This document shows, piece by piece, positions 1-64,000 of a DNA stretch of 64,000 bases (positions are counted from its first letter, which is position 1; the number at the start of each line of letters is the position of its first letter). Made by a program: the position numbers and the translations under genes. The notes beneath the pieces were generated by a model that saw only the letters and a list, made by a program, of their open reading frames with translations, was not told where the DNA came from and searched no databases. The DNA lies in the IMG/VR virus record IMGVR_UViG_3300017991_000003, positions 96,001 to 160,000 of that record. One strand, 5' to 3'. This DNA is from a virus.

Positions 1-549
1 GACCAGGAGGCTCCGGGGGCGGAGGTTGATGTTCAGATTGGAGGCTATGCCCCGTAGCACCGGTGGACGGGACCGGGCCGCGTGGACGGCGAAGGCGATT
101 GAGGCTAGCCGGTGGTTGTTGTCGGCCGCAGACGGTGTGGTGGTGGCGGGGTTGTGCTTGCGGAGCGGGTCCGTGTCGGGGACCGGGTCGGGCAGCACCA
201 GGGGACCTACGCCGTTTTTGGCCAATCGGTGGTAAAGGCTTAGAGCTGCCAAAGCCCCGAGTCCCATAGCCGGCAGCAATGCGCGGTTGGAGACTCGAGC
301 GGGGCGTGGTGCGTCGACTGAGTCGGTCGACCACCAGGCGGACAGCCCTTCACGAACGGGCCCTTCATAGAGGGGCCACGTCTTCGTCAAGGCATCAATG
401 ACGGGGACGTACATTCAGATCCGGATAGGGAGGTGGAGATGTGTTCGTGTCGGCAAACAGTGGCTCACAGGACTCATGCCATGTCTGTTAGGTCTTTTCA
501 TGCGGGCCCCCAGGCGCTATCCTGAGCCTGTCAACAACTGGAGACGACC

Positions 550-1218
550 ATGTCGCAACGACCCACAGGTTCTCGCCCCGCCCCGCGCGGCTCGATGATG
601 TCCGCTGACGCCGCTGCCGCCGACGTGCGGGCTCGGCAAGAAGCCGCAGCCCAGGAGCAGCTACAGCAGCAGGCCCAGGCGGCCAATGAGGCTCCCTCTG
701 AGGAGCAGACCGAGCTCGACGAGGCCATCAGCTCCCAGATCCCCAAGGAGGTTCAAACCTCCCGCGGGATGCGCCCCTACGCCCAGTTCAAGAAGGAGTT
801 CGACGAGGTCTATGAGCAGGTCCGTGACAAGGACCACCTGCTCTCTGGTCGAGTGACATACTCGACCGAGCTGGCTGGTCTTCCTATCACCATCCAGAGC
901 CTGCGCCAACGGGACCGGCGGCTGCTGGCGGCCTGGGCCCCTGACGCCCGGGATGAGCATCGGGCATTCATGGATGGGGAGTTCCAGTACCGCTCCCGCC
1001 TGATGGTCCTGTCCCTGGTCCGGGTTGGGGATGTGGAGTTCCCGAGCCTGCCGATCAAGACGGATCCGGAATCTTGGGAGAAGCAGGACCCGATCCAGCA
1101 GGCCCTGTCCTACGTTGAAGACTGGGACGAGACCCTGTTCAACGTGATCTTCGGGCTCCTATCTGACCTCGAGACCGCCAAGCACTTCGCGCTGCTGGAG
1201 AACCTGGGAAACCCCTAG
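550..1218 (+). CDS. hypothetical protein (222 aa)
   Basis: ORF track; ATG at 550; Q/E/A-rich N-terminal region; no recognisable motif. Confidence 0.5.
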   Translation: MSQRPTGSRPAPRGSMMSADAAAADVRARQEAAAQEQLQQQAQAANEAPSEEQTELDEAISSQIPKEVQTSRGMRPYAQFKKEFDEVYEQVRDKDHLLSGRVTYSTELAGLPITIQSLRQRDRRLLAAWAPDARDEHRAFMDGEFQYRSRLMVLSLVRVGDVEFPSLPIKTDPESWEKQDPIQQALSYVEDWDETLFNVIFGLLSDLETAKHFALLENLGNP

Positions 1219-1265
1219 CCACCCCGCTCGCGTACTACCGAGTCCGCCTGCTGCTGCGGGGCGGG

Positions 1266-1559
1266 GTGGATCTAGCGGAGTTCTCCTTCCTCGAGCAGCA
1301 AGACTTCATCGAGTACGAGCGGAAGGAGCAGGCGATGCGGTTCGTCGAGCAGGCGACCCAGATCTACGCCACCGCCAAGGATACGGAAAGTGCTAAGGCC
1401 CTCGTTGAGCGGCTCCGGGAGGAGCTCTTCATCGGCCAGGCCCAGGCCAAAGCTGAGCGCACCAAGCGTCTGAGTGACGAGCTGGTCGAGGCGATCCACA
1501 AGACCTATTCGATCACTACGGCCGGCGGAGCCGCTATCCTTGAGGTGAGCAATGACTGA
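1266..1559 (+). CDS. hypothetical protein (97 aa)
   Basis: ORF track; apparent GTG start; 3' end overlaps next start (ATGA). Confidence 0.35.
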   Translation: MDLAEFSFLEQQDFIEYERKEQAMRFVEQATQIYATAKDTESAKALVERLREELFIGQAQAKAERTKRLSDELVEAIHKTYSITTAGGAAILEVSND

Positions 1560-2112
1560 ATCTTTCACCTCCCAGGTCCTCCGGCAGACCATCAAGCAGG
1601 TGCGGGCCGGGTCTCGAGACCTGACCAGCACCCGGCTTGAGCCTTACTACCGAGGGACGCGGCGCCTCTCGGCGGAGGAGGTGGCCAGCCGAGCCGCGGC
1701 CTCGGCCGCTTTTCGGCAGGAGGCTGGATTCCGACCTCTCTCCACGGCTGAGGCGGCCCAGCAGATCGGGGACAGCGGGGGCCGGGCCCTGTTCCTGACC
1801 CTCATGAGCGGGCTGGGACTGGAGCGTGAGTACGACGAGGACGTCGTCTCTCAGGATGCTGTGGAGGGGGTCCCGGATCTCGGGGACCGGACGACCTTTG
1901 CGGACACCAAAGCCGCCTCAGGCGCCTCGCTGACGGTCCAGGAGGCCCGTGCCGGCCTGCGGGCGGTCGAGGGCCTAGCCAGCCGCCTCCCCACGGGCGG
2001 GCAGGTCAAGCACATCCTTGAGCCCGCGCAGCCGGCCCTGGCGGATGATGATTCCGTGGTCCAGGAGCGGCTCGAGAAGATGTGGGACTACGTCCGCGAC
2101 CTGTTGCCGTAG
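1552..2112 (+). CDS. hypothetical protein (186 aa)
   Basis: ORF track; ATG start overlapping upstream stop. Confidence 0.5.
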   Translation: MTESFTSQVLRQTIKQVRAGSRDLTSTRLEPYYRGTRRLSAEEVASRAAASAAFRQEAGFRPLSTAEAAQQIGDSGGRALFLTLMSGLGLEREYDEDVVSQDAVEGVPDLGDRTTFADTKAASGASLTVQEARAGLRAVEGLASRLPTGGQVKHILEPAQPALADDDSVVQERLEKMWDYVRDLLP

Positions 2113-2163
2113 GTCCGGTCGGAGCGGGGGTTTATACTCCTAGCAGGCGTAGGAGCCGCTTCT

Positions 2164-2186
2164 CTGGCACTGGGTGCCAGTGCCAG
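2164..2186. repeat. palindromic element copy 1 (CTGGCACTGG-GTG-CCAGTGCCAG), perfect 10-bp arms
   Basis: read directly; lies 7 bp upstream of ATG 2193. Confidence 0.8.
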
Positions 2187-2192
2187 TAAACC

Positions 2193-4247
2193 ATGCCCGA
2201 CCCCTATCCGAACCAGAACCAGGCGCTGTACGCCCTCCAGCAGCGGATCCAGGCCCAGCAGCAGCAGCAAATGCGGGCTGAGTCCATGGCCGTGGGGGGC
2301 ACGAACTCCATGGCCACTGAGTCCATGCGGGTCTCGATGATGCTGCAACAGCAGCAGCTTCAGCTCCAGATGCAGCAGCAGATGCAGCAGCTGCGCTCGT
2401 CCATGTACGGGACGTTCACGGCTGGGGCGGGCGCCGCATCCCCGGTCATGCGCCAGAACTTCGGCTCTCTGGTGATGGGGGCTGGGGTGGCTCGGGGCGT
2501 CAACACGATGACCGGCGGGCTCCTATACCCGGACTACAACTACCATTGGGGCCTCACCCGGGCTCGGATGGAGCAGGACGCGTCGGACGAGCTCCGTCAG
2601 CGGATGTTCAGCGATGTCGGGAACGAGTTGATCGCTGGCCTGGTCCCGGACGTGATCCGACGCCGGACCGGGGCGGCCTTCGCAGGCTCGAGGCCTGAGT
2701 TTGTGCGGGCAGCTTATGCTCGCTACTCCGGTTTGCGGGGCGGGGACGTGGCCGCGTTCGGCGGTGGAGGTAACGTTGACGGACCTGGTCTGCGATTGCG
2801 GGCTGACGCGACACAGAGCTCAGCGCGGGCGTTCGAGGCCGGGCTTTTGAACCTCAACCGCCGGCTTGGGTATGCCCTCGGTAGCGATGAGGTGAGCATG
2901 CTCCAGGACGTCACGGCAGGCCTCTCGGTCCACCAGGCCTTCCGAGGTCAGCGCGCTGGGGAGTCGGTCCTTGCCTCGGATAACCGCCAGGTTCAGAGCC
3001 TGATTAGCAGCATTCATGACCTGAGTCGTGCTCTCCAGCTGAACGTTGATCAAACGCGCGAGATGGTGAACATGGGCCGGCAGCACGGCTTGATGCCTAA
3101 CAGCTCGGCGTTCCAGGCTCTGGGAGCCATCGGCCAGGGCGGAAACCTGATCCAGATGAGCAACGCGGATCGGGCCCGGTACGCTATGCCGATCATGGCT
3201 CAGGCCCGCGGGATGGGCATGGACGCGGTCACCGCAGTCAACCGGCGGTTCGGTAGTGCGGAGGGCGTCCTAGGCCGCTACCGGGCTGGCCTCATGTCTG
3301 ATGCGCAGCTGTTCCGATTCGGCGGGACCAGTGAGGACGACGCCGCGATGCGCGTCGCGGAGTATCAAGAGCGGCTCGGTCTGGGATACGCCTCGCGGTT
3401 CGGAGGCAGTCTTGGGGCACTCTCCTATGCGGGGCAGTCTGTCGGAGGTGCTATCAGCACCGGGGCCCGGTTGGGTGCGGTTCTTGGATCCAACCCTCTG
3501 GCAGGTTTGCGTGCTTCTATGAGTGGGGCGGTGCGCTCGAACATGGCAGGCTCGATGCAGATGGATGCTTACGCCTATGCGCAGGATGCCTACCGCATCG
3601 GCGAATCGATTCAACCGGGCGGCGGTGAGGTACTTGCCGCTCGAGTATTCGGCCAGATGATCGGTGAGTCTGACCCGGTTCAGGCTATGAACATGTATCG
3701 GCAAATTGCCGGTGAGGTCGGCGCTGTCCAGCGTGGTACGTCGCTCAGTGGGGCAGAGTCTCTGCGGTTTGTCCGTACCCGTCGAATGATGCAGCAGGTG
3801 ACCGGCGAAGCCCCGGATATGTTGGATACAGCTAGGCTGTATCAATCTTTGGCGGGACGGGATGTGACCGCGGTGAGTGTTGCCCGGGCGCTAGCCCTCT
3901 CGGGAGCAGGCAGCAACACGCAGACGTCGCGCGAGTCTATCAACAGTGGCTATCGACAGGCGTCCGTGGATAAGTTCCGAAAGCTGATTACGGGACAGAC
4001 GGATCCGTCGCTCCTAGCCGTGATTGCCGAGATCTCCAACCTAGATGGGACGGGACTATCGGTGGATGTTCTTCAGGACATGGCCATCAACAAGAACAGC
4101 TCTGGGTGGAACACCGACGCTGTCAGTGTTCGGGAGCTCCTGACGATGGATCAGTTCCTCGGTAACTTTGGGAAGATCAACAAGAACCCAGACAAGCCCC
4201 CGAGCGGGACTGAGAACAATCCGATCTACGTGAAGACGGTGAGCTGA
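2193..4247 (+). CDS. large hypothetical protein (684 aa), poly-Q/M-rich N-terminus, G/A/S-rich; possible virion or morphogenesis protein
   Basis: ORF track; ATG 2193; long uninterrupted frame; function is a guess from size and composition only. Confidence 0.6.
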   Translation: MPDPYPNQNQALYALQQRIQAQQQQQMRAESMAVGGTNSMATESMRVSMMLQQQQLQLQMQQQMQQLRSSMYGTFTAGAGAASPVMRQNFGSLVMGAGVARGVNTMTGGLLYPDYNYHWGLTRARMEQDASDELRQRMFSDVGNELIAGLVPDVIRRRTGAAFAGSRPEFVRAAYARYSGLRGGDVAAFGGGGNVDGPGLRLRADATQSSARAFEAGLLNLNRRLGYALGSDEVSMLQDVTAGLSVHQAFRGQRAGESVLASDNRQVQSLISSIHDLSRALQLNVDQTREMVNMGRQHGLMPNSSAFQALGAIGQGGNLIQMSNADRARYAMPIMAQARGMGMDAVTAVNRRFGSAEGVLGRYRAGLMSDAQLFRFGGTSEDDAAMRVAEYQERLGLGYASRFGGSLGALSYAGQSVGGAISTGARLGAVLGSNPLAGLRASMSGAVRSNMAGSMQMDAYAYAQDAYRIGESIQPGGGEVLAARVFGQMIGESDPVQAMNMYRQIAGEVGAVQRGTSLSGAESLRFVRTRRMMQQVTGEAPDMLDTARLYQSLAGRDVTAVSVARALALSGAGSNTQTSRESINSGYRQASVDKFRKLITGQTDPSLLAVIAEISNLDGTGLSVDVLQDMAINKNSSGWNTDAVSVRELLTMDQFLGNFGKINKNPDKPPSGTENNPIYVKTVS

Positions 4248-4948
4248 TGGGGAGCATCGACGACGTCCTGTCTGGCACCGGCCCCGACGATACGGATCTG
4301 ACCCAGGGTCCGCAGGTGTCGAGCTCGGATGATTACGAGATCGTGCTTGGGTACGATCCTGCGGATTATCGCCACCTGGGTGCGGCGATGGGGGCGGAGT
4401 ACGACAAGGTCCCTGCCACGCTGGTAGTTCGCGACATCGGAGACGCGGCCACGGCGCAGGAAGGGATCATCGATGCAGCCAGCACAGCGTTGGCTCAAGT
4501 ACTGCCCTTCCCGCTCGGTCTGGTAGCTAATGCTGGGCTCGAGATCGCGCTCTCGCCGATCGTATTCATCACAGACAAGCTGATCCTTACCAGCGCGGTC
4601 GAGCCTCGCAGCGCCCGATCGGCTATGGTGATGAGCTTCAATCAGCCGACGGTCTACACGTCGGGCATGCAGCCCTACATTTTCCGGTACGCGGGTCACG
4701 TGTTGATCAACGAGCTGGATGGGGACGGGCGCAACCAGTTCTACGCTGCCTACCGGGAGTACCTGCGCGCCTCAGCTAGCCTGGTCGGGGCGGAGCGGCA
4801 GACCATGCCGTGGGTCGTAGAGCTCACCTTCCGAGATATGTTCCGCGCCGGGTATGTGGTCGACCTGTCGATGTCGATCAACGCAGCAGAGCCTAGCAAG
4901 GCTGACATCTCGTTCACCCTCTTCGTGATCGATGACCGGTTCTCCTGA
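4247..4948 (+). CDS. hypothetical protein (233 aa)
   Basis: ORF track; start overlaps upstream stop. Confidence 0.55.
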   Translation: MGSIDDVLSGTGPDDTDLTQGPQVSSSDDYEIVLGYDPADYRHLGAAMGAEYDKVPATLVVRDIGDAATAQEGIIDAASTALAQVLPFPLGLVANAGLEIALSPIVFITDKLILTSAVEPRSARSAMVMSFNQPTVYTSGMQPYIFRYAGHVLINELDGDGRNQFYAAYREYLRASASLVGAERQTMPWVVELTFRDMFRAGYVVDLSMSINAAEPSKADISFTLFVIDDRFS

Positions 4949-5502
4949 TGGCCTTTGAACCTCGAGACACCGAGCTGCGGGAGCGCTTCGGCGAACAGGC
5001 CCAGGAGCTCTACGAGGGCGACCGGGCGGCTGTCCGTGTCTTCCCCCTGGATGCGACAGGGGCTCTGGTTTTGACCAATCCGGTGGCCGAGTTCGATCAG
5101 CTCTTGATCGGACGAGTCGAGGAGCCGGATCGGGAGCGGGTGCAGTACAGCCAGTCGTTTGACGGCAACAAGCTCTACGCCTACGGCAACGATCACCGGG
5201 TCTATGCGATCTCCGCGGCCTTGCTCGATACGGACCTGGGGACGACGATTCAACCCCCATCAGGCAGCGAGGCGAGCGCGTGGGAAGGGCGCGGGCATCG
5301 TGACTGGGTGCAGTTCTTCGAGCAGTACGCTAGTCTGTGGGCATGCGCTCGGGATCGTCTGCTGGTCCAGCTGACCTACGGTCGGCGCCAAGTCTACGGG
5401 GCCTTCCTTGAGTCGACGCCCAACCTCGTGGCCTCAGCGCCGCACCGGCTGGATCTCCTGCTCTCCTTTTACGTGACCCACAGTCAGCCCATCGAGTTCT
5501 GA
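4948..5502 (+). CDS. hypothetical protein (184 aa)
   Basis: ORF track; start overlaps upstream stop. Confidence 0.55.
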   Translation: MAFEPRDTELRERFGEQAQELYEGDRAAVRVFPLDATGALVLTNPVAEFDQLLIGRVEEPDRERVQYSQSFDGNKLYAYGNDHRVYAISAALLDTDLGTTIQPPSGSEASAWEGRGHRDWVQFFEQYASLWACARDRLLVQLTYGRRQVYGAFLESTPNLVASAPHRLDLLLSFYVTHSQPIEF

Positions 5503-8500
5503 TGACTGCCGAGACCCGAGCCGGCCTCCTAGCATCCCAGTGGAAGATCTTTCTGGATGGCGTGGAGGTTCCGCACCATGGGTTCAGCATGGTCATGTCT
5601 CAGGATCAGGTCAGCGAGGTGATGCTGAGCCTGGAGCCGGACAAGATCCTGCTCGAGCTTCGGCCGCAGACGATGGTGCACATCTTCGCCAAAGATCGAT
5701 TCCCTGACCCGGCTCCTGGGCAGGAGGATGAGGAAGGTGGTGTGCAGTTTGCCAAGACCTATACCTCGGACGAGGACGAGCTCAAGGACACGTGGCACCT
5801 GTTCTGGGAGGGCGTGGCCGCTGGGCGCACCCACCAGAAATCCAAGGGCAATAGGTCCATCCAGGTTCGAGCACGAGCCTTGGTAGAGAGCCTAGAGCGC
5901 ACCCCGGCCTTCATGATGGGTATGGGAGGGATCGAGTACAGCTCTATTGCTTCCGGCAGCCGACTGCCTGCGACTGTGGCGGGTGTGATCGAGGGCGGCG
6001 GGCCTTCGTCGGTAGACACGCTCAGCCTGTTCACGCTGGCGGATCTCTTCACTAACGACGGGGAGACCGGTTCCGATGTTCCTGGCCGTGATAGCGCTAC
6101 TCCGCGGTTCGCTGAGCGCTTGATCCGCTTGATCACCTACCTCAGTAGTTACAACGGGGTGCTACGTCAGCACGTGGTCCGTGGCCGGCTCCTGAACAAG
6201 ATCGCGTCTATCCCGGATAGCATCCTCGAAGGGATCCTCGAACGATCTGTGGGCCTGAGCCTGCTGGGCGACATGCAGAACCGAATCACGTCGCGCAGCT
6301 CGGTGCTCGACATCATTCGGCAGGTGATGTCCTATGGGTTCTATCACCTGGTCCAGGTCCCTATGCCTTACCGGCCGAGTAAGCAGCCGGAGATGGGATC
6401 GATGATCCCTACTCTGACCGGGAAGCAGGATGAGGAGCAGGCTACCGCCCACCAGATTCCCTACGAGTACTACCGGAACGACTACGTGTTCGTGCCGGAG
6501 ACGTACTACGCGCTGCCGCCTCCGTGCAACTTCGTGTTCCCGGATGAGATGGCAGACCTGTCCATCGGGCGGGAGTTCCAGTCGGAGCCGACGCGGCACC
6601 TGGTACAGGACCCGCACCTAGCCTCCTTCGTTGGTAACTTCTTCTACTGGCTGGCTCCTGAGGACATCATCCGCAAGGCGCGGGAGGGTGCTGGTGATGA
6701 CGTGACCTCGGCGAACCTCTTCGCCATGGCGTCCACGTTTGGCCGCTCGATCAACGTGAGCGGGGCCACGTCACCGTACGCATACCCGGACTCCGCCGAC
6801 TTGGAGAGCGGGTCGGTGCGTAGCCTCCTTGGCGCTGTATCGGACCTAGAGCTGGAGAAGGGTATTGTCCCGAGCTTCGGGCAGAACCGGTTCGAAGCCT
6901 TGGCAGCCGCGGCGTACCTGAGCCGCACAATCCCACGCACGGAGGACCAGGCCACGGCCCAGTCGATCGAAGACTTTGCTAACCCGGAAAATGCTGCGTA
7001 CGCCGACCTGATGGCGGCGGTGGCTAACTACCAGCTTCAGCTGATGCGCTACCGGCGCCAGGGCCAGGTCTCGATGCTTGGGCACCGGTGGATCATCCCC
7101 GGGCTTCCAACCATCATCTTCGACTCGGACATCTCGTACTTTGGTCAGGTCGTGTCGACCACCTTCGTGGTCAACTCTGATGGCCAGGAGTCGACGACTC
7201 TTCAGCTGGATCGTACTCGGCCTGTTCCGAAGATGGAGATCGAGGAGATCCGAGCCGCGCTCGAGGGCCTCTCCACGAAGCTCCAAGAGCTGCAAACCCA
7301 GAAGAGCAAGGTTGCGGACCAGGCGCTGGGGCAGACGATCTCCTCGGCGCTCTCAGGCCCCCTCGCGTCTCAGACTACGCAGTACGGCGGGCTGGGCGCC
7401 AAGATCGAGCAGACTCAGTCCGCGCTCCAGAACTGGAACACGTACATCGGTGGAGATACCGTCGACCTGGTTACGACGACGGGCGCTCCGATCCAGGAGA
7501 CTCTGACGATTGAGGGCACGCAGTTCGATGGGACCGGCTTGACGACCTACTTCCAGGACCTATCGACGGAGGCTGCGGAGATTCAAGCAGGCCTGGATGA
7601 GCTTCTGGTCGATGGGGCGGCTGTCGCAAAGGCTCTCAATACTGGGGAGATCGCTGTTGGCGGATCTGCTTTCTCCACGACCCTGACCAAAGGTGACCAG
7701 ACCATCTACGCGGCGGGCAATGTCAGTCCAGCGTACTTGGCATACCTGTTCCTCGACGTCCCGGTCCTGGTTGATACGACTGGGCAGATCACAGCAGCCA
7801 AGGCGGCGTTGGGTGACGGCTTCTCGGTGTCGGGACTCAAGAGCGCGCTAGGCTCCATTGTCAACGGCGGCGCCTCCAGCGACGTGTTTACAGGTGGCGA
7901 GGCCCCGAACACCGTGGCCGGTGCCCTCGCGGTCCTGACCGTGGCGGCGACGTACTACGAGCTGGCCACGGCGGCGATTGTCGAGTGGCTTACGATTCAG
8001 AAGGACATCGCAGATTCTGGCGAGAACTTGGACTTCCTCGATCTCCCGCCCTCGACCCAGGCTGCGGCTGATCAATCCTACAAAGACCAGTACCAGACGA
8101 TCGTCGACACACTGACGAATGAGATCATCGAGGACGGCCAGAAGGTCCTTGAGGACTTCGATACCCGCTTGGACTGGCCGGCGCCCCCGGCCTTCTTCTC
8201 TGAGGACTTGATTGCCACGGAGAAGTTGGATGACCTGTACCAGACCTCTTTCGGATGTAAGCCGTTCTACACCGGCCCGTACACGGCGACAGCAACGAAC
8301 GAGACTGTAGCGGCCATCCGAGCATCCTTGACTGAGTTGGATCTTGGGGAGCTTGAGACTGAGTCGGGCCTGAGTATGCAGGATCGACTGGAGTACTACC
8401 TCGAGTATCTGTCCGGGGTCTCGGCGTTGAACAACGTCTACCCCATCCTGGAAGGGCAGGAGGAGCTGACGGACGACGTGGCCCCGCCGCCTAGCTGGCA

Positions 8501-8981
8501 TGACGTGGCGGCAGCTGGTGGTGGGCAGGCCACGCCTTTCGAGTGGGCGCATCGGACGTTCCTCAAACGAGAGGCCACGAGCTTGGGGCAGTTCCTCGAG
8601 GATCACAAGCTCGAGCTCGTGACGCAGTTTGCCGACCGACCCACCACCAAGGAGTTCTATCAGATGCGTCCGGTCTCAGGATCGCAGACGACAACCGGAG
8701 CTGGGCTGGTATTCGACGATAGCCTCTTCAGTAAGCTGGTGGATGAGAAGAAGATGACCAACCCTGCATCCACTGTGGTTAGTGATGTTCTTGAGCAGGT
8801 TCTTCCTGGACCCTTCAACGCGGTGGCCGCCTCCGCGGTAGACGCGGCTTCAAGCGATCCATTGATCCAGGAGGCTCGAGAGCAGGCCACCAACAAGTAC
8901 CTGACCACTCAAGCACGGCAGGAGTTGATCCTGTCCTATGCCCGCAAGCACTTCGGCGACCGAGGTTTCGATGGCACGTGA
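5502..8981 (+). CDS. very large hypothetical protein (1159 aa); possible structural protein
   Basis: ORF track; 3.5-kb uninterrupted frame; no catalytic motif recognised. Confidence 0.65.
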   Translation: MTAETRAGLLASQWKIFLDGVEVPHHGFSMVMSQDQVSEVMLSLEPDKILLELRPQTMVHIFAKDRFPDPAPGQEDEEGGVQFAKTYTSDEDELKDTWHLFWEGVAAGRTHQKSKGNRSIQVRARALVESLERTPAFMMGMGGIEYSSIASGSRLPATVAGVIEGGGPSSVDTLSLFTLADLFTNDGETGSDVPGRDSATPRFAERLIRLITYLSSYNGVLRQHVVRGRLLNKIASIPDSILEGILERSVGLSLLGDMQNRITSRSSVLDIIRQVMSYGFYHLVQVPMPYRPSKQPEMGSMIPTLTGKQDEEQATAHQIPYEYYRNDYVFVPETYYALPPPCNFVFPDEMADLSIGREFQSEPTRHLVQDPHLASFVGNFFYWLAPEDIIRKAREGAGDDVTSANLFAMASTFGRSINVSGATSPYAYPDSADLESGSVRSLLGAVSDLELEKGIVPSFGQNRFEALAAAAYLSRTIPRTEDQATAQSIEDFANPENAAYADLMAAVANYQLQLMRYRRQGQVSMLGHRWIIPGLPTIIFDSDISYFGQVVSTTFVVNSDGQESTTLQLDRTRPVPKMEIEEIRAALEGLSTKLQELQTQKSKVADQALGQTISSALSGPLASQTTQYGGLGAKIEQTQSALQNWNTYIGGDTVDLVTTTGAPIQETLTIEGTQFDGTGLTTYFQDLSTEAAEIQAGLDELLVDGAAVAKALNTGEIAVGGSAFSTTLTKGDQTIYAAGNVSPAYLAYLFLDVPVLVDTTGQITAAKAALGDGFSVSGLKSALGSIVNGGASSDVFTGGEAPNTVAGALAVLTVAATYYELATAAIVEWLTIQKDIADSGENLDFLDLPPSTQAAADQSYKDQYQTIVDTLTNEIIEDGQKVLEDFDTRLDWPAPPAFFSEDLIATEKLDDLYQTSFGCKPFYTGPYTATATNETVAAIRASLTELDLGELETESGLSMQDRLEYYLEYLSGVSALNNVYPILEGQEELTDDVAPPPSWHDVAAAGGGQATPFEWAHRTFLKREATSLGQFLEDHKLELVTQFADRPTTKEFYQMRPVSGSQTTTGAGLVFDDSLFSKLVDEKKMTNPASTVVSDVLEQVLPGPFNAVAASAVDAASSDPLIQEAREQATNKYLTTQARQELILSYARKHFGDRGFDGT

Positions 8982-9711
8982 TACGACTGATCGGCCGAGT
9001 AAGGCCATCCGAGACGCCCGGAAGGATACCGATCTAGGTCTGGTAGAGCGGGCGCAGAAGGGCGACAAGGAGGCGCTGAACCGGCTGATCCGTAGCCACA
9101 TGGATCTGATCCAGATGAAGGCCCGCGGGTTCCGTAACGCCCCCATCCCAATCGCGGCGATCGAGGGTGAGGGTATGCGGCTTCTGGCTTTGGCGGTTAC
9201 CAAGTTCGACCCGTCCCAGGGTGTGGCCTTCCGCACGTTCCTCGACAACTACCTGCGCGGGCTCTACCGCTACGTCAACAGCAACAAGCGCGTGGACCGG
9301 GCGCCGGAGCACAGGCACCTGCGCTTCCACCGGTACGAGGCGGTCAAGGGCCTCCTGCGGGTGGAGCATAGTCGAGAGCCCACGGTGGCCGAGCTCTCCG
9401 ATGCGTTGGGCTGGAGCCCTACGGATGTGAAGCAGATGGACCGGATGATGTCCCAGCGTAGCCTGGCGGGCAGCGGCCTCGAGAACGTCAAGGCACTGGA
9501 CCAAGCGCACAGCCGGTACCAGGAGTCGGTTGAGCTGGCGTACGCGGGGTGGACCAAGCAGCAGCAGGCTGTCTACGATCTCAGCATGGGCGCGCACGGT
9601 AAGCAGCGCCTATCATCTGTGCCGGCCATCGCCCGCACCCTTGGGATCACGGCCGACAAGGTCTACAAGATCAAGCGGGAGCTGGCCCAGGAGCTTGGTA
9701 GTTCCCTATGA
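8971..9711 (+). CDS. sigma-70 family RNA polymerase sigma factor (phage-encoded)
   Basis: internal ATG at 8971 (GAGG 8 nt upstream) preferred over ORF-track start 8938; region-2-like LVERAQKGDKEALNRLIRSHMDLI...GMRLLALAVTKFDPSQGVAFRTFLDNYLRG and region-4-like HTH VPAIARTLGITADKVYKIKRELAQEL. Confidence 0.65.
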   Translation: MARDTTDRPSKAIRDARKDTDLGLVERAQKGDKEALNRLIRSHMDLIQMKARGFRNAPIPIAAIEGEGMRLLALAVTKFDPSQGVAFRTFLDNYLRGLYRYVNSNKRVDRAPEHRHLRFHRYEAVKGLLRVEHSREPTVAELSDALGWSPTDVKQMDRMMSQRSLAGSGLENVKALDQAHSRYQESVELAYAGWTKQQQAVYDLSMGAHGKQRLSSVPAIARTLGITADKVYKIKRELAQELGSSL

Positions 9712-10019
9712 GGATTCAGGACACACCAGAGAGTCTGCGCTTCAGTCACGTCCGCCGGCGGCCTCGATCCGAGTGGCCGAACAACTGGCTCAAGGGCGGG
9801 TCGGAGCCCGGCGACATCATGCTGCTCGAGGGAGACTGGGGGAAGATCGGCGGCATCCTCTGCTTGACCAAGACAGGGCGCTACATGGCGTTGACCGTGG
9901 CCCAGGTCTTCGAAGGCGCTGAGATCGAGTGGCCTGAGCCGGGGGCTGCCTTCTCGATTCACCTCATCGGCGACGCCGTCCAGCTAAAAGTAAAAGAAGA
10001 GCCCGAAGGCCCTTCCTGA
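9708..10019 (+). CDS. hypothetical protein (103 aa)
   Basis: ORF track; ATGA overlap with sigma gene. Confidence 0.4.
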   Translation: MRIQDTPESLRFSHVRRRPRSEWPNNWLKGGSEPGDIMLLEGDWGKIGGILCLTKTGRYMALTVAQVFEGAEIEWPEPGAAFSIHLIGDAVQLKVKEEPEGPS

Positions 10020-10033
10020 GCCCCGAGAGGCTC

Positions 10034-10252
10034 TCACAGGTCGCGGACGGTGAACCCGTACTGCTGGAACGTGGACCAAGTGTACGGGCTTGCCGTGCGT
10101 TCGGCCCAGTGCTTGGAGCAGTAGTAGGTCGTCTCGGTCCGGGTCAGTGCCTTAGTGGCCGGGGCATCGCACCGACCGCAGGGGATGCTGGCCCCGCCGC
10201 AGCTGGTGGCGACTAGCACGAGGAGCGCGAGCGTGGTGAGGAATCGTCGCAT
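10034..10252 (-). CDS. small secreted Cys-rich putative lipoprotein (72 aa)
   Basis: internal ATG at 10252 by codon counting; signal peptide MRRFLTTLALLVLVATSC with lipobox-like ATSC; 6 Cys; promoter-like motif upstream. Confidence 0.45.
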   Translation of the reverse strand: MRRFLTTLALLVLVATSCGGASIPCGRCDAPATKALTRTETTYYCSKHWAERTASPYTWSTFQQYGFTVRDL

Positions 10253-10302
10253 GACTATGTCGGGTGAGGGTGGTGGTTGGGGTATACACTCCCCAGTCAC
10301 CA

Positions 10303-10313
10303 TACTCATGCCC
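10303..10313 (-). promoter_or_regulatory. promoter-like motif copy (plus strand ATACTCATGCC)
   Basis: variant of the recurring GGACTYATGMC motif; 51 bp upstream of ATG 10252. Confidence 0.4.
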
Positions 10314-10337
10314 GACAGGCTCGCCGCTCTTGCTGGT

Positions 10338-10847
10338 TTAGGTGTCGAGCGTGCGAAGCGCCTCCCACTGCTCTTCCCACTTCTCAGCGTCGAAGATGCG
10401 GCGGTACTGCTCCACGGCTTCCGCCTCAGGAAGCGTTGGCATGACCGAAGTCTTGAACCAGTCCTCGATGCGCTGGAACAGCGGCCAGATGGAGCCGGTC
10501 CTTGGGTACACGTGAGCGCAGATCCGAGAACGCCTAGCAATCGTCTTTCGGGTCAGACGGGTGACTTCGAAGAAGGTCCAGTCTGAGGGGATCTGCCCAT
10601 CGTAGAGCAGTGGTGTCCCTGTCGGCCCGGTAGGGTGGAACCGCCACCCATCGCCGACCGGCGGCGCACCTAGCTCAGCTACATCGCCCCATGTTGCGAA
10701 CCCACGCAGGGGGTTCACGGTGAGGATGTCATCACGGACGCGGACATCCGGCCGCAGATCGAAGTGCACAGGGGTTAGTCCATCCATCAGGTGCATGATG
10801 ACTGGGCGCCAGATGTAGTCACCTACGCTGGTCTTGGGGAGGCTCAT
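10338..10847 (-). CDS. hypothetical protein (169 aa)
   Basis: ORF track; start overlaps stop of upstream gene. Confidence 0.5.
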   Translation of the reverse strand: MSLPKTSVGDYIWRPVIMHLMDGLTPVHFDLRPDVRVRDDILTVNPLRGFATWGDVAELGAPPVGDGWRFHPTGPTGTPLLYDGQIPSDWTFFEVTRLTRKTIARRSRICAHVYPRTGSIWPLFQRIEDWFKTSVMPTLPEAEAVEQYRRIFDAEKWEEQWEALRTLDT

Positions 10848-11401
10848 CAGAGGAAGTCGTCAAGGGCGTCAAGGGGATCGGTCGGCTTCGGTTTCTTTTT
10901 GCGGCGAGGAGCTCGCTTGGAGAGTGCCTCTCGAACCTGAGCCAGCGTGGCATCTCGAACGGCCACGTCAAAGGATAGCGGGTCTTTCCCAGCAGCCCGA
11001 TCGGCCGCAGCCTCCATACGAAGGTTTAGGTTGACCCATGCAGTCTCAGGTGTCGAGATAGTCTTGGTGCGCGGGAGGCGCCCAGCTGCTACGACAGGGA
11101 TTCGCGGTATCCCTTTGTAGATCCAGTACTTAGAGTAGAAGTGTCGGCCGACTGCGAGTTTGGCTCCCTGCTTCTGTACGTAGGCGCGTAGGCGCGCCCG
11201 CTGCTGTGCTGTGAGCGCGCTGAATCCTGCGACCAGGCTGCGCACGATCCATACGGCCGGCTCCTTGGTCGGGTGGCAGGCTCGATAGAAGCAAGGGGAG
11301 CAGGTGGGTTTGGCTCCCGGTCCGCCGAGATGCCCAGCAGCGGTGCAGCGTACCAGGTCCTCTTTGGCGGTAGGCCTGCCGCAGCGGCTGCACTTACTCA
11401 T
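10847..11401 (-). CDS. hypothetical protein with N-terminal Cys cluster (184 aa)
   Basis: ORF track; CxxC...CxxC near N-terminus; basic C-terminus. Confidence 0.5.
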   Translation of the reverse strand: MSKCSRCGRPTAKEDLVRCTAAGHLGGPGAKPTCSPCFYRACHPTKEPAVWIVRSLVAGFSALTAQQRARLRAYVQKQGAKLAVGRHFYSKYWIYKGIPRIPVVAAGRLPRTKTISTPETAWVNLNLRMEAAADRAAGKDPLSFDVAVRDATLAQVREALSKRAPRRKKKPKPTDPLDALDDFL

Positions 11402-11798
11402 TGGGCGAGATCAGGTCGAGCGGCTCCTCGGTGATTCCGGCCATTTCGAGGATCTGAATCGGGGTCAGCGCCTCGGTCGGGTCGTCGCTCCAGGTCATAC
11501 CGCCCGTGAGGAGGTAGACGCGCTTGTCGATGAGCAGCGTCCCCACGTCTCGGCGGTTGCTGTTCAGCACGTCGATCGCGCCCTTGATCGTTTCACTCAT
11601 CTCATCCAGGCGATCGTCCTCTGCATCGTCCTCGCCCCAGATGATGCTGCACATATCCAGCAGCCGGTCACGGGTCAGCGTCTCCGCCCTCTTCTCGAGC
11701 TCTTCGACGCCGTCAGGGTGGTCGGTGATGCAGTAGATCGTCTTACCGTCGTTGAAGGTCGGTAGCTGTGTGATGGCGAAGTTGAAGAATGCACCCAT
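11394..11798 (-). CDS. hypothetical protein (134 aa)
   Basis: ORF track; ATG at 11798. Confidence 0.5.
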   Translation of the reverse strand: MGAFFNFAITQLPTFNDGKTIYCITDHPDGVEELEKRAETLTRDRLLDMCSIIWGEDDAEDDRLDEMSETIKGAIDVLNSNRRDVGTLLIDKRVYLLTGGMTWSDDPTEALTPIQILEMAGITEEPLDLISPNE

Positions 11799-11821
11799 AA
11801 GAGAAAGAGGTGGGGGAGGTG

Positions 11822-11843
11822 CCCCGACCGGTGAGGGTCGGGG
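11822..11843 (-). terminator. terminator-like hairpin
   Basis: CCCCGACC-GGTGAG-GGTCGGGG; weak T-rich tail on minus strand. Confidence 0.35.
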
Positions 11844-11862
11844 CAGGATGGTGGTTGGTCGA

Positions 11863-12348
11863 TCAGTGCGTGTTGCCGGGGGCGGCCCAACCCGCGTGGG
11901 CGGGCACGGGATCGGCCGGCGGGTCCTCGACGGTGGTGGCCTCCGCGGGGAGCTCCGGCGGGTCCTCGTCGACCTCGGGGTGCTCGGCCGCCACGATCTC
12001 GTGGGCCGGCAGCACCTCGGTCGAGGCCGCGTGGACGAGGAAGACGTGACCGGCGGCGTTCGCGTTCTCCTCGGGGTAGAAGAGGTCCGTCCGCTCGACC
12101 ATCGCCAAGGCGAGGGCCTTGGGGACGATGAACACGGTGTCGTCCTCCCGCTCGTCGGGCATGTTGGCGACCTGGATCTGGACCTTCTTGATGTTCAGGT
12201 CCTGCGCGGGGTCGCCGGCCTCCTCGGGCATGTCGGCGAGGATGGGGTTGATCTCGACGGGGTCGATGTCGGCGGGGCGCTCGAGCATCAGGGTCCCCAA
12301 GGTGGTGAGGACGCGGACGGGGGCGGGAAGCAGGTTGATGATGCGCAT
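11863..12348 (-). CDS. hypothetical acidic protein (161 aa)
   Basis: internal ATG 12348 (MRIINLL) chosen; promoter-like motif 49-59 bp upstream; CA-rich leader. Confidence 0.5.
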   Translation of the reverse strand: MRIINLLPAPVRVLTTLGTLMLERPADIDPVEINPILADMPEEAGDPAQDLNIKKVQIQVANMPDEREDDTVFIVPKALALAMVERTDLFYPEENANAAGHVFLVHAASTEVLPAHEIVAAEHPEVDEDPPELPAEATTVEDPPADPVPAHAGWAAPGNTH

Positions 12349-12396
12349 GGTGGTTGTGGGTGGTTGAGGCTCCTGTGAGCCAAATCGGGGTTCAGG

Positions 12397-12407
12397 GGAC
12401 TCATGAC
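12397..12407 (-). promoter_or_regulatory. promoter-like motif copy (GGACTCATGAC)
   Basis: 49 bp upstream of ATG 12348. Confidence 0.5.
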
Positions 12408-12528
12408 TGATTTCACCAGGAATGTAGGAGAGGCTTGCAGGCCGGGCCCACTTCGGCCTATGCTTGACATGTCGCCACTGTGACGACACTTCTGGGCCGC
12501 GGCCCACAACCCAAGAAAGAGCAAGCAC

Positions 12529-12846
12529 ATGCCGCCTGAACTAGATATCAAGTGGGACCAGGTCCGTGACAGCCTGGCTCTCCAACTGAAGGACGAGGCC
12601 CACGCGCTTCTGGAGTCCACTGATGGGGACCTCGGAGGCTGGGCCGCCCAGATCGCTGCTGACATCGTGGAGGCCGCCTCCCTGGGGCGTGACGATCTCC
12701 TCGAGCACCTCAAGTCTCAGATGCGTACCCTAGCTGGCTCTAAGCGGGTCGAGATCCGTGAGGCCGGCTGGCGCACCCTGGACGCGGCCGTGGGAGCGGC
12801 GGTCAACGTCATGTCCACCATGGTCCGAGCCGCGGTGGTGGCCTGA
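12529..12846 (+). CDS. hypothetical protein (105 aa)
   Basis: ORF track; ATG 12529. Confidence 0.45.
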   Translation: MPPELDIKWDQVRDSLALQLKDEAHALLESTDGDLGGWAAQIAADIVEAASLGRDDLLEHLKSQMRTLAGSKRVEIREAGWRTLDAAVGAAVNVMSTMVRAAVVA

Positions 12847-13283
12847 TGAGTCGCCTCAAGACGCTTCTGACGGGCGCGGCTCTGCTAGTGGTTGCCGCCA
12901 GCTGCATCACTCCGCGCGCTACCGTCATCCTGGATGACGTGGAGGACTCCTCGATGCTAGTCATCGATGAGCACGATGCTTACGTCGCCCGTACAGATGG
13001 TGAGGGCTCCTGGGCTAGCATCGACGAGGCTGAGGCTGAGGCTATGCTCTCGCAGTCCGCGCTGTTCGCCGAGCTGTTCGCGGATGCCGACGGGACGGGC
13101 TACGTCCAGGTCTCGGTGTTCGAGGGCTTCGCTGACCCGGTGTTCGACCGCTACGTGGGCTGGGTCTCTGAGGAGTTCCCGTACGACCCCGCCGTCGACC
13201 CGATCGAGCCGCTCGACCGTCGAGTTAGGCTTCGAAGCGTCGCGCTGGTCCGTGATTACATCGAGCGGGTCAAAGGCGAATAG
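12846..13283 (+). CDS. putative lipoprotein (145 aa)
   Basis: signal peptide MSRLKTLLTGAALLVVAASC with lipobox-like AASC; acidic mature part. Confidence 0.5.
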   Translation: MSRLKTLLTGAALLVVAASCITPRATVILDDVEDSSMLVIDEHDAYVARTDGEGSWASIDEAEAEAMLSQSALFAELFADADGTGYVQVSVFEGFADPVFDRYVGWVSEEFPYDPAVDPIEPLDRRVRLRSVALVRDYIERVKGE

Positions 13284-13374
13284 CTCCGTCCGTCGAACCG
13301 GCCGAAGGCCCTGGAGTGCGATTTCCTCGTACTCCGGGGCCTTGCTCTATACTTGGGGGTGTGGAGGTAACCCC

Positions 13375-13641
13375 ATGACACCCGGTACGAAGAGCAGCGA
13401 GTACTCACTGACCAAAAATGCAGGCGCCGCGGGAGCGGCCGGTCTGTTGATCGCCTTGTTGACGGCGCTGCTCCAGGACGGCGGGATCCAGGATCTCGAG
13501 CTGACCTGGCCTGTGGCCGTGATCCTGGCTACCAGCATCGTAAGCCTGGCTGCCGTGGTCGTCAGCTATAACGTGTCCCGCGGCCTGGCTAAGAGCGAGG
13601 CGAGGGTCCCTGAGGATTACAAGAAGCCTGAGGGCTCGTGA
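13375..13641 (+). CDS. small membrane protein, two predicted TM segments (88 aa); holin-like by topology only
   Basis: internal ATG 13375 by codon counting, GGAGGT 8 nt upstream; hydrophobic stretches GLLIALLTALL and VAVILATSIVSLAAVVV. Confidence 0.45.
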   Translation: MTPGTKSSEYSLTKNAGAAGAAGLLIALLTALLQDGGIQDLELTWPVAVILATSIVSLAAVVVSYNVSRGLAKSEARVPEDYKKPEGS

Positions 13642-14069
13642 CCGGCCGCCTGATCCTCCTGCTCACGCTCGTCAGCTGTGCGGTGTTTCAGCCGGACGAG
13701 CTGTCGATGACCTATGAGCGCGGCTTCGGCCACTATGATGCCGACCCCTGGGAGGCGCCGATCTCGGAGGATCAACACACGATCGGGTTCGGTTTGACGT
13801 GGTACATCGGTACCACAATGCCACCGGCTAGGGCTGCTGTTCTTCAGCCAGGCCTGCTCGAGGATGACGAGCCCCCTAAACCGGCCCCACCCCAGCCGCC
13901 CGCCAGTGTGGCACCGGCTACCAGTGCCACAGAGCCGTACAGCCCGGCCATGGATCGGGCCCTGATCTACCAGATCACCACGCTGCTCGGTGCGTTCGTG
14001 GTGGCTTACCAGAACCGTCAGCGCCTCCCAGGCGTGAAGAAGGCCTCGGACGAGGGGAGCGCTGAATGA
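13638..14069 (+). CDS. Pro-rich putative lipoprotein (143 aa)
   Basis: GTG start overlapping upstream stop (GTGA); signal peptide with lipobox LVSC; Pro-rich linker. Confidence 0.45.
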   Translation: MTGRLILLLTLVSCAVFQPDELSMTYERGFGHYDADPWEAPISEDQHTIGFGLTWYIGTTMPPARAAVLQPGLLEDDEPPKPAPPQPPASVAPATSATEPYSPAMDRALIYQITTLLGAFVVAYQNRQRLPGVKKASDEGSAE

Positions 14070-14509
14070 GAGTTAGTCCAGACATCGTGTTCGGGATGCT
14101 TTGCGGCCTGGAGAAGCAGGCCGAGGAGCGTGAGGAGGTTACGGCCGAGGAGCTCGAGGAGGTTATCCCCGAGACGGACGATGAGCGAGACCTGCTCCAG
14201 CACATGATGCGGGTCGTTTGGGACTGCGGGGCTCGCCCGCTCCCGACCATGCCGCTGCTCTCCGAGAACGCCAAGCAACTAGAGAACACGGTTCTGCTCA
14301 GGGCCCTGGATCGAGCCAACAAGCGGCTCCTGCCAGGCGCCAAGCTGATCCGTAGCGGTCGTCCGATCACGGACATCTTGAAGAAGTTCAAGAAGATCCA
14401 GAGACGTGCCCTCAAGGGCTCGATGATCGGATTCCGCAAGACGATGAAGGCCAATCAGAAGGCTTTGATCACATCCGCGCGCCGCAGCGCCCGCTCCGCG
14501 TATCGATAG
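14066..14509 (+). CDS. hypothetical protein (147 aa)
   Basis: ORF track; ATG with GGGGAG upstream. Confidence 0.45.
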   Translation: MRVSPDIVFGMLCGLEKQAEEREEVTAEELEEVIPETDDERDLLQHMMRVVWDCGARPLPTMPLLSENAKQLENTVLLRALDRANKRLLPGAKLIRSGRPITDILKKFKKIQRRALKGSMIGFRKTMKANQKALITSARRSARSAYR

Positions 14510-14578
14510 TCTCGACGGCTCAGTTCGGCTGAGCGCTTCGGGGTATCGGTGCAAGGGGATCAACCACAGTAACTGCCC

Positions 14579-14872
14579 ATGACCAAAGCCAAGAAGAATG
14601 CCCGCGTCTTCGACTTCATTCAGTCTGAGTCGGAGCGAAAGCGCAAACGCCCCTGCCATGCCTGCATGACCGCCAAGGCTAAGCCTCAGGTGGACGAGGA
14701 TATTCGAGCGTGGCTCGAAGCCTGGTCGGCCGGCGAGGCTGGCGATACCACGTGGACTCGCTTCGTCGAGTGGCTCAAGCAAGAGCATGACATCAACCAT
14801 GGTCGCGTTCATCTAGCCAGGCATGCCTCGGAGTGTCTCGGCCTACCCAACCCAACGAAGTCCTATGCCTAG
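14579..14872 (+). CDS. hypothetical protein (97 aa)
   Basis: ORF track; ATG 14579. Confidence 0.4.
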   Translation: MTKAKKNARVFDFIQSESERKRKRPCHACMTAKAKPQVDEDIRAWLEAWSAGEAGDTTWTRFVEWLKQEHDINHGRVHLARHASECLGLPNPTKSYA

Positions 14873-15941
14873 CCGTAAGCCCAAGAAAGAGCCGGACACG
14901 CTTCTCCGCATGGAGAAGGCGGAGCACCAGGAGACGCGAGCCAAGATGGAGCGCGCAGCCCGTGCGCATCGGGCCGAGACGACAGAGCTTCGCCTCCTAC
15001 TCAAGCACGCTGATAAGCGTCGGGAGGAGCTCGAGACTGAGATCGATGCCTATTCCCACGCCCTTCGGCCGATCCGCCCGCCGAAGAAGATCCGGCCCCG
15101 CAAGAAGTCCAGCGTCAGCGAGTCGGTCCCGATCGTACTGGCCTCGGATTGGCACCTAGAGGAGCTGGTCCCTAGGGAAACGGTACAGGGGCTCAACGAG
15201 TACAACCCCGAGATCGCGGAGAAGCGAGCTGAGCGGTTCTTCACCAGTGTCCTGCGGCTGATCAATCTGAACAGGCAGCACACGCGGATTGACGACATGA
15301 TCTTGTGGTGCGGCGGCGATTTCATCACCGGCCACATTCATGAGGAGATGAAGGAGACGACGGCGATGGCCCCGCTAGAGGCGGTGGACTTCGCCGCTCG
15401 CCTTTTGCGGCGTGGCTTCGAGTTCCTGCTCAACCATGGAAAGCTCGACAGGATCATCGTTCCATGCTCCTTCGGCAACCACGGCCGCCTCACCCGCAAA
15501 CCCTTCACGACGAAGGCCGCGGAGCACAACCTCGAGTGGTTCATGTATGCCCAGCTGCGGCAGGCCTTCGAGAGTGACGATGCGATCGAGTTCCACGTCA
15601 CCCGTAGTCGGCTGCATGACACGGTCTCGGTCTTTGATCGAAGGATCCGGTTCCACCACGGGGAGGACCTCAAGTACGCCGGGGGCCAGCAAGGCGTCTA
15701 CGGCCGGCTACACAAGGCCCACCAGGCCTGGAACCAGACACGGCCCTGCTACCTCACGTGTGTTGGGCACTGGCATCAAGCCAAAGCATTCCAGGACCTG
15801 GGGATGATGAACGGATCGTTGATTGGCTACTCTGCCTATGCTCAGCTGCTTCAGTGTCAGTTCGAGCCGCCCCGTCAGATGATGTGCTTGGTCGAGAAGG
15901 ACCACGGGATGACGGGGTCCCACCCGGTATTTGTCGAGTAA
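14865..15941 (+). CDS. calcineurin-like metallophosphoesterase (possible nuclease or phosphatase)
   Basis: motifs SDWHLE (D-x-H), GGDFITGH (GD...H), FGNHG (GNH), GHWH; ATG 14865 preferred (8-nt overlap) over ORF-track 14823. Confidence 0.6.
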   Translation: MPSRKPKKEPDTLLRMEKAEHQETRAKMERAARAHRAETTELRLLLKHADKRREELETEIDAYSHALRPIRPPKKIRPRKKSSVSESVPIVLASDWHLEELVPRETVQGLNEYNPEIAEKRAERFFTSVLRLINLNRQHTRIDDMILWCGGDFITGHIHEEMKETTAMAPLEAVDFAARLLRRGFEFLLNHGKLDRIIVPCSFGNHGRLTRKPFTTKAAEHNLEWFMYAQLRQAFESDDAIEFHVTRSRLHDTVSVFDRRIRFHHGEDLKYAGGQQGVYGRLHKAHQAWNQTRPCYLTCVGHWHQAKAFQDLGMMNGSLIGYSAYAQLLQCQFEPPRQMMCLVEKDHGMTGSHPVFVE

Positions 15942-15943
15942 CT

Positions 15944-16282
15944 ATGAAGACTCAAGAACTCACCGTCGCCCGTGGTGACATGTACGGGCATCCTCTGGAT
16001 CACTTCTCCACCTCCGAAGAGCTCTACCAGCTGTGGCTCAAGCACTTCCGACACGAGCGTGAGTTGCTTGCCGAGGCCCTCTCAGGGATGCAGGCGGTGG
16101 ACGGTCGTCGGTACCTCTCAGATGAAGAGGCCCTTGCTATCCAACATGCGGCCAAGTTCGTGATCGACAAGCTGGTCCGAGCTGCGCGGTCGCCTCGGTA
16201 CGAAGATCATTGGGATGACATTGCCGGGTACGCCCGCACCGCCAAGATGGTTCTAGGCCTGATCCAGGAGGATGATGGCTAA
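15944..16282 (+). CDS. hypothetical protein (112 aa)
   Basis: internal ATG 15944 immediately after upstream stop. Confidence 0.45.
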   Translation: MKTQELTVARGDMYGHPLDHFSTSEELYQLWLKHFRHERELLAEALSGMQAVDGRRYLSDEEALAIQHAAKFVIDKLVRAARSPRYEDHWDDIAGYARTAKMVLGLIQEDDG

Positions 16283-16592
16283 GTTCGACAACAAAGAGTG
16301 GCGAGCCGCAATCCGTGCGCTGAAGGTGCTGTGCCCTTTGAGCGCTCGGGTTTCTGTCACTCGCGTCGAACTACCCGACGGTGATCTAGGCGACTGCGAC
16401 AACCGTCACGGCCGCTACTACATTCGGGTTCAGAAGATGGAGGACCTAGCCTTGTCCCTTCTGATCCTGACCCACGAGTGGGCTCACGCCATGATCTGGC
16501 CCCTGTACAAGGACCGCGACCCAGACCACACTGGGCACTTCGGGATTGCGTGGGCAGAGGCCTACCGCACCGTCTTCCACAACAACAAGTAG
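16272..16592 (+). CDS. small protein with HExxH motif (possible minimal zinc metallopeptidase-like)
   Basis: LTHEWAHAM HExxH motif; ORF track. Confidence 0.4.
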   Translation: MMAKFDNKEWRAAIRALKVLCPLSARVSVTRVELPDGDLGDCDNRHGRYYIRVQKMEDLALSLLILTHEWAHAMIWPLYKDRDPDHTGHFGIAWAEAYRTVFHNNK

Positions 16593-16593
16593 C

Positions 16594-17451
16594 ATGGTTC
16601 ATATTCAGTCGGTCAAGGCCGCCCGCACGAGCATCAACCGGCGGCGCGAGGATATCCAGGCGTTCGCCGCGGCTCCGAACCTTGACATGAAGGACAAGGT
16701 GGTGGTCATCCTCGGCAACAGCCCAGCCCTCAAGGAGGTTGACCTGTCTGTTCTGGACGACGTAGTTACCATCGGGGTCAACCGAGTCGCGGGGGTCTAC
16801 AAACCATCGGCGCTCTTGTTCACCGATCCACCGATCTACTACGTCGAGAAGGAGACCTACGACACTTTCGAGGGTCCCATCTTCACATGGCATGGGATCA
16901 CGCACAGCCTCGAGTGCTTGAAGCGGCCGAACGTCCGGTACTTCAATCTCCAGCCGGAGATCATGAACCTCAAGCACATCAAGTGGCCGTCGACACTCGA
17001 CGACCCTCTGATCCGTGAAGGAACCACCCCACCCTACGCTATCCAAATGGCAGTGCTCGGAGGCGCCAAGGCGGTGGGTATCCTCGGTGTCGACCACAGT
17101 GCGCCCGATCGGCATGCCCGTGGGCAGGAGACGCACTTCTTCGGAACTGTGCGCGGGTCCTGGTACTGCCGGGCCTGTACCCAGTGGTGCGGTCCTAAGC
17201 AGGTGGTTCGGCGTAACCGGGCTCGAGTCTGCCCGAACTGTCGAGCTGAGAATCAGCTGATGCGCCTAGCCAGCACAGGTGGGGGAGGGTGGACTAAGGT
17301 TCACGATGCGTTCTACAAGCAGTGCCGCCAGTGGGCGGCTGCTCGCGGTACCGCCATGTTCAACCTGTCGCCCTTTGCCGACACGCTAATCCATAAGGCT
17401 GAATGGCCTAAAATGACGTGTGAGGACCTAGTCCGCACACATCATGGCTGA
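16594..17451 (+). CDS. GT42-sialyltransferase / DUF115 (MptE-like) fold protein with C-terminal zinc ribbon
   Basis: N-terminal VVVILGNSPALKEVDLSVLDDVVTIGVNRV resembles the G-N-G-P-S-L...N motif of this family; GILGVDH; CRAC...CPNC; internal ATG 16594. Confidence 0.45.
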   Translation: MVHIQSVKAARTSINRRREDIQAFAAAPNLDMKDKVVVILGNSPALKEVDLSVLDDVVTIGVNRVAGVYKPSALLFTDPPIYYVEKETYDTFEGPIFTWHGITHSLECLKRPNVRYFNLQPEIMNLKHIKWPSTLDDPLIREGTTPPYAIQMAVLGGAKAVGILGVDHSAPDRHARGQETHFFGTVRGSWYCRACTQWCGPKQVVRRNRARVCPNCRAENQLMRLASTGGGGWTKVHDAFYKQCRQWAAARGTAMFNLSPFADTLIHKAEWPKMTCEDLVRTHHG

Positions 17452-17695
17452 TCGCTTTGAGCCGCCGACCACCCCGCCGGCATCCCTACCGCCCTCCGAC
17501 TTCTACCTCGGAGCGAAACTCGCGTATCAGCGCCCTCCCCAGGTCCGCCGTCGTCCAGAAGTTCGAGATCGCACTCGACTTCCCGGCTACATGAACGAGG
17601 CCCGTGTAGCTGAGCAGTGGGACGAGGCCAATCCCACTCGAGGTTCTCAGTTCGGTCACCCCAACGACGAGGCTCATCTATGGGCATGGATCTGA
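17444..17695 (+). CDS. hypothetical protein (83 aa)
   Basis: ORF track; Pro/Arg-rich, low confidence. Confidence 0.3.
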   Translation: MADRFEPPTTPPASLPPSDFYLGAKLAYQRPPQVRRRPEVRDRTRLPGYMNEARVAEQWDEANPTRGSQFGHPNDEAHLWAWI

Positions 17696-18039
17696 AAGTC
17701 ACGGACAAGGAGTGGACCGACGTCTCGTTCAAGACGGTCTCCGAGGTGCTTGAGGCCTGCTCAAGCCTGTTTGGGAAGATCATCCGCACGGTGCACGGGC
17801 CGTTTGGTGATGTGTACGTGGAGTACGAGGCGCACAACTCCGCCGCGTCGGCGGCGTTGAACCTGATCCCTGACACGATCATCACTGTATGGACTTCGAC
17901 CCAATCCACGGGTACCAAGACCCTCAAGATCCAGGCCAGCTACGACGACGTCGATGTGCACGAGCTCGTACTCGATCTGTTCGACATCGTCGACAAGTAC
18001 GTGGACGATCCGGCCCCCTCCCACCACTCGGTGCCGTGA
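17680..18039 (+). CDS. hypothetical protein (about 119 aa)
   Basis: internal ATG 17680 (or 17686) by codon counting. Confidence 0.4.
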   Translation: MGMDLKVTDKEWTDVSFKTVSEVLEACSSLFGKIIRTVHGPFGDVYVEYEAHNSAASAALNLIPDTIITVWTSTQSTGTKTLKIQASYDDVDVHELVLDLFDIVDKYVDDPAPSHHSVP

Positions 18040-18494
18040 AGTGCGACGCTCAGGTCACTCGGTTCGTGCATCGCCCCTACCGGGTGCCTGAGAAGGGTTA
18101 CAGGGTCACAGAGGATCAGGACTACGACTTCACGCGTTGCTACAGGGTGTTCGTCGCTCGCGGTACCGCGGAGGCGCGCAAGCTGGTCGACGTCGTAGCA
18201 CTAGCCGATCGAGACTGCCCTAGCGGTCATCGATCCTTTCAGGTGGTGCGTACCTTCTCCTTCGGGGCGGAGGATGACCTGGACCGGTATCTGCTTTGGC
18301 TCTTCGAGGAGTCGCTGATCGACTCGTTTGGTAACCGACCCCAGCTCGTCGTAGCCGAGCAGTGGAGTGTGACTGCTCAGGAAGAGCTGTCGGCCAAGAA
18401 TCTCCGGACGGCCTTCATCCATCCGGGCCGCCTCGATGAGTGGGGCGTGCTCTCCGGGGACACTGCGCGTAAAGGCGACCTGTCGATGTACTAA
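18036..18494 (+). CDS. hypothetical protein (152 aa), GTG start
   Basis: no in-frame ATG; GTG overlapping upstream stop (GTGA). Confidence 0.35.
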   Translation: MKCDAQVTRFVHRPYRVPEKGYRVTEDQDYDFTRCYRVFVARGTAEARKLVDVVALADRDCPSGHRSFQVVRTFSFGAEDDLDRYLLWLFEESLIDSFGNRPQLVVAEQWSVTAQEELSAKNLRTAFIHPGRLDEWGVLSGDTARKGDLSMY

Positions 18495-18517
18495 AAAGAG
18501 ACGCCTCAGCGTCTCTA
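18493..18517 (-). terminator. rho-independent terminator (minus strand)
   Basis: GAGACGC-CTCA-GCGTCTC hairpin with T-tract on minus strand. Confidence 0.55.
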
Positions 18518-18521
18518 CGCC

Positions 18522-18896
18522 CTAGGCGCGGTTCTTCAGGATCCAGTCGACGGGTATCTGAGCCAGCTCGGCGCTGTGCTTGGTGTAGGCTCGCCAGAAC
18601 CAGTCAGAGGTGAGCGCTCTCTGCTCCTCGTTGAGTGCGGGGTTCTCGTCGATAAGCGCTAGGATCTCGTTGATGAGGCGGTAGACGTCGAGCTCATGCC
18701 GCTGTTGCTGTGTTGCCTTGATAGCCAGGCGCCGATGCTGCTCGAAGTCGATATCTCGAAGGGCTGCTGACTGATTGATTAGTCGAACGAGCCCTTCGGA
18801 CGGGACCCACTCGGTGCGGGCGTAGCTGATCAGGTGTAGGAGGCGCTGGTTGATCTCCAGGCGCATCTCCACCTCGGGGCGTGTCGCTAGTTTCAT
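18522..18896 (-). CDS. hypothetical protein (124 aa)
   Basis: ORF track; ATG 18896; followed by hairpin terminator. Confidence 0.5.
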   Translation of the reverse strand: MKLATRPEVEMRLEINQRLLHLISYARTEWVPSEGLVRLINQSAALRDIDFEQHRRLAIKATQQQRHELDVYRLINEILALIDENPALNEEQRALTSDWFWRAYTKHSAELAQIPVDWILKNRA

Positions 18897-18929
18897 TACA
18901 TGAGTCTACCCGCTCGGGGCAGCTCTAGG

Positions 18930-18958
18930 CAAAAGAAGAAGGGCGCTGGTGGGCGCCC
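18930..18958 (-). terminator. rho-independent terminator (minus strand)
   Basis: GGGCGC...GCGCCC hairpin followed on minus strand by TTCTTCTTTTG. Confidence 0.5.
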
Positions 18959-18980
18959 CTCTTCGGGGATGGAAGAGCGG

Positions 18981-19352
18981 CTACTTGCCGTCCACCTCCT
19001 TGGCCTCCTCCTCGGGGGCCGGGACCTCCTCGAGCTCGACGCCGGCGGCGTTGCCGAGGGCCGCGTCGAGCTTGGCGCGGTTGCGCTCGTTGGCGATGTG
19101 CATGTCGGTCAGCTCGTTCTGCTTGGCCTGACCCCTCACGTACCTGTACACGAAGTAGGTGAAGGCGCACGCGGTCAGGAGGCTCGCGCCGGCCTGGGCG
19201 TAGTTGAGCCGGCTGGCCGACTTGGCCACGCCGACCTCGGCGTTGACCAGCTGCTGGGTCTGGTCGTCGGTGAGGGCGCCCAACCCTTCGAGGGGGTTGA
19301 CGGCGTCCAGGGAGGTGTCCAGGTCGGAGGCGATGCGGTTGATCGTTTCCAT
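18981..19352 (-). CDS. hypothetical protein with one predicted TM segment (123 aa)
   Basis: internal ATG 19352 (METINRI); CA-rich leader; terminator downstream. Confidence 0.45.
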   Translation of the reverse strand: METINRIASDLDTSLDAVNPLEGLGALTDDQTQQLVNAEVGVAKSASRLNYAQAGASLLTACAFTYFVYRYVRGQAKQNELTDMHIANERNRAKLDAALGNAAGVELEEVPAPEEEAKEVDGK

Positions 19353-19421
19353 GATGGGTGTTGATGTTGGGTGGTGCAGCGGATCTAGCCCCGTCTGGGC
19401 TGGAAAGATCCCCCGCTCACC

Positions 19422-19432
19422 AGACTCTTGCC
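19422..19432 (-). promoter_or_regulatory. promoter-like motif copy, variant (AGACTCTTGCC)
   Basis: 70 bp upstream of ATG 19352. Confidence 0.35.
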
Positions 19433-19560
19433 ACACAGCCCCCTGTTTTTGGCTTTCTAGGTACCACCAGGAGGCCTAAACTGGCTGTGTGCCCTCGACG
19501 TCGACTTTCCACTACGAGCATGTCTTTGACCCGTCCCAGACCGTCCTCAAGGGGCGGTCT

Positions 19561-20151
19561 ATGGATAGTGGCCACGGGACTGATCACGGATCTGGTCGTG
19601 GACGGCACGCTGCGGATGAGCCGCCGGAGCGCGTAAGTAAGGCGAGGAGGCTGAGTTACCGCGAACGACGTAAGCGCGGGCTGTCGCTGGCTGAGAGCTG
19701 GCTCACGGAGGATCGACCGGTGGAGCAGATGAACGACGAGGGTGCCAAGTACGGCGAGGCCAAGATCCGCACCTACCACCCATCCGGCCGGGTCACGGAC
19801 AAGAAGCATGTTCAACACCGCACCAAGCAGGGGAAGAACCCGGCGGGGCTCCAGCACAAGGAGACGGGTAGCACACCTGGCGGCCCTAAATGCAACGGCG
19901 GTAACCCCATGGTGAAGCGAGGGATGTCGGTGGCGGATGTGCGTCGAGTGGTTGAGGAGCCGCGCCTCGAGGGGATGGGGGAGAAGCTGGCTGAAGAGTT
20001 GGCTCCTGCGATTGATCCTGCGACCCGTATCCCGGGTGAGGACCCGAAGAAGCGGCTAAAGCGTCAGGCAGTTGCTTACGCCCATGAGGGGCTCCAGGCG
20101 CGGCGCAAGCTCGAGGCTCACTATCAGAATCGAGCGTTGAGGAATGGCTGA
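19561..20151 (+). CDS. hypothetical basic protein
   Basis: ATG 19561 with AAGGGG upstream; ORF track gives alternative GTG start at 19489. Confidence 0.4.
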   Translation: MDSGHGTDHGSGRGRHAADEPPERVSKARRLSYRERRKRGLSLAESWLTEDRPVEQMNDEGAKYGEAKIRTYHPSGRVTDKKHVQHRTKQGKNPAGLQHKETGSTPGGPKCNGGNPMVKRGMSVADVRRVVEEPRLEGMGEKLAEELAPAIDPATRIPGEDPKKRLKRQAVAYAHEGLQARRKLEAHYQNRALRNG

Positions 20152-20350
20152 GCGACAGTCTCGAGCGGTAGGTCGGCGACAGCGGCACGGCATCCCGGTC
20201 TCTGTCCCTCTCCCTAAGTTCTTGAAGCCAGCCAACTTGCGTCGAATCTCAGAGCGCAAACAAGAGAGCCCGGGTCGGACGTGGCCAGAGCTGATCCGCG
20301 AGGAGATCCTCAAGAGCGCCAAGAGCAAGAAGGCAGCCCGCCCGAACTAA
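20144..20350 (+). CDS. small basic protein (68 aa)
   Basis: ORF track; ATG overlapping upstream stop. Confidence 0.35.
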   Translation: MAERQSRAVGRRQRHGIPVSVPLPKFLKPANLRRISERKQESPGRTWPELIREEILKSAKSKKAARPN

Positions 20351-20429
20351 AAAACAGCTAGACCCCGAGGGAGGGGCCTAGCTGCGGGCAAGGAGGCCCG
20401 AAGGCCCCTCCTGCCCCACCATCACCTGG

Positions 20430-20918
20430 TCACGCGAGCTGCTCGGTCGGGATGACCCGGCCGTTCTGGCTCGCGCGGTGAGCGCGTCGGACCACTTCGG
20501 GGTCCTGGTGGGGGTGGTGGTCGTCGACGGTTCCGACGACCGGGAAGGTCTGCCGCTTGCGCGGCACGGCGATCCTGACGAGGCTGAAACCTTCCTTGCG
20601 GCAGTTCTTCTGCCACGTCCGTGCCTTCTGATCGATGAGCATGTCGCCGAGATCGTCGACGGTGATGGTCATGCGCAGCAGCCAGGGCGCGGCCTTGGCC
20701 AGCTGATCCAGGTCGAGGAGGAGAACGACCGGCATCTGGTCGCCCTTGAACCAGACCTCGTAGGCCTGGTACGCCTTCTGGCTGTCCCCGACCGTGATGA
20801 GGTCGTTGGGGTTCAGGGGGATTGCCGCGAAGATGCGGTCGGCCTGGCAGGCGAACTTTACGGCGTGCCCGCCGCGGAGTTCGAAGGCCCGGAACAGCCG
20901 GGGTTTGTAGTTAGCCAT
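20430..20918 (-). CDS. hypothetical protein (162 aa)
   Basis: ORF track; ATG 20918; promoter-like motif 40 bp upstream. Confidence 0.5.
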   Translation of the reverse strand: MANYKPRLFRAFELRGGHAVKFACQADRIFAAIPLNPNDLITVGDSQKAYQAYEVWFKGDQMPVVLLLDLDQLAKAAPWLLRMTITVDDLGDMLIDQKARTWQKNCRKEGFSLVRIAVPRKRQTFPVVGTVDDHHPHQDPEVVRRAHRASQNGRVIPTEQLA

Positions 20919-20957
20919 GGGTGGTGTGATGGTGGTGGGGTGAAACGGATCGTCACC

Positions 20958-20968
20958 CTACTTATGCC
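20958..20968 (-). promoter_or_regulatory. promoter-like motif copy (CTACTTATGCC)
   Basis: 40 bp upstream of ATG 20918. Confidence 0.5.
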
Positions 20969-20970
20969 AC

Positions 20971-21642
20971 CTACCCCTCCTCTTCTGGCCGGTCAGGGTC
21001 CACGACCCGGTCAGGGTCCAGACCCTCGACCTTGATGACCTCGGCAGCCGACAACCACTCCACACTGTCCACCGGGACGGCATAGGTGCCTACGGATTGA
21101 TAGTGCTTCTCGCTTAGCATCGTCATCAAGCCGAGGTACTCCGTAGAGTCGCGCAGGCGCAGCATGACTTGCGTGTGGTGCGCGGGGCAGATCACGTGGT
21201 AGACGAGGGTCTCGTGATCATCCAGCTCTTGCTGAGCCCTGTGCCACGTTTCTGGCTCAGGCTTCAGAGCTCGGCCGATAATCCCGCGGCTGATCATGGA
21301 GGCACCTTCTTGATCCGCAGCCTGGGCGCGGTGTAGGGCCTCAGGGATGGGGGGTGCCTCGTCGACGGCGCCGGCGATCATCACGATCGGCTTGTCCCCG
21401 AGCATCTGAACCATGCCCAGCGAGATGTCTATGTCAGGATCTCGGCCCAATAGCCTCTCGGTGATCCGCAAGATCTGATTGGGGTCGATCTTGACGCCTA
21501 CCTCGATACGCAGCGTTCGCCCCTCGTACCCCTCCTTGAGGATGGCGAAGGGCATGGAGCTGTCGATCAGGTAGTTCAGGACAATCTGAACCAGCTCGTG
21601 ATCGTTTCGAGCCAGGTGGATGGTGTTAGCCATGTCGGTCAT
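20971..21642 (-). CDS. hypothetical protein (223 aa)
   Basis: internal ATG 21642 in ATGA overlap with upstream gene. Confidence 0.5.
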   Translation of the reverse strand: MTDMANTIHLARNDHELVQIVLNYLIDSSMPFAILKEGYEGRTLRIEVGVKIDPNQILRITERLLGRDPDIDISLGMVQMLGDKPIVMIAGAVDEAPPIPEALHRAQAADQEGASMISRGIIGRALKPEPETWHRAQQELDDHETLVYHVICPAHHTQVMLRLRDSTEYLGLMTMLSEKHYQSVGTYAVPVDSVEWLSAAEVIKVEGLDPDRVVDPDRPEEEG

Positions 21643-21935
21643 CAGGCGCCCTCCGGAGAGCAGTAGATTACCCACTGGGTCCCTTTGGGGAGACCCGGGA
21701 TCTCGGTGTAGGACAGGCCCCCGCCGACCAGGGCGAACAGCTGATCGAGCTCGTTGCCGAAGACGGAATGCTCAGGCACCTCGAGGCCGTATGTGTCACT
21801 GTACGTGACTTCGAGGGCGGTGATGTGCTGCATCTGGCCATTGATGGTGAGCCACATCCCGTCCTTAGGGAGCGCTCGGCCGGGGTGATCGGGGTCGAGC
21901 TCCCAGTCTGGGAGCAGGTTGACGATGTTCGTCAT
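21642..21935 (-). CDS. hypothetical protein (97 aa)
   Basis: internal ATG 21935 (MTNIVNLL); promoter-like motif 34 bp upstream. Confidence 0.45.
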   Translation of the reverse strand: MTNIVNLLPDWELDPDHPGRALPKDGMWLTINGQMQHITALEVTYSDTYGLEVPEHSVFGNELDQLFALVGGGLSYTEIPGLPKGTQWVIYCSPEGA

Positions 21936-21968
21936 GGTGGTTGTAGGGGGTAAAGGGGGCGCGTCACT

Positions 21969-21979
21969 GGACTTATGAC
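21969..21979 (-). promoter_or_regulatory. promoter-like motif copy (GGACTTATGAC)
   Basis: 34 bp upstream of ATG 21935. Confidence 0.5.
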
Positions 21980-21981
21980 CC

Positions 21982-23907
21982 ATGCGTCCGCGCGCTTGGC
22001 TTACACTTTTGGACGTGGCTACGATCAAGAACACCCCGCAGAGCGAGCTCATCGAGAGCCAGACCTGTCCCTCGGCTCTCCAGGAGCTTGTGGACCTAGT
22101 AGATACCCAGCTGGAGACCGTCCTAGGGCCGCTGGGGTTCGATCTAGAGATCATCTACGCGGAGATCAAGGGCAAGCAGGCGGGGGATCTCTGGGACGCG
22201 GTGGTGACGGGCCCTCTCGAGGCGGCAGGCTCGGCGGTGGAGGAGGCGTTCGGATACGACCCGACGTCCATCTCAGCTAGTAAGGCGGAGATCGAGAACG
22301 CGCTCACGGCCATCGTGGATCCGAACAACATCCTGGCGGCCCTCACCCCAATCAAGGAACTAGGCGGGGCGCTCCTGTCTACGGACAAGCTGGTAGAGGG
22401 GGATCTGAGCCCTACGGGGCTGATCAACCAGATCCTGGACCCGACCAAGGAGAAGCAGCTCGACGGTCTTACCGAGTGCAATGAGAACGTGGTCACGGCC
22501 ACGGCGGCAACGATCACTCAGGTTGTAGCCGGTGCGGCTAACGAGGTGCTCAAGAAGGTGGGGGCAGCTCAGTCGATCCTCAGCATGGGTATGTCGCAGC
22601 TGGAGAACTTCGGCGAAGGCCTCTTCCTGCTCGCGGGAGACGCGCTGAACACGGTTCACAACGCTGAGATCATTCTTATCGACCAGATCCTCGACGTCCT
22701 CGTTGAGATGCGAGCGCTGGTGGAGGAGATGGGGAACGAGCCCTTCGGTTTCAACCACTCCAAGGTGGTGCAGGCGGCTCAGACCAACCTGCTCCAGGCG
22801 GACTCCCTCCTGTCGGCGGTCCAGGCAAAGATCGAGACTCGAGCGGGGTTTGACGGCACCTCCTACGACGCGGCTCGATCGATCATCCAGTACGTAGAGG
22901 AGCTCTTGTGCGAGGCGTCAGATGAGTTCGATCTCGGCTTTAGCTCGAAGCCGTATCGACTCCTGTCCCTGGTCTTGACCCTCGAGGCCTACCAGGCTCT
23001 CTGGTATGCCCGGGCTCAGAAAGGGGAGAGCAGCGCGGAGGGGTTGATCAGCTTCCCTGGCAGCCTGCTGAGCCAGCTCCAGACGGATAACTTCTTCTCC
23101 CCGATCATCGCTCTGGTTCGTTGCCAGTTGAACAAGGTGATCCAGGACATGGCGGATACGGACATCCGCGGCGAGCTCCTGCTCTACATCACCAAGGAGA
23201 AGAAGTGGTGCCTCGAGCTCAAGGTCCTGAACGAGACGATGAAAGCCTCGCGCAGCCTTCTTGAGGCGGGAGATGAGGCAGCCGAGTTCTCGGATCTGAT
23301 CCTGGAGGGTGTGGAGACCTACGAGGATACCAAGAAGCTGGTTACAGCTACCGCAGCCGAAGCGCAGGAAAGCATCACAGATGTCCTCACCTACGCACGA
23401 CTCAAGGTCCAGAACCAGTTGACCCCCACTAACCGAGTGACCTCTCGAATCGACGAGGCGGTATCCATCCTCACGCTTCGACGCTCTCAGATCCAGGCGC
23501 AGAGCCAGGCGCTCCTCAGCCTGCTCGGCTTGGGTAACACTGATTTCCTGCAAGGGCTGGCCTACGCCAAGCAGTTCGCAGAGTTCCTATCAGGCAAAGG
23601 CCTGGACGCCATGCTAGGGAGCCTACTTGACGGGGACTTCGACGGTGTCTTCGGGGCTGACGCCTTGACAGCCTCGATAGGCGGCAAGGTAGAGGCCTAC
23701 GCCACCAAGGTCCTCGGCTGTCTAGACACCCAGGACCCAAGCGCGACTGACAAGCTATACACAGTAGCAAAGCAGGCCAACGACGATCTTCGGGCCCAGG
23801 ACGTGCTCGTCAATCTCATCGACGGCTCTGCTTCGCTGTTTGCTCAGGGGGCGCTACTTGAGGCGCAAGAGCGCAGCGTCGACCTGAGCACGATCGAGCT
23901 AAGCTGA
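21982..23907 (+). CDS. large hypothetical protein (641 aa), L/A/E/Q-rich, probably alpha-helical
   Basis: ORF track; ATG 21982; palindromic element overlaps its stop. Confidence 0.6.
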   Translation: MRPRAWLTLLDVATIKNTPQSELIESQTCPSALQELVDLVDTQLETVLGPLGFDLEIIYAEIKGKQAGDLWDAVVTGPLEAAGSAVEEAFGYDPTSISASKAEIENALTAIVDPNNILAALTPIKELGGALLSTDKLVEGDLSPTGLINQILDPTKEKQLDGLTECNENVVTATAATITQVVAGAANEVLKKVGAAQSILSMGMSQLENFGEGLFLLAGDALNTVHNAEIILIDQILDVLVEMRALVEEMGNEPFGFNHSKVVQAAQTNLLQADSLLSAVQAKIETRAGFDGTSYDAARSIIQYVEELLCEASDEFDLGFSSKPYRLLSLVLTLEAYQALWYARAQKGESSAEGLISFPGSLLSQLQTDNFFSPIIALVRCQLNKVIQDMADTDIRGELLLYITKEKKWCLELKVLNETMKASRSLLEAGDEAAEFSDLILEGVETYEDTKKLVTATAAEAQESITDVLTYARLKVQNQLTPTNRVTSRIDEAVSILTLRRSQIQAQSQALLSLLGLGNTDFLQGLAYAKQFAEFLSGKGLDAMLGSLLDGDFDGVFGADALTASIGGKVEAYATKVLGCLDTQDPSATDKLYTVAKQANDDLRAQDVLVNLIDGSASLFAQGALLEAQERSVDLSTIELS

Positions 23908-23926
23908 CACTGGGAGGGAGTGTCAG
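23904..23926. repeat. palindromic element copy 2 (CTGACACT-GGGAGGG-AGTGTCAG)
   Basis: overlaps stop codons of the convergent genes 21982-23907 and thyX. Confidence 0.8.
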
Positions 23927-24780
23927 TAAGGCTGCGTCTGCATGCCTGTGATCTCCAGAAGTCCGTCGACCTCTTCGGTCTGAGCATCGAACAAGAGGCC
24001 CGGGCACTGCTCCATCAGGATCTCGTAGACCTGGTTGAAGATCAGGCGGATTTCCCATTCGGCATGCCGGGAGGTGCGCATCATCAGCATGTGCCGCAGG
24101 GAGCGGACGTTAGCGGACCACCCCAGCTCGTTGGCTTGCCCGTTGGGAAGGACGCGTCGCAGGGCCGAGGTGACCTTCTTCTTGGTAGCGAAGTCCCGGA
24201 TCGGCTCGTCCGGTAGGGCTGATGGGTCTCCCCAGCTGCGGCGCGCTTCCTCGAGCTCGTCATCGGAGCAGACGCCCAAGCGGAGCCGCATCGCGTCGTA
24301 GTGGTCTGTGATGGCGTTGATGACTAGCTCTACTTCATCCATGACCGGAGCCAGGATAGGGTCGACGACGACGTCCAGCTGATCCGTGCGGACGTACCGA
24401 CCACTGGTTTGACTGAAGGCCGTGCCGGCGCGATGCCGAACCATCTCGTGGGTGAAGACGCGGGAGCAGTTCGTGGTTACGAAGTTGAAGGACACATGCT
24501 CGAAGACGCTGCCGTGTCCGTGCTCCAGGGTGGCTCGCACGTTGTCGGCGATGTCACGCGTGCGGCTGATGTTCTCGTTCTTGCCTGGGGTCAGGGCGCT
24601 GTAGCAGAGCTTGGCGTAGAAGCTCGAGATGATCTCCAGATCAGACAGCCCCTGCTGCCTCGCCTTGGCGATGTCAGCCAAGAAGGAGGATTGGTTCGTG
24701 GCTCGGAGATACCCGCTGACAGCGTGGAGGTCCAGCTGGGTGCATCCGATGAGGTGTGTGGTGGGTTCGACGATGGTCAT
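23923..24780 (-). CDS. thyX: flavin-dependent thymidylate synthase ThyX
   Basis: ThyX signature R-H-R-x7-S in HEMVRHRAGTAFSQTSGRY; internal ATG 24780 (MTIVEPT) preferred over ORF-track 24864. Confidence 0.8.
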   Translation of the reverse strand: MTIVEPTTHLIGCTQLDLHAVSGYLRATNQSSFLADIAKARQQGLSDLEIISSFYAKLCYSALTPGKNENISRTRDIADNVRATLEHGHGSVFEHVSFNFVTTNCSRVFTHEMVRHRAGTAFSQTSGRYVRTDQLDVVVDPILAPVMDEVELVINAITDHYDAMRLRLGVCSDDELEEARRSWGDPSALPDEPIRDFATKKKVTSALRRVLPNGQANELGWSANVRSLRHMLMMRTSRHAEWEIRLIFNQVYEILMEQCPGLLFDAQTEEVDGLLEITGMQTQPY

Positions 24781-24896
24781 AGGTGTAGGGGGCTGCGGGG
24801 TTGAGGCTCCAGTAAAGCAGATGGGACCGGCTTCTGCCTTGTTCTTGTCTCTTTTTCTTGACAAGCAGGCACACGCGCAAGAGACTGAGTCAGATC

Positions 24897-24908
24897 GGTC
24901 ATGAGTCC
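24897..24908 (+). promoter_or_regulatory. promoter-like motif copy in plus orientation (GGTCATGAGTCC)
   Basis: same core CATGAGTCC on the coding strand, about 95 bp upstream of exonuclease ATG 25001. Confidence 0.4.
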
Positions 24909-25000
24909 TATGAGGCCACCGGTGTTGATCACATCCCTAGGCCACACCCGAACTAGGTGAGAGCCGGCTCCTGCCGGCCCTTCTGTTTTTGGAACCAAGC

Positions 25001-25792
25001 ATGAAACGACCCTTCGCTCCCTTTGACATCGAGACCGCCAAGGTCCTTCCAGAGGATGTCGAGGACATCCGAGAGCATCGCCCGCTGGGAGTCTCCTGCG
25101 CCGTCCTCGTGGTCGGTGATTCGGTCCCTCTTCGTTTCTTCAACCCCGACGATCTCGCGTGGACCCAGGAGCATGCGCAGATGTTCCTGACCACGCTCGA
25201 GCAACACATCGAGGACGGCATCCGCGTGGCTAGCTGGAATGGTCTTGGCTTTGACCTTGACATCCTGGCCGAGGAGGCTGGGGAAGGGGAGTGGCGCGAG
25301 AAGGCCCGCAAGATCGCACTCAACCACTACGACTTGATGTTCCAGGTCATGTGCACCAAGGGCTATCCGGTTAGCCTCCAGAACTCCTGCAAGGGCTTCG
25401 GCCTCGAGGGTAAGCTGGCATCGGTCGGCGGCGCCAAGGCCCCCGCCATGTGGGCGGAGGGGCATAGGCAGGAGGTCCTGGACTACTGTGCTCAAGACGT
25501 GAAGGCGACCCTCGAGGTCTTCGAGTCTGTGGAGTATGCAAGCGAGTTCCGGTGGATCTCTAAGAAAGGGCGCCCGAACTCGTTCGACTGTCCGGAGCTC
25601 CTGACGGTTTCGCAGTGCTTGGAGCTCCCGGAGCCGAACACGAGCTGGATGGACAACCCTATCCCGCGGACGGCTTTCACCCACTGGCTGTACGAGGATG
25701 TCGAGCGTCCGATGCAGCAACCTGTCACGAAGCCCGCAGACCCCACTCCAACAGGGTTTGGTGAGCTGGACTTCATTCAACCCAGGCAGTAA
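25001..25792 (+). CDS. DnaQ-like 3'-5' exonuclease
   Basis: FDIET (Exo I D-x-E) and YCAQDV motifs; ATG 25001 (ORF-track start 24989 is TTG). Confidence 0.55.
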   Translation: MKRPFAPFDIETAKVLPEDVEDIREHRPLGVSCAVLVVGDSVPLRFFNPDDLAWTQEHAQMFLTTLEQHIEDGIRVASWNGLGFDLDILAEEAGEGEWREKARKIALNHYDLMFQVMCTKGYPVSLQNSCKGFGLEGKLASVGGAKAPAMWAEGHRQEVLDYCAQDVKATLEVFESVEYASEFRWISKKGRPNSFDCPELLTVSQCLELPEPNTSWMDNPIPRTAFTHWLYEDVERPMQQPVTKPADPTPTGFGELDFIQPRQ

Positions 25793-25794
25793 TC

Positions 25795-26106
25795 ATGGCC
25801 ACACACTTCTGCGTCCTTCAAGACGCTATTCGACCTCTGAGTTCCGAAGAGGACGCGACCCTCCTGGCGTTCCTTCAATGGTGCCGAGAGAGCGAGACCC
25901 GCGCTGCGTGGGTAGATGCCTCTGCTTACGTGCTCGAGGGCACGCATTCCGTCATCATTGATGCAGGACTTCTGCGGGGTAACCTGGAGTCTGCGTACTC
26001 ACTCAACCAAGGAGAGCTTCCCTGCCCGGACGCTGTTCGAGACGTCCTCCCCATCCTGGCCAAGCTCTGTGATCAGGATACTCCCCTCGTCTGGCTCAGT
26101 TGGTAA
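25795..26106 (+). CDS. hypothetical protein (103 aa)
   Basis: ORF track; ATG 25795. Confidence 0.45.
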   Translation: MATHFCVLQDAIRPLSSEEDATLLAFLQWCRESETRAAWVDASAYVLEGTHSVIIDAGLLRGNLESAYSLNQGELPCPDAVRDVLPILAKLCDQDTPLVWLSW

Positions 26107-26109
26107 CCC

Positions 26110-26343
26110 ATGCAAGACAAAACTCACATCGTCGTGATGACTGTTACGAGCGGCCGACCCTCCGATGAGGTGGCCAAGCAGGTCCGGCAGCAGTTGGCTC
26201 ACGCAGACTGCCCGTTCACGACCACGCGCGTGCAGGCGGCAGAGCTACCGGAGCACGCGCAGATCACGCAAGTAACGGTGGGGGCCAAGACGCACCCCGA
26301 GTCCCTGATCTTTCCCATCGAGCTGGTCTCGAGCAATGACTGA
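26110..26343 (+). CDS. hypothetical protein (77 aa)
   Basis: ORF track. Confidence 0.4.
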   Translation: MQDKTHIVVMTVTSGRPSDEVAKQVRQQLAHADCPFTTTRVQAAELPEHAQITQVTVGAKTHPESLIFPIELVSSND

Positions 26344-26869
26344 GCATCTATCCCTCACGCCTAGGGTCAAAGGCGCGCATGCCTTCGCAACCGCGGCCCA
26401 CATGGGCCAAGAGCGCTTCACCGGTGAGAACTACATCACCCACCCTGAGGCCGTGGCCGAGATCGTCTATCAGGCCTTTGGCCACGAGGCGATGATCGAG
26501 TCGCTCCTCATCCTCGCGCTGCTTCACGACGTCTTGGAGGATCAAGGGGAGCACATCTTTCTCGAGGAGCTCCAGGTCGTCGACGGGTTCAGCTACAAGC
26601 TGGTCCTTGAGAAGGATGTGGGGATGATCAAGCTGGCATCCGAGGTCTTGCTCCGTCGTGATGAGATGGGCGCCCTCTGGGCTCTAACTAAGGGATCGAA
26701 AGAGCCGTACGACCAGTATGTCGATCGGTGCCTAGGTAACGCGCTGGCTCGCAAAATCAAGTGGGCCGACACGACGCACAACCGGAGCACGTTGCCCGAG
26801 GGGCACAGCCTCTTCGCGCGCTACAACAAGACCCTGGCCCGTCTAGACGAGGTGCTGTCCGATGAATAG
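26336..26869 (+). CDS. HD-domain hydrolase, SpoT/Mesh1-like (putative (p)ppGpp alarmone hydrolase)
   Basis: N-terminal AHMGQERFTGENYITHPEAVAEIV followed by LALLHDVLEDQ (HD motif in RelA/SpoT hydrolase context). Confidence 0.6.
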   Translation: MTEHLSLTPRVKGAHAFATAAHMGQERFTGENYITHPEAVAEIVYQAFGHEAMIESLLILALLHDVLEDQGEHIFLEELQVVDGFSYKLVLEKDVGMIKLASEVLLRRDEMGALWALTKGSKEPYDQYVDRCLGNALARKIKWADTTHNRSTLPEGHSLFARYNKTLARLDEVLSDE

Positions 26870-27098
26870 CCACCCGTACCTAGAGCGGTGCCCGTGCTGC
26901 GGGGATGCGCCGTTCGATCCGTTCATGTACGGGTCAGTGTTCCTCGATGGCTGGCAGCGTGTCTGGGAGGGCATCAAAGCCTTCCTCGGGCGCCGCCCCC
27001 CGCGGTACATGACCCTCATCTGCTGGAAGTGCAAACACATCGTCGCCCACGTAGGGATCGACGGCGGCATGAACATGGAGAAGAAGCATGGCTCGTAG
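26862..27098 (+). CDS. small zinc-ribbon protein (78 aa)
   Basis: CPCC...CWKC cysteine pairs. Confidence 0.45.
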   Translation: MNSHPYLERCPCCGDAPFDPFMYGSVFLDGWQRVWEGIKAFLGRRPPRYMTLICWKCKHIVAHVGIDGGMNMEKKHGS

Positions 27099-27621
27099 CT
27101 GGACGCAGTTCGAGCAGCAGGTAGCTAGCCCCCCGTACGCGCTGTCCGAGGAGGCAGCGAAGGACTGGGTTACTCACGCTGAAGCCGGGAACATCGAACT
27201 CTGGGTCAACAACCTCTACCTGGTACTGATCTACCGAGGCGACATCGTCCCGTGCGACGACGCCCTTCGCCCGCGTAACCCGGTGTGGTTGAGCATCCGG
27301 CGTGTGGAGCGCGGGAAGCTACCTCGAGACTGGCGTGACCTCCAGAGGATCAAGAATGAGATCCTGGGTACGCAGTACGAGCTGGTTGAGCTCTTCCCTG
27401 CTGAGGAGCGGCTCGTGGACGAGGCGGATCAGACGCACCTCTGGGGCTTCGAGTCTGTCGGCGCGCGCTTCCCGTTCGGCTACACCGAGCGGGTCATCGG
27501 TACCCCTGAGCAGGCTGAGTCTCTTGGTGGAACCCTACGTGAGTTTGAGTACAAGCCTGGCGAGTGGCATCACCCGCCGGCTCGCGAGCGTCGTGAGGCG
27601 CAGGAGGGCTCTGATGCCTGA
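27088..27621 (+). CDS. hypothetical protein (177 aa)
   Basis: ORF track; GGAG upstream of ATG. Confidence 0.5.
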   Translation: MARSWTQFEQQVASPPYALSEEAAKDWVTHAEAGNIELWVNNLYLVLIYRGDIVPCDDALRPRNPVWLSIRRVERGKLPRDWRDLQRIKNEILGTQYELVELFPAEERLVDEADQTHLWGFESVGARFPFGYTERVIGTPEQAESLGGTLREFEYKPGEWHHPPARERREAQEGSDA

Positions 27622-27805
27622 GTATCGTGTGTATGCCCTTGTGCGCGGTTCTAAGTACCTCGGCACGGTCGAGGCTGACAGCAAGGAAGAGGCCGAGAAG
27701 GTCGCATGGAATGAGCTCGATCACTTCGTGGGGCTATGCCATCAATGCTCCAAAGAGATTGATGATCCTGAGGTCGATGAGCTCGACATCCTGGAGAACG
27801 AATGA
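27614..27805 (+). CDS. hypothetical protein (63 aa)
   Basis: internal ATG 27614 overlapping upstream stop; contains CHQC. Confidence 0.4.
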   Translation: MPEYRVYALVRGSKYLGTVEADSKEEAEKVAWNELDHFVGLCHQCSKEIDDPEVDELDILENE

Positions 27806-27823
27806 GTAAGAAGACGAGCGCTG

Positions 27824-28084
27824 ATGAGTGACGCAACCAAGCAGAGGAGTCTGGATCGAGAACTGTGTGGCGTTCCACGCTACGAGCTGTGGCTGGAGTA
27901 CCCTGAGAGCGATTCATGGAGGTGCCTTGATCTGCGGCAAGAGCATCGCTTCAGCAGCAAGAAGAAAGCCTTCCAAGACGCTAAGTACTACACCCAATGG
28001 CATCCAGATCGTGGACGTGCCTGCGTGTTCGATCGTAAGACAGGACATGTCATAGCGGTTTTCTACCCGGAGCAAGGCAAATGA
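27824..28084 (+). CDS. hypothetical protein (86 aa)
   Basis: ORF track; preceded by a 9-codon mini-ORF that duplicates the start of the next gene. Confidence 0.4.
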   Translation: MSDATKQRSLDRELCGVPRYELWLEYPESDSWRCLDLRQEHRFSSKKKAFQDAKYYTQWHPDRGRACVFDRKTGHVIAVFYPEQGK

Positions 28085-28332
28085 GTAAGAAGATGAGCTC
28101 GGCTGTGGCCGAGGCTTTGAACATCAAGCGGGCTCATCGAGCCATCACTGCGCTCGCCGCGTACAAGCAAACGCAGCTCGGCGAGTCTGGTCCTGTGTGT
28201 CGGGATACCCTTGTTGACCTGTTGGTTGATCTGCGGCACGCGCTGGACGTCGTGGATCTAGGCATCACGCTCGAAGAGGCTCTTCGGATCTCCGAGGACC
28301 ACTACACCATCGAATCCGCCGAGGCCGAGTAG
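28081..28332 (+). CDS. hypothetical protein (83 aa)
   Basis: ORF track; GGAG upstream. Confidence 0.45.
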   Translation: MSKKMSSAVAEALNIKRAHRAITALAAYKQTQLGESGPVCRDTLVDLLVDLRHALDVVDLGITLEEALRISEDHYTIESAEAE

Positions 28333-28366
28333 CCTCACAACCCTGGGACCTAGGTCCCTTTTAGCC

Positions 28367-30778
28367 ATGCACCGAGCCACACTCATTACCACCGTCCCCA
28401 ACCTCCCCAAGTTCATCCTACGCGGCGTTGTACCACTGCCGCGTGGCTACACATTCGGCGGACCCGGCCAGGACTGCCCTTTTACCATCAAACACCCCCT
28501 GCTGGATGAGAACTGCCCGACGCAGTGGCAACCGGTAAGCTACTACCCGTCGGAGGTGGGACAGGACGCCGAGGTCGCGTCGGCCGAGATTCTTGCCGTG
28601 ATCGACCGCGATGATCTTCCGCCGGGTGTGCGCGCCTTCTTCCAGCTACATGAAGAGGCCAGTGCCTGGTCGTACCCCGAGCCGGCCACCGAGGCGATCC
28701 TGATGACGCAGATGAAGGACGCGGTGCGTCTGCGCGCTACGGATTTCTTCGGCAACGTCTACGAGGCATCCCTGTCTCGCAACATGTTTGCGCAGGTCCC
28801 CGGAGGCCCGAGCGGGCTACCCACCGGTCCGGGAACGATCCTCGACACGCGGACGCATCGCATGGGCTGTGCGATGGGCACGGTGGAGACACACGGGTGG
28901 CTTGACAAGAAGGGCCCGGGTACGGCGGAGGCCCTGCCGTGGTTCTTGGGCTGGCAGGCATTCTTCTCTGTCCGCACCGGCTCGGACGTGGTCGAGCTCG
29001 CGCTCAACGTGCACAACGCCTTCAGCCCTCCCAAGAATCTGTCGGACCCTGCGGGCCATATGTACTTCAAGGAACTCAGCCTGGTGGTGCCCAAGGGCTG
29101 GGCGATCATGTCGGAGTGGCCAGAGCCGTCGATGGGTTCTCCGAAGCCTGATGACAACGACGCCTTCTACGTCATCCCGCTGGTGGCGGCCAATGAGGAC
29201 GGCACGATGCATATGATGGCGCAGCAGGCGGAGCGGGAGTGGCGCCTAGTCCTCTTTGAGGAGGGGAACCAGAGCAACGCACAGGAGGTGCTCAACCAGT
29301 ATGGTTGGGCTGTCCCCGCGCACGACACTGCCGAGGCGGGCCTTGAGAATCCCTGGTGCTGGCAGAACGAGGAGACGGGGAACTACCAAGCACAGCGTTT
29401 CCCGGTCCCGTCCCTGGACCCGCAAGCCTGCCTGGAGCGCACCCTCGTCGAGTACTCGAAGATCCGGGCGGCGTTGGCCTCTCGTACGGCGGTGCAGTAC
29501 CCCGACGCCAAGCCTTATGGTTACTTCCATCCCTACGGCGTGTCCTATGGTGGCATGACTGGGGGCAGCGAGATCTTCCCCTTCGACGGTCTCGTGGAGC
29601 TTACGGCCGGGTCGGTCGAGGGCTTGCTCTACACCCGAGCGCTGCACTTCATGTACAGCTGTCGTCAGCAGGGGATGATCTACAACATCAAGGGCAAGCC
29701 GACCCGCTTCGAGGACTACCTCAAGGATGGGACGTGCGACTGGCACTACCTCAACGCCAAGTGGTATCCCGGCTATGACGGGGACTACGACTTCCTGAAC
29801 GCTGTCTCGACACACCGGCCGGCCATCGAGGCCGCGGGACAGCTCCCGGTCTACGAGCCGCAGGTGACTCGCGAGTATGGCAGCTACTCTTCGTACTATC
29901 AGCCGCAGGACTTCCAGCACTACGTCCGACGCACGCGTAGCTGTCGGACGCTGGCGTGGCTGGACAACGACCCGCTAGCCAAGCGCAAGCTCGAGATGCT
30001 CGCCGAGATCGGGCTGATGTGGTACCACGACATGCCGAGCAACTCGGCGGCCGGCGTCTTCGGCCACCTCTCCACGGAGATCACCGACGGCGGCGACGGC
30101 ATGACCATCCCCGAGGGGCGTGGCGCTGCTTGGGTCATGGACACGGCGGCCGCGGCCTATGCCGTAGGTGAGAAGAGCTGGCGAGACCGCGCTGTCGTCC
30201 GCTCCTGGTTCGAGGCGGTGACCTTCGTACTACGCTCAAGCCTGACCCCGGCCGGCATCTGTCAGGGCTACCGCAAGGGCAAGATGGTCACCATGCACCC
30301 CTTCCTGGGGCAGTACGTCGTCTGCCACCCGTTCGAGCAGGGCCTCCTAGCCCACGGCATGCAGGCCATCCTCAAGTCGGTGTGTGAGGGGCTCGAGGGC
30401 GCCGAAGAAGGACTCTGTCGTGAGTTCCTCCAGATCCAGGCTGATGGGCTGGCCCGCTACATGTGGCGTGACGGTACTGGCGGCGCGTGGACGAAGATGG
30501 CGGTGGGCCCACTCGATGGTGAGCCCTTCGAGTCCATTGACGAGGTCCCCGAGGACGGGTTCTATGGCCCCTACCCCGAGGTCTGGCAGATCGTTCCCGG
30601 CATGGCCTACGCGCTGGCCGATCCCGAGCTCTCCAACGTGACGCGCACCGCACTCATGGCTCGGGTCACGGACTATGCTGGCGGGCACCCGGATCCTGTG
30701 GAGTGGTTCGAAGGGCAAGGCCTGAAGATGATCGAAAACCGGGCGCCGCTGCTTGCATGGCTCCAGTTGAACGACTAG
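28367..30778 (+). CDS. large hypothetical protein (803 aa), W/Y/G-rich; possibly enzymatic or structural
   Basis: ORF track; ATG 28367; followed by hairpin plus T-tract terminator. Confidence 0.65.
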   Translation: MHRATLITTVPNLPKFILRGVVPLPRGYTFGGPGQDCPFTIKHPLLDENCPTQWQPVSYYPSEVGQDAEVASAEILAVIDRDDLPPGVRAFFQLHEEASAWSYPEPATEAILMTQMKDAVRLRATDFFGNVYEASLSRNMFAQVPGGPSGLPTGPGTILDTRTHRMGCAMGTVETHGWLDKKGPGTAEALPWFLGWQAFFSVRTGSDVVELALNVHNAFSPPKNLSDPAGHMYFKELSLVVPKGWAIMSEWPEPSMGSPKPDDNDAFYVIPLVAANEDGTMHMMAQQAEREWRLVLFEEGNQSNAQEVLNQYGWAVPAHDTAEAGLENPWCWQNEETGNYQAQRFPVPSLDPQACLERTLVEYSKIRAALASRTAVQYPDAKPYGYFHPYGVSYGGMTGGSEIFPFDGLVELTAGSVEGLLYTRALHFMYSCRQQGMIYNIKGKPTRFEDYLKDGTCDWHYLNAKWYPGYDGDYDFLNAVSTHRPAIEAAGQLPVYEPQVTREYGSYSSYYQPQDFQHYVRRTRSCRTLAWLDNDPLAKRKLEMLAEIGLMWYHDMPSNSAAGVFGHLSTEITDGGDGMTIPEGRGAAWVMDTAAAAYAVGEKSWRDRAVVRSWFEAVTFVLRSSLTPAGICQGYRKGKMVTMHPFLGQYVVCHPFEQGLLAHGMQAILKSVCEGLEGAEEGLCREFLQIQADGLARYMWRDGTGGAWTKMAVGPLDGEPFESIDEVPEDGFYGPYPEVWQIVPGMAYALADPELSNVTRTALMARVTDYAGGHPDPVEWFEGQGLKMIENRAPLLAWLQLND

Positions 30779-30824
30779 ATTGAGGGTCGATCGCAGGTAG
30801 GCATCTGTGGTCGGTGTAGAGGTA

Positions 30825-30863
30825 GGCCCGGTACCGCACGCAGCGGCGCCGGGCCTTCTTTTT
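30825..30863 (+). terminator. rho-independent terminator-like hairpin plus T-tract
   Basis: GGCCCGG...CCGGGCC followed by TTCTTTTT after stop of 28367-30778. Confidence 0.55.
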
Positions 30864-30865
30864 AG

Positions 30866-30888
30866 CTGGCACTGGCTAGGAGTGTCAG
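30866..30888. repeat. palindromic element copy 3 (CTGGCACT-GGCTAGG-AGTGTCAG)
   Basis: sits between a plus-strand and a minus-strand hairpin terminator at a convergent junction. Confidence 0.8.
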
Positions 30889-30912
30889 TAAAAAGAGAGC
30901 CCCGAAGGGCTC
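30889..30912 (-). terminator. rho-independent terminator (minus strand)
   Basis: GAGCCC-CGAA-GGGCTC hairpin followed on minus strand by TCTTTTT. Confidence 0.6.
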
Positions 30913-30944
30913 CGGCCCCTGAGGGCTCCGGCCCCGCAGGGGGC

Positions 30945-31286
30945 CTACTGGTCTCGGCGCTTCTTGAGATCCTCGATCCAGCGGGAGACCGCTTCGATCA
31001 TCTCGTACGGCACGCCCTCGTGCCGAAGGATCGCCTCGGCATCGGCGATCTGCTGGTTGAGCTCCGGGCGGGCCAGCTCCGGTTCGGGCTCCGGCTCCGC
31101 CGTCTTCGCGGTGCTGGCGCCGCAGGCCGCGAGACCCATGACGGCCTCGCCGACCTTGGCGATCTCGCCCGCGAGCTCGACGACGTTCCCCTCGAGCTCC
31201 CAGCTCGAGGCGCTTTTGAGGACCTCGCGACCGTCATCGGTCAGGACGGTGAGGGTGTAGGCGGGGATGTTGATCGAGATTTTCAT
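30945..31286 (-). CDS. hypothetical protein (113 aa)
   Basis: internal ATG 31286 (MKISIN); own promoter-like motif, conserved leader hairpin and terminator. Confidence 0.5.
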   Translation of the reverse strand: MKISINIPAYTLTVLTDDGREVLKSASSWELEGNVVELAGEIAKVGEAVMGLAACGASTAKTAEPEPEPELARPELNQQIADAEAILRHEGVPYEMIEAVSRWIEDLKKRRDQ

Positions 31287-31305
31287 CTGGGTGGGTGGTG
31301 GTGAT

Positions 31306-31335
31306 GGTGTCTCCGGAGTAGACATCTCCGGATCA
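31306..31335 (-). promoter_or_regulatory. conserved 5' leader element with hairpin (stem TCCGGA/TCCGGA, loop GTAGACATC)
   Basis: aligns with the 46202 and 47869 copies; stem differs by a compensatory pair of substitutions. Confidence 0.55.
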
Positions 31336-31337
31336 CT

Positions 31338-31348
31338 AAACACATGCC
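31338..31348 (-). promoter_or_regulatory. promoter-like motif copy, variant (AAACACATGCC)
   Basis: 52 bp upstream of ATG 31286. Confidence 0.4.
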
Positions 31349-31385
31349 CCACAACCCCCTCTTAGTTGCTGTTTCAGGTACCAGC

Positions 31386-31407
31386 TAAAAGAGGGGCCGA
31401 AGCCCCT
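31386..31407 (-). terminator. rho-independent terminator (minus strand)
   Basis: AGGGGC-CGAA-GCCCCT hairpin with TCTTTTAG on minus strand. Confidence 0.5.
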
Positions 31408-31429
31408 AGCCGGCTTACGGGCCGGCGAC

Positions 31430-31627
31430 CTAGCTCACGATAGCGGCATAGAGTGCACCTGATCCCAGGGCCATCCACAGGATGACACCCACGATCATGG
31501 CTCCGATGAAGAGCCAACTCACAGTCGCCTCATACCAGTCGGCGTCCGCGCCGGGTCTGAGATCCTCTCTGCCGCGGATCAGCCACGGGATGAACTTGAA
31601 GGCCATGACGAGGGCGAAGGCCAGCAT
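31430..31627 (-). CDS. small membrane protein (65 aa)
   Basis: ORF track; two hydrophobic segments; hairpin terminator downstream. Confidence 0.4.
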   Translation of the reverse strand: MLAFALVMAFKFIPWLIRGREDLRPGADADWYEATVSWLFIGAMIVGVILWMALGSGALYAAIVS

Positions 31628-31662
31628 AGGAGCCCAACTACCCAGCAGAACAATACCATGGT

Positions 31663-32067
31663 CTATACCTCCTCCTCGAAGAGCTTCCAGACCTCGAAGT
31701 CGCTGAGCCGGCGCCTCGAGCCGTCCTGCATGACCCAGCAGGGATCACCCATCACATCGAACTGGGCCAGCGTTACGCGGTCGTTCACGTCATGCCACGT
31801 CTGGGCTACATGCACCGGGTGAGACCGGAGCGTCGTCGGCACGACCCGGGGCAGGACCTGGTCCGTGCGGCTCCACAGCTTGGTGGATGGCGTGCGGCTG
31901 AAGGTCAGCTGACCGTCCAGCAGGATCTTCTCGAGTCGACGAACGTCCTCAGCCATTCGGTCCTCACCAGCGGCCTCAAGGCTTTCTCGATCGGCAGCCA
32001 GCATCTTGTAGAGCAGGGTGACAAGCTCGAGTTCCATCTCGAAGGCGAAGATCGCTGTGTTACTCAT
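31663..32067 (-). CDS. hypothetical protein (134 aa)
   Basis: ORF track; ATG 32067. Confidence 0.45.
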   Translation of the reverse strand: MSNTAIFAFEMELELVTLLYKMLAADRESLEAAGEDRMAEDVRRLEKILLDGQLTFSRTPSTKLWSRTDQVLPRVVPTTLRSHPVHVAQTWHDVNDRVTLAQFDVMGDPCWVMQDGSRRRLSDFEVWKLFEEEV

Positions 32068-32118
32068 CGGGCATCTCCAGGCTCTGGAAGCAGTCTTCGG
32101 TGCGTTTTCGGATAGTCA

Positions 32119-32355
32119 TCAGGAGTCCTCGTCAAGCGGCCCAAGACCGAAGAAGTCGGGATCACAGGCGAGGGCTTCACAGGCCTCGTGTGCCGCTGCT
32201 TCGGTCAGGATGCGGTGTTCCAGGACTTCCCAGGACAAGGCCCAGTCGCCCTGTTCGCTTTCGCGAACCATGTGCTCCAGGCTCGTGGCCTCCCACCTCA
32301 TATCCCCTTCGGGAACGAGGAGGGTGACCGCGATCTGGATCTTCTGAAGGCCCAT
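32119..32355 (-). CDS. hypothetical acidic protein (78 aa)
   Basis: ORF track; start overlaps upstream stop. Confidence 0.4.
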   Translation of the reverse strand: MGLQKIQIAVTLLVPEGDMRWEATSLEHMVRESEQGDWALSWEVLEHRILTEAAAHEACEALACDPDFFGLGPLDEDS

Positions 32356-33530
32356 TAGAAGGCGATCTTCTTGAGGACCTTGCCGCCGGCCGTCTCGAGG
32401 GTGACCTTCTTGTCGCCGTGCGGGATGTCCCGCGCCAGCTCCGTCAGACCACCGACGAACGCCCAGGCCGTGAGGGGATCGCCGTAGCGGTCCTCACGCT
32501 CAGCAGCACGATCGAGCCCGTCTCGGATCAGGCCGAGCGGGAGCCCGAGCTTCTTGTCCGAGAACAGGAAGTCCTCGGCCTCGTCACGATCGTCGCCCAG
32601 CCTGAACCGGCGAGCCGCCTCGATGGCGTTCTCCTCCGTATCCGTTCGGCTGTTCATGTAGTTCGTGACCTTGCCGCGGGCCTCACCCCAGCGCGCTTTG
32701 ACGCTGCCGACGTGACGCAGGCGGAACTCGAGGCTCTGCTGCACACCCCAGATGATGTGGTTGCCGCAGACGCCATCGAAGATGAACGCGAGGCCCACGA
32801 GGGCACCGTCGCCCACCTCGGAGTTACGCCAGATCATGCCGCGCATGAACCTGTCCTCCTCCCCGAACGAGCGCTCGGGGTGGACCATCAGGAAGAAGCA
32901 GTCGTGGTCCGACACGTAGACACCGGCGGGGGCGATCATGTCCCCCTCCTTCACCTGGATACCGCCCTTGTTGCCCTCGATCAGATCGTCGGCCGTAGCC
33001 GGGCGGGCACGCGGGTCGTCGGGGTTGGCCGGCCGTGCCGGCGGGACCTTCCAGCCCAAGTTGGTGAAGGGTAGCAGCCTGTCGGCCACCTCCCAGTTCC
33101 AGATGCGGGCGTACCGGTCAGACGTCCACGAACGCAGCGTCAGGACGTCCTCCCCGTCCTGGTGGAAGAGGAGCTGCTTGACGGGTTCGTCGTCGACGTC
33201 CTGGGCTTGGAGGTTGTAGTTGAGGTTCTGCGCGGCCATGGAAGTCGGCAGCCGGCGCATGTAGTCGGCAGGAACCCGCATGGATCGGCACAACTGCCCA
33301 AAGGCGTAGTGCGTCATCATCGCGGGCTGCCCGTTGGCGCCGACTAGGCGTAGGTCACGCTGGCCTTCGTCGCCCACCTCCCGCACACGCAGGACGCTGG
33401 GACGAGCAGCTGATTCGATAGCACGCTCGGCGTGCTCGTAGGCGGCGACGCGCGCTTCTTGAATGGTCCAGAAGCGCTCATCGTCAGGGCGGGTGAGCCA
33501 TTGGCTCGCCGCGGTCATGATCTCGGTCAT
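32355..33530 (-). CDS. hypothetical protein (391 aa); weak resemblance to DUF932 phage/plasmid family
   Basis: ORF track; ATG 33530; motifs VSDHD and VCGNH recalled as DUF932-like, not verified. Confidence 0.55.
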   Translation of the reverse strand: MTEIMTAASQWLTRPDDERFWTIQEARVAAYEHAERAIESAARPSVLRVREVGDEGQRDLRLVGANGQPAMMTHYAFGQLCRSMRVPADYMRRLPTSMAAQNLNYNLQAQDVDDEPVKQLLFHQDGEDVLTLRSWTSDRYARIWNWEVADRLLPFTNLGWKVPPARPANPDDPRARPATADDLIEGNKGGIQVKEGDMIAPAGVYVSDHDCFFLMVHPERSFGEEDRFMRGMIWRNSEVGDGALVGLAFIFDGVCGNHIIWGVQQSLEFRLRHVGSVKARWGEARGKVTNYMNSRTDTEENAIEAARRFRLGDDRDEAEDFLFSDKKLGLPLGLIRDGLDRAAEREDRYGDPLTAWAFVGGLTELARDIPHGDKKVTLETAGGKVLKKIAF

Positions 33531-33542
33531 ATTGTCCGTGGG

Positions 33543-33896
33543 TTAGATATCACAAGGACCCCAGTACAGCCGCTTGCGACGACGTGTTGAGAGGCCTGGG
33601 GGCGGTCGCAGTGTGGGGTCTTGCTGTAGCGCGTCGTACATTAGGTCTTGTACCTGCTCGCCTAGCTTGATTTCTGTGACCCCGTTCCTGGAGCAGAAGA
33701 AACCAGAAGCGCCCTGCTCGTAGGTTTTCAGGACTGCGGTGTAGCGCACCGCGATGAAGGTCACGACATCCGGAAGATCAAAAGTCTTCAGGAAGTCGTG
33801 GATGAGTTGAGCGGCAAACTGAGCTACGCCGTGTTGATCACCGTCGATACGTAGCCAGACATGTTGTGGGAGTGGCCTCTTGTCTTGATCGAGCAT
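33543..33896 (-). CDS. hypothetical protein (start ambiguous)
   Basis: ATG 33896 chosen; ORF-track start 34073 would give an 8-nt overlap with the upstream gene and is equally possible. Confidence 0.4.
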   Translation of the reverse strand: MLDQDKRPLPQHVWLRIDGDQHGVAQFAAQLIHDFLKTFDLPDVVTFIAVRYTAVLKTYEQGASGFFCSRNGVTEIKLGEQVQDLMYDALQQDPTLRPPPGLSTRRRKRLYWGPCDI

Positions 33897-34065
33897 GGTA
33901 GGCTCAATAGTGATGATCAGGTCTTGCTGCGGCGTGCCCGCTCTTGGAGTCGCGCTGACGGAGTGCCTTTGATCTGTGCCGGGCCGCCATTGAGCGATCT
34001 GTTGCTGCCACCACTGAACGTGCGCTGGCGCTGGGGCGGGTACGGAGGTGCAGAGCTGTGTGTAC

Positions 34066-34518
34066 CTATTCATTGACCTGCTGCTGCTGTTGCCGGGCCT
34101 GCTCGCGTTGATTCAGGATGTACCGAACCCCGGCATCGCCTAGCTCGTGGATGCTCTTGAACTCGACCCCTTCTCTGCTGATGAGGGCGACGGACGCTAC
34201 CTGCTCATTGAGTGCCGGCTTAGAGCACCATCCCACGACGATCACGTACCTGACGTCGTTGCGGTTGAAGTACTCTAGAAACTCGCTGACCTTGTTGGCG
34301 GCGGGCTCTAGCTCCGAGCCCTGGTCGTCACAGTAGAACCACACCTGTTGCGTCTCGATCTCGAAGTCGAACCGCCACTCGTCATCGATGTCGTAGTCCA
34401 CCGCGTCGGCGTGCTCGGCGTGCTCAGCCTGCTGTGCCTTTACGTCGTACCACCAGTCGAGCTCCTCTTGATCGGTTACGGGGATCTCGAAGGAGAACTG
34501 GGAATAGTACTCAGCCAT
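34066..34518 (-). CDS. hypothetical strongly acidic protein (150 aa)
   Basis: ORF track; every codon checked against the sequence; D/E-rich, W-rich. Confidence 0.5.
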   Translation of the reverse strand: MAEYYSQFSFEIPVTDQEELDWWYDVKAQQAEHAEHADAVDYDIDDEWRFDFEIETQQVWFYCDDQGSELEPAANKVSEFLEYFNRNDVRYVIVVGWCSKPALNEQVASVALISREGVEFKSIHELGDAGVRYILNQREQARQQQQQVNE

Positions 34519-34795
34519 CAGCCGGCGCCTCCTCGGGCTTGTTCTTCTCGAGGAAGTCCTCGACGTACTCGTTGATGATGGTCATGGCCGACGCGGTGTC
34601 ACCGGTGTCCTTGATGAGATCGCTTGCCTTGAAGAGCACGTTGATCGGGCCCATGGCGTCGATCTTGTCGCGCGCCTCCATGAGCTCGCAGATCCAATCC
34701 ACGATCTGGTCGTGGCGTTGGCGGACGATGGTGGTGCACCCGAGGATCTCGGAGAGGCGCTTCTCGACTTCGGCTTTGTGCTTGCTGTTGGTCAT
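34511..34795 (-). CDS. hypothetical protein (94 aa)
   Basis: ORF track. Confidence 0.45.
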   Translation of the reverse strand: MTNSKHKAEVEKRLSEILGCTTIVRQRHDQIVDWICELMEARDKIDAMGPINVLFKASDLIKDTGDTASAMTIINEYVEDFLEKNKPEEAPADG

Positions 34796-34797
34796 GA

Positions 34798-34959
34798 CTA
34801 ATCGGCCTCGGTGACGTCGACGGCCATGTGTACGGTGAGGGTGGAGGGGTCGTCTCCGCCGAGAATCTCTCGGATGGCCGCTTGCTGGTTCTCGGTCGGG
34901 ACGAGCGTGACAGCGTCGTCGGTGTTGTTGAGGATGACGATGGAGTAGATGATTTCCAT
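34798..34959 (-). CDS. small hypothetical protein (53 aa)
   Basis: C-terminal part of a longer R/P-rich ORF; start re-set to internal ATG 34959. Confidence 0.3.
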   Translation of the reverse strand: MEIIYSIVILNNTDDAVTLVPTENQQAAIREILGGDDPSTLTVHMAVDVTEAD

Positions 34960-34961
34960 GA

Positions 34962-35492
34962 CTACATCTGGATCTTGACGGCGGCGATGAGCCCGGTGAG
35001 GACCGGGTCGCCCAGCTGGGCGGCGTACGTCTCGAGAGCCTCGAGGAGGGACGGCAGCGCGTCCGCGCTCTGGCCGTTGGTAGCGGGAGCGGCCTTGGCC
35101 GGCTTGTCGAAGTCGAGCTGCCCCTGCTTGGCGCCGGCGTAGCGCAGCGGGTCCGCGATGCGGCCGGCGTCCTCGGGCGAGTTGCCCTCGGCCAGGGCCC
35201 GCAAGTACGGCCACGCGAGCCTGTTGCGGTTGCGGTTGCGGTCGATCAGCGTCTGGCCAAGCTCGGTCAGCTTGACGTTGTGGAAGCGCGAGTACTCGAT
35301 TGCCCCCGTCTTGCGGATCTGATCCCGACGCGAGCCGGCGCTGCTCAGTCGGCGGAGCGGGTCGTCGGGGATGGAGAACTGCATGGCGTGGTTGTCCGGC
35401 CAGCTTCCGGTCATCTCCTTGTGGTGCCACATGAAGAGCAGGGCGGTCAGCAGGTTCTGGGTCACGGGCTTGGGCTTGTCTTGAGTGGTCAT
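34962..35492 (-). CDS. hypothetical protein (176 aa)
   Basis: ORF track; ATG 35492. Confidence 0.5.
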   Translation of the reverse strand: MTTQDKPKPVTQNLLTALLFMWHHKEMTGSWPDNHAMQFSIPDDPLRRLSSAGSRRDQIRKTGAIEYSRFHNVKLTELGQTLIDRNRNRNRLAWPYLRALAEGNSPEDAGRIADPLRYAGAKQGQLDFDKPAKAAPATNGQSADALPSLLEALETYAAQLGDPVLTGLIAAVKIQM

Positions 35493-35821
35493 AGGTGGTC
35501 GGGGTTCGGGACGGTGTTGGTGAGGAGGATGTGCATCCAGGTACGTAGGGACTGCCAGCAGGGGTCGATGTGCTTCCCTTGCTGTCTATCCCACGTCGCC
35601 AGGGCGTGGAGCGTGTTCATCAGATTCATGGGAGGGCCCGGCAGGTACTCATCATCTTCGAGATGCTTGGGGCGCGCCCCCTCGACTAGGGCGTCGTAGC
35701 CCTTCTCGGTCACGAAGGTGATTTCTTGGAGGGCTACTCCCTCCCAGGTCTCGCCTCCGAAGTCGACCTGGACCGGGATGATCGGCGTACCCGGCTCGAG
35801 GTTTTGAAAGGTGAGGCTCAT
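35489..35821 (-). CDS. hypothetical protein (about 110 aa)
   Basis: ATG 35821 in ATGA overlap (ORF-track start 35827). Confidence 0.45.
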   Translation of the reverse strand: MSLTFQNLEPGTPIIPVQVDFGGETWEGVALQEITFVTEKGYDALVEGARPKHLEDDEYLPGPPMNLMNTLHALATWDRQQGKHIDPCWQSLRTWMHILLTNTVPNPDHL

Positions 35822-36357
35822 ACCCACTTCTCCTCGATGAGCTTACGGAGGGCCTTCAGGCACATCCGCTGCCGACCGGCGGTCATACGCATCTTCGTGA
35901 ATCGGTGACTATCGATCAACCGATCAACAAGGATCAGGGCGAGGCCCTTGTTCTCGTCGCCCGCTTGAACAGGGATCGACATCTTCTTGGGCTTCTGCGC
36001 CTTCTTACGCCCTTTCTTGAGGGCCTTCACCGCAGCGGGCTCCGAGGCGTAGCGCATGGCGTGCTTGATGACCGGCCACTCGTCCGGGTGAGCTCCGACT
36101 TGCTGAGCCAGGCGTTTACCAAGCTCGGTCAGCTCGCCACGGTCCCGGCCCACCGTACGCATCAGGCCCATGTTCTTGAGCTCGGCCTTGTAGGTTCCGA
36201 CGGTCGACGCCTTGAGCAGCGTCTTACCAGTCCCGCGTGGGAACCGGCGTGTGATCTGAACGCAAGGCCATCGCTTGACCTGCTGCTGGTAGTGGTAGTA
36301 GAAGGCTAGCAGGTCCTGCTGCCGCTTGCTCAGCTCTCGGATTGTTTCGACAAGCAT
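35818..36357 (-). CDS. hypothetical basic protein, possibly DNA-binding (179 aa)
   Basis: ORF track; K/R-rich; promoter-like motif 33 bp upstream. Confidence 0.5.
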   Translation of the reverse strand: MLVETIRELSKRQQDLLAFYYHYQQQVKRWPCVQITRRFPRGTGKTLLKASTVGTYKAELKNMGLMRTVGRDRGELTELGKRLAQQVGAHPDEWPVIKHAMRYASEPAAVKALKKGRKKAQKPKKMSIPVQAGDENKGLALILVDRLIDSHRFTKMRMTAGRQRMCLKALRKLIEEKWV

Positions 36358-36389
36358 GGGTAGGTGGTGGGGTAGAGGTGATCGACATG

Positions 36390-36400
36390 AGACTTATGCC
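36390..36400 (-). promoter_or_regulatory. promoter-like motif copy (AGACTTATGCC)
   Basis: 33 bp upstream of ATG 36357; terminator of the tRNA unit lies just beyond. Confidence 0.5.
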
Positions 36401-36411
36401 ACAGTCCCTGG

Positions 36412-36450
36412 TCTAAAAAGAGAGCCCAACCCGAGGGGGTTGAGCTCTCT
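36412..36450 (-). terminator. strong hairpin plus T-tract terminator ending the tRNA transcription unit
   Basis: 13-bp stem with one mismatch (GAGAGCCCAACCC / GGGTTGAGCTCTC), followed on minus strand by TTTTTAGAC. Confidence 0.6.
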
Positions 36451-37003
36451 GGAAGTGCCCGGGCCCGCCCCTTTCATCGCAGTCCAACGAGTGGGACAAG
36501 GGGGATGCCGTAAGGGCCCGGGCTTGTAGGTGCGGAGCCGTGCCAGGATCACGGCCCCGCGGTGCTGTGGAAGTAGCTTGGCCCCCCAAGGAGGTGGGAT
36601 GAGCCGCCGTAGCTACGATGAGGCTCGCAGTCGGGCATGGTGCTACCCGGCCAACAGCGTGGCGATACGCCGAGACCCGGATCGCCGCCGGATAAGGTGG
36701 CCCCCGTCGTGACGTGCTCAGCTCACGCTCGAGGGGTTGGAAGACCTGCCATCTAGGATCAGTGGGATCCCCATCCCTTTGCACTCCTCGGAGAGTGTGC
36801 CGCTCCTGCGGCTGATGTGATGGCAGGTGGAAGACACCCACAGGTAGCAAGAACCGGCCTGGATGACCTCTTCGTTGCCCTAGGACCGGGGTCAGAGCCT
36901 TCCGGGCGCGCCTGTGGGTGATTGGGAAAGCCGAGCACGTCATCAACGCCGCTTGTGCGTCTGCTTGGTTGGTGGAGACGTGTGACGCTGCTCGGCTTTT
37001 GTA

Positions 37004-37090
37004 TGGTGCAGGAAGGGGGACTCGAACCCCCACGCCCGGGTGGGCACGTGGACCTAAACCACGGGCGTCTACCGATTCCGCCACTCCTGC
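37004..37090 (-). tRNA. tRNA-Leu (anticodon TAG)
   Basis: cloverleaf read by hand on minus strand: acceptor GCAGGAG/CTTCCTGC, anticodon loop TTTAGGT, long variable arm, T-arm GGGGGTTCGAGTCCCCC, encoded CCA. Confidence 0.8.
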
Positions 37091-37164
37091 ATGTAAAGGC
37101 ATCGATGACCCGTGGGAGAGTTTCCCCACTCTGTGTTGAGCCCACAGATCATCGATGTGATTGA

Positions 37165-37250
37165 TGGTGCGGGAGGAGGGACTCGAACCCTCACGCCCGA
37201 AGGCAGTGGATTTTGAATCCACCGTGTCTACCGATTCCAACCACCCCCGC
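37165..37250 (-). tRNA. tRNA-Leu (anticodon CAA)
   Basis: acceptor GCGGGGG/CTCCCGC, anticodon loop TTCAAAA, long variable arm, T-arm GAGGGTTCGAGTCCCTC, encoded CCA. Confidence 0.8.
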
Positions 37251-37504
37251 AGAGGGAGTGCCCCGCCGGCCGGAGCCGACGGGGCGAGTGCCTGTCTTTC
37301 CAGACTGTCCGCCCCGTTCGTATCATGCGCTAGGGGCTCTCGACAGTTCACTACGCCGCCATGCGGACGTCGGTGTTGGCATTTGAAAGCCAGAAGGTAC
37401 AGACGCCACCGGGCAACTATTCTCTGCTCGTAACTATACCCGCGAGCACGTCGGGTTGAAAGGTGGGCTGCCGAGGACGCGCCTCGACAGCCCGTGGGGG
37501 ATCA

Positions 37505-38125
37505 TCAGAAGTCGGGACGCAGCGTGTCTGCCGCGATCAACGTCAACTCCGGAGCGGACGGAGCTCCGGTCACGACAGCCTGGGGATCCATCTGCGCCAC
37601 GGAGTGCAGCTCGTGCGTCTCCATGAGTCTAAGTAGCGCAAAGAATCCGTAGGCGCGCAGCTCGTCCTCTTCTGAGTCGGAGCGCGGCGCGTGCCTGATG
37701 AGGGCCCCCGGGACGAGGTCTGCGTCGGACAGCACCACCCAGTGATCTGTCCAGACAATCGGCTCCAGTTGAGGAACCAGCTGCGAAGCCACCAGGTCGG
37801 CTAGCCCTTCACTCAGCGGGAAGGGACGCTGAGGAGCGCACAGGTGCGTAAGCTCATGTGCGATCACGAAGCGCTGCCGGTACGGCGGCTGATCAAGCCA
37901 GTTCGGATGGAGCACGAGGTAGACCTCGTCCGCGGCATGGGCCACCAGAGCAAGCCTGTCGATCTCACTCGACACGCACACCTGGGGGACCACACCTCGG
38001 TCATGCCCGATCATCTGCACCACCTGTGGACGCAGTTCATCGAGCAGACCCTCAGCACGCTCGACGGCTGGGTGAGCGCTGGCGCAGGCAGCCAGCGGCA
38101 GGCAGGAGATGATCAAGGACTTCAC
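37505..38125 (-). CDS. putative lipoprotein with HExxH motif (possible secreted zinc metallopeptidase-like)
   Basis: GTG start in GTGA overlap; signal peptide MKSLIISCLPLAAC (lipobox LAAC); FVIAHELTHL. Confidence 0.5.
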   Translation of the reverse strand: MKSLIISCLPLAACASAHPAVERAEGLLDELRPQVVQMIGHDRGVVPQVCVSSEIDRLALVAHAADEVYLVLHPNWLDQPPYRQRFVIAHELTHLCAPQRPFPLSEGLADLVASQLVPQLEPIVWTDHWVVLSDADLVPGALIRHAPRSDSEEDELRAYGFFALLRLMETHELHSVAQMDPQAVVTGAPSAPELTLIAADTLRPDF

Positions 38126-39024
38126 GGGATCGGAACCCCCTGCTTCTCGATGGTCAGCGGGGTCACGAACCGCTCGCCCTGCGCGTACTGCATCAGGTCG
38201 AAGCGGATGCTCTCGAGCAGTCCCTCGCTGCCGAGGGGTAGGAGGCCGGCGTCGATGACGACCTCGCTGCCCCACAGCGCGGAGCCGGCCCGGGTCTTGG
38301 ACCAGGCCAGGGCGTGCTGGCTGCCGTCTTGGTAGCCGAGGCTACCGCTGGCGACCATGTCGGAGCTGTCGTTCAGCGCCCGGATCAGGAGCTTGCCCTG
38401 CCCGTGGTCGACGTAGGCGGTGACGGTGTAGGCCCAGAGAACGTCGTCGATCAGCTGGTTGATGGCCCAGTCCTCGCCGCCTGTGAGGTACCAGGCCTGC
38501 ACGATGGCGTGGGCCTCGACCTCGCTGGCGGCGGTCACCAGGAACTCACCGTAGGCGTCCATGTCGTCCTGGTGGTCGTAGGCGTCCACGGACGTCAAGG
38601 AGACCAGGAACTGCTGGAGCTCGTGGGGCTTGCTGAGATCGATGATCACCTGGTTGCCGCCGAGGGGACCGGACGTGGGTCGGCCGACGAGCTCGAGCTG
38701 CTGGGTCGCGTCGGCCAAGGTGCCTGAGAAGGTGGTGACCACGGAGCCCTCCGGAAGGAGGACCGCCGTACCGGGGGCGTACACCCCGGCGTAGCGGGCG
38801 CCGGACTTGGTGATGACCTCGACCCGGAGGTTGGTCGGGATGTCGGCCGGCACGTCACCTTGGAGGGTGCCGTCACCCTTCTTCTCCAGGCTGGCTTCCC
38901 AGCCCGAGAGCTGGACGGTGATGCCGTCACCCTCTTCGAGGTCGAGGACTTCCTCAGTCGCCGTACAGGCGACGAAGCTGAACATCAGCAGGATGAGGAG
39001 GATGAACGTGTGTTGGATGCGCAT
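38122..39024 (-). CDS. putative lipoprotein (300 aa)
   Basis: internal ATG 39024 with AGGAGA 5 nt upstream; signal peptide MRIQHTFILLILLMFSFVAC (lipobox FVAC). Confidence 0.55.
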   Translation of the reverse strand: MRIQHTFILLILLMFSFVACTATEEVLDLEEGDGITVQLSGWEASLEKKGDGTLQGDVPADIPTNLRVEVITKSGARYAGVYAPGTAVLLPEGSVVTTFSGTLADATQQLELVGRPTSGPLGGNQVIIDLSKPHELQQFLVSLTSVDAYDHQDDMDAYGEFLVTAASEVEAHAIVQAWYLTGGEDWAINQLIDDVLWAYTVTAYVDHGQGKLLIRALNDSSDMVASGSLGYQDGSQHALAWSKTRAGSALWGSEVVIDAGLLPLGSEGLLESIRFDLMQYAQGERFVTPLTIEKQGVPIP

Positions 39025-39109
39025 GGCGTCTCCTGTTGGGTTGGGTGGGAACAGTGGAGGCTCGAAGCCTCGGGGTATCAGTAGACTCGTGACACAAACC
39101 CGATAAGGT

Positions 39110-39541
39110 TTACAGCGAATCCAGGGCATCTAGGGCGTCTGTGAGGCCCTCAGCAGCCTCTTGAGCAGCGTCCGCCTTGGCGCTCTTCTTCCGCTTCTTC
39201 CCCTTCTTCTTGTGATGCAGGGCGGCCAGGCGAGCCCCCTGCTCCCGCTGAGCGTCCGTCACGGACTCCTCGCATAGGGTCTTGTACTCCGCCTCGGTGG
39301 GGATGACGCCCTCGGGTCGCGTCTTGGTGTCCGCGTAGGGGCGGTGGGCCCAGAAGAAGCAGACGTGGTCCGGGCAGTTCTTGATGGCGTCCCGGTAGCC
39401 CTCGTTGCCGACACAGGCTCGGCAGTTGAGGTCGACAGCGGATCGGAGGCTGCTACCGTGATCAGCTTTGACGGCGACGGTGGGGCGGGCGAGGCGGACG
39501 TCGTTCTCGACGCAATCGATGATGTCAGGCTTGGTGGTCAT
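39110..39541 (-). CDS. hypothetical protein with Cys pairs and K-rich C-terminus (143 aa)
   Basis: ATG 39541; palindromic element lies immediately 5' of the start. Confidence 0.45.
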   Translation of the reverse strand: MTTKPDIIDCVENDVRLARPTVAVKADHGSSLRSAVDLNCRACVGNEGYRDAIKNCPDHVCFFWAHRPYADTKTRPEGVIPTEAEYKTLCEESVTDAQREQGARLAALHHKKKGKKRKKSAKADAAQEAAEGLTDALDALDSL

Positions 39542-39543
39542 GT

Positions 39544-39566
39544 GTGGCACTGGCTAGGAGTGTCAG
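39544..39566. repeat. palindromic element copy 4 (gTGGCACT-GGCTAGG-AGTGTCAG)
   Basis: divergent region; immediately 5' of ATG 39541 (minus) and just upstream of a TTGACA hexamer preceding the GroES-like gene. Confidence 0.75.
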
Positions 39567-39625
39567 GGTGGGAAAACTGTCTCCATATCTTGACAGAGGG
39601 GCGCCGGCTAGGCACGATCCCTGGC

Positions 39626-40141
39626 ATGGAAACGACAACGACAGAGGCCCGCCCTGAGCTACAGCTTCGGCCGTTGGCCGGGCGGGTGATGATTCGAGTG
39701 GACGAGGCCCCCACGATGAGCGCAGGTACGCGAGGCCGTCAGGTCTATCTACCCGAGAGCGTCCAGAAGGAGGAGAAGGCGAACTACCGGTTCGGTACGG
39801 TCGTGGCCCTAGGGGACCCCGCGCTGCATCCGAAGACCGGCAGGCCGATCCCGTGGGCTGTGCATGTAGGCACCAAGGTCTGCTTCCAGTTCGGGGCTGA
39901 CCTTACAGGTGAGCGAGAGCTCCAGTACACAGGAGGCGTGGCCCATGCGGTGTGCTTTGCTGAGGATCTGATTTACGCCATCGAGGATGATTATGAGATT
40001 CAGCCGACTCCCGTATGCCCCAACAGCGTAGGGGTTGCGCTACGCCGCGCTCTGATGAACGACGACTGGCTGACCGAGGAGCAGGTTGACACCCTGAGCC
40101 GGCGGCTCGCGTGCACGATTGCCGGGGTTGTGCCCGCGTGA
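39626..40141 (+). CDS. GroES/Cpn10-like protein with C-terminal extension
   Basis: LRPLAGRVMIRVDE...SAG...GTVVALGD...VHVGTKVCF pattern resembles co-chaperonin GroES; internal ATG 39626. Confidence 0.45.
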   Translation: METTTTEARPELQLRPLAGRVMIRVDEAPTMSAGTRGRQVYLPESVQKEEKANYRFGTVVALGDPALHPKTGRPIPWAVHVGTKVCFQFGADLTGERELQYTGGVAHAVCFAEDLIYAIEDDYEIQPTPVCPNSVGVALRRALMNDDWLTEEQVDTLSRRLACTIAGVVPA

Positions 40142-40776
40142 GAATCGGCCGCACTTCCGATCTAGCGCCCTGGCCGCTCTTCATCGGCTTCTACACCCCG
40201 GAGTACGAGGAAGAGGCCGGGGAGCTTCGTAAGACCCTGGACGCGTTCGGGCTGCCACACGAGATCGAACCCGTCGAGTCCACGGGTAGCTGGTGGCTCA
40301 ACACGCAGATCAAGGCTCAGATCATTTTGCTCAAGCTACGGGATCACCTGGGTCGACCGCTGGTCTACCTGGACTGCGATGCCCGAGTCAGGCAGGCTCC
40401 TACCTTGTTCCGCTCCCTGCATCACCAGTGCGACTTCGCGGCTCACTTCCGACCGGATCGACGATTCGAATGCGGTCGAGAGCTTTTGAGCGGGACGCTG
40501 TACTTCAGCGGCTCGCCGGCTTGCCAGGGCCTGGTACAGGCTTGGATCGATGAGAATGAGCGCCAGGCTGCGATCAAGAGTAGCAACAAGCTCCGCCTCA
40601 TGGATCAGAGAACCTTGCAGACGGTCCTGGCTAAGGAGATCGAGGAGTACGGTCTTATGTTCACCGAGCTCCCTGCTACCTACGTTCAGATCTTCGACAT
40701 CATGCGCGACGCCGGCGACCCGGTGATCGAGCATCTCCAGGCCAGCCGCCGATTGAGGAACAAGGTTGGTCACTAG
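40138..40776 (+). CDS. hypothetical protein, possible glycosyltransferase-like
   Basis: GTG start in GTGA overlap; YLDCDARV acidic motif; assignment weak. Confidence 0.4.
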   Translation: MRIGRTSDLAPWPLFIGFYTPEYEEEAGELRKTLDAFGLPHEIEPVESTGSWWLNTQIKAQIILLKLRDHLGRPLVYLDCDARVRQAPTLFRSLHHQCDFAAHFRPDRRFECGRELLSGTLYFSGSPACQGLVQAWIDENERQAAIKSSNKLRLMDQRTLQTVLAKEIEEYGLMFTELPATYVQIFDIMRDAGDPVIEHLQASRRLRNKVGH

Positions 40777-40788
40777 ACTCATGACTCA

Positions 40789-41547
40789 ATGAAGCGACTG
40801 ATCTACCAGGTCTGCGTTGGCCCGCCTGACCCGCTCTACGACAAGTGCACGCGCACTGTTGCGGCCTACTGCAAGCGCCTCGGCATCGCGTACATCAAGC
40901 AGACCGAGCCGGTCCTGAAGATCCGCCCGAACCCCGCTACGAGCGGGAGAAGCCAGAACGCTGTTGAACGACTAGGGTACCTGCCGATCTTCGAGAAGGA
41001 GAACGCACTCGCCCACCTTGGTGAGTTCGATCAGGTGGCCATTATCGACTCCGATATCTGGATCAGGGAGGAGGCACCCAACATCTTCGAGGAGCTCGAG
41101 GAGGGTGTTGACTTCATGGGGGTGGTCGAGCGAACCGCACCCATCACGCCGCAGTATGATCGGAAGCTCAAGAGCTACGCGCGCGGCCAGTACGGTCGTC
41201 CGGACTTCCCCTTCATGAACATGGGGCTCATGCTCATGAACAAGAGCCTGCGCCGCTTCTGCCCCGAGCCTCCTCGGGAGTTTCTGGCGCGTCCGGAGTT
41301 CCAGGCCTTCGTGGATGGGCGGGGGGCCTACAAGTGGAGCACGGACCAGACCCTGCTCAACACCTGGTTGACCAGCGATCCCGACATGGTCGTGAAGCCT
41401 CTCGACTGGCGGTGGAACGCCCTGTACGGGGCGCTGGTGCCCGGGTCGATAGAACAGGCCCACTTCGTTCACTTCTTCCTCAAGAACCACCTGGATAGCC
41501 AGGATCCCGACAAGCTCCTTCAGACACAAGGCCGCAAACGCGTTTAG
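40789..41547 (+). CDS. putative glycosyltransferase (nucleotide-diphospho-sugar transferase, DxD type)
   Basis: AIIDSDIW DxD-like motif; ATG 40789. Confidence 0.45.
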   Translation: MKRLIYQVCVGPPDPLYDKCTRTVAAYCKRLGIAYIKQTEPVLKIRPNPATSGRSQNAVERLGYLPIFEKENALAHLGEFDQVAIIDSDIWIREEAPNIFEELEEGVDFMGVVERTAPITPQYDRKLKSYARGQYGRPDFPFMNMGLMLMNKSLRRFCPEPPREFLARPEFQAFVDGRGAYKWSTDQTLLNTWLTSDPDMVVKPLDWRWNALYGALVPGSIEQAHFVHFFLKNHLDSQDPDKLLQTQGRKRV

Positions 41548-41551
41548 CCCC

Positions 41552-42229
41552 ATGAGCAAAGTACCACCCCTATTCATTCACGTACCGAAGACCGGTGGCA
41601 TGTCCGTGCACCATGGACTAGGCCGCCTGATCCGAGAGACGCTGTCTCGAGACAAGCTGAAGTCTCTGGACTACGCGGCGACGATCGAGCAGCACATGCG
41701 CTCCAAGGGTGAGCCTACTCCGGGGTACCGTCATGCCCGGTGGCGTGACGTCAAGCCGGGGTGGCGGGATAAGGGCCGCTGTTTCACGGTGCTGCGCAAT
41801 CCGTGGTCCCGTGTGGTCAGTCGCTACCGGTTCGGACTCAATACCTGGGCGACGCGTCCCTACAACTACACGAACTTCGAGGAGTTTCTTGCGGAGCATG
41901 AGGAGTGGGGCCAAGAGCCGTACTACTGGCACCGCGCCGTGCGGGGCTGGTACCCTGCGGTGGATCACGTGACGGACGGCCAGGGCAACCTCAAGTGCGA
42001 TGTTCTGCGTACGGAGCACCTGGACGATGACATCTGGGCCTACTTCGGGAAGCGGCTACCTCCGCGCCGACGCAACGTCACGCGCGGCGATGCCGTGGAC
42101 TACAAGACCTTCTACGACGATCGAACCATCCAGCTGGTGGCAGACTGGTATGCCGAGGACATTGAGATGTTCGGCTTTGACTTCGACACGCCGGCGACGA
42201 AGAACCTGTGGGAGGGCCTAGGAGCATGA
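41552..42229 (+). CDS. sulfotransferase family protein
   Basis: FIHVPKTGGMSV (HIPKTGG-type PAPS 5'-phosphosulfate binding motif) and RNPWSRVVSRYRF. Confidence 0.6.
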   Translation: MSKVPPLFIHVPKTGGMSVHHGLGRLIRETLSRDKLKSLDYAATIEQHMRSKGEPTPGYRHARWRDVKPGWRDKGRCFTVLRNPWSRVVSRYRFGLNTWATRPYNYTNFEEFLAEHEEWGQEPYYWHRAVRGWYPAVDHVTDGQGNLKCDVLRTEHLDDDIWAYFGKRLPPRRRNVTRGDAVDYKTFYDDRTIQLVADWYAEDIEMFGFDFDTPATKNLWEGLGA

Positions 42230-42783
42230 TGGTTGGCAAGAACCAGGGCAGTCTCCTGGTTGTGCAGCAGATCCCAGAGAACAGCGTGGGTGCCGAGCTC
42301 GGCGTCTGGCGCGGGGACACATCAGCCCGCTTCCTAGCTAGCGGTAAGATCAAGCACTTGCACCTGGTGGATGCTTGGAGTCCCGACCCTTACTACGGCA
42401 TCGAAGGCTACCGAGAGAAGTACGCCAAGCTGGTCGGATCGGGTGATCTCGACGCCTTTCGCGCCTACTACGACGCGGTCCTAGCCGGTGTCCGCAGGCG
42501 GTTTCAAGGCCAGCCCGTTACGATCCACCAAACCACTGTGCACGAGTTTCTGACTGAGCCCCCGGAGGATCTCGACTGGGTCTACGTGGACGCGAGTCAC
42601 GAGTACCTCGACGTCCTTGATGATCTCGAGCGCTGTGCCCGTCACGTGGATCTGATCTTTGGGGATGACTACGGCAACAAGCCAGGGGTGGTTCGCGCTG
42701 TCGACGAGTTTGATCGGACGCACCCCGAGTGGCACCTCCAGGTCCTGGGCAAGAACCAGTACCGCCTCGATAGGAAGGTCTGA
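42226..42783 (+). CDS. class I SAM-dependent methyltransferase (TylF/O-methyltransferase-like)
   Basis: ELGVWRGDTS and VYVDASHEY; ATG 42226 in ATGA overlap. Confidence 0.5.
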   Translation: MMVGKNQGSLLVVQQIPENSVGAELGVWRGDTSARFLASGKIKHLHLVDAWSPDPYYGIEGYREKYAKLVGSGDLDAFRAYYDAVLAGVRRRFQGQPVTIHQTTVHEFLTEPPEDLDWVYVDASHEYLDVLDDLERCARHVDLIFGDDYGNKPGVVRAVDEFDRTHPEWHLQVLGKNQYRLDRKV

Positions 42784-43289
42784 TGCACCCATCAAGCAAG
42801 GCCAATATGAGGGAGGCCTGGGCACTCGTTCCCGACCCCCACCGCGTCGGGGACGTCCTTGATGTAGGCGGCGGTCGTGGCGGGGAATACCAGGAAATCT
42901 GGAAAGGGTGTGCTAGCTACCGAACGGCTGACATTGCAGGTGACTGCGACCTCTTGATGCCTGGTGAGTACGAGATTCCACTTCCGGATGATTCGATCGA
43001 TGTGGTGATTAGCGGCCAGACACTGGAGCATGTCCGCAACCCTTTCCGCCTCGTCACCGAGATGCGCCGGGTACTGAAGCCCGGTGGCTACGTGGTGATC
43101 ATCGCCCCGTCCGCGGGCCCGGCCCATTTCAAGATCGACTGCTGGCGCTTCGTCCGGGATGCGTTCCGGGCCATCGCCCACGAGTGCGATCTAGAGGTTG
43201 TTGCCGATTGGATCTATACCGGGGACTCTGGCCGAGGTCCTAACAAGCAGTGGAACGATCACACCTTCGTGGGGAGGAAGCCCGAGTGA
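42783..43289 (+). CDS. class I SAM-dependent methyltransferase
   Basis: VLDVGGGRGG (motif I), VISGQTLEHV, LKPGGYVVI. Confidence 0.6.
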   Translation: MHPSSKANMREAWALVPDPHRVGDVLDVGGGRGGEYQEIWKGCASYRTADIAGDCDLLMPGEYEIPLPDDSIDVVISGQTLEHVRNPFRLVTEMRRVLKPGGYVVIIAPSAGPAHFKIDCWRFVRDAFRAIAHECDLEVVADWIYTGDSGRGPNKQWNDHTFVGRKPE

Positions 43290-43987
43290 ATGCGTATGCC
43301 ATCACGCTCTTCGGTAACGAGACCAGCACCCAGAGCGTTGACAAGCTCTTTGAGTCCCATGTGGCGCTTGAGCAGCATTTCGATCTGATCCGCTTCCCGG
43401 CCATCACTCCTGACCAGAACCAGGAGATCATGGCGGAGGAGCGCCTGGTGTGGACCTATCCCTGGGAAAACAACCGGCTGGATGGGATCACTGGCTTGAA
43501 GCTGCATCCCTACGCCACACGTGATCGGGGTGCGCGGATCGCCTGCTTCCTATCGCACTACCACCTCTGGAAGCTGGCCTGCGAGACTGGGGAGTGGGTG
43601 ATGATCCTGGAGGACGACACGGTATTCACCAAGCACCTAGACCTAGACAGCCTGCCTTACCGTGAGTGGAGCGCCGTCGGCATCAACAACCCACTAGGGG
43701 CGACGCGTCGAGCGCCTGTGTTCCACGACAAGGTCGTGGCGCAGCGTCCGACTCCGATCATCGAGACCCCGTGGGTTGATGATGAAGTCAGGACCCCGCA
43801 GGGGCTGGCCGGCCACAGTGCCTACATGATCAGCCCTGAGCTGGCTAAGGACCTGATCCATCGAGCCCGTCATGCGGGTTGCTGGCCTAACGACGCATTG
43901 ATGTGCAAGCAGCTGTACCCTGGGAAGCTCGGGGTCACAACCGAGTTCTACACCCGAGTCCAGCAGACCCCGAGTACTCTGGCATGA
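43286..43987 (+). CDS. glycosyltransferase family 25-like
   Basis: GTG start (GTGA overlap); ACFLSHYHLWK and ILEDDTVF motifs. Confidence 0.5.
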   Translation: MNAYAITLFGNETSTQSVDKLFESHVALEQHFDLIRFPAITPDQNQEIMAEERLVWTYPWENNRLDGITGLKLHPYATRDRGARIACFLSHYHLWKLACETGEWVMILEDDTVFTKHLDLDSLPYREWSAVGINNPLGATRRAPVFHDKVVAQRPTPIIETPWVDDEVRTPQGLAGHSAYMISPELAKDLIHRARHAGCWPNDALMCKQLYPGKLGVTTEFYTRVQQTPSTLA

Positions 43988-44646
43988 AGGCGCGCGTCAT
44001 CACCCTGATCCACAACAAGCGATCTGTTCAGGTAGCGAATCGGTGCATTGAGAGCGCTGCAAGGTTCGGCGTTGAGGTTGATATCTTCCCGGCCATCAGG
44101 GCGGCGGATAACCCCAAGGCCCTGATGTTCGAGCGGAAGTTCTCGATGAAGGGGTTTGAGGACAATGAGTACTCGCGTCTTGAGCCGTGCCTGGCTACGT
44201 TCCTCTCCCACTCTCGCCTATGGGAGCTTGCGGTGCTGCTAAAGGAGGCAGTCCTGATCCTCGAGCACGACGCTGTGTTCCAGGCTCCGCTCCCGGAGAT
44301 GATCGAGGAGCGGGTGAAGATGCTCTGCAATCTGGGCAAACCGAGCTTCGGCTCCTTCAAGACCCCGAAAGAGGGGCTAGGCCCGTTCGTGTCCAAGCCC
44401 GGCGGCTATCTAGGCGGCGCCCACGCGTACCTGGTCCAGCCTGAGGCCGCTGAGGTGATGTTGGAGAAGGCCAAGACAGAGGCGGAGCCGGCCGATGTGT
44501 TCATCCAGAAGAAGCGCTTCCCCTGGATGACTGAGTACTACCCGTGGCCGGTGATCTGCGATGACTCCTTCTCCACCATCCAGAAGCCCGCAGGTTGCAC
44601 GGCCAAGCACAACAAGGTCGAGATCATCGATCAGGATGAATCGTGA
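43984..44646 (+). CDS. glycosyltransferase family 25-like (paralogue of previous)
   Basis: ATG 43984 in ATGA overlap; ATFLSHSRLWE and ILEHDAVF. Confidence 0.5.
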   Translation: MKARVITLIHNKRSVQVANRCIESAARFGVEVDIFPAIRAADNPKALMFERKFSMKGFEDNEYSRLEPCLATFLSHSRLWELAVLLKEAVLILEHDAVFQAPLPEMIEERVKMLCNLGKPSFGSFKTPKEGLGPFVSKPGGYLGGAHAYLVQPEAAEVMLEKAKTEAEPADVFIQKKRFPWMTEYYPWPVICDDSFSTIQKPAGCTAKHNKVEIIDQDES

Positions 44647-44879
44647 GGCTGCTAAGTCGCGCCTACTGGGCGGAGGTCGTCGAGTGCGACTACTGCCCTA
44701 ATCCTGAAGAACCGCCCGCGCTTGTTTGTGGTGTCTGCGGCGATACGGGGAAAGCCCCGCGATGGCGTCGGGCTTGGCGCGATGTCTTCCGGTGTAGTGC
44801 TCTGGTGGGCCATCCTGATAGGAGCCCTGCTTGTGGGGGCGTTGGCTCAGTAAAAACAACGCGTTGTTTTGTCGGGTAG
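44643..44879 (+). CDS. questionable Cys-rich small ORF
   Basis: ORF track; reads through an AT-rich palindrome; may be non-coding. Confidence 0.2.
   Translation: MRLLSRAYWAEVVECDYCPNPEEPPALVCGVCGDTGKAPRWRRAWRDVFRCSALVGHPDRSPACGGVGSVKTTRCFVG
44853..44870. repeat. AT-rich perfect palindrome AAAACAACGCGTTGTTTT
   Basis: stands out in GC-rich context; convergent junction between the glycan island and the HTH operon. Confidence 0.7.
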
Positions 44880-44885
44880 GTAGCT

Positions 44886-44901
44886 AAAACAACGTGTTGT
44901 T
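44886..44901. repeat. AT-rich near-palindrome AAAACAACGTGTTGTT
   Basis: second copy 33 bp from the first. Confidence 0.65.
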
Positions 44902-44939
44902 AGGCACCCCAGCGCCCGAGGGCGCCGGGGGCCTGGTTC

Positions 44940-45197
44940 TCAGGGGCGGAGCCGCAGCCCCCGAGAGGTGACCAGCACCTTACGGTGCGGGACCTTGGGG
45001 AGCTTCGGCAGGGGCGGGAGGTCGACGTCGGTGTCGACGACCGCCTCCACCAGGGACTCGCCGTCCGCCCCGCTGATGTGGAGGCGGCGGTGCTCGCTGT
45101 TCTCGGTCACGTGGACCGAGCCCAGCGGGGTTTTGACCTTGGCGATGGTTCGCTCGGGGGCGATCCACGCCAAGATCTCGTCGAAGAACCCCATCAC
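44940..45197 (-). CDS. hypothetical protein (85 aa)
   Basis: ORF track; last gene of a 5-gene overlapping operon. Confidence 0.4.
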   Translation of the reverse strand: MMGFFDEILAWIAPERTIAKVKTPLGSVHVTENSEHRRLHISGADGESLVEAVVDTDVDLPPLPKLPKVPHRKVLVTSRGLRLRP

Positions 45198-45376
45198 TTG
45201 CAGAGCAGCGGGTTCTTCCCCCGCTGCTTGATGCGGCGCACCCTCGCGCGGAGGGTGTGCTCGATGGAGAGGGGCTGCCCGCGGAGGCGGGAGGTGACGG
45301 CGATGTCTAGGCCGCGCATGGGGGAGATCTTCCCCCGGCGGACCTTGAGCATCACCTGGCGACTGAGATTGCTCAT
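45194..45376 (-). CDS. hypothetical basic protein (60 aa)
   Basis: ORF track; overlapping start/stop. Confidence 0.4.
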   Translation of the reverse strand: MSNLSRQVMLKVRRGKISPMRGLDIAVTSRLRGQPLSIEHTLRARVRRIKQRGKNPLLCK

Positions 45377-45573
45377 GTGGTCAGGTGGTCGGCGAAGGCC
45401 CAGGTGACGGCCTCCGCGAAGTTGGGGGTGAGGGTGGCGTAGCCCGTCTCTACGTGGGAGACGTGGGACTGACTGAACCCGATACGCGCAGCGAACTGCG
45501 CTTGGGACAGGCCCAGCCCCTTCCTGATCCAGCGGACCAGGCGGGGGCTGAGCTCGACGGTGGTGGCGATCAC
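45373..45573 (-). CDS. XRE-family helix-turn-helix transcriptional regulator
   Basis: LGLSQAQFAARIGFSQSHVSHVETG HTH pattern. Confidence 0.6.
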   Translation of the reverse strand: MIATTVELSPRLVRWIRKGLGLSQAQFAARIGFSQSHVSHVETGYATLTPNFAEAVTWAFADHLTT

Positions 45574-45857
45574 GACGCCTCCTCCGCGTCCGCCCAGGCT
45601 CGGGCGATCTGACGCATGGGAGCCCTCTGGGAGAGGGGCCGGACGGTCACGAGAGTGATGAGACGCTTGTGGCCGATCGTGATGAGCGGCTGCTCGTAGC
45701 CGCCCCGCGAGGCGGCCTCACGCACCTTCTTTTTGAAGGTGGTGAGCTGCGGGCTGTGAGCAGGCAGGCCGATCAGGGATTGACCTACTTCCTCGAACAC
45801 CTCGCAGATGACCTCGGGCATGAGGGGCCGCAGCGGTTCTCGCATGGGGTTCTTCAT
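45570..45857 (-). CDS. hypothetical protein (95 aa)
   Basis: C-terminal protein-like part of a longer R-rich ORF; internal ATG 45857 in ATGA overlap. Confidence 0.4.
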   Translation of the reverse strand: MKNPMREPLRPLMPEVICEVFEEVGQSLIGLPAHSPQLTTFKKKVREAASRGGYEQPLITIGHKRLITLVTVRPLSQRAPMRQIARAWADAEEAS

Positions 45858-46198
45858 CGGATCTCGAACCCCAGCTTTTCGGCGAGTTCGACCGTGGCGG
45901 TGCGGCTCGTGTGGTGGCGGGAGAACGCCACCTCGCCGGTGGCGAGGTCCACGTACCAGCGGTTGCCGCCGCCAATGCCGTAGATCGTCACGTGACCGGA
46001 CTGGCCACGCATACGCAGGGCGTGGCCCCACGTGTATTGAGAGGACTCGGGGTCCTCGATGGAGTCCATCTGGCTCAGGAGCCAGGCGACCCCGTTTGCG
46101 TCGCGGCGCTCCTCGTCGTAGGTCGACGAGAAGCCCTCGACTTCTGCCATGTCGATGAGCGTCTCGGCGCTCATGATACGACCGGTCAGGGTGGTCAT
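45854..46198 (-). CDS. hypothetical protein (114 aa), first gene of operon
   Basis: ORF track; ATG 46198 directly abutting the conserved 42-bp leader cassette. Confidence 0.5.
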   Translation of the reverse strand: MTTLTGRIMSAETLIDMAEVEGFSSTYDEERRDANGVAWLLSQMDSIEDPESSQYTWGHALRMRGQSGHVTIYGIGGGNRWYVDLATGEVAFSRHHTSRTATVELAEKLGFEIR

Positions 46199-46201
46199 GG
46201 T

Positions 46202-46243
46202 GTTGGGTGGTGAGGGTGTCTCCGGGTAGACATCCCCGGATCA
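46202..46243 (-). promoter_or_regulatory. 42-bp leader cassette GTTGGGTGGTGAGGGTGTCTCCGGGTAGACATCCCCGGATCA with hairpin
   Basis: identical over 42 bp to 47869-47910; abuts start codon. Confidence 0.6.
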
Positions 46244-46245
46244 TT

Positions 46246-46256
46246 AGACTTATGCC
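46246..46256 (-). promoter_or_regulatory. promoter-like motif copy (AGACTTATGCC)
   Basis: 48 bp upstream of ATG 46198. Confidence 0.5.
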
Positions 46257-46357
46257 CTAACCTCTCCCCCTCCTGGCGCTTTTGGTCCATACTGGGGGCA
46301 CAACTTGACGCCCTTCGGGGCCGTCTCCCACGGATAACACAACTCCAGGAGAAGAGC

Positions 46358-47062
46358 ATGCTGCTCAACAACTTCAGCGTCCGCGTGCCTGAGGGACGCG
46401 AGCACCACCAGTACGTGGAGCTCCAGCACGACACCAAGTACAGCCTCGTCCTCGCCAACAAGAACACCGAGGACTGCGACGCCCGGGTAGAGATCGATGG
46501 GCAGGCTGTTGGGACCTGGCGGATCAAGGCCAAGTCCACGGTCCGGCTCGAGAGGCCGGTTGACTCGGAGGGTAGGTTTACCTTCTACAAACAAGGCACC
46601 GAGGAGGCGAGCAAGGCTCAGCTCGAGGCAGTCGGCGAGGACAAGCTCGGCCTGGTCTGCGTGTGGTTCACCCCGGCTAAGCGACAGCAGGTACCGCAGT
46701 GGATCAGTACCCCGCAGTGGGGCAGTCACTACCCGTCGCCTACGCCCCCGCCGATCCCCTTGGATTACCAAGTCGACTGCAACACGATCCAGACGGCTTT
46801 CTTCTGCGCGAGCTCTGCGGATATGCCTTCGATGAGCCAGAAGAGCGTGGGCTCGATCACGCGAGAGGCGCGCCTTATGTCTTCAGGAGGCACGGGCCTC
46901 TCGGGTAAGAGCACACAGCAGTTCGTTGAGGCTCAAGAGCTCGACCTAGACATGGATCGACAGACCTTCATCGCCCTGCGCCTCGTGTGCGTGGAGAAGG
47001 AGGAGTCGGACATCCGTCCTCTGGTGCAGCGAGCCACCCCTGTACCGCCGCCCCTGAAGTGA
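46358..47062 (+). CDS. hypothetical protein (234 aa)
   Basis: ATG 46358 with AGGAGAAGAG upstream. Confidence 0.55.
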   Translation: MLLNNFSVRVPEGREHHQYVELQHDTKYSLVLANKNTEDCDARVEIDGQAVGTWRIKAKSTVRLERPVDSEGRFTFYKQGTEEASKAQLEAVGEDKLGLVCVWFTPAKRQQVPQWISTPQWGSHYPSPTPPPIPLDYQVDCNTIQTAFFCASSADMPSMSQKSVGSITREARLMSSGGTGLSGKSTQQFVEAQELDLDMDRQTFIALRLVCVEKEESDIRPLVQRATPVPPPLK

Positions 47063-47076
47063 GGCAAAAAAGAAGG

Positions 47077-47099
47077 CTGGCACTGGCTCCCAGTGTCAG
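47077..47099. repeat. palindromic element copy 5 (CTGGCACTGG-CTC-CCAGTGTCAG); likely also a bidirectional terminator
   Basis: flanked by AAAAAAGAAGG upstream and TCTTCTTCT downstream at a convergent junction. Confidence 0.75.
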
Positions 47100-47114
47100 T
47101 CTTCTTCTCGCGGC

Positions 47115-47483
47115 TCACTCGGAGACGGCTCCAGCGGCTCGCATGGCCAGCGAGTGCAGGTAGTCGTACCGGTCCTTGAAGACATCGAAGGCCACAGTGC
47201 GGAGCTCGGCCTGGACCCAGGTGGCGTACTCGACCGGCGGTTCTTTCTGGATCAGCTCTTCAACGATCTCCCGAGGGAGGTAGGCGATGATCCAGTTCAT
47301 GTCGTCCACGCGTCCCCCAGATCCCGGAGGTCCGAAGCCCAGCTGGTGCACAGCGTACTGAGCGCTTTCGATGAAGTCCTCGGGAACGTCGAAGTCGTCT
47401 CGCCGGCCAGCAGCGAGCACCATGGCGGCCCAAGCCGCGTGGATACCTTGCCGGTACCCGCGCAGGTATTCGTCTTTAGTCAT
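47115..47483 (-). CDS. hypothetical protein (122 aa)
   Basis: ORF track. Confidence 0.5.
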   Translation of the reverse strand: MTKDEYLRGYRQGIHAAWAAMVLAAGRRDDFDVPEDFIESAQYAVHQLGFGPPGSGGRVDDMNWIIAYLPREIVEELIQKEPPVEYATWVQAELRTVAFDVFKDRYDYLHSLAMRAAGAVSE

Positions 47484-47868
47484 GGTTAGGAGGGGTTTGG
47501 CAGGTCTGGTAGATGCGGGCCATCTGGTCGAGCGCCGTCAACCGGATGGTGATGATCTTGCGGGCCACGTTTGCGACGGTCGCGCCACTGCCCTGCCGCA
47601 TCGACAGCTTGTGCGGCCGGGTCTGAAGGAGCTCAACGAGGTCCGTGTGAGCGAGGCGCTCGCGGAGGTCGGTGACGTACTCCGTGAGGAAGCCCTGAAG
47701 CTCCCCCGGCGGGTTGGCGGTCAGGACTGCCTTGGCCCTCGTGGGCGCGGTCCCGTCGAGCTGGCTCTGGAGGCGATCCCCGAAGGGAATCTGGGAGACC
47801 AGCTCGGCCCAGAGCCAGTCCCGGGCCAGGACCGCTGCCTGGCTGTAGATCTTGTCGGCGTGCTTCAT
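47476..47868 (-). CDS. hypothetical protein (130 aa), first gene of operon
   Basis: ATG 47868 abutting the conserved 42-bp leader cassette. Confidence 0.5.
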   Translation of the reverse strand: MKHADKIYSQAAVLARDWLWAELVSQIPFGDRLQSQLDGTAPTRAKAVLTANPPGELQGFLTEYVTDLRERLAHTDLVELLQTRPHKLSMRQGSGATVANVARKIITIRLTALDQMARIYQTCQTPPNHD

Positions 47869-47910
47869 GTTGGGTGGTGAGGGTGTCTCCGGGTAGACAT
47901 CCCCGGATCA
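47869..47910 (-). promoter_or_regulatory. 42-bp leader cassette, second identical copy
   Basis: identical to 46202-46243. Confidence 0.6.
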
Positions 47911-47912
47911 AA

Positions 47913-47923
47913 GGACTCATGAC
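47913..47923 (-). promoter_or_regulatory. promoter-like motif copy (GGACTCATGAC)
   Basis: 45 bp upstream of ATG 47868. Confidence 0.5.
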
Positions 47924-48050
47924 AGACCCAAGAGATGGGTTTGGCCCGCTAGTCCCTGGCACACATCCCGGCCTAGGCCCTAGACTTAGGACGAACCCTA
48001 AGGGCTCTTTCTGGGCCCCAAGTCCCCTTCTAACCGGATCCTGAGACACC

Positions 48051-48320
48051 ATGGACGCCGCCACTCTGTTCGAATCCCAGCTCCGCGAGAGCCTGGAGCG
48101 CCACAACACCCCCTCCATCATGGACAAGATCGCCGCTTTCCACGCGGAGCAGGGCGATCTCGTCGAAGACGTTGTTGAGGAGCTCCCCCTGGAAGACCGA
48201 CTCGCCAAGGTCGCTGAGGCCATCTCTGCTCGCCTGAACAGCGAGCCCGAGGAGCCCGAGGAGCCCGGGGAGGTCGAGGAGACCCCCGAGCAGAGCCTGC
48301 TCGAGCGCCTCCGCGGCTAG
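48051..48320 (+). CDS. hypothetical acidic protein (89 aa)
   Basis: ORF track; ATG 48051. Confidence 0.45.
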   Translation: MDAATLFESQLRESLERHNTPSIMDKIAAFHAEQGDLVEDVVEELPLEDRLAKVAEAISARLNSEPEEPEEPGEVEETPEQSLLERLRG

Positions 48321-48324
48321 ACCG

Positions 48325-48729
48325 GTGGATCTGGGGGTCGTTCAGGTCTCTGATCAAGTCCTGACCCCGGGCCTGGGGGACGCTCCGGTCCGGGTGTCAG
48401 GTCTTCGTGCCCTCGTACAGCAGGCGGTCATCGAGCTCATCTCGAACCCCCTGCCGGAGCGAGGGCGCGGGGCTGGGCTAGCTCAGCTCGTTGCAGCCCT
48501 GCCTCCCCAGAACCAGGCACAAGCTCGTGGCACCTTTGCGCAGGCCGTGAGCTCCGCCAAGACGCACATCTTGGCCAACCAGCGCTACGCTTCCAACCTC
48601 ACCGCGAACGAGCGGCTGCAAGACATGACCCTGCTTCGGGCCGAGCTCAATGGGCTCGTCTGGGAGATCGACATCAGGATCACCAACGTAGCCGGCGAGT
48701 CCGCCACCTTTGCCCTGCCGGTCAGCTGA
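48325..48729 (+). CDS. hypothetical protein (134 aa)
   Basis: ORF track; apparent GTG start. Confidence 0.4.
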   Translation: MDLGVVQVSDQVLTPGLGDAPVRVSGLRALVQQAVIELISNPLPERGRGAGLAQLVAALPPQNQAQARGTFAQAVSSAKTHILANQRYASNLTANERLQDMTLLRAELNGLVWEIDIRITNVAGESATFALPVS

Positions 48730-49796
48730 TGACGTCCCACAAGAGTACCCACAAGGACAAACTACCCGGCGGACTTGCGGACAAGATGCGAGATGCCGTC
48801 TTCGCGGCCTCCGCCCTCAAGGCGGGAACCAAGGTGGAGATGGAGCATACTGATGATCCGCAGCTAGCCAAGGAGGTAGCTAAGGACCATCTCGCCGAGG
48901 ATCCGCAGTACTACAAGAAGCTGCGGAAGATGGAGAAGAAGGCCGGTGGCTACGCCACCGGCTCGGTTGAGGTCGCCTCGCAGGTAGGTCGTAGGGTCTT
49001 GCCCGCCTGGAGCCGGTCGAAGAAGATTCCCGCGGGAGCGAAGCGTGCCGCAGGTATGGTTAGGCAGCAGCCGTTCGCCCCTGGTGGGAAAAACAGCCTG
49101 ATCCCCGCTTCGTCGACGACTCGCAAGCCGCTCCCGACCTTCACCTCGACATCCAAGCCGATGAGCATGGCCAAGGCCGCGATGCTGCAAGGCATGGTGA
49201 ACACGCTGGCTAAAGAGGCGGGGTGGGTGGATAAGCTCAAAGGCGGAGCCAAGAAGGCTCCCGGTGTGATCGCCCGAGAGGGCGCAGGCATCGCAACGTG
49301 GGGAGTCGGGGAAGGGGTGGCCAACAAGCTCATTCCCCGGTGGAAGCCCCCGACCCCGCGCGTGAAAGTGGCTGGGGTTGATAAGGAGGCCATCCTTCAG
49401 GCCTTGCTATGGGCGCCGGCCCTGTATGAAGGGGCCAAGGCCGCCGGCCGCGTAGCGGCTAAACCGTTCAAATCCCTCAAGCGTGGGCTAGCCCCGAAGA
49501 GCCCCAAGATCCAAGGACCGCACCCTGAAGTGCGCGCTGCGAACACCCCTGAGGTGGCTAAGGTCGCGGTATGGGGGACGCTCGCCCGTGTGGCTACTAA
49601 GCTGGCCCCTCGATTGGCTAAGGTGGCTCCGAAGACGAGTGCCCGTCTAGCGACGGCTACGCCGCAATCTACCAAGGCGCTCGCAGGACGCGCCGGTAAG
49701 GCGGCTGCTAGGGATGCGGCGCTGGGAGCCGGTACGATGGGCGCAGCTAACGCGGCAAGCCACGTGGCCCGACCGAAACGCCCTAACCCTCTGTAG
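48729..49796 (+). CDS. basic A/K/P-rich protein (355 aa); possible nucleic-acid-binding or internal virion protein
   Basis: ORF track; composition only. Confidence 0.5.
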   Translation: MTSHKSTHKDKLPGGLADKMRDAVFAASALKAGTKVEMEHTDDPQLAKEVAKDHLAEDPQYYKKLRKMEKKAGGYATGSVEVASQVGRRVLPAWSRSKKIPAGAKRAAGMVRQQPFAPGGKNSLIPASSTTRKPLPTFTSTSKPMSMAKAAMLQGMVNTLAKEAGWVDKLKGGAKKAPGVIAREGAGIATWGVGEGVANKLIPRWKPPTPRVKVAGVDKEAILQALLWAPALYEGAKAAGRVAAKPFKSLKRGLAPKSPKIQGPHPEVRAANTPEVAKVAVWGTLARVATKLAPRLAKVAPKTSARLATATPQSTKALAGRAGKAAARDAALGAGTMGAANAASHVARPKRPNPL

Positions 49797-49805
49797 GGAT
49801 TAGAG

Positions 49806-52800
49806 ATGGCTGAGTTCAAGGACTGCCAGAGCCCGAGCCCCCTGACCGGGCGGATCGGCCCCGATCTGATCGAAGAGGTTGGCGGGGTCTCTCTGGCAGG
49901 TGTGTTGGCAGGCACGGAGACGCTGCCGGTTGGTGCAATCCCTGTCACAGCCCCGCTTTATGACAGTCCGAGCCCTACAGGTACGGCTATTGGACTGCGG
50001 TTGGATTCGAGCCTGACGGTTGATGCCCAGGGCCGGCTCAGTATTGCTGGAGCCCCATCGCCCGCGGCCCACGCCTCGAGCCACGAGCCTGGCGGGTCTG
50101 ATCCGATCACCCCTGCTGCCTTTGACGGGCTTATCACCCCGCCGGTCGCCACGACGGTTGTCCTTGGCGGTGTCAAGGACGGTGACGGCGTCTCGATCGC
50201 CGGTGACGGCACCCTGACCCTCGATCTGGCCGCCGCCAGTGGCCTCGAGATCAGCGGCGGGACCCTGAGACTGGCACTGGGTACCGGTGTCAGCTTCAGC
50301 GGCAACGATCTGGTCCTGGACGAGGCCACGGACTCCACGCTGGGCGGCATCATCGCCGGCACGGGTCTATCAGTCAGCTCGGGTACGGCGAGCCTCAACG
50401 CCCCCCAAGTCACGGGAGCCTCCCTAGCGGGCAGCACTCTGGTCTGGGATACCAGCCCGAGTGCCCAGAGTCCCAGCCCTGCTCTGAGGCTTCCGGCGAG
50501 CTTCACGTACACCAAGGCGATCCCGCAGTCGCAGCTGCCGACCGCGGCCTACGGCAGCCCGGGCAGCTCGAGCCCCAGCCCGCAGCTCGGCCTTGTCCGC
50601 ATCTATGGCCCGAGCGAGGGCCTGACGCTTAGCGATGGGCTCCTGTCGCTGGCGACTCCGATCAGCACGGATCACCTACCCACCGCTACTGGTCTAGGTG
50701 GGCGAGGCATCGTCCGCGCGGGCCTACTTGACGGTACGGGCGTCTACGTCTCCAACAGTACGACCGGCCAGCTGGCGATCCTGATTGACGCCACGTCGGA
50801 CACGTTGGCGTTGTCGTCGAGCGGGATCAAGGTCAAGTCCAATCGCTTCCTGGCGCTGACTGGCACCGGTAACCTCCCCAGCCCCGCGGCGAGCCCGAGC
50901 CCGGGGACTGACGGCTGGATGACCGGGTCGGTTCGATTCACCAACGACCTGGGTGAGCCTGCGATCCGCACCGGTAACCAGCGGATCCGCTACGAGTTCG
51001 GGGCCAGCCCGTCTCCCGGGGCGATCCTGGCATCGGCTGATCTAAGCGATCTACTAACGTACCAGGAGATCAGCACACTCATCTCCCAGGCTGAGCTTGG
51101 TGTCGAGGTTTGGACTCCTGGGCGACCTGTGCAGGCAGAGCCGGGTACGAGCCTAGGTGCGTTGGCGGAGCTCTCGGCCGGGGATCGGTTCCTTACGAGC
51201 ACGTCGTCCAACACCAACCCCGGCGGTGACTGGAATGCGCACAACTGCGTGTTCGCGGTCTGGACGGAAACGGCTCCCGATACCTTTACCTGGGTCTATG
51301 AGACCCCCACGGTCAACACCTGGTTCACAGACGACGTAACTGGGGACACGTGGGCTGTTGTTGTCGGCTCCCCCTCCCCGAAGTCGCCCTCACCGAACCC
51401 GTCGCGAGAGGCTTTCCGGTATCGCGCTCGTCAAGATGACACAGCATCGACGGCCCGAGCTGGTCGCGTGCGTGTCCCGACGACCAGTGGCCTCGTCATG
51501 GACGGCGAGGATATTCGGCTATCCCTCGCCTCGGACATCGGGGTCAGTACGGGCCTGCGTCTGATCACCCGAGCTCGCAACAACGCGCTAGCTCTCGATC
51601 TCAGCCGGTCCCAAGGGATCTTGGAGCTCAACTCCGACGGGCGCCTTCAGGTTGCCGCGTCCTCGATCCAGGCCACGGAGATCGCGGACAACACCATCGT
51701 CCTCGACAACCTGGCCGCGGATCAGGTGACAGGCGGTACCAAAGACTTCATCGCCACGCAGTACGACGGGCTATCCGTCCGGCTGGTGGGGGACTCGGAA
51801 GACTTCCGCGTCACTGGGGCGCCTGTCAGCACGGCTACGACCATTCTGATCCACACCGAGGACGGTATCGGTGTGGCGGAGGAGTCGATCAACACTGACG
51901 CTCTCTCGGACGAGGCGGTTAGCTACAGCAAACTCCTGATGCCCACGGCCTCCGGTCTGGAGGACAACGGGCAGGACAAGGTCCGGGTCAAGCTCCAGAC
52001 CCGCAGCGGCCTCGAGCGAACGGTGGATGGCCTGGCGGTCAACATCCATGACGTGGTGGACGATGCCACGATTGAGCTCGACACATCCACGGGCGGCTTG
52101 CGCGTCAAGACAGGTAGCCTGACGTCGTCGTACTTCGCGTCGGGCCTGGCGATCTCGGCCTCGGTCCTCACGCTGGGAGCCCCTATGCTCTCGTCGAGCG
52201 GGCTCCTGACCTTCTGCTACCAGAGCCCTCTGGTCCTGACCGGCAGCCCCGGCTGCTTGACGATCGGCGAAGGCTTGATCAGCTCGCCGTATCTCGGCAC
52301 CGGGTCGGTCAGCTACGCCAAGCTCAAGCTGGCGAGCCCCTCCGGCATCACGCAGACGGCCGGCGGTATCAAGGTCGACATCTCGACGGGTCTCGCCTTC
52401 AGCGGCAACCAGATCGTGGTCGACCAGGTGCCGGCAGACGCGATGGCACTGGATGCGGATTCGGCGTTGTACGCCGCTAGCCCGACCAGTCCGCTGACGC
52501 AGCTGGAGCTGAGCATCCGGGTCAGCAGCCCGTTCACGCAGACGGGTGGTACGCTGGATCTAGCGGACGAGGGTGTTCAGGTGAGTCACCTGGATCGCTC
52601 CAAGCTGCGCGGTAGCTTCCTGGCCAGCGGCCTCGAGGCCGGCCTAGGTACCCAGACCAGTCCCTTCGACTCTTGGGTCACGAGCCCGGCGTTCTACACC
52701 GGCTCGGACGCCCCGGGTATGCGGGTGGCTACGCGGACGCGATCCGATCACGACTACCTGGATGCGGCGGGTCAGGGACAAGGCACGTTCGAGCCCTATA

Positions 52801-53594
52801 GCTTGACGCTGCTTCAACTTGGTGGCACGCCCTCGGGCAGCGACTACCAGAACCGACTGGCCCCGACGCTCAACAGCATCGGTCTTCCGCACCTAGCCCT
52901 CGGCAACGAGACCCTGGCCCCCACGGACTCCGATCGGCTGCCGACTGGTTTCGGTAGCTACAAGGCGCTGGTCCAGAGCGGGAAGCTGCCCACGAGCCCG
53001 GTGACGAGCCGCGGCTGGGCAGTGGCTAACCTGTCGGAGAACATCCCAGCTGTCCGAGTCGGTCCGGGCCTCAGCATCACGGCTGCGGGCTTCGTGGTTC
53101 CGAGCGATGTCCAGGCGGATCAGATCCTCCTGGGCACCACGTCTCGCGAGACCAGTCCGCGCGGGGTCTCGAGTCTTGCGCTTGTGCGTGACGGGGGATT
53201 GAGCAGCCCGGTCACGGATGGGGCGCTGGCGCTCGGCTACGACGTATCGGACTTCGAGGTCACCTCGGCGCTTGGCCTTGGCCGACGTCAGGCGTACCAA
53301 GAGGAGTACACGGGCGCCTCGGTTCCCGCAGCGGCGAGCGGGTACTACACCTTCGCTCTGACGCTGGGGAGCTCGCAAGGCCTTGTGCCCGGCACGGTGT
53401 CGGTCCACGTCAACGGCCTACGTCTCGAAAGCCCCTTCTTCAGCTACACCAGCCCCTCGATCACCTCGAAGGAGGTGTACCTCAACGAGTCGGCAAGCCC
53501 TGGCCCCAACCTGGCCTACACGTTGAGCCAGTCTACTAGCCCGGACGTTCTTGACCGGGTTGTCATTCGCTATCGAACCCGTCCGACCTCATGA
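49806..53594 (+). CDS. giant S/T/G/P-rich fibre-like protein (1262 aa); putative tail fibre or adhesin
   Basis: ATG 49806; recurrent SPSP motifs; Gly/Ser/Thr-rich repeats. Confidence 0.6.
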   Translation: MAEFKDCQSPSPLTGRIGPDLIEEVGGVSLAGVLAGTETLPVGAIPVTAPLYDSPSPTGTAIGLRLDSSLTVDAQGRLSIAGAPSPAAHASSHEPGGSDPITPAAFDGLITPPVATTVVLGGVKDGDGVSIAGDGTLTLDLAAASGLEISGGTLRLALGTGVSFSGNDLVLDEATDSTLGGIIAGTGLSVSSGTASLNAPQVTGASLAGSTLVWDTSPSAQSPSPALRLPASFTYTKAIPQSQLPTAAYGSPGSSSPSPQLGLVRIYGPSEGLTLSDGLLSLATPISTDHLPTATGLGGRGIVRAGLLDGTGVYVSNSTTGQLAILIDATSDTLALSSSGIKVKSNRFLALTGTGNLPSPAASPSPGTDGWMTGSVRFTNDLGEPAIRTGNQRIRYEFGASPSPGAILASADLSDLLTYQEISTLISQAELGVEVWTPGRPVQAEPGTSLGALAELSAGDRFLTSTSSNTNPGGDWNAHNCVFAVWTETAPDTFTWVYETPTVNTWFTDDVTGDTWAVVVGSPSPKSPSPNPSREAFRYRARQDDTASTARAGRVRVPTTSGLVMDGEDIRLSLASDIGVSTGLRLITRARNNALALDLSRSQGILELNSDGRLQVAASSIQATEIADNTIVLDNLAADQVTGGTKDFIATQYDGLSVRLVGDSEDFRVTGAPVSTATTILIHTEDGIGVAEESINTDALSDEAVSYSKLLMPTASGLEDNGQDKVRVKLQTRSGLERTVDGLAVNIHDVVDDATIELDTSTGGLRVKTGSLTSSYFASGLAISASVLTLGAPMLSSSGLLTFCYQSPLVLTGSPGCLTIGEGLISSPYLGTGSVSYAKLKLASPSGITQTAGGIKVDISTGLAFSGNQIVVDQVPADAMALDADSALYAASPTSPLTQLELSIRVSSPFTQTGGTLDLADEGVQVSHLDRSKLRGSFLASGLEAGLGTQTSPFDSWVTSPAFYTGSDAPGMRVATRTRSDHDYLDAAGQGQGTFEPYSLTLLQLGGTPSGSDYQNRLAPTLNSIGLPHLALGNETLAPTDSDRLPTGFGSYKALVQSGKLPTSPVTSRGWAVANLSENIPAVRVGPGLSITAAGFVVPSDVQADQILLGTTSRETSPRGVSSLALVRDGGLSSPVTDGALALGYDVSDFEVTSALGLGRRQAYQEEYTGASVPAAASGYYTFALTLGSSQGLVPGTVSVHVNGLRLESPFFSYTSPSITSKEVYLNESASPGPNLAYTLSQSTSPDVLDRVVIRYRTRPTS

Positions 53595-54130
53595 CTCTCA
53601 AGCGCGTCACTTGGGTAGGTGATCGTCACCGCCCCCGTCCTCGCTACCGCGGTTTCCGTCGCGGCGTCCCTCAGCTAGTGACCAAAGAGGTTGCTGATCT
53701 CATGATTCGGGATCACGGTCCTGATGTGATCGTGGCTGATCGACTAACTAAGGTGGCTGAGCATGTGGGCGTTGATGTCGAGCGTCGCGAGTTTGAGCAG
53801 ACTACCCGCGGCGAGGGCGATGAGCGTCCGCGGTGGCGCGGTCCTGAGGCTAACGCTCCCGCGTACCGAGGCACCCCATCGCACCGGATCAACTTCTCGT
53901 GGTCGGCTCGAGGAGCTACCTTTCGGCCTGTGCAATACCGAGTGTACCGCGGGACAAGCCTGGATAACCTCCAGCTCCTGACCACGCAGGACGCTGACTC
54001 AGCTCGAGTGAGCGTTGATACCACAGTCGCGGGCCGCACGACGTACTACTACGGTGTGTCCTATGTCGACAACCGCGGCTTCGAGAGCGAGATCACGATC
54101 GCTGGATCAGCCACCACACCCACTTTCTGA
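53591..54130 (+). CDS. hypothetical protein (179 aa), tandem paralogue A
   Basis: shares KRV(T/S)W(V/F)GDR, VVAD...VAEH(V/I)G...(E/D)R(R/K)EF, Y(R/Q)(V/L)YRGT and Y(Y/I)Y(G/S)V(S/T)Y with the next ORF. Confidence 0.5.
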   Translation: MTLKRVTWVGDRHRPRPRYRGFRRGVPQLVTKEVADLMIRDHGPDVIVADRLTKVAEHVGVDVERREFEQTTRGEGDERPRWRGPEANAPAYRGTPSHRINFSWSARGATFRPVQYRVYRGTSLDNLQLLTTQDADSARVSVDTTVAGRTTYYYGVSYVDNRGFESEITIAGSATTPTF

Positions 54131-54149
54131 CCTCTAACCCCACAGACTC

Positions 54150-54692
54150 ATGACGACCTCTATTCGAAAGCGGGTGAGCTGGTTCGGTGACCGGACCACG
54201 CGCATCCCCAAGCATCGCGGGCTTCACCCGAGCGGTACTCCGACGGAGATGCCTGAAGATGATGCCAACGACCTGATCCGAGACTATCCCAGTCACCTCG
54301 TGGTGGCTGACCCGATCACGTTGGTTGCGGAGCACATCGGTGAAGAGGTGGACCGGAAGGAGTTCTACGACGCTGGATACCGCTCCTACGGTACGCAGCC
54401 TGTGAAGTGGAAAGGCCCTGCGGTGACCTCGGTCACGCCGACGGCCAGCCCGGCTACGTCGCCTACGATCGTGTGGGACGCGATGCCCGCTCGGTTTGCT
54501 CCTCAGAGCTATCAGCTGTACCGAGGTACCGCGGCAGCGCCGAAAACGACGCTGGTGGGCTCGACTACCCTCCTGACGCTCAGCGAGGCCCCGCCGGCTC
54601 AAGGCACCTACATCTACAGCGTGACCTACACGGATCCCCACGGGTATGAGAGCGACGTCGGTACGTCGGTGTCTCACTACTCGTCTCCGTGA
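54150..54692 (+). CDS. hypothetical protein (180 aa), tandem paralogue B
   Basis: see paralogue A. Confidence 0.5.
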   Translation: MTTSIRKRVSWFGDRTTRIPKHRGLHPSGTPTEMPEDDANDLIRDYPSHLVVADPITLVAEHIGEEVDRKEFYDAGYRSYGTQPVKWKGPAVTSVTPTASPATSPTIVWDAMPARFAPQSYQLYRGTAAAPKTTLVGSTTLLTLSEAPPAQGTYIYSVTYTDPHGYESDVGTSVSHYSSP

Positions 54693-54715
54693 TACGATCC
54701 CACTAACGACACGTC

Positions 54716-55738
54716 ATGGTCCACATCAAACAGGTTCGTGGGGTCCCCAGCTATCTGAGCTTGGCGACCCCGCTCACCCCGCAGGGTGACACGGTGACCC
54801 AGGTCATCACTGGGCAGAAGACGTGGACCACGAGCGCGAGCACTAACGACCGTAGCGCGCTGGCCGCTAGTGTCCCCGGACGCTTCGACTCGAACGGTAC
54901 GGACGAGGCTGCTGCGGCGTTGTTCGGGGCCTCAAGCGGTATCTTCCGCTCGACGCTCGGGTTCTGGGGTAACAGCGAGGCCAATGGCATGCTGTCCTGG
55001 GCGCCGATCGCCACCCCGGTCAATCAGGACTTCGGCCGGTTCATGATCACCAACAGCCGCACGGCTACTGGTGATGCTTGGGACCCCGCGACTAATGGTG
55101 GTGCGGATACCGGCGTCAGCGGCTTGGTGCAGTACTACGCGGAGTTCCCGGCGCTGCGGCAGTCCGTGCCTGTGGCTTCGCCATCTGACTACGCAGATGA
55201 GACGGGGCTACCGGCGCCTCCTCTTACTTTCGGCCACCTCAAGCTGTTCGCTCGTCAGGGCAACCCAGCCTACGGGTATGAGGCAAGCCCTGGGCGGGAG
55301 TTCGGGCTTAGCTACCTGTCCTACAGCGTTCCTTCGGGATCGATCGAAGAAGACATCGCGACATATCAGCGCGCTGATGTGCGGTACGGGGCGGCTCAGG
55401 TATCGCACATCCATGTGGACACGTGGAGCCCGTCGACCACGATCTACCCCTTCGTGGCTCCGGGAGACGTTCGCATCACGCAGCTTGCTCTCATCGGGTC
55501 AGCAACCGTAGCCACATCTACCCTATCTGGCTACAACCACGCGCAGGTGAGTCCGGGCTACCTCTTCTCCGCAAGCCCTGTGTCGGCTATTGGCGCCGGC
55601 TCCCCGGTGAGCTACTCGCCTGATCAGTACCGAACGATGGCCCAGGGGGATTGGCTCAGCCTTAGCTGGGCCGGCTCCTCGAGCCCCCTCACCAACCTGA
55701 CGATCAGCGTCTCCTATAACCCCATCTATCCGAGCTGA
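54716..55738 (+). CDS. hypothetical protein (340 aa), S/T/G-rich
   Basis: ORF track; ATG 54716. Confidence 0.5.
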   Translation: MVHIKQVRGVPSYLSLATPLTPQGDTVTQVITGQKTWTTSASTNDRSALAASVPGRFDSNGTDEAAAALFGASSGIFRSTLGFWGNSEANGMLSWAPIATPVNQDFGRFMITNSRTATGDAWDPATNGGADTGVSGLVQYYAEFPALRQSVPVASPSDYADETGLPAPPLTFGHLKLFARQGNPAYGYEASPGREFGLSYLSYSVPSGSIEEDIATYQRADVRYGAAQVSHIHVDTWSPSTTIYPFVAPGDVRITQLALIGSATVATSTLSGYNHAQVSPGYLFSASPVSAIGAGSPVSYSPDQYRTMAQGDWLSLSWAGSSSPLTNLTISVSYNPIYPS

Positions 55739-55740
55739 CT

Positions 55741-58029
55741 ATGTCGAAGAACCCCCTGAACCTGGGTAAGCACGCGGCACACTACGGTCAGATCGAAATG
55801 ATCGACGGGGCCTACCTGCTGAAAGGCACCGCCACCACGTACATGGTCCTGTACGGTGCCGGCACTGCGCTGGATCGGGGTCAGGTGACTGTGCTGGACG
55901 CTATTTCCGGTTACGCAGTGATCGACCGAGCTCTGGTAGGGGTACGCGGGGCTGGTAAGCTCAAGCCCGCAGCGCCGGTCGCGGCGATAAGCCATGAGGT
56001 CAAGGTGAGCGCTAAAGGCCCCATCCTGTCGACCTTGTATGAGGATGTCATTGACGGCATCACCCGCCGCCGGGAGCACGCCTACTGGGTTGAGGGTAAC
56101 TGCGTGCATGTGCTGATCTCTCAGCAGGGCGCGGGATCAACCGAGTATGAGTCCAACTACTCAGGGGTCTACGGCGGTCGCTTTGATGATGAGCTCGCCG
56201 CGGATCTGGTGGAGATGACGGGCACGCTGACGGTCCCCACTGTGTCGGCGATGATCAAGGAGTCGGGAGAGCCCGAGAAGCCGCGGTTCTTCTCGCACAT
56301 GATGGACCTTGGCTGGTCACACGCTTCGGCGTTTGATCTGCCTAACCCAGCTGTGGTCGAGGATCCACACGCCTGGACGTACTCTACTGCGGGTAAGTAC
56401 AAGAAGAACACCGCTGGAGCCCTGCAAGGGCCTCTTCAAGAGATGCTGCTGGGGTCCGCGTCGTATGACATCGTCGACTGCTTGGTCCACCCAGCACAGT
56501 CCGCTCCCCGTATTCCCAAGCGATCACTACAGCCTTGGACGCTCTTGACCAGTCGCGGCGAGTCGTGGGATCACTTCGAGAAGTACCTCGAGTGGCGTGC
56601 GGAGATGGGTATGACCAGTGGGGTGATCTACCCCATGTTCTGGTGGCAGGAGATCAACTACCCTCCGAGCGTGGTTCAGGCCAACGGCCAGCACTGGTAT
56701 CCCGCCGGCGATCACGAGGGTTTCGCCAGCTTCTGCGCTATGGCCCGTGCGCTTGGCTTCGACGTCGGCGGCTACACCTTGTGGGGCATTCAGAAGGAGA
56801 CTGTCCCTAACTACAACCCAGGTGATCGGGTACTCGAGAGCAGCGGTGCCCCGCGCCCGTCGGTGTGGGAGTCCAATGTGTGGCTTAGTCGGGAAGAGCA
56901 GACGCAGAAGTACATGGACCTGTACCTGCCTAAGCTTCGAGATGAGTACCACTGGAGCATGATCTTCTACGACGTGGAGACCTACGCAGATCCCACGCAC
57001 GGCAACGGGGATCACGTGGACATGACGGCCGGCAGCCTGTGCGGAACGCTGGCTGGCTGCATCGCTGCGCGTCGAGAATGGATGCAGTACGGACAGGACG
57101 TCCTAGGCCCGGACGCGTTTGCTCATGGCGAAGGTAGTCGAGGCGGCTACCTAAATGATCAGGAGTACCTGTGGGCCGGTGTGATGACTGGCTTGAACAA
57201 GTCGATCAACACCAACAGCGGTAAGGAGGAGATCCAGACCACCGACCCTGATCGCACGATGCTCAGCTGGCCTATGGCTCTTGAGTACGTGTGGGCCGTG
57301 GAGAACCAGGTGTTCGCTCATACGCCTAACTTCCCAGGACGCACCTTCTCCCCCAACGACGCGAGTCTCCAAGACCCCGGAGTCGGCGGCCTCTTCCCAT
57401 TCAGTGTGAAGATGGTGGATGCGCTACGAGCTGTGAACTTGATGCACGGCCGTATGGGTGCTCTTCCGATCAATGGACAAGGGCACGAGGCTTTCCTGTC
57501 AAAGCGCGAGCAGGTCAAGGAGTACTACATCGCCTCGGCGATCTCAGCCTTCACGCGTGACCTCAGCGTCCCCACGATCCACTACCACAGCGACGAGCAC
57601 GGCTATGAGACCTTCTCGCAGCGCTACGCTCGTACAGGTCTAGACGGCTTCCGCCGTACACGTGTACGCCTGGTCTTCGAGTCAGGTCTCGAGGTCTATG
57701 TGAGCCTGGACAAGCAGCCGTGGGTTCTGCCTGACCGGTTTGGTGTGACGATCGAGGAGTTCGGCTACTTCTGCTTTGGGTCGGTCAACAACACGCTGGT
57801 GGTGGGCGGTAGTTGCTCCGCTCCCGTCACAGGCAACAAGCGGGTTGACTTCGTCATGATCCCCGGCGTGCTCACGGCGGTGGATGGTCGCGGTGAGGTG
57901 ACGAACTTCCTCGGCATGCCCGTGCCCGGAGGCCGGCTAGTGGTGCGCGACTACAAGAGGCAGTTCGTGATCAATGAGGGCACTGACGGGGTGCTGCACA
58001 AGTCGCTGACTACCTCGCACGGGTTCTAG
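55741..58029 (+). CDS. large hypothetical protein (762 aa); possibly tail-associated enzyme
   Basis: ORF track; W/Y-rich central region; functional guess from context only. Confidence 0.6.
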   Translation: MSKNPLNLGKHAAHYGQIEMIDGAYLLKGTATTYMVLYGAGTALDRGQVTVLDAISGYAVIDRALVGVRGAGKLKPAAPVAAISHEVKVSAKGPILSTLYEDVIDGITRRREHAYWVEGNCVHVLISQQGAGSTEYESNYSGVYGGRFDDELAADLVEMTGTLTVPTVSAMIKESGEPEKPRFFSHMMDLGWSHASAFDLPNPAVVEDPHAWTYSTAGKYKKNTAGALQGPLQEMLLGSASYDIVDCLVHPAQSAPRIPKRSLQPWTLLTSRGESWDHFEKYLEWRAEMGMTSGVIYPMFWWQEINYPPSVVQANGQHWYPAGDHEGFASFCAMARALGFDVGGYTLWGIQKETVPNYNPGDRVLESSGAPRPSVWESNVWLSREEQTQKYMDLYLPKLRDEYHWSMIFYDVETYADPTHGNGDHVDMTAGSLCGTLAGCIAARREWMQYGQDVLGPDAFAHGEGSRGGYLNDQEYLWAGVMTGLNKSINTNSGKEEIQTTDPDRTMLSWPMALEYVWAVENQVFAHTPNFPGRTFSPNDASLQDPGVGGLFPFSVKMVDALRAVNLMHGRMGALPINGQGHEAFLSKREQVKEYYIASAISAFTRDLSVPTIHYHSDEHGYETFSQRYARTGLDGFRRTRVRLVFESGLEVYVSLDKQPWVLPDRFGVTIEEFGYFCFGSVNNTLVVGGSCSAPVTGNKRVDFVMIPGVLTAVDGRGEVTNFLGMPVPGGRLVVRDYKRQFVINEGTDGVLHKSLTTSHGF

Positions 58030-58030
58030 C

Positions 58031-58053
58031 TAAAAAAGAGCCCCGAAGGGCTC
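58031..58053 (-). terminator. rho-independent terminator (minus strand), same hairpin as 30897-30912
   Basis: AAAAAAGAGCCCCGAAGGGCTC; T-tract on minus strand. Confidence 0.6.
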
Positions 58054-58074
58054 CTAGACCTTGTTCGGGCCTAA

Positions 58075-58578
58075 CTAGGGCGAGCTCTCGTTGATGCGTA
58101 GCTGGGCTACGATCGGCCAGTACAGGCAGTTCGAGACGCTGTTGTAGACGACATACGAGATGTGATCTCGAGGCTCAGCTCGTCGATTGACGCTCTGCGC
58201 AATGAAGCGAGCTTGTCGGCAGTCTGCACGCTGTAGCGCGGGAAGCAGCCAACCAGCAGGCTCTGTGCGGGATCCCTCTTTCCGTGGGACGCGTCCGGCT
58301 TCGATCGTGGCGACGACCGTACCTGTTCGACGACCTGTCTTGGACGAGGGTCGCCAAACCACCTGATCCCCTACCGCGAAGTCCGCGTAGCCACGCAAGG
58401 CTGGGAGGATCGGAACAGGTTGAAGGTACCAATACACGGTGGCGTCTGTGGCGTAGCGCGGGTTCGTTTCGTAGTAGCGCTTCTTGGCCATGTCCAGGCG
58501 GCGGATGGCCGCGGCCTCTGAGTACAGAACGACACCGATGGGGGTGTCGTTCTGCATCAGAACGTATGCGAGCTTCAT
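58075..58578 (-). CDS. hypothetical protein (167 aa)
   Basis: ORF track; C-terminal half paralogous to 58974-59531. Confidence 0.5.
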   Translation of the reverse strand: MKLAYVLMQNDTPIGVVLYSEAAAIRRLDMAKKRYYETNPRYATDATVYWYLQPVPILPALRGYADFAVGDQVVWRPSSKTGRRTGTVVATIEAGRVPRKEGSRTEPAGWLLPALQRADCRQARFIAQSVNRRAEPRDHISYVVYNSVSNCLYWPIVAQLRINESSP

Positions 58579-58730
58579 CCTTGATCAGCGTCGCAGTTGG
58601 TGCACAGCTTGACCGGAGCGGTCTTGCAGCCGTCGTCGACCGCAGCGTCCTCCTCTACGTGCCCGCAGTACAGGCACTTGAAGACGAGGACCTCGTAGTG
58701 GTCTTCCGTTCGGATGGTGTCGAGGTACAT
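58575..58730 (-). CDS. small zinc-ribbon protein (about 51 aa), not in ORF track
   Basis: hand-translated MYLDTIRTEDHYEVLVFKCLYCGHVEEDAAVDDGCKTAPVKLCTNCDADQG; ATGA overlap with downstream gene. Confidence 0.35.
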   Translation of the reverse strand: MYLDTIRTEDHYEVLVFKCLYCGHVEEDAAVDDGCKTAPVKLCTNCDADQG

Positions 58731-58753
58731 GGGTGGTGTCAAGGGATGGGCGG

Positions 58754-58984
58754 TCAGAGGGAGTACCGACTCGGCCGGCCGCAGTGCTTGCAGTACATCT
58801 GGCTGTACAGCCGGAACTTGAGCATGACGAGCTCGCCTGAGTCACCGGGCCGCGGCATCTCCGCCCCGGAGGGTTGGATGCCTTCGTCGGCCTTACAAGT
58901 CCAACTGTGGTTGCCGAACAGACAGCCAAGGGCGACTCCTAGGCGTTTGATGCGCGCCCAGAGCCTGGTGAGCCTAGCAGACAC
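58754..58984 (-). CDS. questionable small ORF (76 aa)
   Basis: ORF track; start uncertain. Confidence 0.25.
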   Translation of the reverse strand: MSARLTRLWARIKRLGVALGCLFGNHSWTCKADEGIQPSGAEMPRPGDSGELVMLKFRLYSQMYCKHCGRPSRYSL

Positions 58985-59531
58985 GATCGACCTCCTTCAT
59001 GTAGGGCTCCTTGTGAGTGTGCCGGCCGGTCATGGTCTGGCAGTCGATGAGGCGAGCAGGCCTGAGAGCCGATACACGCGGCCAGTACAGGTGGTTACCG
59101 ACGAGGACGAGGTAGGACACGTGATTGCGTCCGTACCCGCCTCCGAGCTTGGCAGTGCTGTAGCGATCGAGGCCCAATCTCTTGAGCTTGTCGTTCAGCA
59201 GCCCGCCGTGAGAGCACTGACCACGTGTCGGACGCACGCCTGCCGGGACGATCGCAACGACCTGTCCGGTCTTCTGAGTGGTGTAACCACTTGAGGAACT
59301 CTTCCAGGTCACCCTGGACCCGACGATGAAGTCAGACTGCAACTCCTCTGTGTGCTGCTTAGCCAGAAGGAGGAGCTTCTCGACACCGCGCGGAGCGTGC
59401 TTCTTGAGGAACTCATCGAGCTCTCGTAGGTGTATCGTCTCGGTCGCGCAACCAGTAGCTGCGATCGTGAGGCGGGGAGGCAAGATCACATCGTCTTGGA
59501 TGTGAACTTGGTCAGTGAAGTGGTGCTCCAT
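58974..59531 (-). CDS. hypothetical protein (185 aa)
   Basis: internal ATG 59531 (MEHHFTDQ); motifs G.(Q/R)V.W...S..........TG.VVA and H(V/I)SY.V......LYWP.V..LR shared with 58075-58578. Confidence 0.5.
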   Translation of the reverse strand: MEHHFTDQVHIQDDVILPPRLTIAATGCATETIHLRELDEFLKKHAPRGVEKLLLLAKQHTEELQSDFIVGSRVTWKSSSSGYTTQKTGQVVAIVPAGVRPTRGQCSHGGLLNDKLKRLGLDRYSTAKLGGGYGRNHVSYLVLVGNHLYWPRVSALRPARLIDCQTMTGRHTHKEPYMKEVDRVC

Positions 59532-60145
59532 CAGAAGCCTCCGAACAGGGAGTTGGCATTGTCGATCCGCAGCGCCGCGGCCACGGTTTCGAAGCCTCCG
59601 GAGAACTCGCTTAGGGCGCGAGCGATCAAGGCATCGGCATCGGCGGCAGTCATGGGGCTGTTGAGATCCCGACAGATAAACACGCCAAAGAAACCACCGC
59701 CATCCTCGAAACTGGAGAACGTCAGCCGCGTGACGCCGCTGATGTTGTTGTAGGTGACCAAGGCGCGCTCCCGCTGGGACTCGGTCAGCAGCGGGTTGAG
59801 GGGGCGGGCGGCCATCAGGAGCAGTCGGGGCACCTCGTTCTCTACCTGAGGCTCGTCGATCGCGCCGCTGAGGAAGAAGAGGGTGCCTTCGACTCGTTCG
59901 GTCCACCCGAAGGCGGTGCTCTGGTCTTCTCCCTCGGTGATGGGGATGACGGCCTCGCGGTGCTTGAAGGCTTTCGAGATCTCGCGAGCGTTGGCCTTGG
60001 TCGTGAAGTCCTCGTTGTAGTAGTAGGTGTCCTTCTCAGCCGGCACGACTGCCAGCTGACCTTGGAGAGGCGACTTCTGGTCGGAGGACAGGCAGGTGAT
60101 GAAGAGCGAGGCGACGAGCGTCAGTGCGAGGTTGGTGTATTTCAT
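59531..60145 (-). CDS. putative lipoprotein (204 aa)
   Basis: signal peptide MKYTNLALTLVASLFITC (lipobox FITC). Confidence 0.55.
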   Translation of the reverse strand: MKYTNLALTLVASLFITCLSSDQKSPLQGQLAVVPAEKDTYYYNEDFTTKANAREISKAFKHREAVIPITEGEDQSTAFGWTERVEGTLFFLSGAIDEPQVENEVPRLLLMAARPLNPLLTESQRERALVTYNNISGVTRLTFSSFEDGGGFFGVFICRDLNSPMTAADADALIARALSEFSGGFETVAAALRIDNANSLFGGF

Positions 60146-60186
60146 GGTTGGGTAGTGTTGTTAGGCGTTGGGGTTTACTGTGTGGG

Positions 60187-60372
60187 TCACGGCCTCACCC
60201 CACGGATCTTGTAGTAGGCCAAGGCGCAGGCCCCGAGGGGCCATAGCGCGACGGCACTGAAGGTCGGGGTGCCCTTCATCCGGGCACGGTCACAGGTCTT
60301 GGCGAGGGCCAGGAGTTCGTGGGAGACGACGGCTCCAAGGGCGTAGAGGGTGGTGAGGGCGAGGTAGATCAC
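60187..60372 (-). CDS. small membrane protein (61 aa), GTG start
   Basis: hydrophobic VIYLALTTLYALGAVV and AVALWPLGACALAYY; GTGA overlap with upstream stop. Confidence 0.3.
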   Translation of the reverse strand: MIYLALTTLYALGAVVSHELLALAKTCDRARMKGTPTFSAVALWPLGACALAYYKIRGVRP

Positions 60373-60761
60373 GGCTTGTCCTCCGGTGCGGGTGTAGGTG
60401 GGGCGGGGATGGGGAGGTAGCCGACGTACCAGGAGTCGTCCGCGTTGAAGTACTCTCCGTAGCGACAGGTAGATGTCCATTCGGTTCCGTCCCACCGGGC
60501 GACAACACAGGCCAGGGAGTCGCGCTCGCATAGCAAGACCTCGCGCCCGTCCCGAGGCGCACTCTCCATGTCCCGCCACTCGGTAGCCTCGGCAAGCTGG
60601 CGGCGGGCCTCGCGCCACATCTTCATCGCGGCCCTCCGGCGCTCTTGGTCGTGCTGGGCGTCGGCCTCCAGGTCGGCCACTAGGGCCAGGAGGGCACCGC
60701 GGCGCCCCGTGAACATGGTGGCCTTGGCCAGCAGCGCCCGCGCCTCGTCGAGCCTACTCAT
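60369..60761 (-). CDS. hypothetical protein (130 aa)
   Basis: ATG 60761 (8-nt overlap) preferred over ORF-track 60806. Confidence 0.45.
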   Translation of the reverse strand: MSRLDEARALLAKATMFTGRRGALLALVADLEADAQHDQERRRAAMKMWREARRQLAEATEWRDMESAPRDGREVLLCERDSLACVVARWDGTEWTSTCRYGEYFNADDSWYVGYLPIPAPPTPAPEDKP

Positions 60762-61413
60762 CGCTTCCTCCCAGGCCAGCGGCCCGTGCGGCGGCGCGGG
60801 CTTCAAAGAGACTGTTGTAGTGGATGTGGGGTTCGTCGAGCCACCGCTCGACCTTGCCGAACAGCTCCTCCCCCGCCGCGACCTTGGCCCTCAGGGCGGC
60901 CCAGGCTTCACGCGGGTTGGCGTTGGGGCACAGGTCTTCGTGCATCACGGAGTCGCAGCCGTCCAAGCAGTCAGGCCCCTCGTTGATGATGGCGGTCAGC
61001 CGTTCGACCTCGGCGCGGGTTTCGGCAAGCTGCGCGGAGGCTTTGACCGCTTCGTCCCAGCCGCGCTCGGGCTCGGTGTGGGCGAGGGCGGCGTCGATGT
61101 CGTCGATCCTCCCGGTGTCGTCGTCGCAGAAGTCGCACTCGTAGAACTTGGCGAGGAGCCAGCGAACGTCCTCCTCTAGCACCCGGACGCGCTCGGCCAG
61201 GGCGTCGCGATCGCGCCAGAGCCCGGCCAGAGCCTCATTGGAGATCGGGGACTCGACGACCCGCTCGCGCTCGGTGGATTCGCGGGCGATAGCGTCTCGG
61301 AGGGCCCGGCGATCCGACGCCATCTCGGGCGAGTCCTCGTCGTAGTTGATCGCGGTGCAGATCAGGTTGTCGATGCACTCCTCGACGCTCGGGGTGGAGT
61401 GATTAGTGGTCAT
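60754..61413 (-). CDS. coiled-coil Cys-rich protein, paralogue family member
   Basis: internal ATG 61413 (MTTNHSTPSVEE) with GGAG upstream; shares N-terminal motif and ALAHTEPE block with 61403-62377. Confidence 0.5.
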   Translation of the reverse strand: MTTNHSTPSVEECIDNLICTAINYDEDSPEMASDRRALRDAIARESTERERVVESPISNEALAGLWRDRDALAERVRVLEEDVRWLLAKFYECDFCDDDTGRIDDIDAALAHTEPERGWDEAVKASAQLAETRAEVERLTAIINEGPDCLDGCDSVMHEDLCPNANPREAWAALRAKVAAGEELFGKVERWLDEPHIHYNSLFEARAAARAAGLGGSDE

Positions 61414-62377
61414 TTTGAATCTCCGGGGCGGTGTGGTCAGTACAGAAACGGCTACCCTCAATGGTGTCGGCGTTGCACCGGGGCTCCCCGATAGGGTGGA
61501 CGGGACACTTGCCCGGGGCGGCGGGCTCGGTGCGGGCGGCCTCCTCGTCGAGGCGCTCCTCGTCGTCCACGAACTTGCACGACGGGCAGAACGGGCCGGG
61601 GTGGTTATGCCCGGCGGTGAACGGACCAACCGTGTCGTCGCAGGACACGCAAGTCAGGGGCCCATCCGGGGCGGCGGGGCGGTTATCCCACCATGCAGCA
61701 CCTTTCGGGTTGCCGTGGCCGCACCCATCCTCCGAGGAGCCGCACTCCTCACAGAAGGTGTCGCCCGGCAGCGGCTGATCATGCAGGTCGCACGGCCCCG
61801 CCTCGAACGGTAGGCGTTTGAAGCGGGTGGCGTTCACCGCCTCGATGGCTCGCTCGGACCACGGGTTGACCTCGGGCTCGGTGCGGGCCAGGGCGGTGTC
61901 GAGGCGTTCCCAGAAGTCCCCAGGCGCGGGGCGGGAAAAGTAGCTCATCTTGGGCGACCGGGAGTGCTGTTTCATCTCGGCACCAAGCGCCTCCAGCGCC
62001 CGGATCCGCTCGGCCAGGGCGTTGCGCTCGGCTTCGAGTTCCCGCTCGCGCTCGGCGGACTCGACGCGGAGTTTGACGTACCCAGCGCCCACCTCTTCGA
62101 GCTTGCGTTGGAGGTCGGCCTCGCGTTCGGCGGACTCCTCGACCTGTACGGCCATGACCTTCACGCAGTCGTTCACGTTGTCGTGCGGGCAGTCGCCGGT
62201 CGCGCAGCCGTGCCATTGGGGCTCGCGCTCGGCGGGCTCGCGGCCAGCACGGATCAGGCGGGCGGCATTGTGGTAGTTAGCCTGGTCCTCCGTGTTGCCT
62301 TGTAGGCGCGACTCCTCCTCTCGGAGCGCCAGGAACTCCAGCGTCCACTCGAGGCTCGGGGTGGGGTGGTTACTCAT
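61403..62377 (-). CDS. coiled-coil protein with multiple Cys clusters, paralogue family member
   Basis: internal ATG 62377 (MSNHPTPSLEW); ALARTEPE block; several CxxC pairs; N-terminal part of ORF-track frame is R-rich and rejected. Confidence 0.5.
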   Translation of the reverse strand: MSNHPTPSLEWTLEFLALREEESRLQGNTEDQANYHNAARLIRAGREPAEREPQWHGCATGDCPHDNVNDCVKVMAVQVEESAEREADLQRKLEEVGAGYVKLRVESAERERELEAERNALAERIRALEALGAEMKQHSRSPKMSYFSRPAPGDFWERLDTALARTEPEVNPWSERAIEAVNATRFKRLPFEAGPCDLHDQPLPGDTFCEECGSSEDGCGHGNPKGAAWWDNRPAAPDGPLTCVSCDDTVGPFTAGHNHPGPFCPSCKFVDDEERLDEEAARTEPAAPGKCPVHPIGEPRCNADTIEGSRFCTDHTAPEIQNDH

Positions 62378-62534
62378 CGGTCTGCTCCGGTGTGTAGGGG
62401 TTGTCGGTCGGGTCCTGGCCGAAGGCGTGGTTCCACCCCAAAGCGTACGCCTCGGCCTTCGCGGCCTGGATCGCGGCGTAGAGGGCGGACTCGGCGGCGT
62501 CGCGGTCCCGCATCCTCCAAGGGCGTGGGTCCAT
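62370..62534 (-). CDS. small hypothetical protein (start ambiguous)
   Basis: ATG 62534 or GTG 62600; only the C-terminal part of the ORF-track frame looks protein-like. Confidence 0.3.
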   Translation of the reverse strand: MDPRPWRMRDRDAAESALYAAIQAAKAEAYALGWNHAFGQDPTDNPYTPEQTDE

Positions 62535-62592
62535 GCAATACTGCGACTGCGCCGAGATGGCCTGGCGGACCTCCTTCTCGCACGGTCGGGGG

Positions 62593-62916
62593 CTATCCAC
62601 GGGCGGCCTCCTGCGCGGCCCGACGGACCGCATCCAGCTCCTTCTTCCTGGTTGCCGCCCAGTCCTTCGCTTTGAAGTAGGCGGACTCGGCCACGCGCAG
62701 CGCCCGGTCCCACGCCTCGGCCTCCGTCGGACACCAATCCTCGATCGAGACCGTGGTGAGGTGCTCGGTGGCGCGGCACCGCTCCACGCGGATCTGCTTC
62801 GCGGTCCGCTTGAGGACGGGGACGACGAAGCACTTGGGTGTCGGGTCGTTGTAGCTCGCGGACCGCACAACGTAGTGGAACTCTTCGTCTTGGTTCGGGG
62901 TCGGTTGGTCACTCAT
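62593..62916 (-). CDS. hypothetical protein (107 aa), N-terminal motif family member
   Basis: internal ATG 62916 (MSDQPTPNQDEE); start region AGACCGATGAGT shared with 62377. Confidence 0.45.
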   Translation of the reverse strand: MSDQPTPNQDEEFHYVVRSASYNDPTPKCFVVPVLKRTAKQIRVERCRATEHLTTVSIEDWCPTEAEAWDRALRVAESAYFKAKDWAATRKKELDAVRRAAQEAARG

Positions 62917-62953
62917 CGGTCTTGTCCTCCTTGGGGTCGAGCCAGGGGGCGGC

Positions 62954-63151
62954 TCATTGGAAATCCTCATGCCCCGAGTCGCGGAGCCTCTTGATTTCGC
63001 CCTGTGCCCAGTCCAGGCACTCACGAGAGTGGGCAATCAGCGCTTCAGCCTTGTGAATCGACTCCCTGTGCTTCTTGACCCATGCTGTGAGGCTGTCACG
63101 TATGGATTCGTCGCGCGGGCGAAGCCCATGGAATCTGTAGAAGGCGATCAT
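62954..63151 (-). CDS. hypothetical protein (65 aa)
   Basis: ORF track. Confidence 0.4.
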   Translation of the reverse strand: MIAFYRFHGLRPRDESIRDSLTAWVKKHRESIHKAEALIAHSRECLDWAQGEIKRLRDSGHEDFQ

Positions 63152-63393
63152 CGCGGGCCCTCCTGCTCCAGGTGGGCGTCGATCAGGTCCAGCATTTCCA
63201 GGGCATCCTGGAGGGCTTCCTCCTTAGAGTAGCGCCACTCCCTCTCCCCGCTGTAGGAGAGGAAACCCTGCCAGAACCCGCCGGCCATGCGGTCGAGGCG
63301 GTCTCGGCGGACTTCTTTCGGAGATTGAGGGGCCGGCAGGACCCCCTCGGCGACGAGGTTCCTCACGACAAACTCAATGTCATTGCTATTCAT
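63148..63393 (-). CDS. hypothetical protein (81 aa)
   Basis: ORF track; overlapping start/stop. Confidence 0.4.
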   Translation of the reverse strand: MNSNDIEFVVRNLVAEGVLPAPQSPKEVRRDRLDRMAGGFWQGFLSYSGEREWRYSKEEALQDALEMLDLIDAHLEQEGPR

Positions 63394-63757
63394 CGCTTCC
63401 CCCCTGCTCCCCGAGGAGCGCGGCGAGGCGAGTTGAAACGGTAGCGGTGTGGTTCGTCTTCATTGGATACCCCACGTGGTGCAGGAAGGGTTGCAGCTGG
63501 AACAACACCTCCCGGGCCTCAAGGGCGTAGGCCAGGAGGGCGGGGGCGGCGGCAAGAAGTGCGACGAAAGCGTCCAACTCTTTACGAGGCACATCATGAG
63601 GCGCACTACACGACGCCATGAACTTGTTCTCCTTCGTGGGCTTGTCTAGCCGCACGGAGTCGCGAAGCGTGTAGATCAGGCGGTCTTCGACAAGGAGTTC
63701 GGGTATGTGTCCGGCCAGTGCGTCCAGGTCGAGCTCGTTGTAGTGGGTGGGGTTCAT
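63386..63757 (-). CDS. hypothetical protein (123 aa)
   Basis: internal ATG 63757 (MNPTHYNELDLD); promoter-like motif 35 bp upstream. Confidence 0.45.
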   Translation of the reverse strand: MNPTHYNELDLDALAGHIPELLVEDRLIYTLRDSVRLDKPTKENKFMASCSAPHDVPRKELDAFVALLAAAPALLAYALEAREVLFQLQPFLHHVGYPMKTNHTATVSTRLAALLGEQGGSDE

Positions 63758-63791
63758 TGTTCGGTCCGTGGTAAGAGAAACAGGCGTCAGT

Positions 63792-63802
63792 GGACTTATG
63801 CC
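63792..63802 (-). promoter_or_regulatory. promoter-like motif copy (GGACTTATGCC)
   Basis: 35 bp upstream of ATG 63757. Confidence 0.5.
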
Positions 63803-63819
63803 ACGGACGCCTGCTCTAT

Positions 63820-63842
63820 CTGGCACTGGTACCTAGTGTCAG
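63820..63842. repeat. palindromic element copy 6 (CTGGCACT-GGTACCT-AGTGTCAG)
   Basis: overlaps stop of the HTH gene 63839-63988 and abuts the promoter-like motif of the next gene. Confidence 0.8.
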
Positions 63843-63988
63843 CCTTCGTACAGCTTCTGGACCGATGTCCCCAGCGCCTTGGCGATCTTGCTCATGGTCG
63901 GCCACTTAGGGATGAAGCGGCTGTGCTCGGCAGCGTTGATGTACTGACGCTCTTTACCTACACGTCGACCCAGCTCAGCTTGGCTCAT
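63839..63988 (-). CDS. XRE-family (Cro/CI-type) helix-turn-helix regulator (49 aa; may extend beyond window edge)
   Basis: hand-translated MSQAELGRRVGKERQYINAAEHSRFIPKWPTMSKIAKALGTSVQKLYEG; classic HTH_XRE pattern; not in ORF track. Confidence 0.55.
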   Translation of the reverse strand: MSQAELGRRVGKERQYINAAEHSRFIPKWPTMSKIAKALGTSVQKLYEG

Positions 63989-64000
63989 ATTTTTAGCCTC

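What the first reader, a model, noticed from the sequence alone, without database searches (positions are those of the whole stretch)
36412..37250. Two tRNA-Leu genes (TAG and CAA anticodons) with a roughly 550-nt transcribed trailer ending in a strong terminator
Both tRNAs are on the minus strand with long variable arms and encoded CCA. They decode CUA/CUG and UUG, codons expected to be rare in a high-GC host, which would fit codon compensation for phage genes. Between the downstream tRNA and the terminator at 36412-36450 lie about 550 nt with no convincing minus-strand ORF, so a non-coding RNA is possible. A plus-strand 37-codon ORF with a strong AAGGAGGTG site (about 36599-36712) also sits here.
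Basis: partly seen in the sequence, partly recalled or inferred. Interest (0 to 1): 0.45.

Follow-up and report, generated by a model that had tools for sequence, protein, structure and literature searches.

The report
Phage tRNAs followed by structured RNA
Two leucine tRNA genes in an uncultivated large phage are followed by about 590 bases of non-coding RNA, and two folded parts of it are conserved in distant relatives, so it is a candidate new phage RNA of unknown function.

Summary
tRNA-Leu(CAA) lies at 37165-37250 and tRNA-Leu(UAG) at 37004-37090, both on the minus strand with encoded CCA. A 553-nt ORF-free stretch follows, then a 14-bp hairpin and U-run at 36415-36450.

The trailer is not coding. 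All six frames have negative codon scores, and the 177-aa ORF called in the public record has no relatives. It is not neutral either: a phage with fully saturated synonymous sites keeps two modules.
- D3 (36743-36829) is a four-way junction, 60% identical between the two phages.
- The 3' module (36414-36558) is 66% identical in its core, with 8 of 23 pairs changed on both sides.

A covariance model trained on the window alone finds the relative at 38 bits, against 16 bits for sequence alone. It also hits a third clade at the syntenic site. The relative carries tRNA-Thr instead of tRNA-Leu, and the third clade carries no tRNA.

No Rfam family matches, including GOLLD and ROOL. The roughly 200-nt middle and the 5' part are not conserved. 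The plus-strand mini-ORF is rejected. Codon compensation for Leu is not supported by comparison within the family. The RNA's function is unknown, and only two or three lineages are available.

The parts
37165..37250 (-). tRNA-Leu, anticodon CAA, long variable arm, A73, encoded CCA
   Evidence: ARAGORN; Rfam tRNA 46.0 bits; sequence
37091..37164 (-). Spacer between the two tRNAs, forming one long hairpin (arms 37100-37116 and 37141-37157)
   Evidence: Inverted repeat I2, 17 nt, 88% complementary; MFE -34.1 kcal/mol, z = -5.9
37004..37090 (-). tRNA-Leu, anticodon UAG, long variable arm, A73, encoded CCA
   Evidence: ARAGORN; Rfam tRNA 49.4 bits
36927..36999 (-). P1: long imperfect hairpin starting 4 nt after the CCA. 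Not conserved in the relative.
   Evidence: Perfect 11-bp arms, I13; z = -4.2 to -4.3; shared k-mers in the 5' region are no more than chance
36834..36920 (-). P2 domain closed by a perfect 10-bp helix (arms 36911-36920 and 36835-36844). Not conserved in the relative.
   Evidence: I20; z = -1.7 only
36743..36829 (-). D3: cloverleaf-shaped four-way junction. Closing helix ACCUGCCAUC/GAUGGCAGGU encloses three hairpins, the first being the invariant GCCGC-AGGA-GCGGC. Conserved in clade B (L007 5819-5906).
   Evidence: 60% identity against a saturated background. The same architecture appears in independent folds of both sequences. z = -4.9 in the window and -3.1 in L007. 13 of 15 pairs in the closing helix and first hairpin never vary, 1 is compensatory and 1 is broken.
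36559..36742 (-). Middle linker. It is about 200 nt in both phages (209 and 198 nt) but is neither conserved nor significantly structured.
   Evidence: z = -1.6 and -0.4; shared 6-mers and 7-mers at chance level, P = 0.93 and 0.84
36534..36558 (-). P4: 9-bp hairpin immediately 5' of D5. Kept in position and size in clade B with an entirely different sequence.
   Evidence: 7 of 9 pairs changed on both sides in the model-fitted alignment
36451..36533 (-). D5 core: GCACCUACAA, then 10-bp helix P5 (arms 36514-36523 and 36457-36466) enclosing the invariant loop ACGGCAUC and an inner bulged hairpin, then ACUUCCA
   Evidence: 66% identity. 15 of 15 pairs in P5 and P5a form in both phages, 5 of them changed on both sides; all 23 pairs of D5 plus terminator form, with 8 double changes against 0-1 in slid controls. 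z = -3.0 in the window and -6.2 in L007.
36415..36450 (-). Intrinsic terminator: 14-bp stem, CCUC loop, UUUUU. The sequence ends CUUUUUAG, as in clade B.
   Evidence: I8; z = -6.3; alignment
36390..36402 (-). Start of the next transcription unit: promoter-like motif GTGGCATAAGTCT, 33 nt upstream of the ATG at 36357. It marks the boundary and is not part of the RNA.
   Evidence: The motif recurs upstream of minus-strand genes and at the syntenic site in clades B, C and D
36599..36712 (+). Plus-strand 37-codon ORF with AAGGAGGTG at 36588-36596. Rejected as a gene.
   Evidence: Codon log-odds -0.24; SD is atypical in this genome; lies in the non-conserved middle

Best explanation
The region is the 3' part of a phage tRNA transcription unit and encodes a non-coding, modular structured RNA of about 590 nt.

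Shown by the analysis:
- It is not translated.
- Two parts are held by purifying selection at the nucleotide level: D3, an 87-nt four-way junction, and the roughly 145-nt 3' module (hairpin P4, long helix P5 with the invariant internal loop ACGGCAUC, and the terminator hairpin).
- The helices of the 3' module are kept through compensatory changes on the tRNA-sense strand.

Inferred, not shown:
- One transcript starts upstream of tRNA-Leu(CAA), in 37251-37460, and ends at the terminator at 36415-36450.
- RNase P and 3'-end processing at the encoded CCA release the two tRNAs.
- That leaves the downstream RNA as a separate, stable molecule, capped at its 5' end by hairpin P1 and at its 3' end by the terminator.
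- This RNA acts in trans through the conserved unpaired motifs (ACGGCAUC, GCACCUACAA, CUUCCA), most likely by binding a protein or another RNA.

The tRNAs are interchangeable cargo: two tRNA-Leu here, one tRNA-Thr in clade B, none in clade C. The 3' module is the constant element. The molecular function is unknown.
For: Non-coding:
- Codon-usage log-odds are negative in all six frames of both elements (-0.18 to -0.67), against +0.46 +/- 0.14 for 68 genes.
- The ORFs called over the element in the two phages share no real similarity.
- The 177-aa ORF matches only itself among 1.84 billion representative proteins.

Under selection:
- Four-fold synonymous sites between the two phages are 36.9% identical, against 37.3% expected at random.
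- D3 is 60% identical and D5 66%, with invariant blocks of 8-14 nt.
- nhmmer links the two elements at E = 1e-4.

Structure:
- z = -6.1 for the whole trailer and -6.5 / -4.5 for the 3' module in the two phages.
- Independent folds give the same architectures in both phages.
- In D5, 23 of 23 pairs form, with 8 double changes against 0-1 in slid controls.
- Among window-predicted pairs that changed in L007, D5 keeps 8 of 12, against 40 of 172 in a coding control.
- A covariance model trained on the window only scores L007 at 38.1 bits (E about 3e-6, full length). The sequence-only model scores it 16.1 bits.
- The best background score in about 310 kb of related phage DNA is 19 bits.
- The same model hits clade C at the syntenic site with 34.1 bits. 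The three-clade alignment is 97% paired, against 39-48% in slid controls.

Strand:
- G-U pairs and more negative z-scores favour the tRNA-sense strand in D3, D5 and the terminator of both phages.

Unit boundaries:
- In both phages the non-conserved 5' part of the element starts within a few nt of a tRNA CCA, and the element ends at a hairpin followed by CUUUUUAG.
- A conserved promoter-like motif follows the terminator.
- No promoter-like site lies inside the trailer.
Against: - Only two independent sequences carry the full element, plus one probable minimal homologue, so the covariation statistics are weak and R-scape-type tests are impossible.
- About 60% of the 590 nt (P1, P2 and the middle) is neither conserved nor, for P2 and the middle, significantly structured. 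It may therefore be two small conserved modules in a variable spacer, not one large RNA.
- D3 is supported by conservation, not by covariation: 13 of 15 pairs are invariant. In the unbiased mapping only 5 of its 14 changed pairs were kept.
- The three-clade alignment is fitted to the model. In clade C, the hairpin aligned to the terminator has no U-run after it, and the first hairpin may instead correspond to the hairpin after the upstream gene in the window (37465-37493).
- There is no expression data, so the promoter, co-transcription and processing are all inferred.
- No homologues were found in IMG/VR, JGI metagenome contigs or GTDB genomes by pattern scan.
Confidence: 0.68

Rival explanations
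1. The region is a passive 3' cassette. It is only a structured trailer that terminates transcription and shields the tRNA or upstream transcript from 3' exonucleases, or insulates it from the next promoter. It has no activity of its own in trans.
For: The conserved 3' module always sits at the end of a transcription unit, directly before the conserved promoter-like motif. In clade C it follows a protein gene with no tRNA. Most of the trailer is not conserved. Stacked hairpins are what a protective 3' end would look like.
Against: Protection needs only stable hairpins, not invariant unpaired nucleotides. ACGGCAUC, GCACCUA(U)CAA and ACYUCCA are kept although neutral sites are saturated. D3, about 210 nt upstream of the 3' module and about 300 nt from the 3' end, is 60% identical with an invariant 14-nt hairpin, which a 3' protective role does not explain.
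Confidence: 0.17
2. The conserved blocks are DNA-level sites, such as operators for phage regulators, an origin or a recombination site, lying between an M78-like peptidase gene and the next gene. They are not an RNA.
For: GCCGC-NGGA-GCGGC is a short palindrome of the kind bound by dimeric regulators, and it is invariant. The locus lies in a regulatory-looking neighbourhood: a weak M78/ImmA-like match at 37505-38125, and HTH and CI-repressor-like genes in the relatives.
Against: Compensatory double changes occur in helices whose arms lie 50-60 nt apart (P5 and P5a). G-U pairs and stronger z-scores on one strand point to RNA pairing. There are no iterons or AT-rich unwinding element. The structured model outscores the sequence-only model by 22 bits.
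Confidence: 0.07
3. The region is protein-coding: either the 177-aa minus-strand ORF called in the public metagenome record, or the plus-strand 37-codon ORF with the strong SD.
For: A 312-codon open frame spans the region. Gene callers annotated 177 aa here and 185 aa in the relative. AAGGAGGTG lies 2 nt upstream of an ATG.
Against: Codon scores are negative in every frame. Codon-position GC is 0.70/0.59/0.61, against about 0.65/0.44/0.78 in real genes. The long ORF runs through two tRNA genes. There is no translated similarity between the two phages, although nucleotide similarity exists. The 177-aa ORF has no relatives among 1.84 billion proteins. Most genes here lack an SD.
Confidence: 0.02
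4. It is a highly diverged member of the GOLLD or ROOL families of large phage RNAs.
For: It shares their setting: a phage, next to or downstream of tRNAs, 590-800 nt long, with a conserved 3' part and a variable 5' part as described for GOLLD.
Against: Neither the window nor the L007 element matches GOLLD, ROOL or any other Rfam family, even at E <= 10 with permissive filters. Only about 40% of the length is conserved, whereas those families are ornate along their whole length.
Confidence: 0.04

Closest known systems
GOLLD RNA (Rfam RF01998)
   Same: A large non-coding RNA in phages and prophages, often near tRNA islands. The env-38 example lies directly downstream of a tRNA-Met, and tRNAs can sit inside the element. 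[quoted passage not shown]
   Different: No covariance-model match at E <= 10 for either element. Here only two modules, about 230 of 590 nt, are conserved. There is no evidence of pseudoknots or oligomer-forming loops. The phage is high-GC and SD-poor, not from Lactobacillales or a marine source.
ROOL RNA (Rfam RF03087)
   Same: It averages 581 nt, occurs in phages and prophages near tRNAs, may be co-transcribed with them, and has no known function (PMC5737381). The size is nearly identical to this 590-nt trailer.
   Different: No covariance-model match. [quoted passage not shown] Here there is one four-way junction plus one bulged long hairpin, separated by a linker that is not conserved.
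3'-end-derived small RNAs that share the terminator of the upstream transcript (for example CpxQ or SroC in enterobacteria; from my own knowledge)
   Same: The conserved 3' module includes the terminator of its transcription unit, carries conserved unpaired motifs that could act as seeds, and in clade C follows a protein-coding gene directly.
   Different: No target, chaperone or processing site is known. The module is larger (about 145 nt) and more structured than typical seed-type sRNAs. It is a phage RNA with no homology to any described sRNA.
Theta (minimal HDV-like) ribozymes next to phage tRNAs
   Same: Structured RNA placed immediately beside viral tRNA genes, proposed to take part in tRNA 3' processing (bioRxiv 10.1101/2023.06.13.544163, seen).
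   Different: No match to any Rfam family, so none to an HDV-like one, at E <= 10. The sequence directly after the CCA (P1) is not conserved between the two phages. The element is ten times larger.
Phage-encoded tRNA genes used for codon supplementation
   Same: There are two intact type-II tRNA-Leu genes in a large phage genome. In the related phage the tRNA carried, Thr(UGU), goes with doubled use of its codon ACA.
   Different: For the Leu tRNAs here, CTA and TTG are no more frequent than in relatives lacking them at this locus. The host is unknown, so supplementation is untested.

Membership tests
Bacterial-type tRNA-Leu (type II tRNA) | Cloverleaf recognised by tRNA predictors, with a Leu anticodon | tested here: met
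   ARAGORN calls both, with anticodons caa and tag. Rfam tRNA scores are 46.0 and 49.4 bits against a threshold of 29.
Bacterial-type tRNA-Leu (type II tRNA) | Long variable arm, discriminator A73 and a 3' CCA | tested here: met
   Insertions of 10-12 nt in the variable region of the Rfam alignment. Both genes end ...GCA-CCA.
Intrinsic (Rho-independent) terminator | G+C-rich hairpin followed directly by a U-run on the transcribed strand | tested here: met
   14-bp stem, 4-nt loop, UUUUU at 36415-36419; z = -6.3. The simple scan missed it because one U is inside the stem. Termination activity itself was not tested.
GOLLD RNA | Match to the family covariance model (conserved 3' domain) | tested here: not met
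   No GOLLD match at E <= 10 in window 36300-37500 or L007 5300-6300.
GOLLD RNA | Phage or prophage location next to tRNA genes; conserved 3' part and variable 5' part | tested here: met
   description of the family.
GOLLD / ROOL RNA | Homo-oligomeric cage assembly through kissing loops | not testable with these tools
   Needs native gels, SEC-MALS or cryo-EM.
ROOL RNA | Match to the family covariance model | tested here: not met
   No ROOL match at E <= 10.
ROOL RNA | Covariation-supported multistem junctions and pseudoknots along the whole length | tested here: not met
   Only D3 and the 3' module are conserved. The middle and 5' parts share k-mers at chance level. The one candidate pseudoknot (AUGCCCG with ACGGCAU) rests on a chance-level shared block.
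Conserved structured non-coding RNA (generic criteria) | No coding potential | tested here: met
Conserved structured non-coding RNA (generic criteria) | Sequence conservation above the neutral level | tested here: met
   Four-fold synonymous sites are saturated (36.9% against 37.3% random), while D3 is 60% and D5 66% identical.
Conserved structured non-coding RNA (generic criteria) | Statistically supported covariation in many independent sequences | tested here: inconclusive
   Compensatory changes are clear in P5, P5a and P4, and structure adds 22 bits in a held-out test. But only 2-3 lineages exist.
Conserved structured non-coding RNA (generic criteria) | Expression as a discrete RNA | not testable with these tools
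   No transcriptome data are available here.
HDV-like / theta ribozyme beside phage tRNAs | Match to an HDV-like ribozyme model immediately after the tRNA | tested here: not met
   No match to any Rfam family other than tRNA at E <= 10. The post-CCA sequence is not conserved.
Protein-coding gene (177-aa ORF called in the JGI record; plus-strand 37-codon ORF) | Codon usage like the genome's genes, and homologues conserved at the protein level | tested here: not met
   Codon log-odds are -0.28 and -0.24. Only a self-hit among 1.84 billion proteins. No translated similarity to clade B.

The most novel reading that the evidence does not exclude
This is a new family of modular phage RNA that does for SD-poor, high-GC environmental phages what GOLLD and ROOL do elsewhere. 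It is made by tRNA processing, accumulates to high levels and acts on the translation machinery. One specific version: its repeated unpaired pyrimidine motifs act as decoys for SD-containing host mRNAs or for a ribosome-associated factor, while the phage's own SD-less, C/A-rich leaders escape. The motifs in question are CUUCCA (four copies in the window), ACCUCCA in clade B, and the perfect anti-SD-like CCACCUCCUU at 36588-36597. Nothing here excludes this, and nothing beyond motif resemblance supports the decoy detail.
Probability: 0.15. Interest if true: 0.8.

Novelty: new variant of a known kind. Interest (0 to 1): 0.55.

Why it matters
Large structured RNAs linked to phage tRNA genes (GOLLD, ROOL) are among the most striking bacterial RNAs with no known function, and all known examples come from a few families. 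A third, unrelated example would show that 'tRNA plus big structured RNA' is a recurring phage design. This one comes from a deeply novel phage lineage with no cultured relative above 31% identity.

It also offers a natural experiment. The constant RNA module is found with two tRNA-Leu, with one tRNA-Thr, or with no tRNA in sister clades, which could help separate the RNA's role from that of the tRNAs.

In practical terms, public records annotate this RNA as a hypothetical protein in two phage lineages, and that annotation is an error worth correcting.

Tried and rejected
1. Relatives through the flanking genes. The downstream 179-aa gene and the upstream M78-like gene each match only themselves among 5.8 billion proteins. 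Viral-contig scans with both flanking proteins and with DUF932 found nothing.
2. tRNA 3'-half pattern in viral contigs. It gave five unrelated low-GC phages with tRNA arrays.
3. RNA-block patterns. The scans covered viral contigs, JGI metagenome contigs (76 loci) and GTDB genomes (78 loci). All hits were chance matches in GC-rich DNA, with no nhmmer similarity.
4. More distant DUF932 phages (43% identity; L185, L186). They are not syntenic and have no large non-coding gap.
5. A pseudoknot between AUGCCCG in the middle and the invariant ACGGCAU loop. Dropped, because k-mers shared between the two middle regions are at chance level.
6. A kissing-loop idea (palindrome GAUC in the window hairpin, AGCU in L007). 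Dropped, because in L007 the AGCU lies in a stem, not a loop.
7. My first by-eye alignment of the clade C element, matching ACCUACA to the 5' flank of P5. It was replaced by the model's register, which places it in the 3' flank.
8. A covariance model built from the two D5 sequences found no further copies, not even clade C. Only the single-sequence, structure-rich model did.
9. MAFFT alignments of the whole elements are unreliable outside D3 and D5. The RNAalifold pairs predicted in the middle were therefore not used.
10. Blastn against cultured phages hit only the tRNAs.

Full report
**Observation.** ARAGORN finds exactly two tRNA genes in the 64-kb window: tRNA-Leu(tag) at 37004-37090 and tRNA-Leu(caa) at 37165-37250, both on the minus strand. 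Rfam's tRNA model scores them 49.4 and 46.0 bits, and nothing else in the window reaches any family's threshold. Both have a long variable arm, A73 and an encoded CCA. The 74-nt spacer between them is one long hairpin with z = -5.9. The simple terminator scan missed it only because the stem absorbs one U. Between the second tRNA and the terminator lie 553 nt.

**What the genome is.** The window is 62% G+C. It carries a phage-type exonuclease, a DUF932/phrog_1362 protein, ThyX and a phage-type sigma factor, but most proteins match no family. A 99.995% identical JGI metagenome contig exists, and the longest contig carrying its genes is 193 kb. The nearest cultured phages are at most 31% identical in the DUF932 protein. 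This is a large uncultivated phage with no close cultured relative. The host is unknown.

**The trailer is not coding.** The public record annotates a 177-aa protein over it, and the related phage's record annotates 185 aa.
- Codon-usage log-odds are negative in all six frames of both elements (-0.18 to -0.67 bits per codon). The window's 68 genes average +0.46 +/- 0.14 and none is below 0.
- Codon-position G+C is 0.70/0.59/0.61, against about 0.65/0.44/0.78 in genes.
- The long open frame runs through both tRNAs.
- The 177-aa sequence matches only itself among 1.84 billion representative proteins.
- The two phages' ORFs share no real similarity.
- The plus-strand 37-codon ORF scores -0.24. 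Its AAGGAGGTG is unlike this genome's gene starts, since 38 of 68 genes have no SD match and many have C/A-rich leaders.

**Relatives.** The two flanking genes are ORFans. The DUF932-like gene 3 kb away has three related clades at 62-65% identity, and gene order around the locus is conserved.
- Clade B (L007, L008, L012) has a different tRNA, Thr(tgt), at the same place. About 800 nt follow it, ending in a hairpin plus CUUUUUAG. nhmmer links that stretch to the window's trailer at E = 1e-4.
- Clade C (L013-15) has no tRNA and a short structured element.
- Clade D (L018) has only a terminator.
- Pattern scans of viral, metagenome and genome collections gave only chance matches. More distant DUF932 phages are not syntenic.

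**Selection.** Four-fold synonymous sites of the DUF932 genes of the window and clade B are 36.9% identical, which equals the random expectation of 37.3%. Neutral DNA between these phages should therefore be unalignable. Two blocks are conserved all the same. D3 (36743-36829) is 60% identical and D5 (36451-36533) is 66% identical, with invariant runs such as CACCUGCC, GCCGC-NGGA-GCGGC, ACGGCAUC and GCACCUA. The 5' part (174 nt here, 397 nt in clade B) and the middle (209 and 198 nt) share k-mers only at chance level. They are not significantly structured, apart from hairpin P1.

**Structure.** The whole trailer folds with z = -6.1 on the tRNA strand and -4.1 on the other.
- Folded independently, D3 forms the same four-way junction in both phages: a closing helix and three hairpins. 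D5 forms the same long helix enclosing ACGGCAUC and a bulged inner hairpin.
- For D5 plus the terminator, 23 of 23 pairs form in both sequences. Eight pairs changed on both sides, against 0-1 in controls where the partners are slid by 1-3 columns.
- In an unbiased mapping of helices predicted from the window alone, D5 keeps 8 of 12 changed pairs. A coding control of equal divergence keeps 40 of 172. D3 keeps only 5 of 14.
- D3's closing helix and first hairpin are almost invariant (13 of 15 pairs), so D3 rests on conservation and shared architecture, not on covariation.
- The cleanest test used a covariance model trained only on the window's 145-nt 3' module with its own predicted structure. 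It finds the clade B copy as the top hit at 38.1 bits (E about 3e-6, full length). A sequence-only model of the same region gives 16.1 bits.
- The best unrelated score in about 310 kb of related phage DNA is 19 bits.
- The structured model also hits clade C's element at the syntenic site with 34.1 bits, which the sequence-only model misses.
- The three-clade alignment is 97% paired, against 39-48% in slid controls. It has 26 doubly changed pairs against 5-8. That alignment is fitted to the model and must be read with caution.
- G-U pairs and stronger z-scores favour the tRNA-sense strand.

**Transcription unit.** No promoter-like site lies inside the trailer. In clade B the tRNA starts 12 nt after the preceding gene. 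Just past the terminator there is an 18-nt motif, GTGGCATRAGTCYnnTGR. In the window it occurs only on the minus strand, 25-50 nt upstream of start codons, and it is conserved at this site in all four clades. So the RNA ends one unit and a new one begins. By eye there is a weak TTTCAA-17-TATAGT at 37433-37461, upstream of the tRNAs, which the scan tool did not call. Co-transcription with the tRNAs and release by tRNA processing are inferences.

**The tRNAs.** CTA is 8.7% and TTG 8.6% of Leu codons, like other NNA codons, and CUG is the commonest at 38%. Clade B carries tRNA-Thr(UGU) and uses ACA twice as often as this phage (16.6% against 8.3%, P = 8e-5). But this phage's CTA and TTG are no more frequent than in clades that lack the Leu tRNAs at this locus. 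Codon supplementation is plausible for phage tRNAs in general. It is not supported here for Leu, and it is untestable without the host.

**Comparison with known RNAs.** GOLLD and ROOL are large phage RNAs found near tRNA islands. GOLLD env-38 lies downstream of a tRNA-Met and has a conserved 3' region and a variable 5' region. ROOL averages 581 nt. The setting and size match. Membership fails: neither element matches GOLLD, ROOL or any other Rfam family at E <= 10, and only about 40% of the length is conserved. No HDV-like ribozyme model matches either. A literature search found no description of this element.

**Verdict.** The tRNAs are ordinary. The trailer is a real, selected, structured non-coding RNA with two conserved modules, unassigned to any family. 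It is carried by a small group of deeply novel phages, with different tRNAs or none beside it. Its function is unknown. I favour a stable trans-acting RNA released from the tRNA transcript over a purely passive 3' cassette, because unpaired nucleotides and an internal junction about 300 nt from the 3' end are conserved. The evidence rests on two or three lineages, so confidence in anything beyond 'functional structured RNA' is modest.

Noticed in passing
window, minus strand, motif ends at 482, 19434, 20970, 36402, 46258 and 63804 (weaker at 39095 and 40787); L007 6346, L013 8229, L018 489: An 18-nt promoter-like motif, GTGGCATRAGTCYnnTGR. In the window it occurs only on the minus strand, 25-50 nt upstream of start codons, and it is conserved at the syntenic site in all four phage clades. 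It is not like sigma-70 or sigma-54 promoters. A phage-type sigma factor (phrog_351) is encoded at 8938-9711 and could be its reader.
   Followed up: partly
window, upstream of many genes, e.g. the ATGs at 36357, 20918, 46198, 47868 and 60145 (minus strand): 38 of 68 predicted genes have no SD-like 4-mer. Many have C/A-rich, G-poor leaders such as CCCCACCACCUACCC-AUG. This suggests SD-independent initiation in this phage and its host.
   Followed up: partly
window 36828-36833, 36738-36743, 36568-36573 and 36450-36455 (minus strand): CUUCCA occurs four times in the 599-nt RNA, against about 0.07 expected from the window's frequency. The copies lie on both flanks of D3, on the 3' flank of P5, and in the linker about 10 nt 5' of hairpin P4. 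Clade B has degenerate versions (CUUUCA, CCUUCG, CCUCCA) at the D3 and P5 junctions, and clade C has CCUACA after its P5-like helix.
   Followed up: partly
Clade B has only CCCUCUUGG nearby. This is probably coincidence, but it is noted because the phage's own genes mostly lack an SD.
   Followed up: no
L001 9412-9945 (window 36413-36946, minus strand) and L007 5498-6055: Public metagenome records annotate hypothetical proteins of 177 and 185 aa over the non-coding RNA. By the tests above these are gene-calling artefacts.
   Followed up: yes
L007 5346-5421 and genes of L007/L008: The sister phage carries tRNA-Thr(UGU) in place of the two tRNA-Leu genes, and it uses ACA for 16.6% of Thr codons against 8.3% in this phage (P = 8e-5). 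Here the tRNA carried does track codon usage.
   Followed up: yes
window 37505-38125 (-) and 35818-36357 (-); L013 7342-7836 and 8291-8812: The RNA locus is bracketed by a weak M78/ImmA-like metallopeptidase (HExxH motif; Pfam 21.4 bits, just under the 22-bit cut-off) and an ORFan whose N-terminus looks to me like a LexA-type winged helix. That impression was not tested. The pair is adjacent in clade C, so the arrangement may be a regulatory switch region.
   Followed up: no
window 37465-37493 (minus strand): A G+C-rich hairpin (GGGCUGUCGAGG-CGCG-UCCUCGGCAGCCC) lies right after the M78-like gene. It resembles the first hairpin of clade C's element in position, which makes it uncertain which window hairpin corresponds to clade C's 'P4'.
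   Followed up: no
window 40111-44646 (+); L001 1712-4806; L007 1-1650: A conserved block of two glycosyltransferase-25, several methyltransferase and one sulfotransferase-like genes lies next to the locus. It may be a DNA or surface modification module.
   Followed up: no
L013 14699-14950 (-) and 17066-17692 (+): The clade C relative encodes an Acb2/Tad1-hairpin family protein (an anti-CBASS or anti-Thoeris sponge fold) and an AbiEi_4-like gene. Neither was seen in the window.
   Followed up: no
window 44806-44964: The intergenic region between 44646 and 44940 gives the best non-self score with the 3'-module model on both strands (17-18.5 bits, not significant). It is hairpin-rich, and its nature was not examined.
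   Followed up: no

What the first reader, a model, noticed from the sequence alone, without database searches (positions are those of the whole stretch)
40138..44646. Phage-borne glycan-tailoring island with a sulfotransferase, two methyltransferases and three or four glycosyltransferases
Seven consecutive plus-strand genes with overlapping starts and stops: a possible GT-like protein, a DxD-type glycosyltransferase, a sulfotransferase with the HIPKTGG-type PAPS-binding motif (FIHVPKTGGMSV), two class I SAM methyltransferases, and two GT25-like paralogues. A GT42/DUF115-like protein sits elsewhere (16594-17451). The same genome encodes a 1262-aa S/T/P-rich fibre protein with recurrent SPSP motifs (49806-53594). 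Glycosyltransferases occur in phages, but a sulfotransferase combined with O-methyltransferases is, as far as I know, rare in a virus. This suggests either synthesis of a sulfated, methylated glycan on virion proteins or remodelling of host surface polysaccharide.
Basis: partly seen in the sequence, partly recalled or inferred. Interest (0 to 1): 0.75.

Follow-up and report, generated by a model that had tools for sequence, protein, structure and literature searches.

The report
Phage sugar-building gene cassette
A large uncultured phage carries a tight operon of four sugar-adding enzymes, one sulfate-adding enzyme and two methyl-adding enzymes; it is one version of a cassette found in hundreds of environmental phage genomes, and it most likely decorates the phage's own particle, though altering the host's surface is not excluded.

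Summary
Window 40138-44646 has seven co-directional, tightly packed genes: two retaining GT-A glycosyltransferases (ORF1 A64R/PF03407-like, ORF2 GT8-like), a Sulfotransfer_2 enzyme with both PAPS motifs, two class I SAM methyltransferases and two GT25 paralogues. A GroES-like gene is translationally coupled upstream.

The setting is a very divergent phage contig of about 193 kb. There are no att-like repeats and no GC anomaly, and relatives keep the same synteny.

The new point is that this is one allele of a widespread cassette confined to phage contigs. The ORF2 family is on at least 556 IMG/VR contigs, in no isolate bacterial genome, and in none of 50,697 GenBank phages. Four conserved glycosyltransferases frame a middle of 0-12 swappable glycan genes. 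Fifteen of 55 cassettes carry the sulfotransferase, 14 of them with a methyltransferase, so that combination is not rare here.

All cassette proteins are soluble, and no flippase, polymerase or lipid-carrier enzyme is present. The acceptor is unproven. I favour phage virion proteins (about 0.45), ahead of host LOS/LPS core remodelling (about 0.3) and DNA glycan hypermodification (about 0.1).

Verdict: new variant of a known kind; moderately interesting.

The parts
39626..40141 (+). GroES-like (Cpn10) co-chaperonin gene, the first gene of the co-directional block. Its TGA overlaps the GTG start of ORF1.
   Evidence: The Pfam Cpn10 match covers residues 108-184 of ORF 39344-40141. That places the likely start at ATG 39626, not 39716 as called on the source contigs. 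Homologues sit in the same position in L016 and L018. Whether it works with the cassette is inferred only.
40138..40776 (+). ORF1: retaining GT-A glycosyltransferase, PF03407 (nucleotide-diphospho-sugar transferase)-like and PBCV-1 A64R-like. A frame gene of the cassette.
   Evidence: It has no Pfam hit itself, but many homologues carry PF03407. D79 and D81 (DxD) and ELLSGT are invariant. The AF2 model has pLDDT 93.6. The top PDB fold is the PBCV-1 capsid-glycosylating GT 2p6w (E 2e-8, TM 0.65-0.67), followed by glycogenin, GlyE and the LH3 GT domain. It is remotely homologous to the conserved marine '?220' gene (hhalign 95.7%).
40789..41547 (+). ORF2: GT8-like retaining GT-A glycosyltransferase. 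It is the most conserved frame gene and its family is found almost only on phage contigs.
   Evidence: More than 2,012 homologues at 50% identity or more, some with PF01501. DSD (D87, D89) is invariant. The AF2 model has pLDDT 91.8. Fold matches are XXYLT1, the UGGT catalytic domain, A64R and LgtC. The family is on at least 556 IMG/VR contigs. Only 13 contigs in 185,579 species genomes carry it: 12 are labelled MAG and one is a metagenomic bin. It is absent from GenBank phages.
41552..42229 (+). ORF3: PAPS-dependent carbohydrate-type sulfotransferase (Sulfotransfer_2). A variable-middle gene.
   Evidence: Pfam PF03567 at 27 bits against a cut-off of 22, and phrog_3347 at E 4e-9. The 5'-PSB motif FIHVPKTGGMS and the 3'-PB motif RNPWSRVVS are conserved in all 23 family members in the loci. 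There are 650 homologues, including cellular Roseibium, Stappia, Breoghania and Rhodobacter proteins at 44-51% identity.
42226..42783 (+). ORF4: class I SAM methyltransferase (Methyltransf_24). A variable-middle gene.
   Evidence: Pfam PF13578 at 35.2 bits against 26.3. It also matches phrog_2675. Its family is in 11 of 55 cassettes.
42783..43289 (+). ORF5: class I SAM methyltransferase (Methyltransf_11/23). A variable-middle gene.
   Evidence: Pfam PF08241 at E 7e-14 and PF13489 at E 2e-10. Its family is in 6 of 55 cassettes.
43286..43987 (+). ORF6: GT25-family glycosyltransferase 'a'. A frame gene.
   Evidence: Pfam PF01755 at 49.1 bits against 24. It has an ILEDD motif. Orthologues at 35-54% identity lie downstream of the variable middle in most loci. 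Weak PDB hits are to GT25 proteins, COLGALT1 and mimivirus R655.
43984..44646 (+). ORF7: GT25-family glycosyltransferase 'b', a 27%-identical paralogue of ORF6. A frame gene.
   Evidence: Pfam PF01755 at 38.4 bits against 24. It has an ILEHD motif, as do most family members. Orthologues follow GT25a in most loci.
49806..53594 (+). 1262-aa S/T/G/A/P-rich, repeat-bearing protein with 8 SPSP motifs. It is a candidate glycan acceptor, by inference only; its identity as a fibre is not verified.
   Evidence: Composition and motif statistics are. It is conserved next to the cassette in L016 (61%) and L018 (38%). Six SPSP sites are conserved in L016, which has the same tailoring genes; none is present in L018, which has different middle genes. 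It has no Pfam, PHROG or GenBank-phage homologue.

Best explanation
The region is an operon for making a modified sugar chain, carried by an uncultivated phage with a genome of about 193 kb. It is one allele of a modular cassette found almost only on phage contigs.

Four soluble GT-A glycosyltransferases form a conserved frame: ORF1 (A64R/PF03407-like), ORF2 (GT8-like), and GT25a and GT25b. Between them sits a swappable set of tailoring or sugar-nucleotide genes. Here that set is one PAPS-dependent sulfotransferase and two SAM methyltransferases.

Proposed mechanism:
- During infection the enzymes work in the host cytoplasm on host-supplied UDP/NDP-sugars, SAM and PAPS.
- The frame transferases build a short conserved core oligosaccharide.
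- The middle enzymes decorate it with sulfate and methyl groups.
- Because no membrane, lipid-carrier or export protein is encoded, the acceptor must be reachable from the cytoplasm.
- I take that acceptor to be a phage structural protein, capsid and/or the neighbouring SPSP-motif fibre-like protein. Virions would then leave the cell carrying a lineage-specific, sulfated and methylated glycan coat, as in chloroviruses, Megavirinae and some mycobacteriophages.

Status of each step:
- Shown: gene structure, enzyme families and folds, conserved catalytic and cofactor motifs, phage-restricted distribution, the conserved-frame and variable-middle architecture, and the absence of membrane proteins.
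- Inferred: the order of action, the donor sugars, O-methylation as opposed to another methylation, and above all the acceptor.
For: **Enzymology**
- Enzyme families, motifs and folds.

**Phage origin**
- The window is gene-dense and mostly ORFans, with a phage-type sigma factor, an exonuclease, a PolB-exonuclease-like gene, ThyX and 2 tRNAs.
- A syntenic relative is an IMG/VR contig of 183 kb.
- The ORF2 family is on at least 556 viral contigs. In 185,579 species genomes it is on only 13 taxonomically scattered contigs, all MAGs or metagenomic bins.

**Cassette architecture**
- 55 non-redundant loci have ORF2, then 0-12 variable genes (45 bp to 8.6 kb, 71 protein families), then GT25a and usually GT25b.
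- The middle families include epimerase/dehydratase, DegT aminotransferase, nucleotidyltransferases, hexapeptide acyltransferase, pyruvyl transferase, CmcI-like and other methyltransferases, and extra GT8 and GT25 genes.

**Soluble enzymes only**
- None of 673 cassette genes has 3 or more TM-like segments. None of the seven window proteins has any.

**Evidence for a phage-intrinsic, probably virion, acceptor**
1. The frame GTs stay 40-70% identical between the GC-62% high-GC contigs and AT-rich marine phages. Those phages share no other detectable genes in the loci.
2. ORF1-family GTs lie 1-2 genes after the Pfam-identified major capsid gene in three unrelated lambda/Mu-like head modules, followed in two of them by MT and GT2 genes. 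In one, the GT is in frame with the capsid protein C-terminus. A further 14 loci show a head-module-like gene order that could not be verified.
3. The best fold match of ORF1 is the PBCV-1 capsid-glycosylating GT. Other top matches act on proteins: glycogenin, GlyE and LH3.
4. The closest GT25-like sequence in a cultured phage is fused to a 2OG-Fe(II) oxygenase beside a tail-fibre gene.
5. In this clade the cassette sits between a GroES-like gene and a conserved fibre-like protein. That protein's SPSP motifs co-vary with the tailoring set in the two lineages that could be compared.
6. A conserved core with lineage-specific decoration, including methyl, pyruvyl and possibly sulfate groups, is the documented pattern of chlorovirus and Megavirinae virion glycans (PMC7826918, PMC9614988).
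Against: - No glycan, glycopeptide or acceptor has been observed. The acceptor is inferred from context only.
- The major capsid gene of this phage is not in the window, and the 'fibre' identity of the 1262-aa protein is unverified.
- The SPSP/cassette co-variation rests on two lineages.
- GT8, GT25 and GT9 are the classic LPS/LOS-core families.
- A cellular Rhodobacter operon combines GT25, MT and a 49%-identical sulfotransferase.
- In marine relatives the cassette lies among replication and nucleotide-metabolism genes, not structural genes.
- Of six sampled contexts of the ORF1 family with Pfam-annotated neighbours, three are not next to a capsid gene.
- Fold similarity to protein-acting GTs does not determine acceptor specificity.
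Confidence: 0.45

Rival explanations
1. Host envelope remodelling. The soluble transferases extend the host's lipid A-core (LOS/LPS core) on the cytoplasmic face of the inner membrane with a sulfated, methylated oligosaccharide. Host MsbA and Lpt then export it. The changed surface blocks superinfection and stops progeny from adsorbing to infected cells or debris.
For: - Pfam assigns ORF6 and ORF7 to GT25 ('LPS biosynthesis protein').
- ORF2 relatives are assigned to GT8, and some are named 'lipopolysaccharide biosynthesis glycosyltransferase' by their source.
- A weak GT9-like family occurs in relatives.
- Core-type GTs need no Wzx, Wzy or priming enzyme. That fits the absence of membrane proteins.
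- Rhodobacter sp. Har01 has a chromosomal operon GT4/MT/MT/GT25/GT4/GT25/sulfotransferase, and its sulfotransferase is 49% identical to ORF3.
- The published reading of GT8-rich islands in pelagimyophages is modification of the host O-chain to avoid co-infection (PMC7029224, PMC12379486).
Against: - The frame GTs are conserved across phages of very different GC content, and so presumably very different hosts. LPS outer cores differ between hosts.
- The frame families have no homologues in isolate bacterial genomes. That is unlike recently captured host genes.
- No integrase, lysogeny module or membrane Gtr-type proteins are present, unlike classic seroconverting phages.
- The ORF1 family is repeatedly placed inside head-morphogenesis modules.
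- The Rhodobacter operon shares only the sulfotransferase at high identity. The MT11 match covers 53 residues and the GT25 match is 32% over 81 residues.
Confidence: 0.3
2. DNA hypermodification. The transferases build a glycan on a hydroxymethyl-pyrimidine base in phage DNA, as T-even glucosylation does and as the di- and trisaccharide 5hmC modifications of metavirome gene clusters do. This would protect the genome from host nucleases.
For: - Phage GT-A enzymes, including GT8-like ones that add second sugars, glycosylate 5hmC in DNA (bioRxiv 10.1101/2023.12.21.572611).
- In marine relatives the cassette sits after RNR, RNase H, PhoH and an NT5C-like gene, or after gp32 and UvsX. This echoes the position of T4 beta-gt after uvsX.
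- ORF4 also matches a PHROG labelled DNA methyltransferase.
- A hypervariable modification would suit an arms race with restriction systems.
Against: - Pfam found no C5-cytosine methyltransferase, TET/JBP-type dioxygenase or ThyA-type hydroxymethylase in any of the roughly 86 window ORFs scanned; only ThyX was found.
- tblastn found no homologues of T4 gp42, gp56, alpha-gt or beta-gt in the window or in the 113 loci fetched up to that point.
- Sulfated, pyruvylated or amino-sugar glycans built by up to 12 tailoring genes are without precedent on DNA.
- ORF1-family GTs sit in capsid modules.
- Limitation: only a third of this genome, and +/-10 kb of the relatives, was visible.
Confidence: 0.1
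3. Another cytoplasmic acceptor. The cassette might glycosylate a host protein, as toxin-like GT-A enzymes do. It might instead make a free or nucleotide-linked sulfated oligosaccharide or another small molecule used during infection.
For: - The enzymes are soluble and there is no export machinery.
- GT-A enzymes with a DxD motif include host-protein-modifying toxins (general knowledge).
- Nothing in the data fixes the acceptor.
Against: - Four conserved GTs plus many tailoring options point to a displayed oligosaccharide under diversifying selection, not to a single inactivating sugar.
- No toxin-like delivery or targeting domains were detected. All the proteins are small single-domain enzymes of 168-252 aa.
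Confidence: 0.1
4. The island is not phage DNA. It would be a piece of bacterial chromosome, a recently captured host island or a chimeric assembly.
For: - The sulfotransferase has cellular homologues at 44-51% identity.
- The contig comes from a metagenome.
Against: - The same gene order was recovered on independent JGI, ENA and Logan assemblies.
- Flanks are conserved in relatives that are 59-75% identical in the island proteins.
- GC and codon-position GC match the rest of the window.
- There are no flanking direct repeats.
- The frame families are essentially absent from bacterial genomes.
- The surrounding 64 kb has phage-type genes and no cellular housekeeping genes.
Confidence: 0.02

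Closest known systems
Glycogene clusters of giant viruses: chlorovirus PBCV-1 A064R, A111/114R and A075L, and the Megavirinae fibril glycosylation clusters
   Same: - These are virus-encoded soluble GT-A transferases together with methyl- and pyruvyl-transferases, DegT-type aminotransferases, dehydratases and acetyltransferases.
- The glycan has a conserved core with clade-specific decoration.
- Some clusters include sulfate-metabolism genes (PMC7826918, PMC9614988, PMC10117803).
- The best solved-structure match of ORF1 is the PBCV-1 capsid-glycosylating GT.
   Different: - Those viruses infect eukaryotes, while this is a tailed-phage-type genome.
- Sequence identity to A64R is only 11-13%.
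- The giant-virus glycans are experimentally determined. Here nothing is.
- The GT8-like plus two-GT25 frame is specific to this cassette.
Virion glycosylation of mycobacteriophages (Freeman et al. 2023, Cell Host Microbe 31:1216, as cited in PMC12801897; the paper itself could not be read here)
   Same: - Phage-encoded glycosyltransferases modify capsid and tail proteins in the host cytoplasm.
- The GT genes lie near or within structural modules, as ORF1-family GTs do in L118, L120 and L121.
   Different: - The hosts there are actinobacteria and the phage lineages and GT families are unrelated.
- I know of no sulfotransferase in that system (from memory, not checked).
- No conserved-frame, variable-middle architecture has been described for it.
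LPS/'cell-wall' gene islands of marine T4-like cyanomyophages and pelagimyophages
   Same: - These are hypervariable regions rich in GT8, GT25 and other GTs and in sugar-nucleotide enzymes, in large marine myophages.
- Their function is untested and is usually read as host surface modification (PMC7029224, PMC12801897).
- Marine cassette carriers have T4-type TerL, gp32, UvsX and RNase H genes.
   Different: - The frame genes of this cassette have no detectable homologue in any of the 50,697 GenBank phage records searched and only marginal ones for GT25.
- The nearest cultured TerL is PA5oct-like, at 52%.
- The published islands are not described as a fixed four-GT frame with a swappable middle.
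Bacterial LOS/LPS outer-core gene clusters: GT8 LgtC/WaaJ/WaaO, GT25 LgtB/Lic2A/LpsA, and sulfated LPS of rhizobia
   Same: - The Pfam and CAZy families are the same.
- The enzymes are soluble or peripheral and act stepwise without Wzx or Wzy.
- The Rhodobacter sp. Har01 operon combines GT25, MT and a homologous sulfotransferase.
   Different: - This cassette is encoded by phages.
- The frame proteins lack close cellular homologues.
- No lipid A-core acceptor evidence exists here.
Phage DNA glycan hypermodification gene clusters (Pyle et al. 2023 preprint) and the T-even alpha/beta-glucosyltransferases
   Same: - Phage GT-A enzymes related to LPS GTs build mono- to trisaccharides.
- GT8-like enzymes add the secondary sugars.
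   Different: - Those clusters are defined by a neighbouring C5-MT plus 5mYOX, or by a ThyA-like hydroxymethylase.
- None was found here.
- No sulfo-, methyl- or pyruvyl-tailoring of DNA glycans is known.

Membership tests
Sulfotransfer_2 (PF03567) PAPS-dependent carbohydrate sulfotransferases: ORF3 | Profile score above the curated Pfam cut-off over the full domain | tested here: met
   27 bits against a cut-off of 22, covering residues 7-210 of 225. phrog_3347 matches at E 4e-9. Most homologues carry PF03567.
Sulfotransfer_2 (PF03567) PAPS-dependent carbohydrate sulfotransferases: ORF3 | 5'-phosphosulfate-binding loop (PKxGxT/S type) and 3'-phosphate-binding motif (RxPxxRxxS) | tested here: met
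   HVPKTGGMS lies at residues 10-16 and RNPWSRVVS at residues 82-90. Both motifs are present in all 23 family members in the loci.
Sulfotransfer_2 (PF03567) PAPS-dependent carbohydrate sulfotransferases: ORF3 | PAPS-dependent sulfate transfer to a sugar hydroxyl | not testable with these tools
   This needs an enzyme assay.
Glycosyltransferase family 25 (PF01755): ORF6 and ORF7 | Profile score above the curated cut-off | tested here: met
   49.1 and 38.4 bits against a cut-off of 24.
Glycosyltransferase family 25 (PF01755): ORF6 and ORF7 | Conserved acidic E-x-D motif after a hydrophobic strand | tested here: met
   ORF6 has MILEDD and ORF7 has LILEHD. EHD or EDD is present in most family members. 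That this motif binds the metal and nucleotide is from general knowledge, not tested here.
Glycosyltransferase family 8 (PF01501): ORF2 | Profile score above the curated cut-off | tested here: not met
   The window protein has no Pfam hit at E <= 0.1. Only some homologues carry a precomputed PF01501 hit. ORF2 should therefore be called GT8-like, not a GT8 member.
Glycosyltransferase family 8 (PF01501): ORF2 | Retaining GT-A fold with a DxD motif, resembling LgtC, XXYLT1 or glycogenin | tested here: met
   D87 and D89 are invariant. The model has pLDDT 91.8. Foldseek matches XXYLT1 at 5e-9, UGGT at 9e-9, A64R at 2e-8 and LgtC at 4e-6.
Nucleotide-diphospho-sugar transferase PF03407 / PBCV-1 A64R-like GT-A: ORF1 | Pfam profile match | tested here: not met
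   The window protein itself has no hit. About a quarter of the listed homologues carry PF03407.
Nucleotide-diphospho-sugar transferase PF03407 / PBCV-1 A64R-like GT-A: ORF1 | GT-A fold with a DxD motif | tested here: met
   D79 and D81 are invariant. The model has pLDDT 93.6. A64R matches with TM 0.65-0.67 at E 2e-8.
Class I SAM-dependent methyltransferases: ORF4 and ORF5 | Profile scores above the curated cut-offs | tested here: met
   PF13578 scores 35.2 against 26.3, PF08241 scores 52.6 against 21.2 and PF13489 scores 41.3 against 27. The substrate, sugar O-methylation or something else, is not testable here.
Phage or viral virion-glycosylation systems (mycobacteriophage, chlorovirus, Megavirinae) | Virus-encoded soluble GTs with tailoring enzymes, without lipid-carrier or export genes | tested here: met
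Phage or viral virion-glycosylation systems (mycobacteriophage, chlorovirus, Megavirinae) | Glycan demonstrably attached to capsid, tail or fibril proteins | not testable with these tools
   Only contextual support is available: ORF1-family GTs next to capsid genes and the SPSP-rich neighbouring protein.
Seroconverting-phage O-antigen modification (Gtr/Oac type) | Temperate phage with an integrase, and membrane proteins (GtrA/GtrB/GtrV or an acyltransferase) acting at the periplasmic face | tested here: not met
   No integrase or recombinase Pfam hit was found in the 64-kb window. None of 673 cassette genes has 3 or more TM-like segments.
LOS/LPS-core type stepwise glycosylation | GT8, GT9 or GT25 enzymes acting without Wzx, Wzy or a priming GT | tested here: met
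   The families are present and membrane machinery is absent. A cellular analogue operon exists.
LOS/LPS-core type stepwise glycosylation | Lipid A-core as the acceptor | not testable with these tools
   This needs LPS analysis of infected or expressing cells.
Phage DNA glycan hypermodification gene clusters | An adjacent enzyme that makes 5-hydroxymethyl-pyrimidine: C5-MT plus 5mYOX/TET, or a ThyA-like hydroxymethylase | tested here: not met
   No such Pfam family was found in the window ORFs. No T4 gp42, gp56, a-gt or b-gt homologue was found in the window or the loci. The remaining 130 kb or so of the genome was not visible.

The most novel reading that the evidence does not exclude
Many uncultivated aquatic tailed phages, marine as well as hypersaline, would carry their own 'serotype' locus comparable to an O-antigen locus. 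A conserved four-glycosyltransferase frame lays down a core glycan on capsid or fibre proteins. A rapidly exchanged middle module (sulfo-, methyl- and pyruvyl-transferases, amino-sugar pathways) diversifies it. Glycan-coated virions, so far documented for giant viruses and a few actinophages, would then be a common and evolvable trait of environmental phages, with this window as a sulfated and methylated allele.
Probability: 0.35. Interest if true: 0.8.

Novelty: new variant of a known kind. Interest (0 to 1): 0.55.

Why it matters
- **If the glycan sits on virions.** Phage particles in the sea and in saline lakes would carry lineage-specific, charged (sulfated) sugar coats. That would affect adsorption to hosts and particles, grazing and decay, immune and lectin recognition, and how host range evolves. 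It would extend virus-encoded glycosylation from giant viruses and actinophages to a large, uncultured group of tailed phages.
- **If the target is host LOS.** This would be a widespread, phage-specific superinfection-exclusion device in lytic phages.
- **In either case.** The cassette is a compact natural toolbox of soluble enzymes for building sulfated and methylated oligosaccharides. It also gives a clear marker, the ORF2 family, for a phage group with no cultured member.

Tried and rejected
**Searches that found nothing**
- DNA search of the island against GenBank phages: no match.
- tblastn against GenBank phages: ORF2 and a marine ORF2 homologue gave none; ORF6 and ORF7 gave only marginal hits; the 1262-aa and 803-aa proteins gave none.
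- Sequence and profile searches against PDB for ORF1, ORF2 and their family alignments: nothing.
- The ORF3 PDB hits to designed TIM barrels come from a short WRD-rich stretch and were discarded.

**Checks on the window as a whole**
- PHROG and Pfam scans of about 86 window ORFs, looking for structural hallmarks or DNA-modification enzymes, found only replication and regulatory genes.
- The putative capsid and portal families next to ORF1-like GTs in 14 loci could not be verified by PDB profile search or by local HMMs. That group is reported as unverified.

**Ideas rejected**
- A relation between the window ORF 16546-17451 and the conserved marine '?206' family.
- The prophage or host-island idea, because there are no att-like repeats and no GC anomaly.
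- T4-type hmC pathway genes, because no homologues were found.

**Not obtained**
- The promoter/terminator scan gave nothing above chance.
- The Freeman 2023 paper is not held in the library.

Full report
**1. The observation**

Window 40138-44646 holds seven plus-strand ORFs.

| Gene | Coordinates | Length |
|---|---|---|
| ORF1 | 40138-40776 | 212 aa, GTG start |
| ORF2 | 40789-41547 | 252 aa |
| ORF3 | 41552-42229 | 225 aa |
| ORF4 | 42226-42783 | 185 aa |
| ORF5 | 42783-43289 | 168 aa |
| ORF6 | 43286-43987 | 233 aa |
| ORF7 | 43984-44646 | 220 aa |

- Junctions are gaps of 12 and 4 nt, followed by overlaps of 4, 1, 4 and 4 nt.
- All seven show the coding signature of this genome: GC3 0.72-0.83, GC2 0.38-0.46.
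- The same genes are called on independent JGI, ENA and Logan assemblies.
- An eighth gene belongs to the block. It is GroES-like (Cpn10), its real start is probably ATG 39626, and its stop overlaps the ORF1 start.

**2. What the proteins are**

- Pfam places ORF3 in Sulfotransfer_2 (27 bits, cut-off 22), ORF4 in Methyltransf_24, ORF5 in Methyltransf_11/23, and ORF6 and ORF7 in Glyco_transf_25.
- PHROGs has a phage sulfotransferase family that ORF3 matches.
- ORF3 carries both PAPS-binding motifs, FIHVPKTGGMS and RNPWSRVVS. Both are conserved in all 23 family members collected.
- ORF6 and ORF7 are 27% identical paralogues.
- ORF1 and ORF2 have no Pfam hit of their own.
- ORF2 has more than 2,000 homologues at 50% identity or more. 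Some are annotated PF01501/GT8. The DSD motif is invariant.
- The ORF2 AlphaFold model (pLDDT 91.8) matches XXYLT1, the UGGT catalytic domain, PBCV-1 A64R and LgtC. It also matches many viral GT-A proteins.
- ORF1 homologues often carry PF03407, and DxD is invariant.
- The ORF1 model (pLDDT 93.6) best matches the PBCV-1 glycosyltransferase that glycosylates the major capsid protein. Next come glycogenin, GlyE and the LH3 glycosyltransferase domain.
- None of the seven proteins has a transmembrane-like segment.
The count is four glycosyltransferases, one sulfotransferase and two methyltransferases.

**3. Is it phage DNA?**

The 64-kb window is gene-dense and mostly ORFans.

Recognisable genes:
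- a sigma factor (phrog_351)
- an exonuclease resembling those of cyanosiphophages and Bacteroides phages
- a PolB-exonuclease-like protein
- an HD hydrolase
- ThyX
- an HTH regulator
- two tRNA-Leu genes

Other evidence:
- No cellular housekeeping gene, integrase or att-like repeat was found.
- The island's GC equals that of its surroundings.
- The source contig is 193 kb.
- Relatives with 59-75% identical island proteins keep the same flanks: GroES-like, the island, a DUF5661 protein, and a protein of about 1250 aa.
- A more distant syntenic relative is an IMG/VR viral contig of 183 kb.

**4. The wider picture**

The ORF2 family is restricted to phage contigs.
- It is on at least 556 IMG/VR contigs, many of them 140-220 kb.
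- In one-genome-per-species GTDB it is on only 13 contigs: 12 labelled MAG and one metagenomic bin, of scattered taxonomy.
- It is absent from 50,697 GenBank phage records.

Across 55 non-redundant loci the layout is constant:
- ORF2 homologue, then
- a variable middle of 45 bp to 8.6 kb, with 0-12 genes from 71 protein families, then
- GT25a, usually followed by GT25b.

A conserved marine gene downstream of GT25b is a remote homologue of ORF1 (hhalign 95.7%). Four glycosyltransferases therefore form the frame.

The variable middle draws on classic glycan genes:
- NAD-dependent epimerase/dehydratases
- DegT aminotransferase
- sugar-phosphate nucleotidyltransferases
- GFO/IDH/MocA oxidoreductase
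- hexapeptide acyltransferase
- polysaccharide pyruvyl transferase
- CmcI-like methyltransferases and other methyltransferases
- extra GT8-like and GT25 genes
- the sulfotransferase

Frequencies:
- Fifteen of 55 cassettes carry the sulfotransferase, 14 of them with a methyltransferase.
- The exact trio of this window recurs in L016 and in the IMG/VR loci L072 and L076.

None of 673 genes inside cassettes has three or more TM-like segments. Flippases, polymerases, ligases and polyprenyl-phosphate transferases are therefore absent.

Marine carriers have T4-type terminase, gp32, UvsX, RNase H and RNR genes. Their nearest cultured terminase is PA5oct-like, at 52%.

**5. Mechanism**

What is shown:
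- a set of soluble enzymes able to assemble a short oligosaccharide, through four transfers by the conserved frame, and to sulfate and methylate it
- dependence on host NDP-sugars, PAPS and SAM in this allele, because no sugar-nucleotide or PAPS-synthesis gene is in the window

The acceptor is not shown. Arguments that it belongs to the phage, probably the virion:
- (a) The frame enzymes are conserved between phages of GC 62% and AT-rich marine phages that otherwise share no detectable genes in the loci. Host LPS cores would differ between such hosts.
- (b) The frame families lack homologues in isolate bacterial genomes.
- (c) ORF1-family transferases lie one or two genes after the Pfam-identified major capsid gene in three unrelated lambda/Mu-like head modules. 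Methyltransferase and GT2 genes follow in two of them. In one, the transferase is in frame with the capsid C-terminus.
- (d) Fourteen further loci show a head-module-like order that I could not verify.
- (e) The folds resemble protein-acting enzymes, with PBCV-1 A64R at the top.
- (f) The nearest GT25-like sequence in a cultured phage is fused to a 2OG-Fe(II) oxygenase next to a tail-fibre gene, an arrangement like LH3.
- (g) In this clade the cassette lies between a chaperonin-like gene and a conserved 1262-aa protein. That protein is S/T/G/A/P-rich with fibre-like repeats.
- (h) That protein has eight SPSP motifs. None of 20,000 shuffles reached 8; the maximum was 3. Six are conserved in the relative with the same tailoring genes, and none in the relative with a different middle.
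- (i) A conserved core with variable decoration is the documented pattern of chlorovirus and Megavirinae virion glycans, including methyl, pyruvyl and possibly sulfate groups (PMC7826918, PMC9614988).

**6. Rivals**

*Host LOS/LPS-core remodelling* is a serious alternative.
- GT8, GT25 and a weak GT9-like family are LPS-core families that need no membrane partners.
- A Rhodobacter chromosome has an operon GT4/MT/MT/GT25/GT4/GT25/sulfotransferase, with a 49%-identical sulfotransferase.
- This is the usual published reading for GT-rich islands of pelagimyophages (PMC7029224).

*DNA glycan hypermodification* is possible.
- GT8-like phage enzymes extend glycans on 5hmC.
- Marine cassettes sit in replication and nucleotide-metabolism regions.
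- Against it, no hydroxymethylase, TET or C5-methyltransferase, and no homologue of T4 gp42, gp56 or the two gt genes, was found.
- Only part of each genome was visible, so this is not a full exclusion.

My weights are virion protein 0.45, host LOS/LPS 0.30, DNA 0.10, other cytoplasmic acceptor 0.10, and not phage at all 0.02. About 0.03 is left unassigned.

**7. Comparison and novelty**

- Virus-encoded glycan clusters are known in giant viruses, mycobacteriophages and marine T4-like phages.
- Phage sulfotransferases have been noted without a known function (PMC10580990).
- The kind is therefore known, and the 'rare in a virus' argument does not hold.
- New here is a defined, phage-restricted cassette with four conserved GT-A transferases as a fixed frame and an O-antigen-like exchangeable middle. 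It is widespread in uncultured phages, has no cultured representative, and this window is a sulfated and methylated allele of it.
- I rate it a new variant of a known kind, interest 0.55.

**8. Side claims**

- The 'GT42/DUF115-like' protein at 16594-17451 is unsupported.
- The 'fibre' label of the 1262-aa protein is plausible but unverified.

Noticed in passing
window 37004-37090 and 37165-37250 (minus strand): Two adjacent tRNA-Leu genes with anticodons TAG and CAA lie about 2.4 kb upstream of the GroES-like gene.
   Followed up: no
window 39626-40141: The GroES-like gene is probably called too short on the source contigs, at 39716. The Cpn10 domain begins upstream of that, so ATG 39626 (171 aa) is the likely start. 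Its stop codon overlaps the ORF1 start, which couples a chaperonin-like gene to the glycan cassette.
   Followed up: partly
window 2193-4247, 5502-8981, 21982-23907, 28367-30778, 49806-53594, 55741-58029: Six ORFs of 641-1262 aa have no Pfam or PHROG match. The 1159-aa and 803-aa ORFs also have no PDB match, and the 803-aa and 1262-aa ORFs have no GenBank-phage match. The phage lineage is very poorly represented in reference data.
   Followed up: partly
window 23923-24864 (minus strand): The ThyX (Thy1) gene has an N-terminal extension of about 80 residues before the domain.
   Followed up: no
L118 6354-7869: In an unrelated phage contig of GC 67%, the C-terminal part of a Mu gpT-like major capsid protein is in frame with a complete ORF1-family glycosyltransferase that is 47% identical to window ORF1. 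The capsid gene just upstream looks frameshifted, so this may be a true fusion or an assembly error.
   Followed up: partly
L120 6586-11445; L121 4318-10394: In lambda-like head modules (terminase, portal, protease, capsid), an ORF1-family GT lies one or two genes after the capsid gene. It is followed by Methyltransf_11 or Methyltransf_21 and by GT2 genes.
   Followed up: partly
L122 8001-15183: A 52.7-kb phage-like contig, seen in 21 assemblies, has an ORF1-family GT followed by Sulfotransfer_2, PIG-L deacetylase, Methyltransf_11, Methyltransf_21 and a second sulfotransferase-like gene.
   Followed up: no
GenBank LR756500.1 134035-137934: An uncultured 462-kb megaphage has a sulfotransferase homologue and an ORF1-like GT about 3 kb apart. 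The record has no annotation.
   Followed up: no
L115 4810-10717 (Rhodobacter sp. Har01, JAJCTD010000004.1): A chromosomal operon reads GT4 / Methyltransf_11-23 / Methyltransf_21 / GT25 / GT4 / GT25 / sulfotransferase. The sulfotransferase is 49% identical to ORF3, making this a cellular analogue of the phage cassette.
   Followed up: partly
marine loci, e.g. L044 9632-9976, L055 9609-9983: A small protein of about 117 aa lies directly upstream of the ORF2 homologue in 44 loci. The representative read has two hydrophobic stretches. Its function is unknown.
   Followed up: no
marine loci, e.g. L020 4940-5557 (alignment A5): A conserved family of about 206 aa follows the ORF1-like gene at the downstream end of the marine cassettes. 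It has invariant GNG, GH and GFD motifs, no Pfam hit and no relation to window ORF 16546-17451.
   Followed up: partly
L116 (Synechococcus phage S-8S55, 29319-31184 of OQ504983.1): A 621-aa protein annotated as a 2OG-Fe(II) oxygenase has an N-terminal GT25-like region. It lies just downstream of a tail-fibre gene, among several other 2OG-Fe(II) oxygenases and a tail assembly chaperone. This recalls the collagen-modifying enzyme LH3.
   Followed up: partly
window 44940-46198 (minus strand): A short leftward block of small genes, including an HTH_3/HTH_31 regulator at 45373-45573, separates the glycan operon from the DUF5661/fibre-like block.
   Followed up: no
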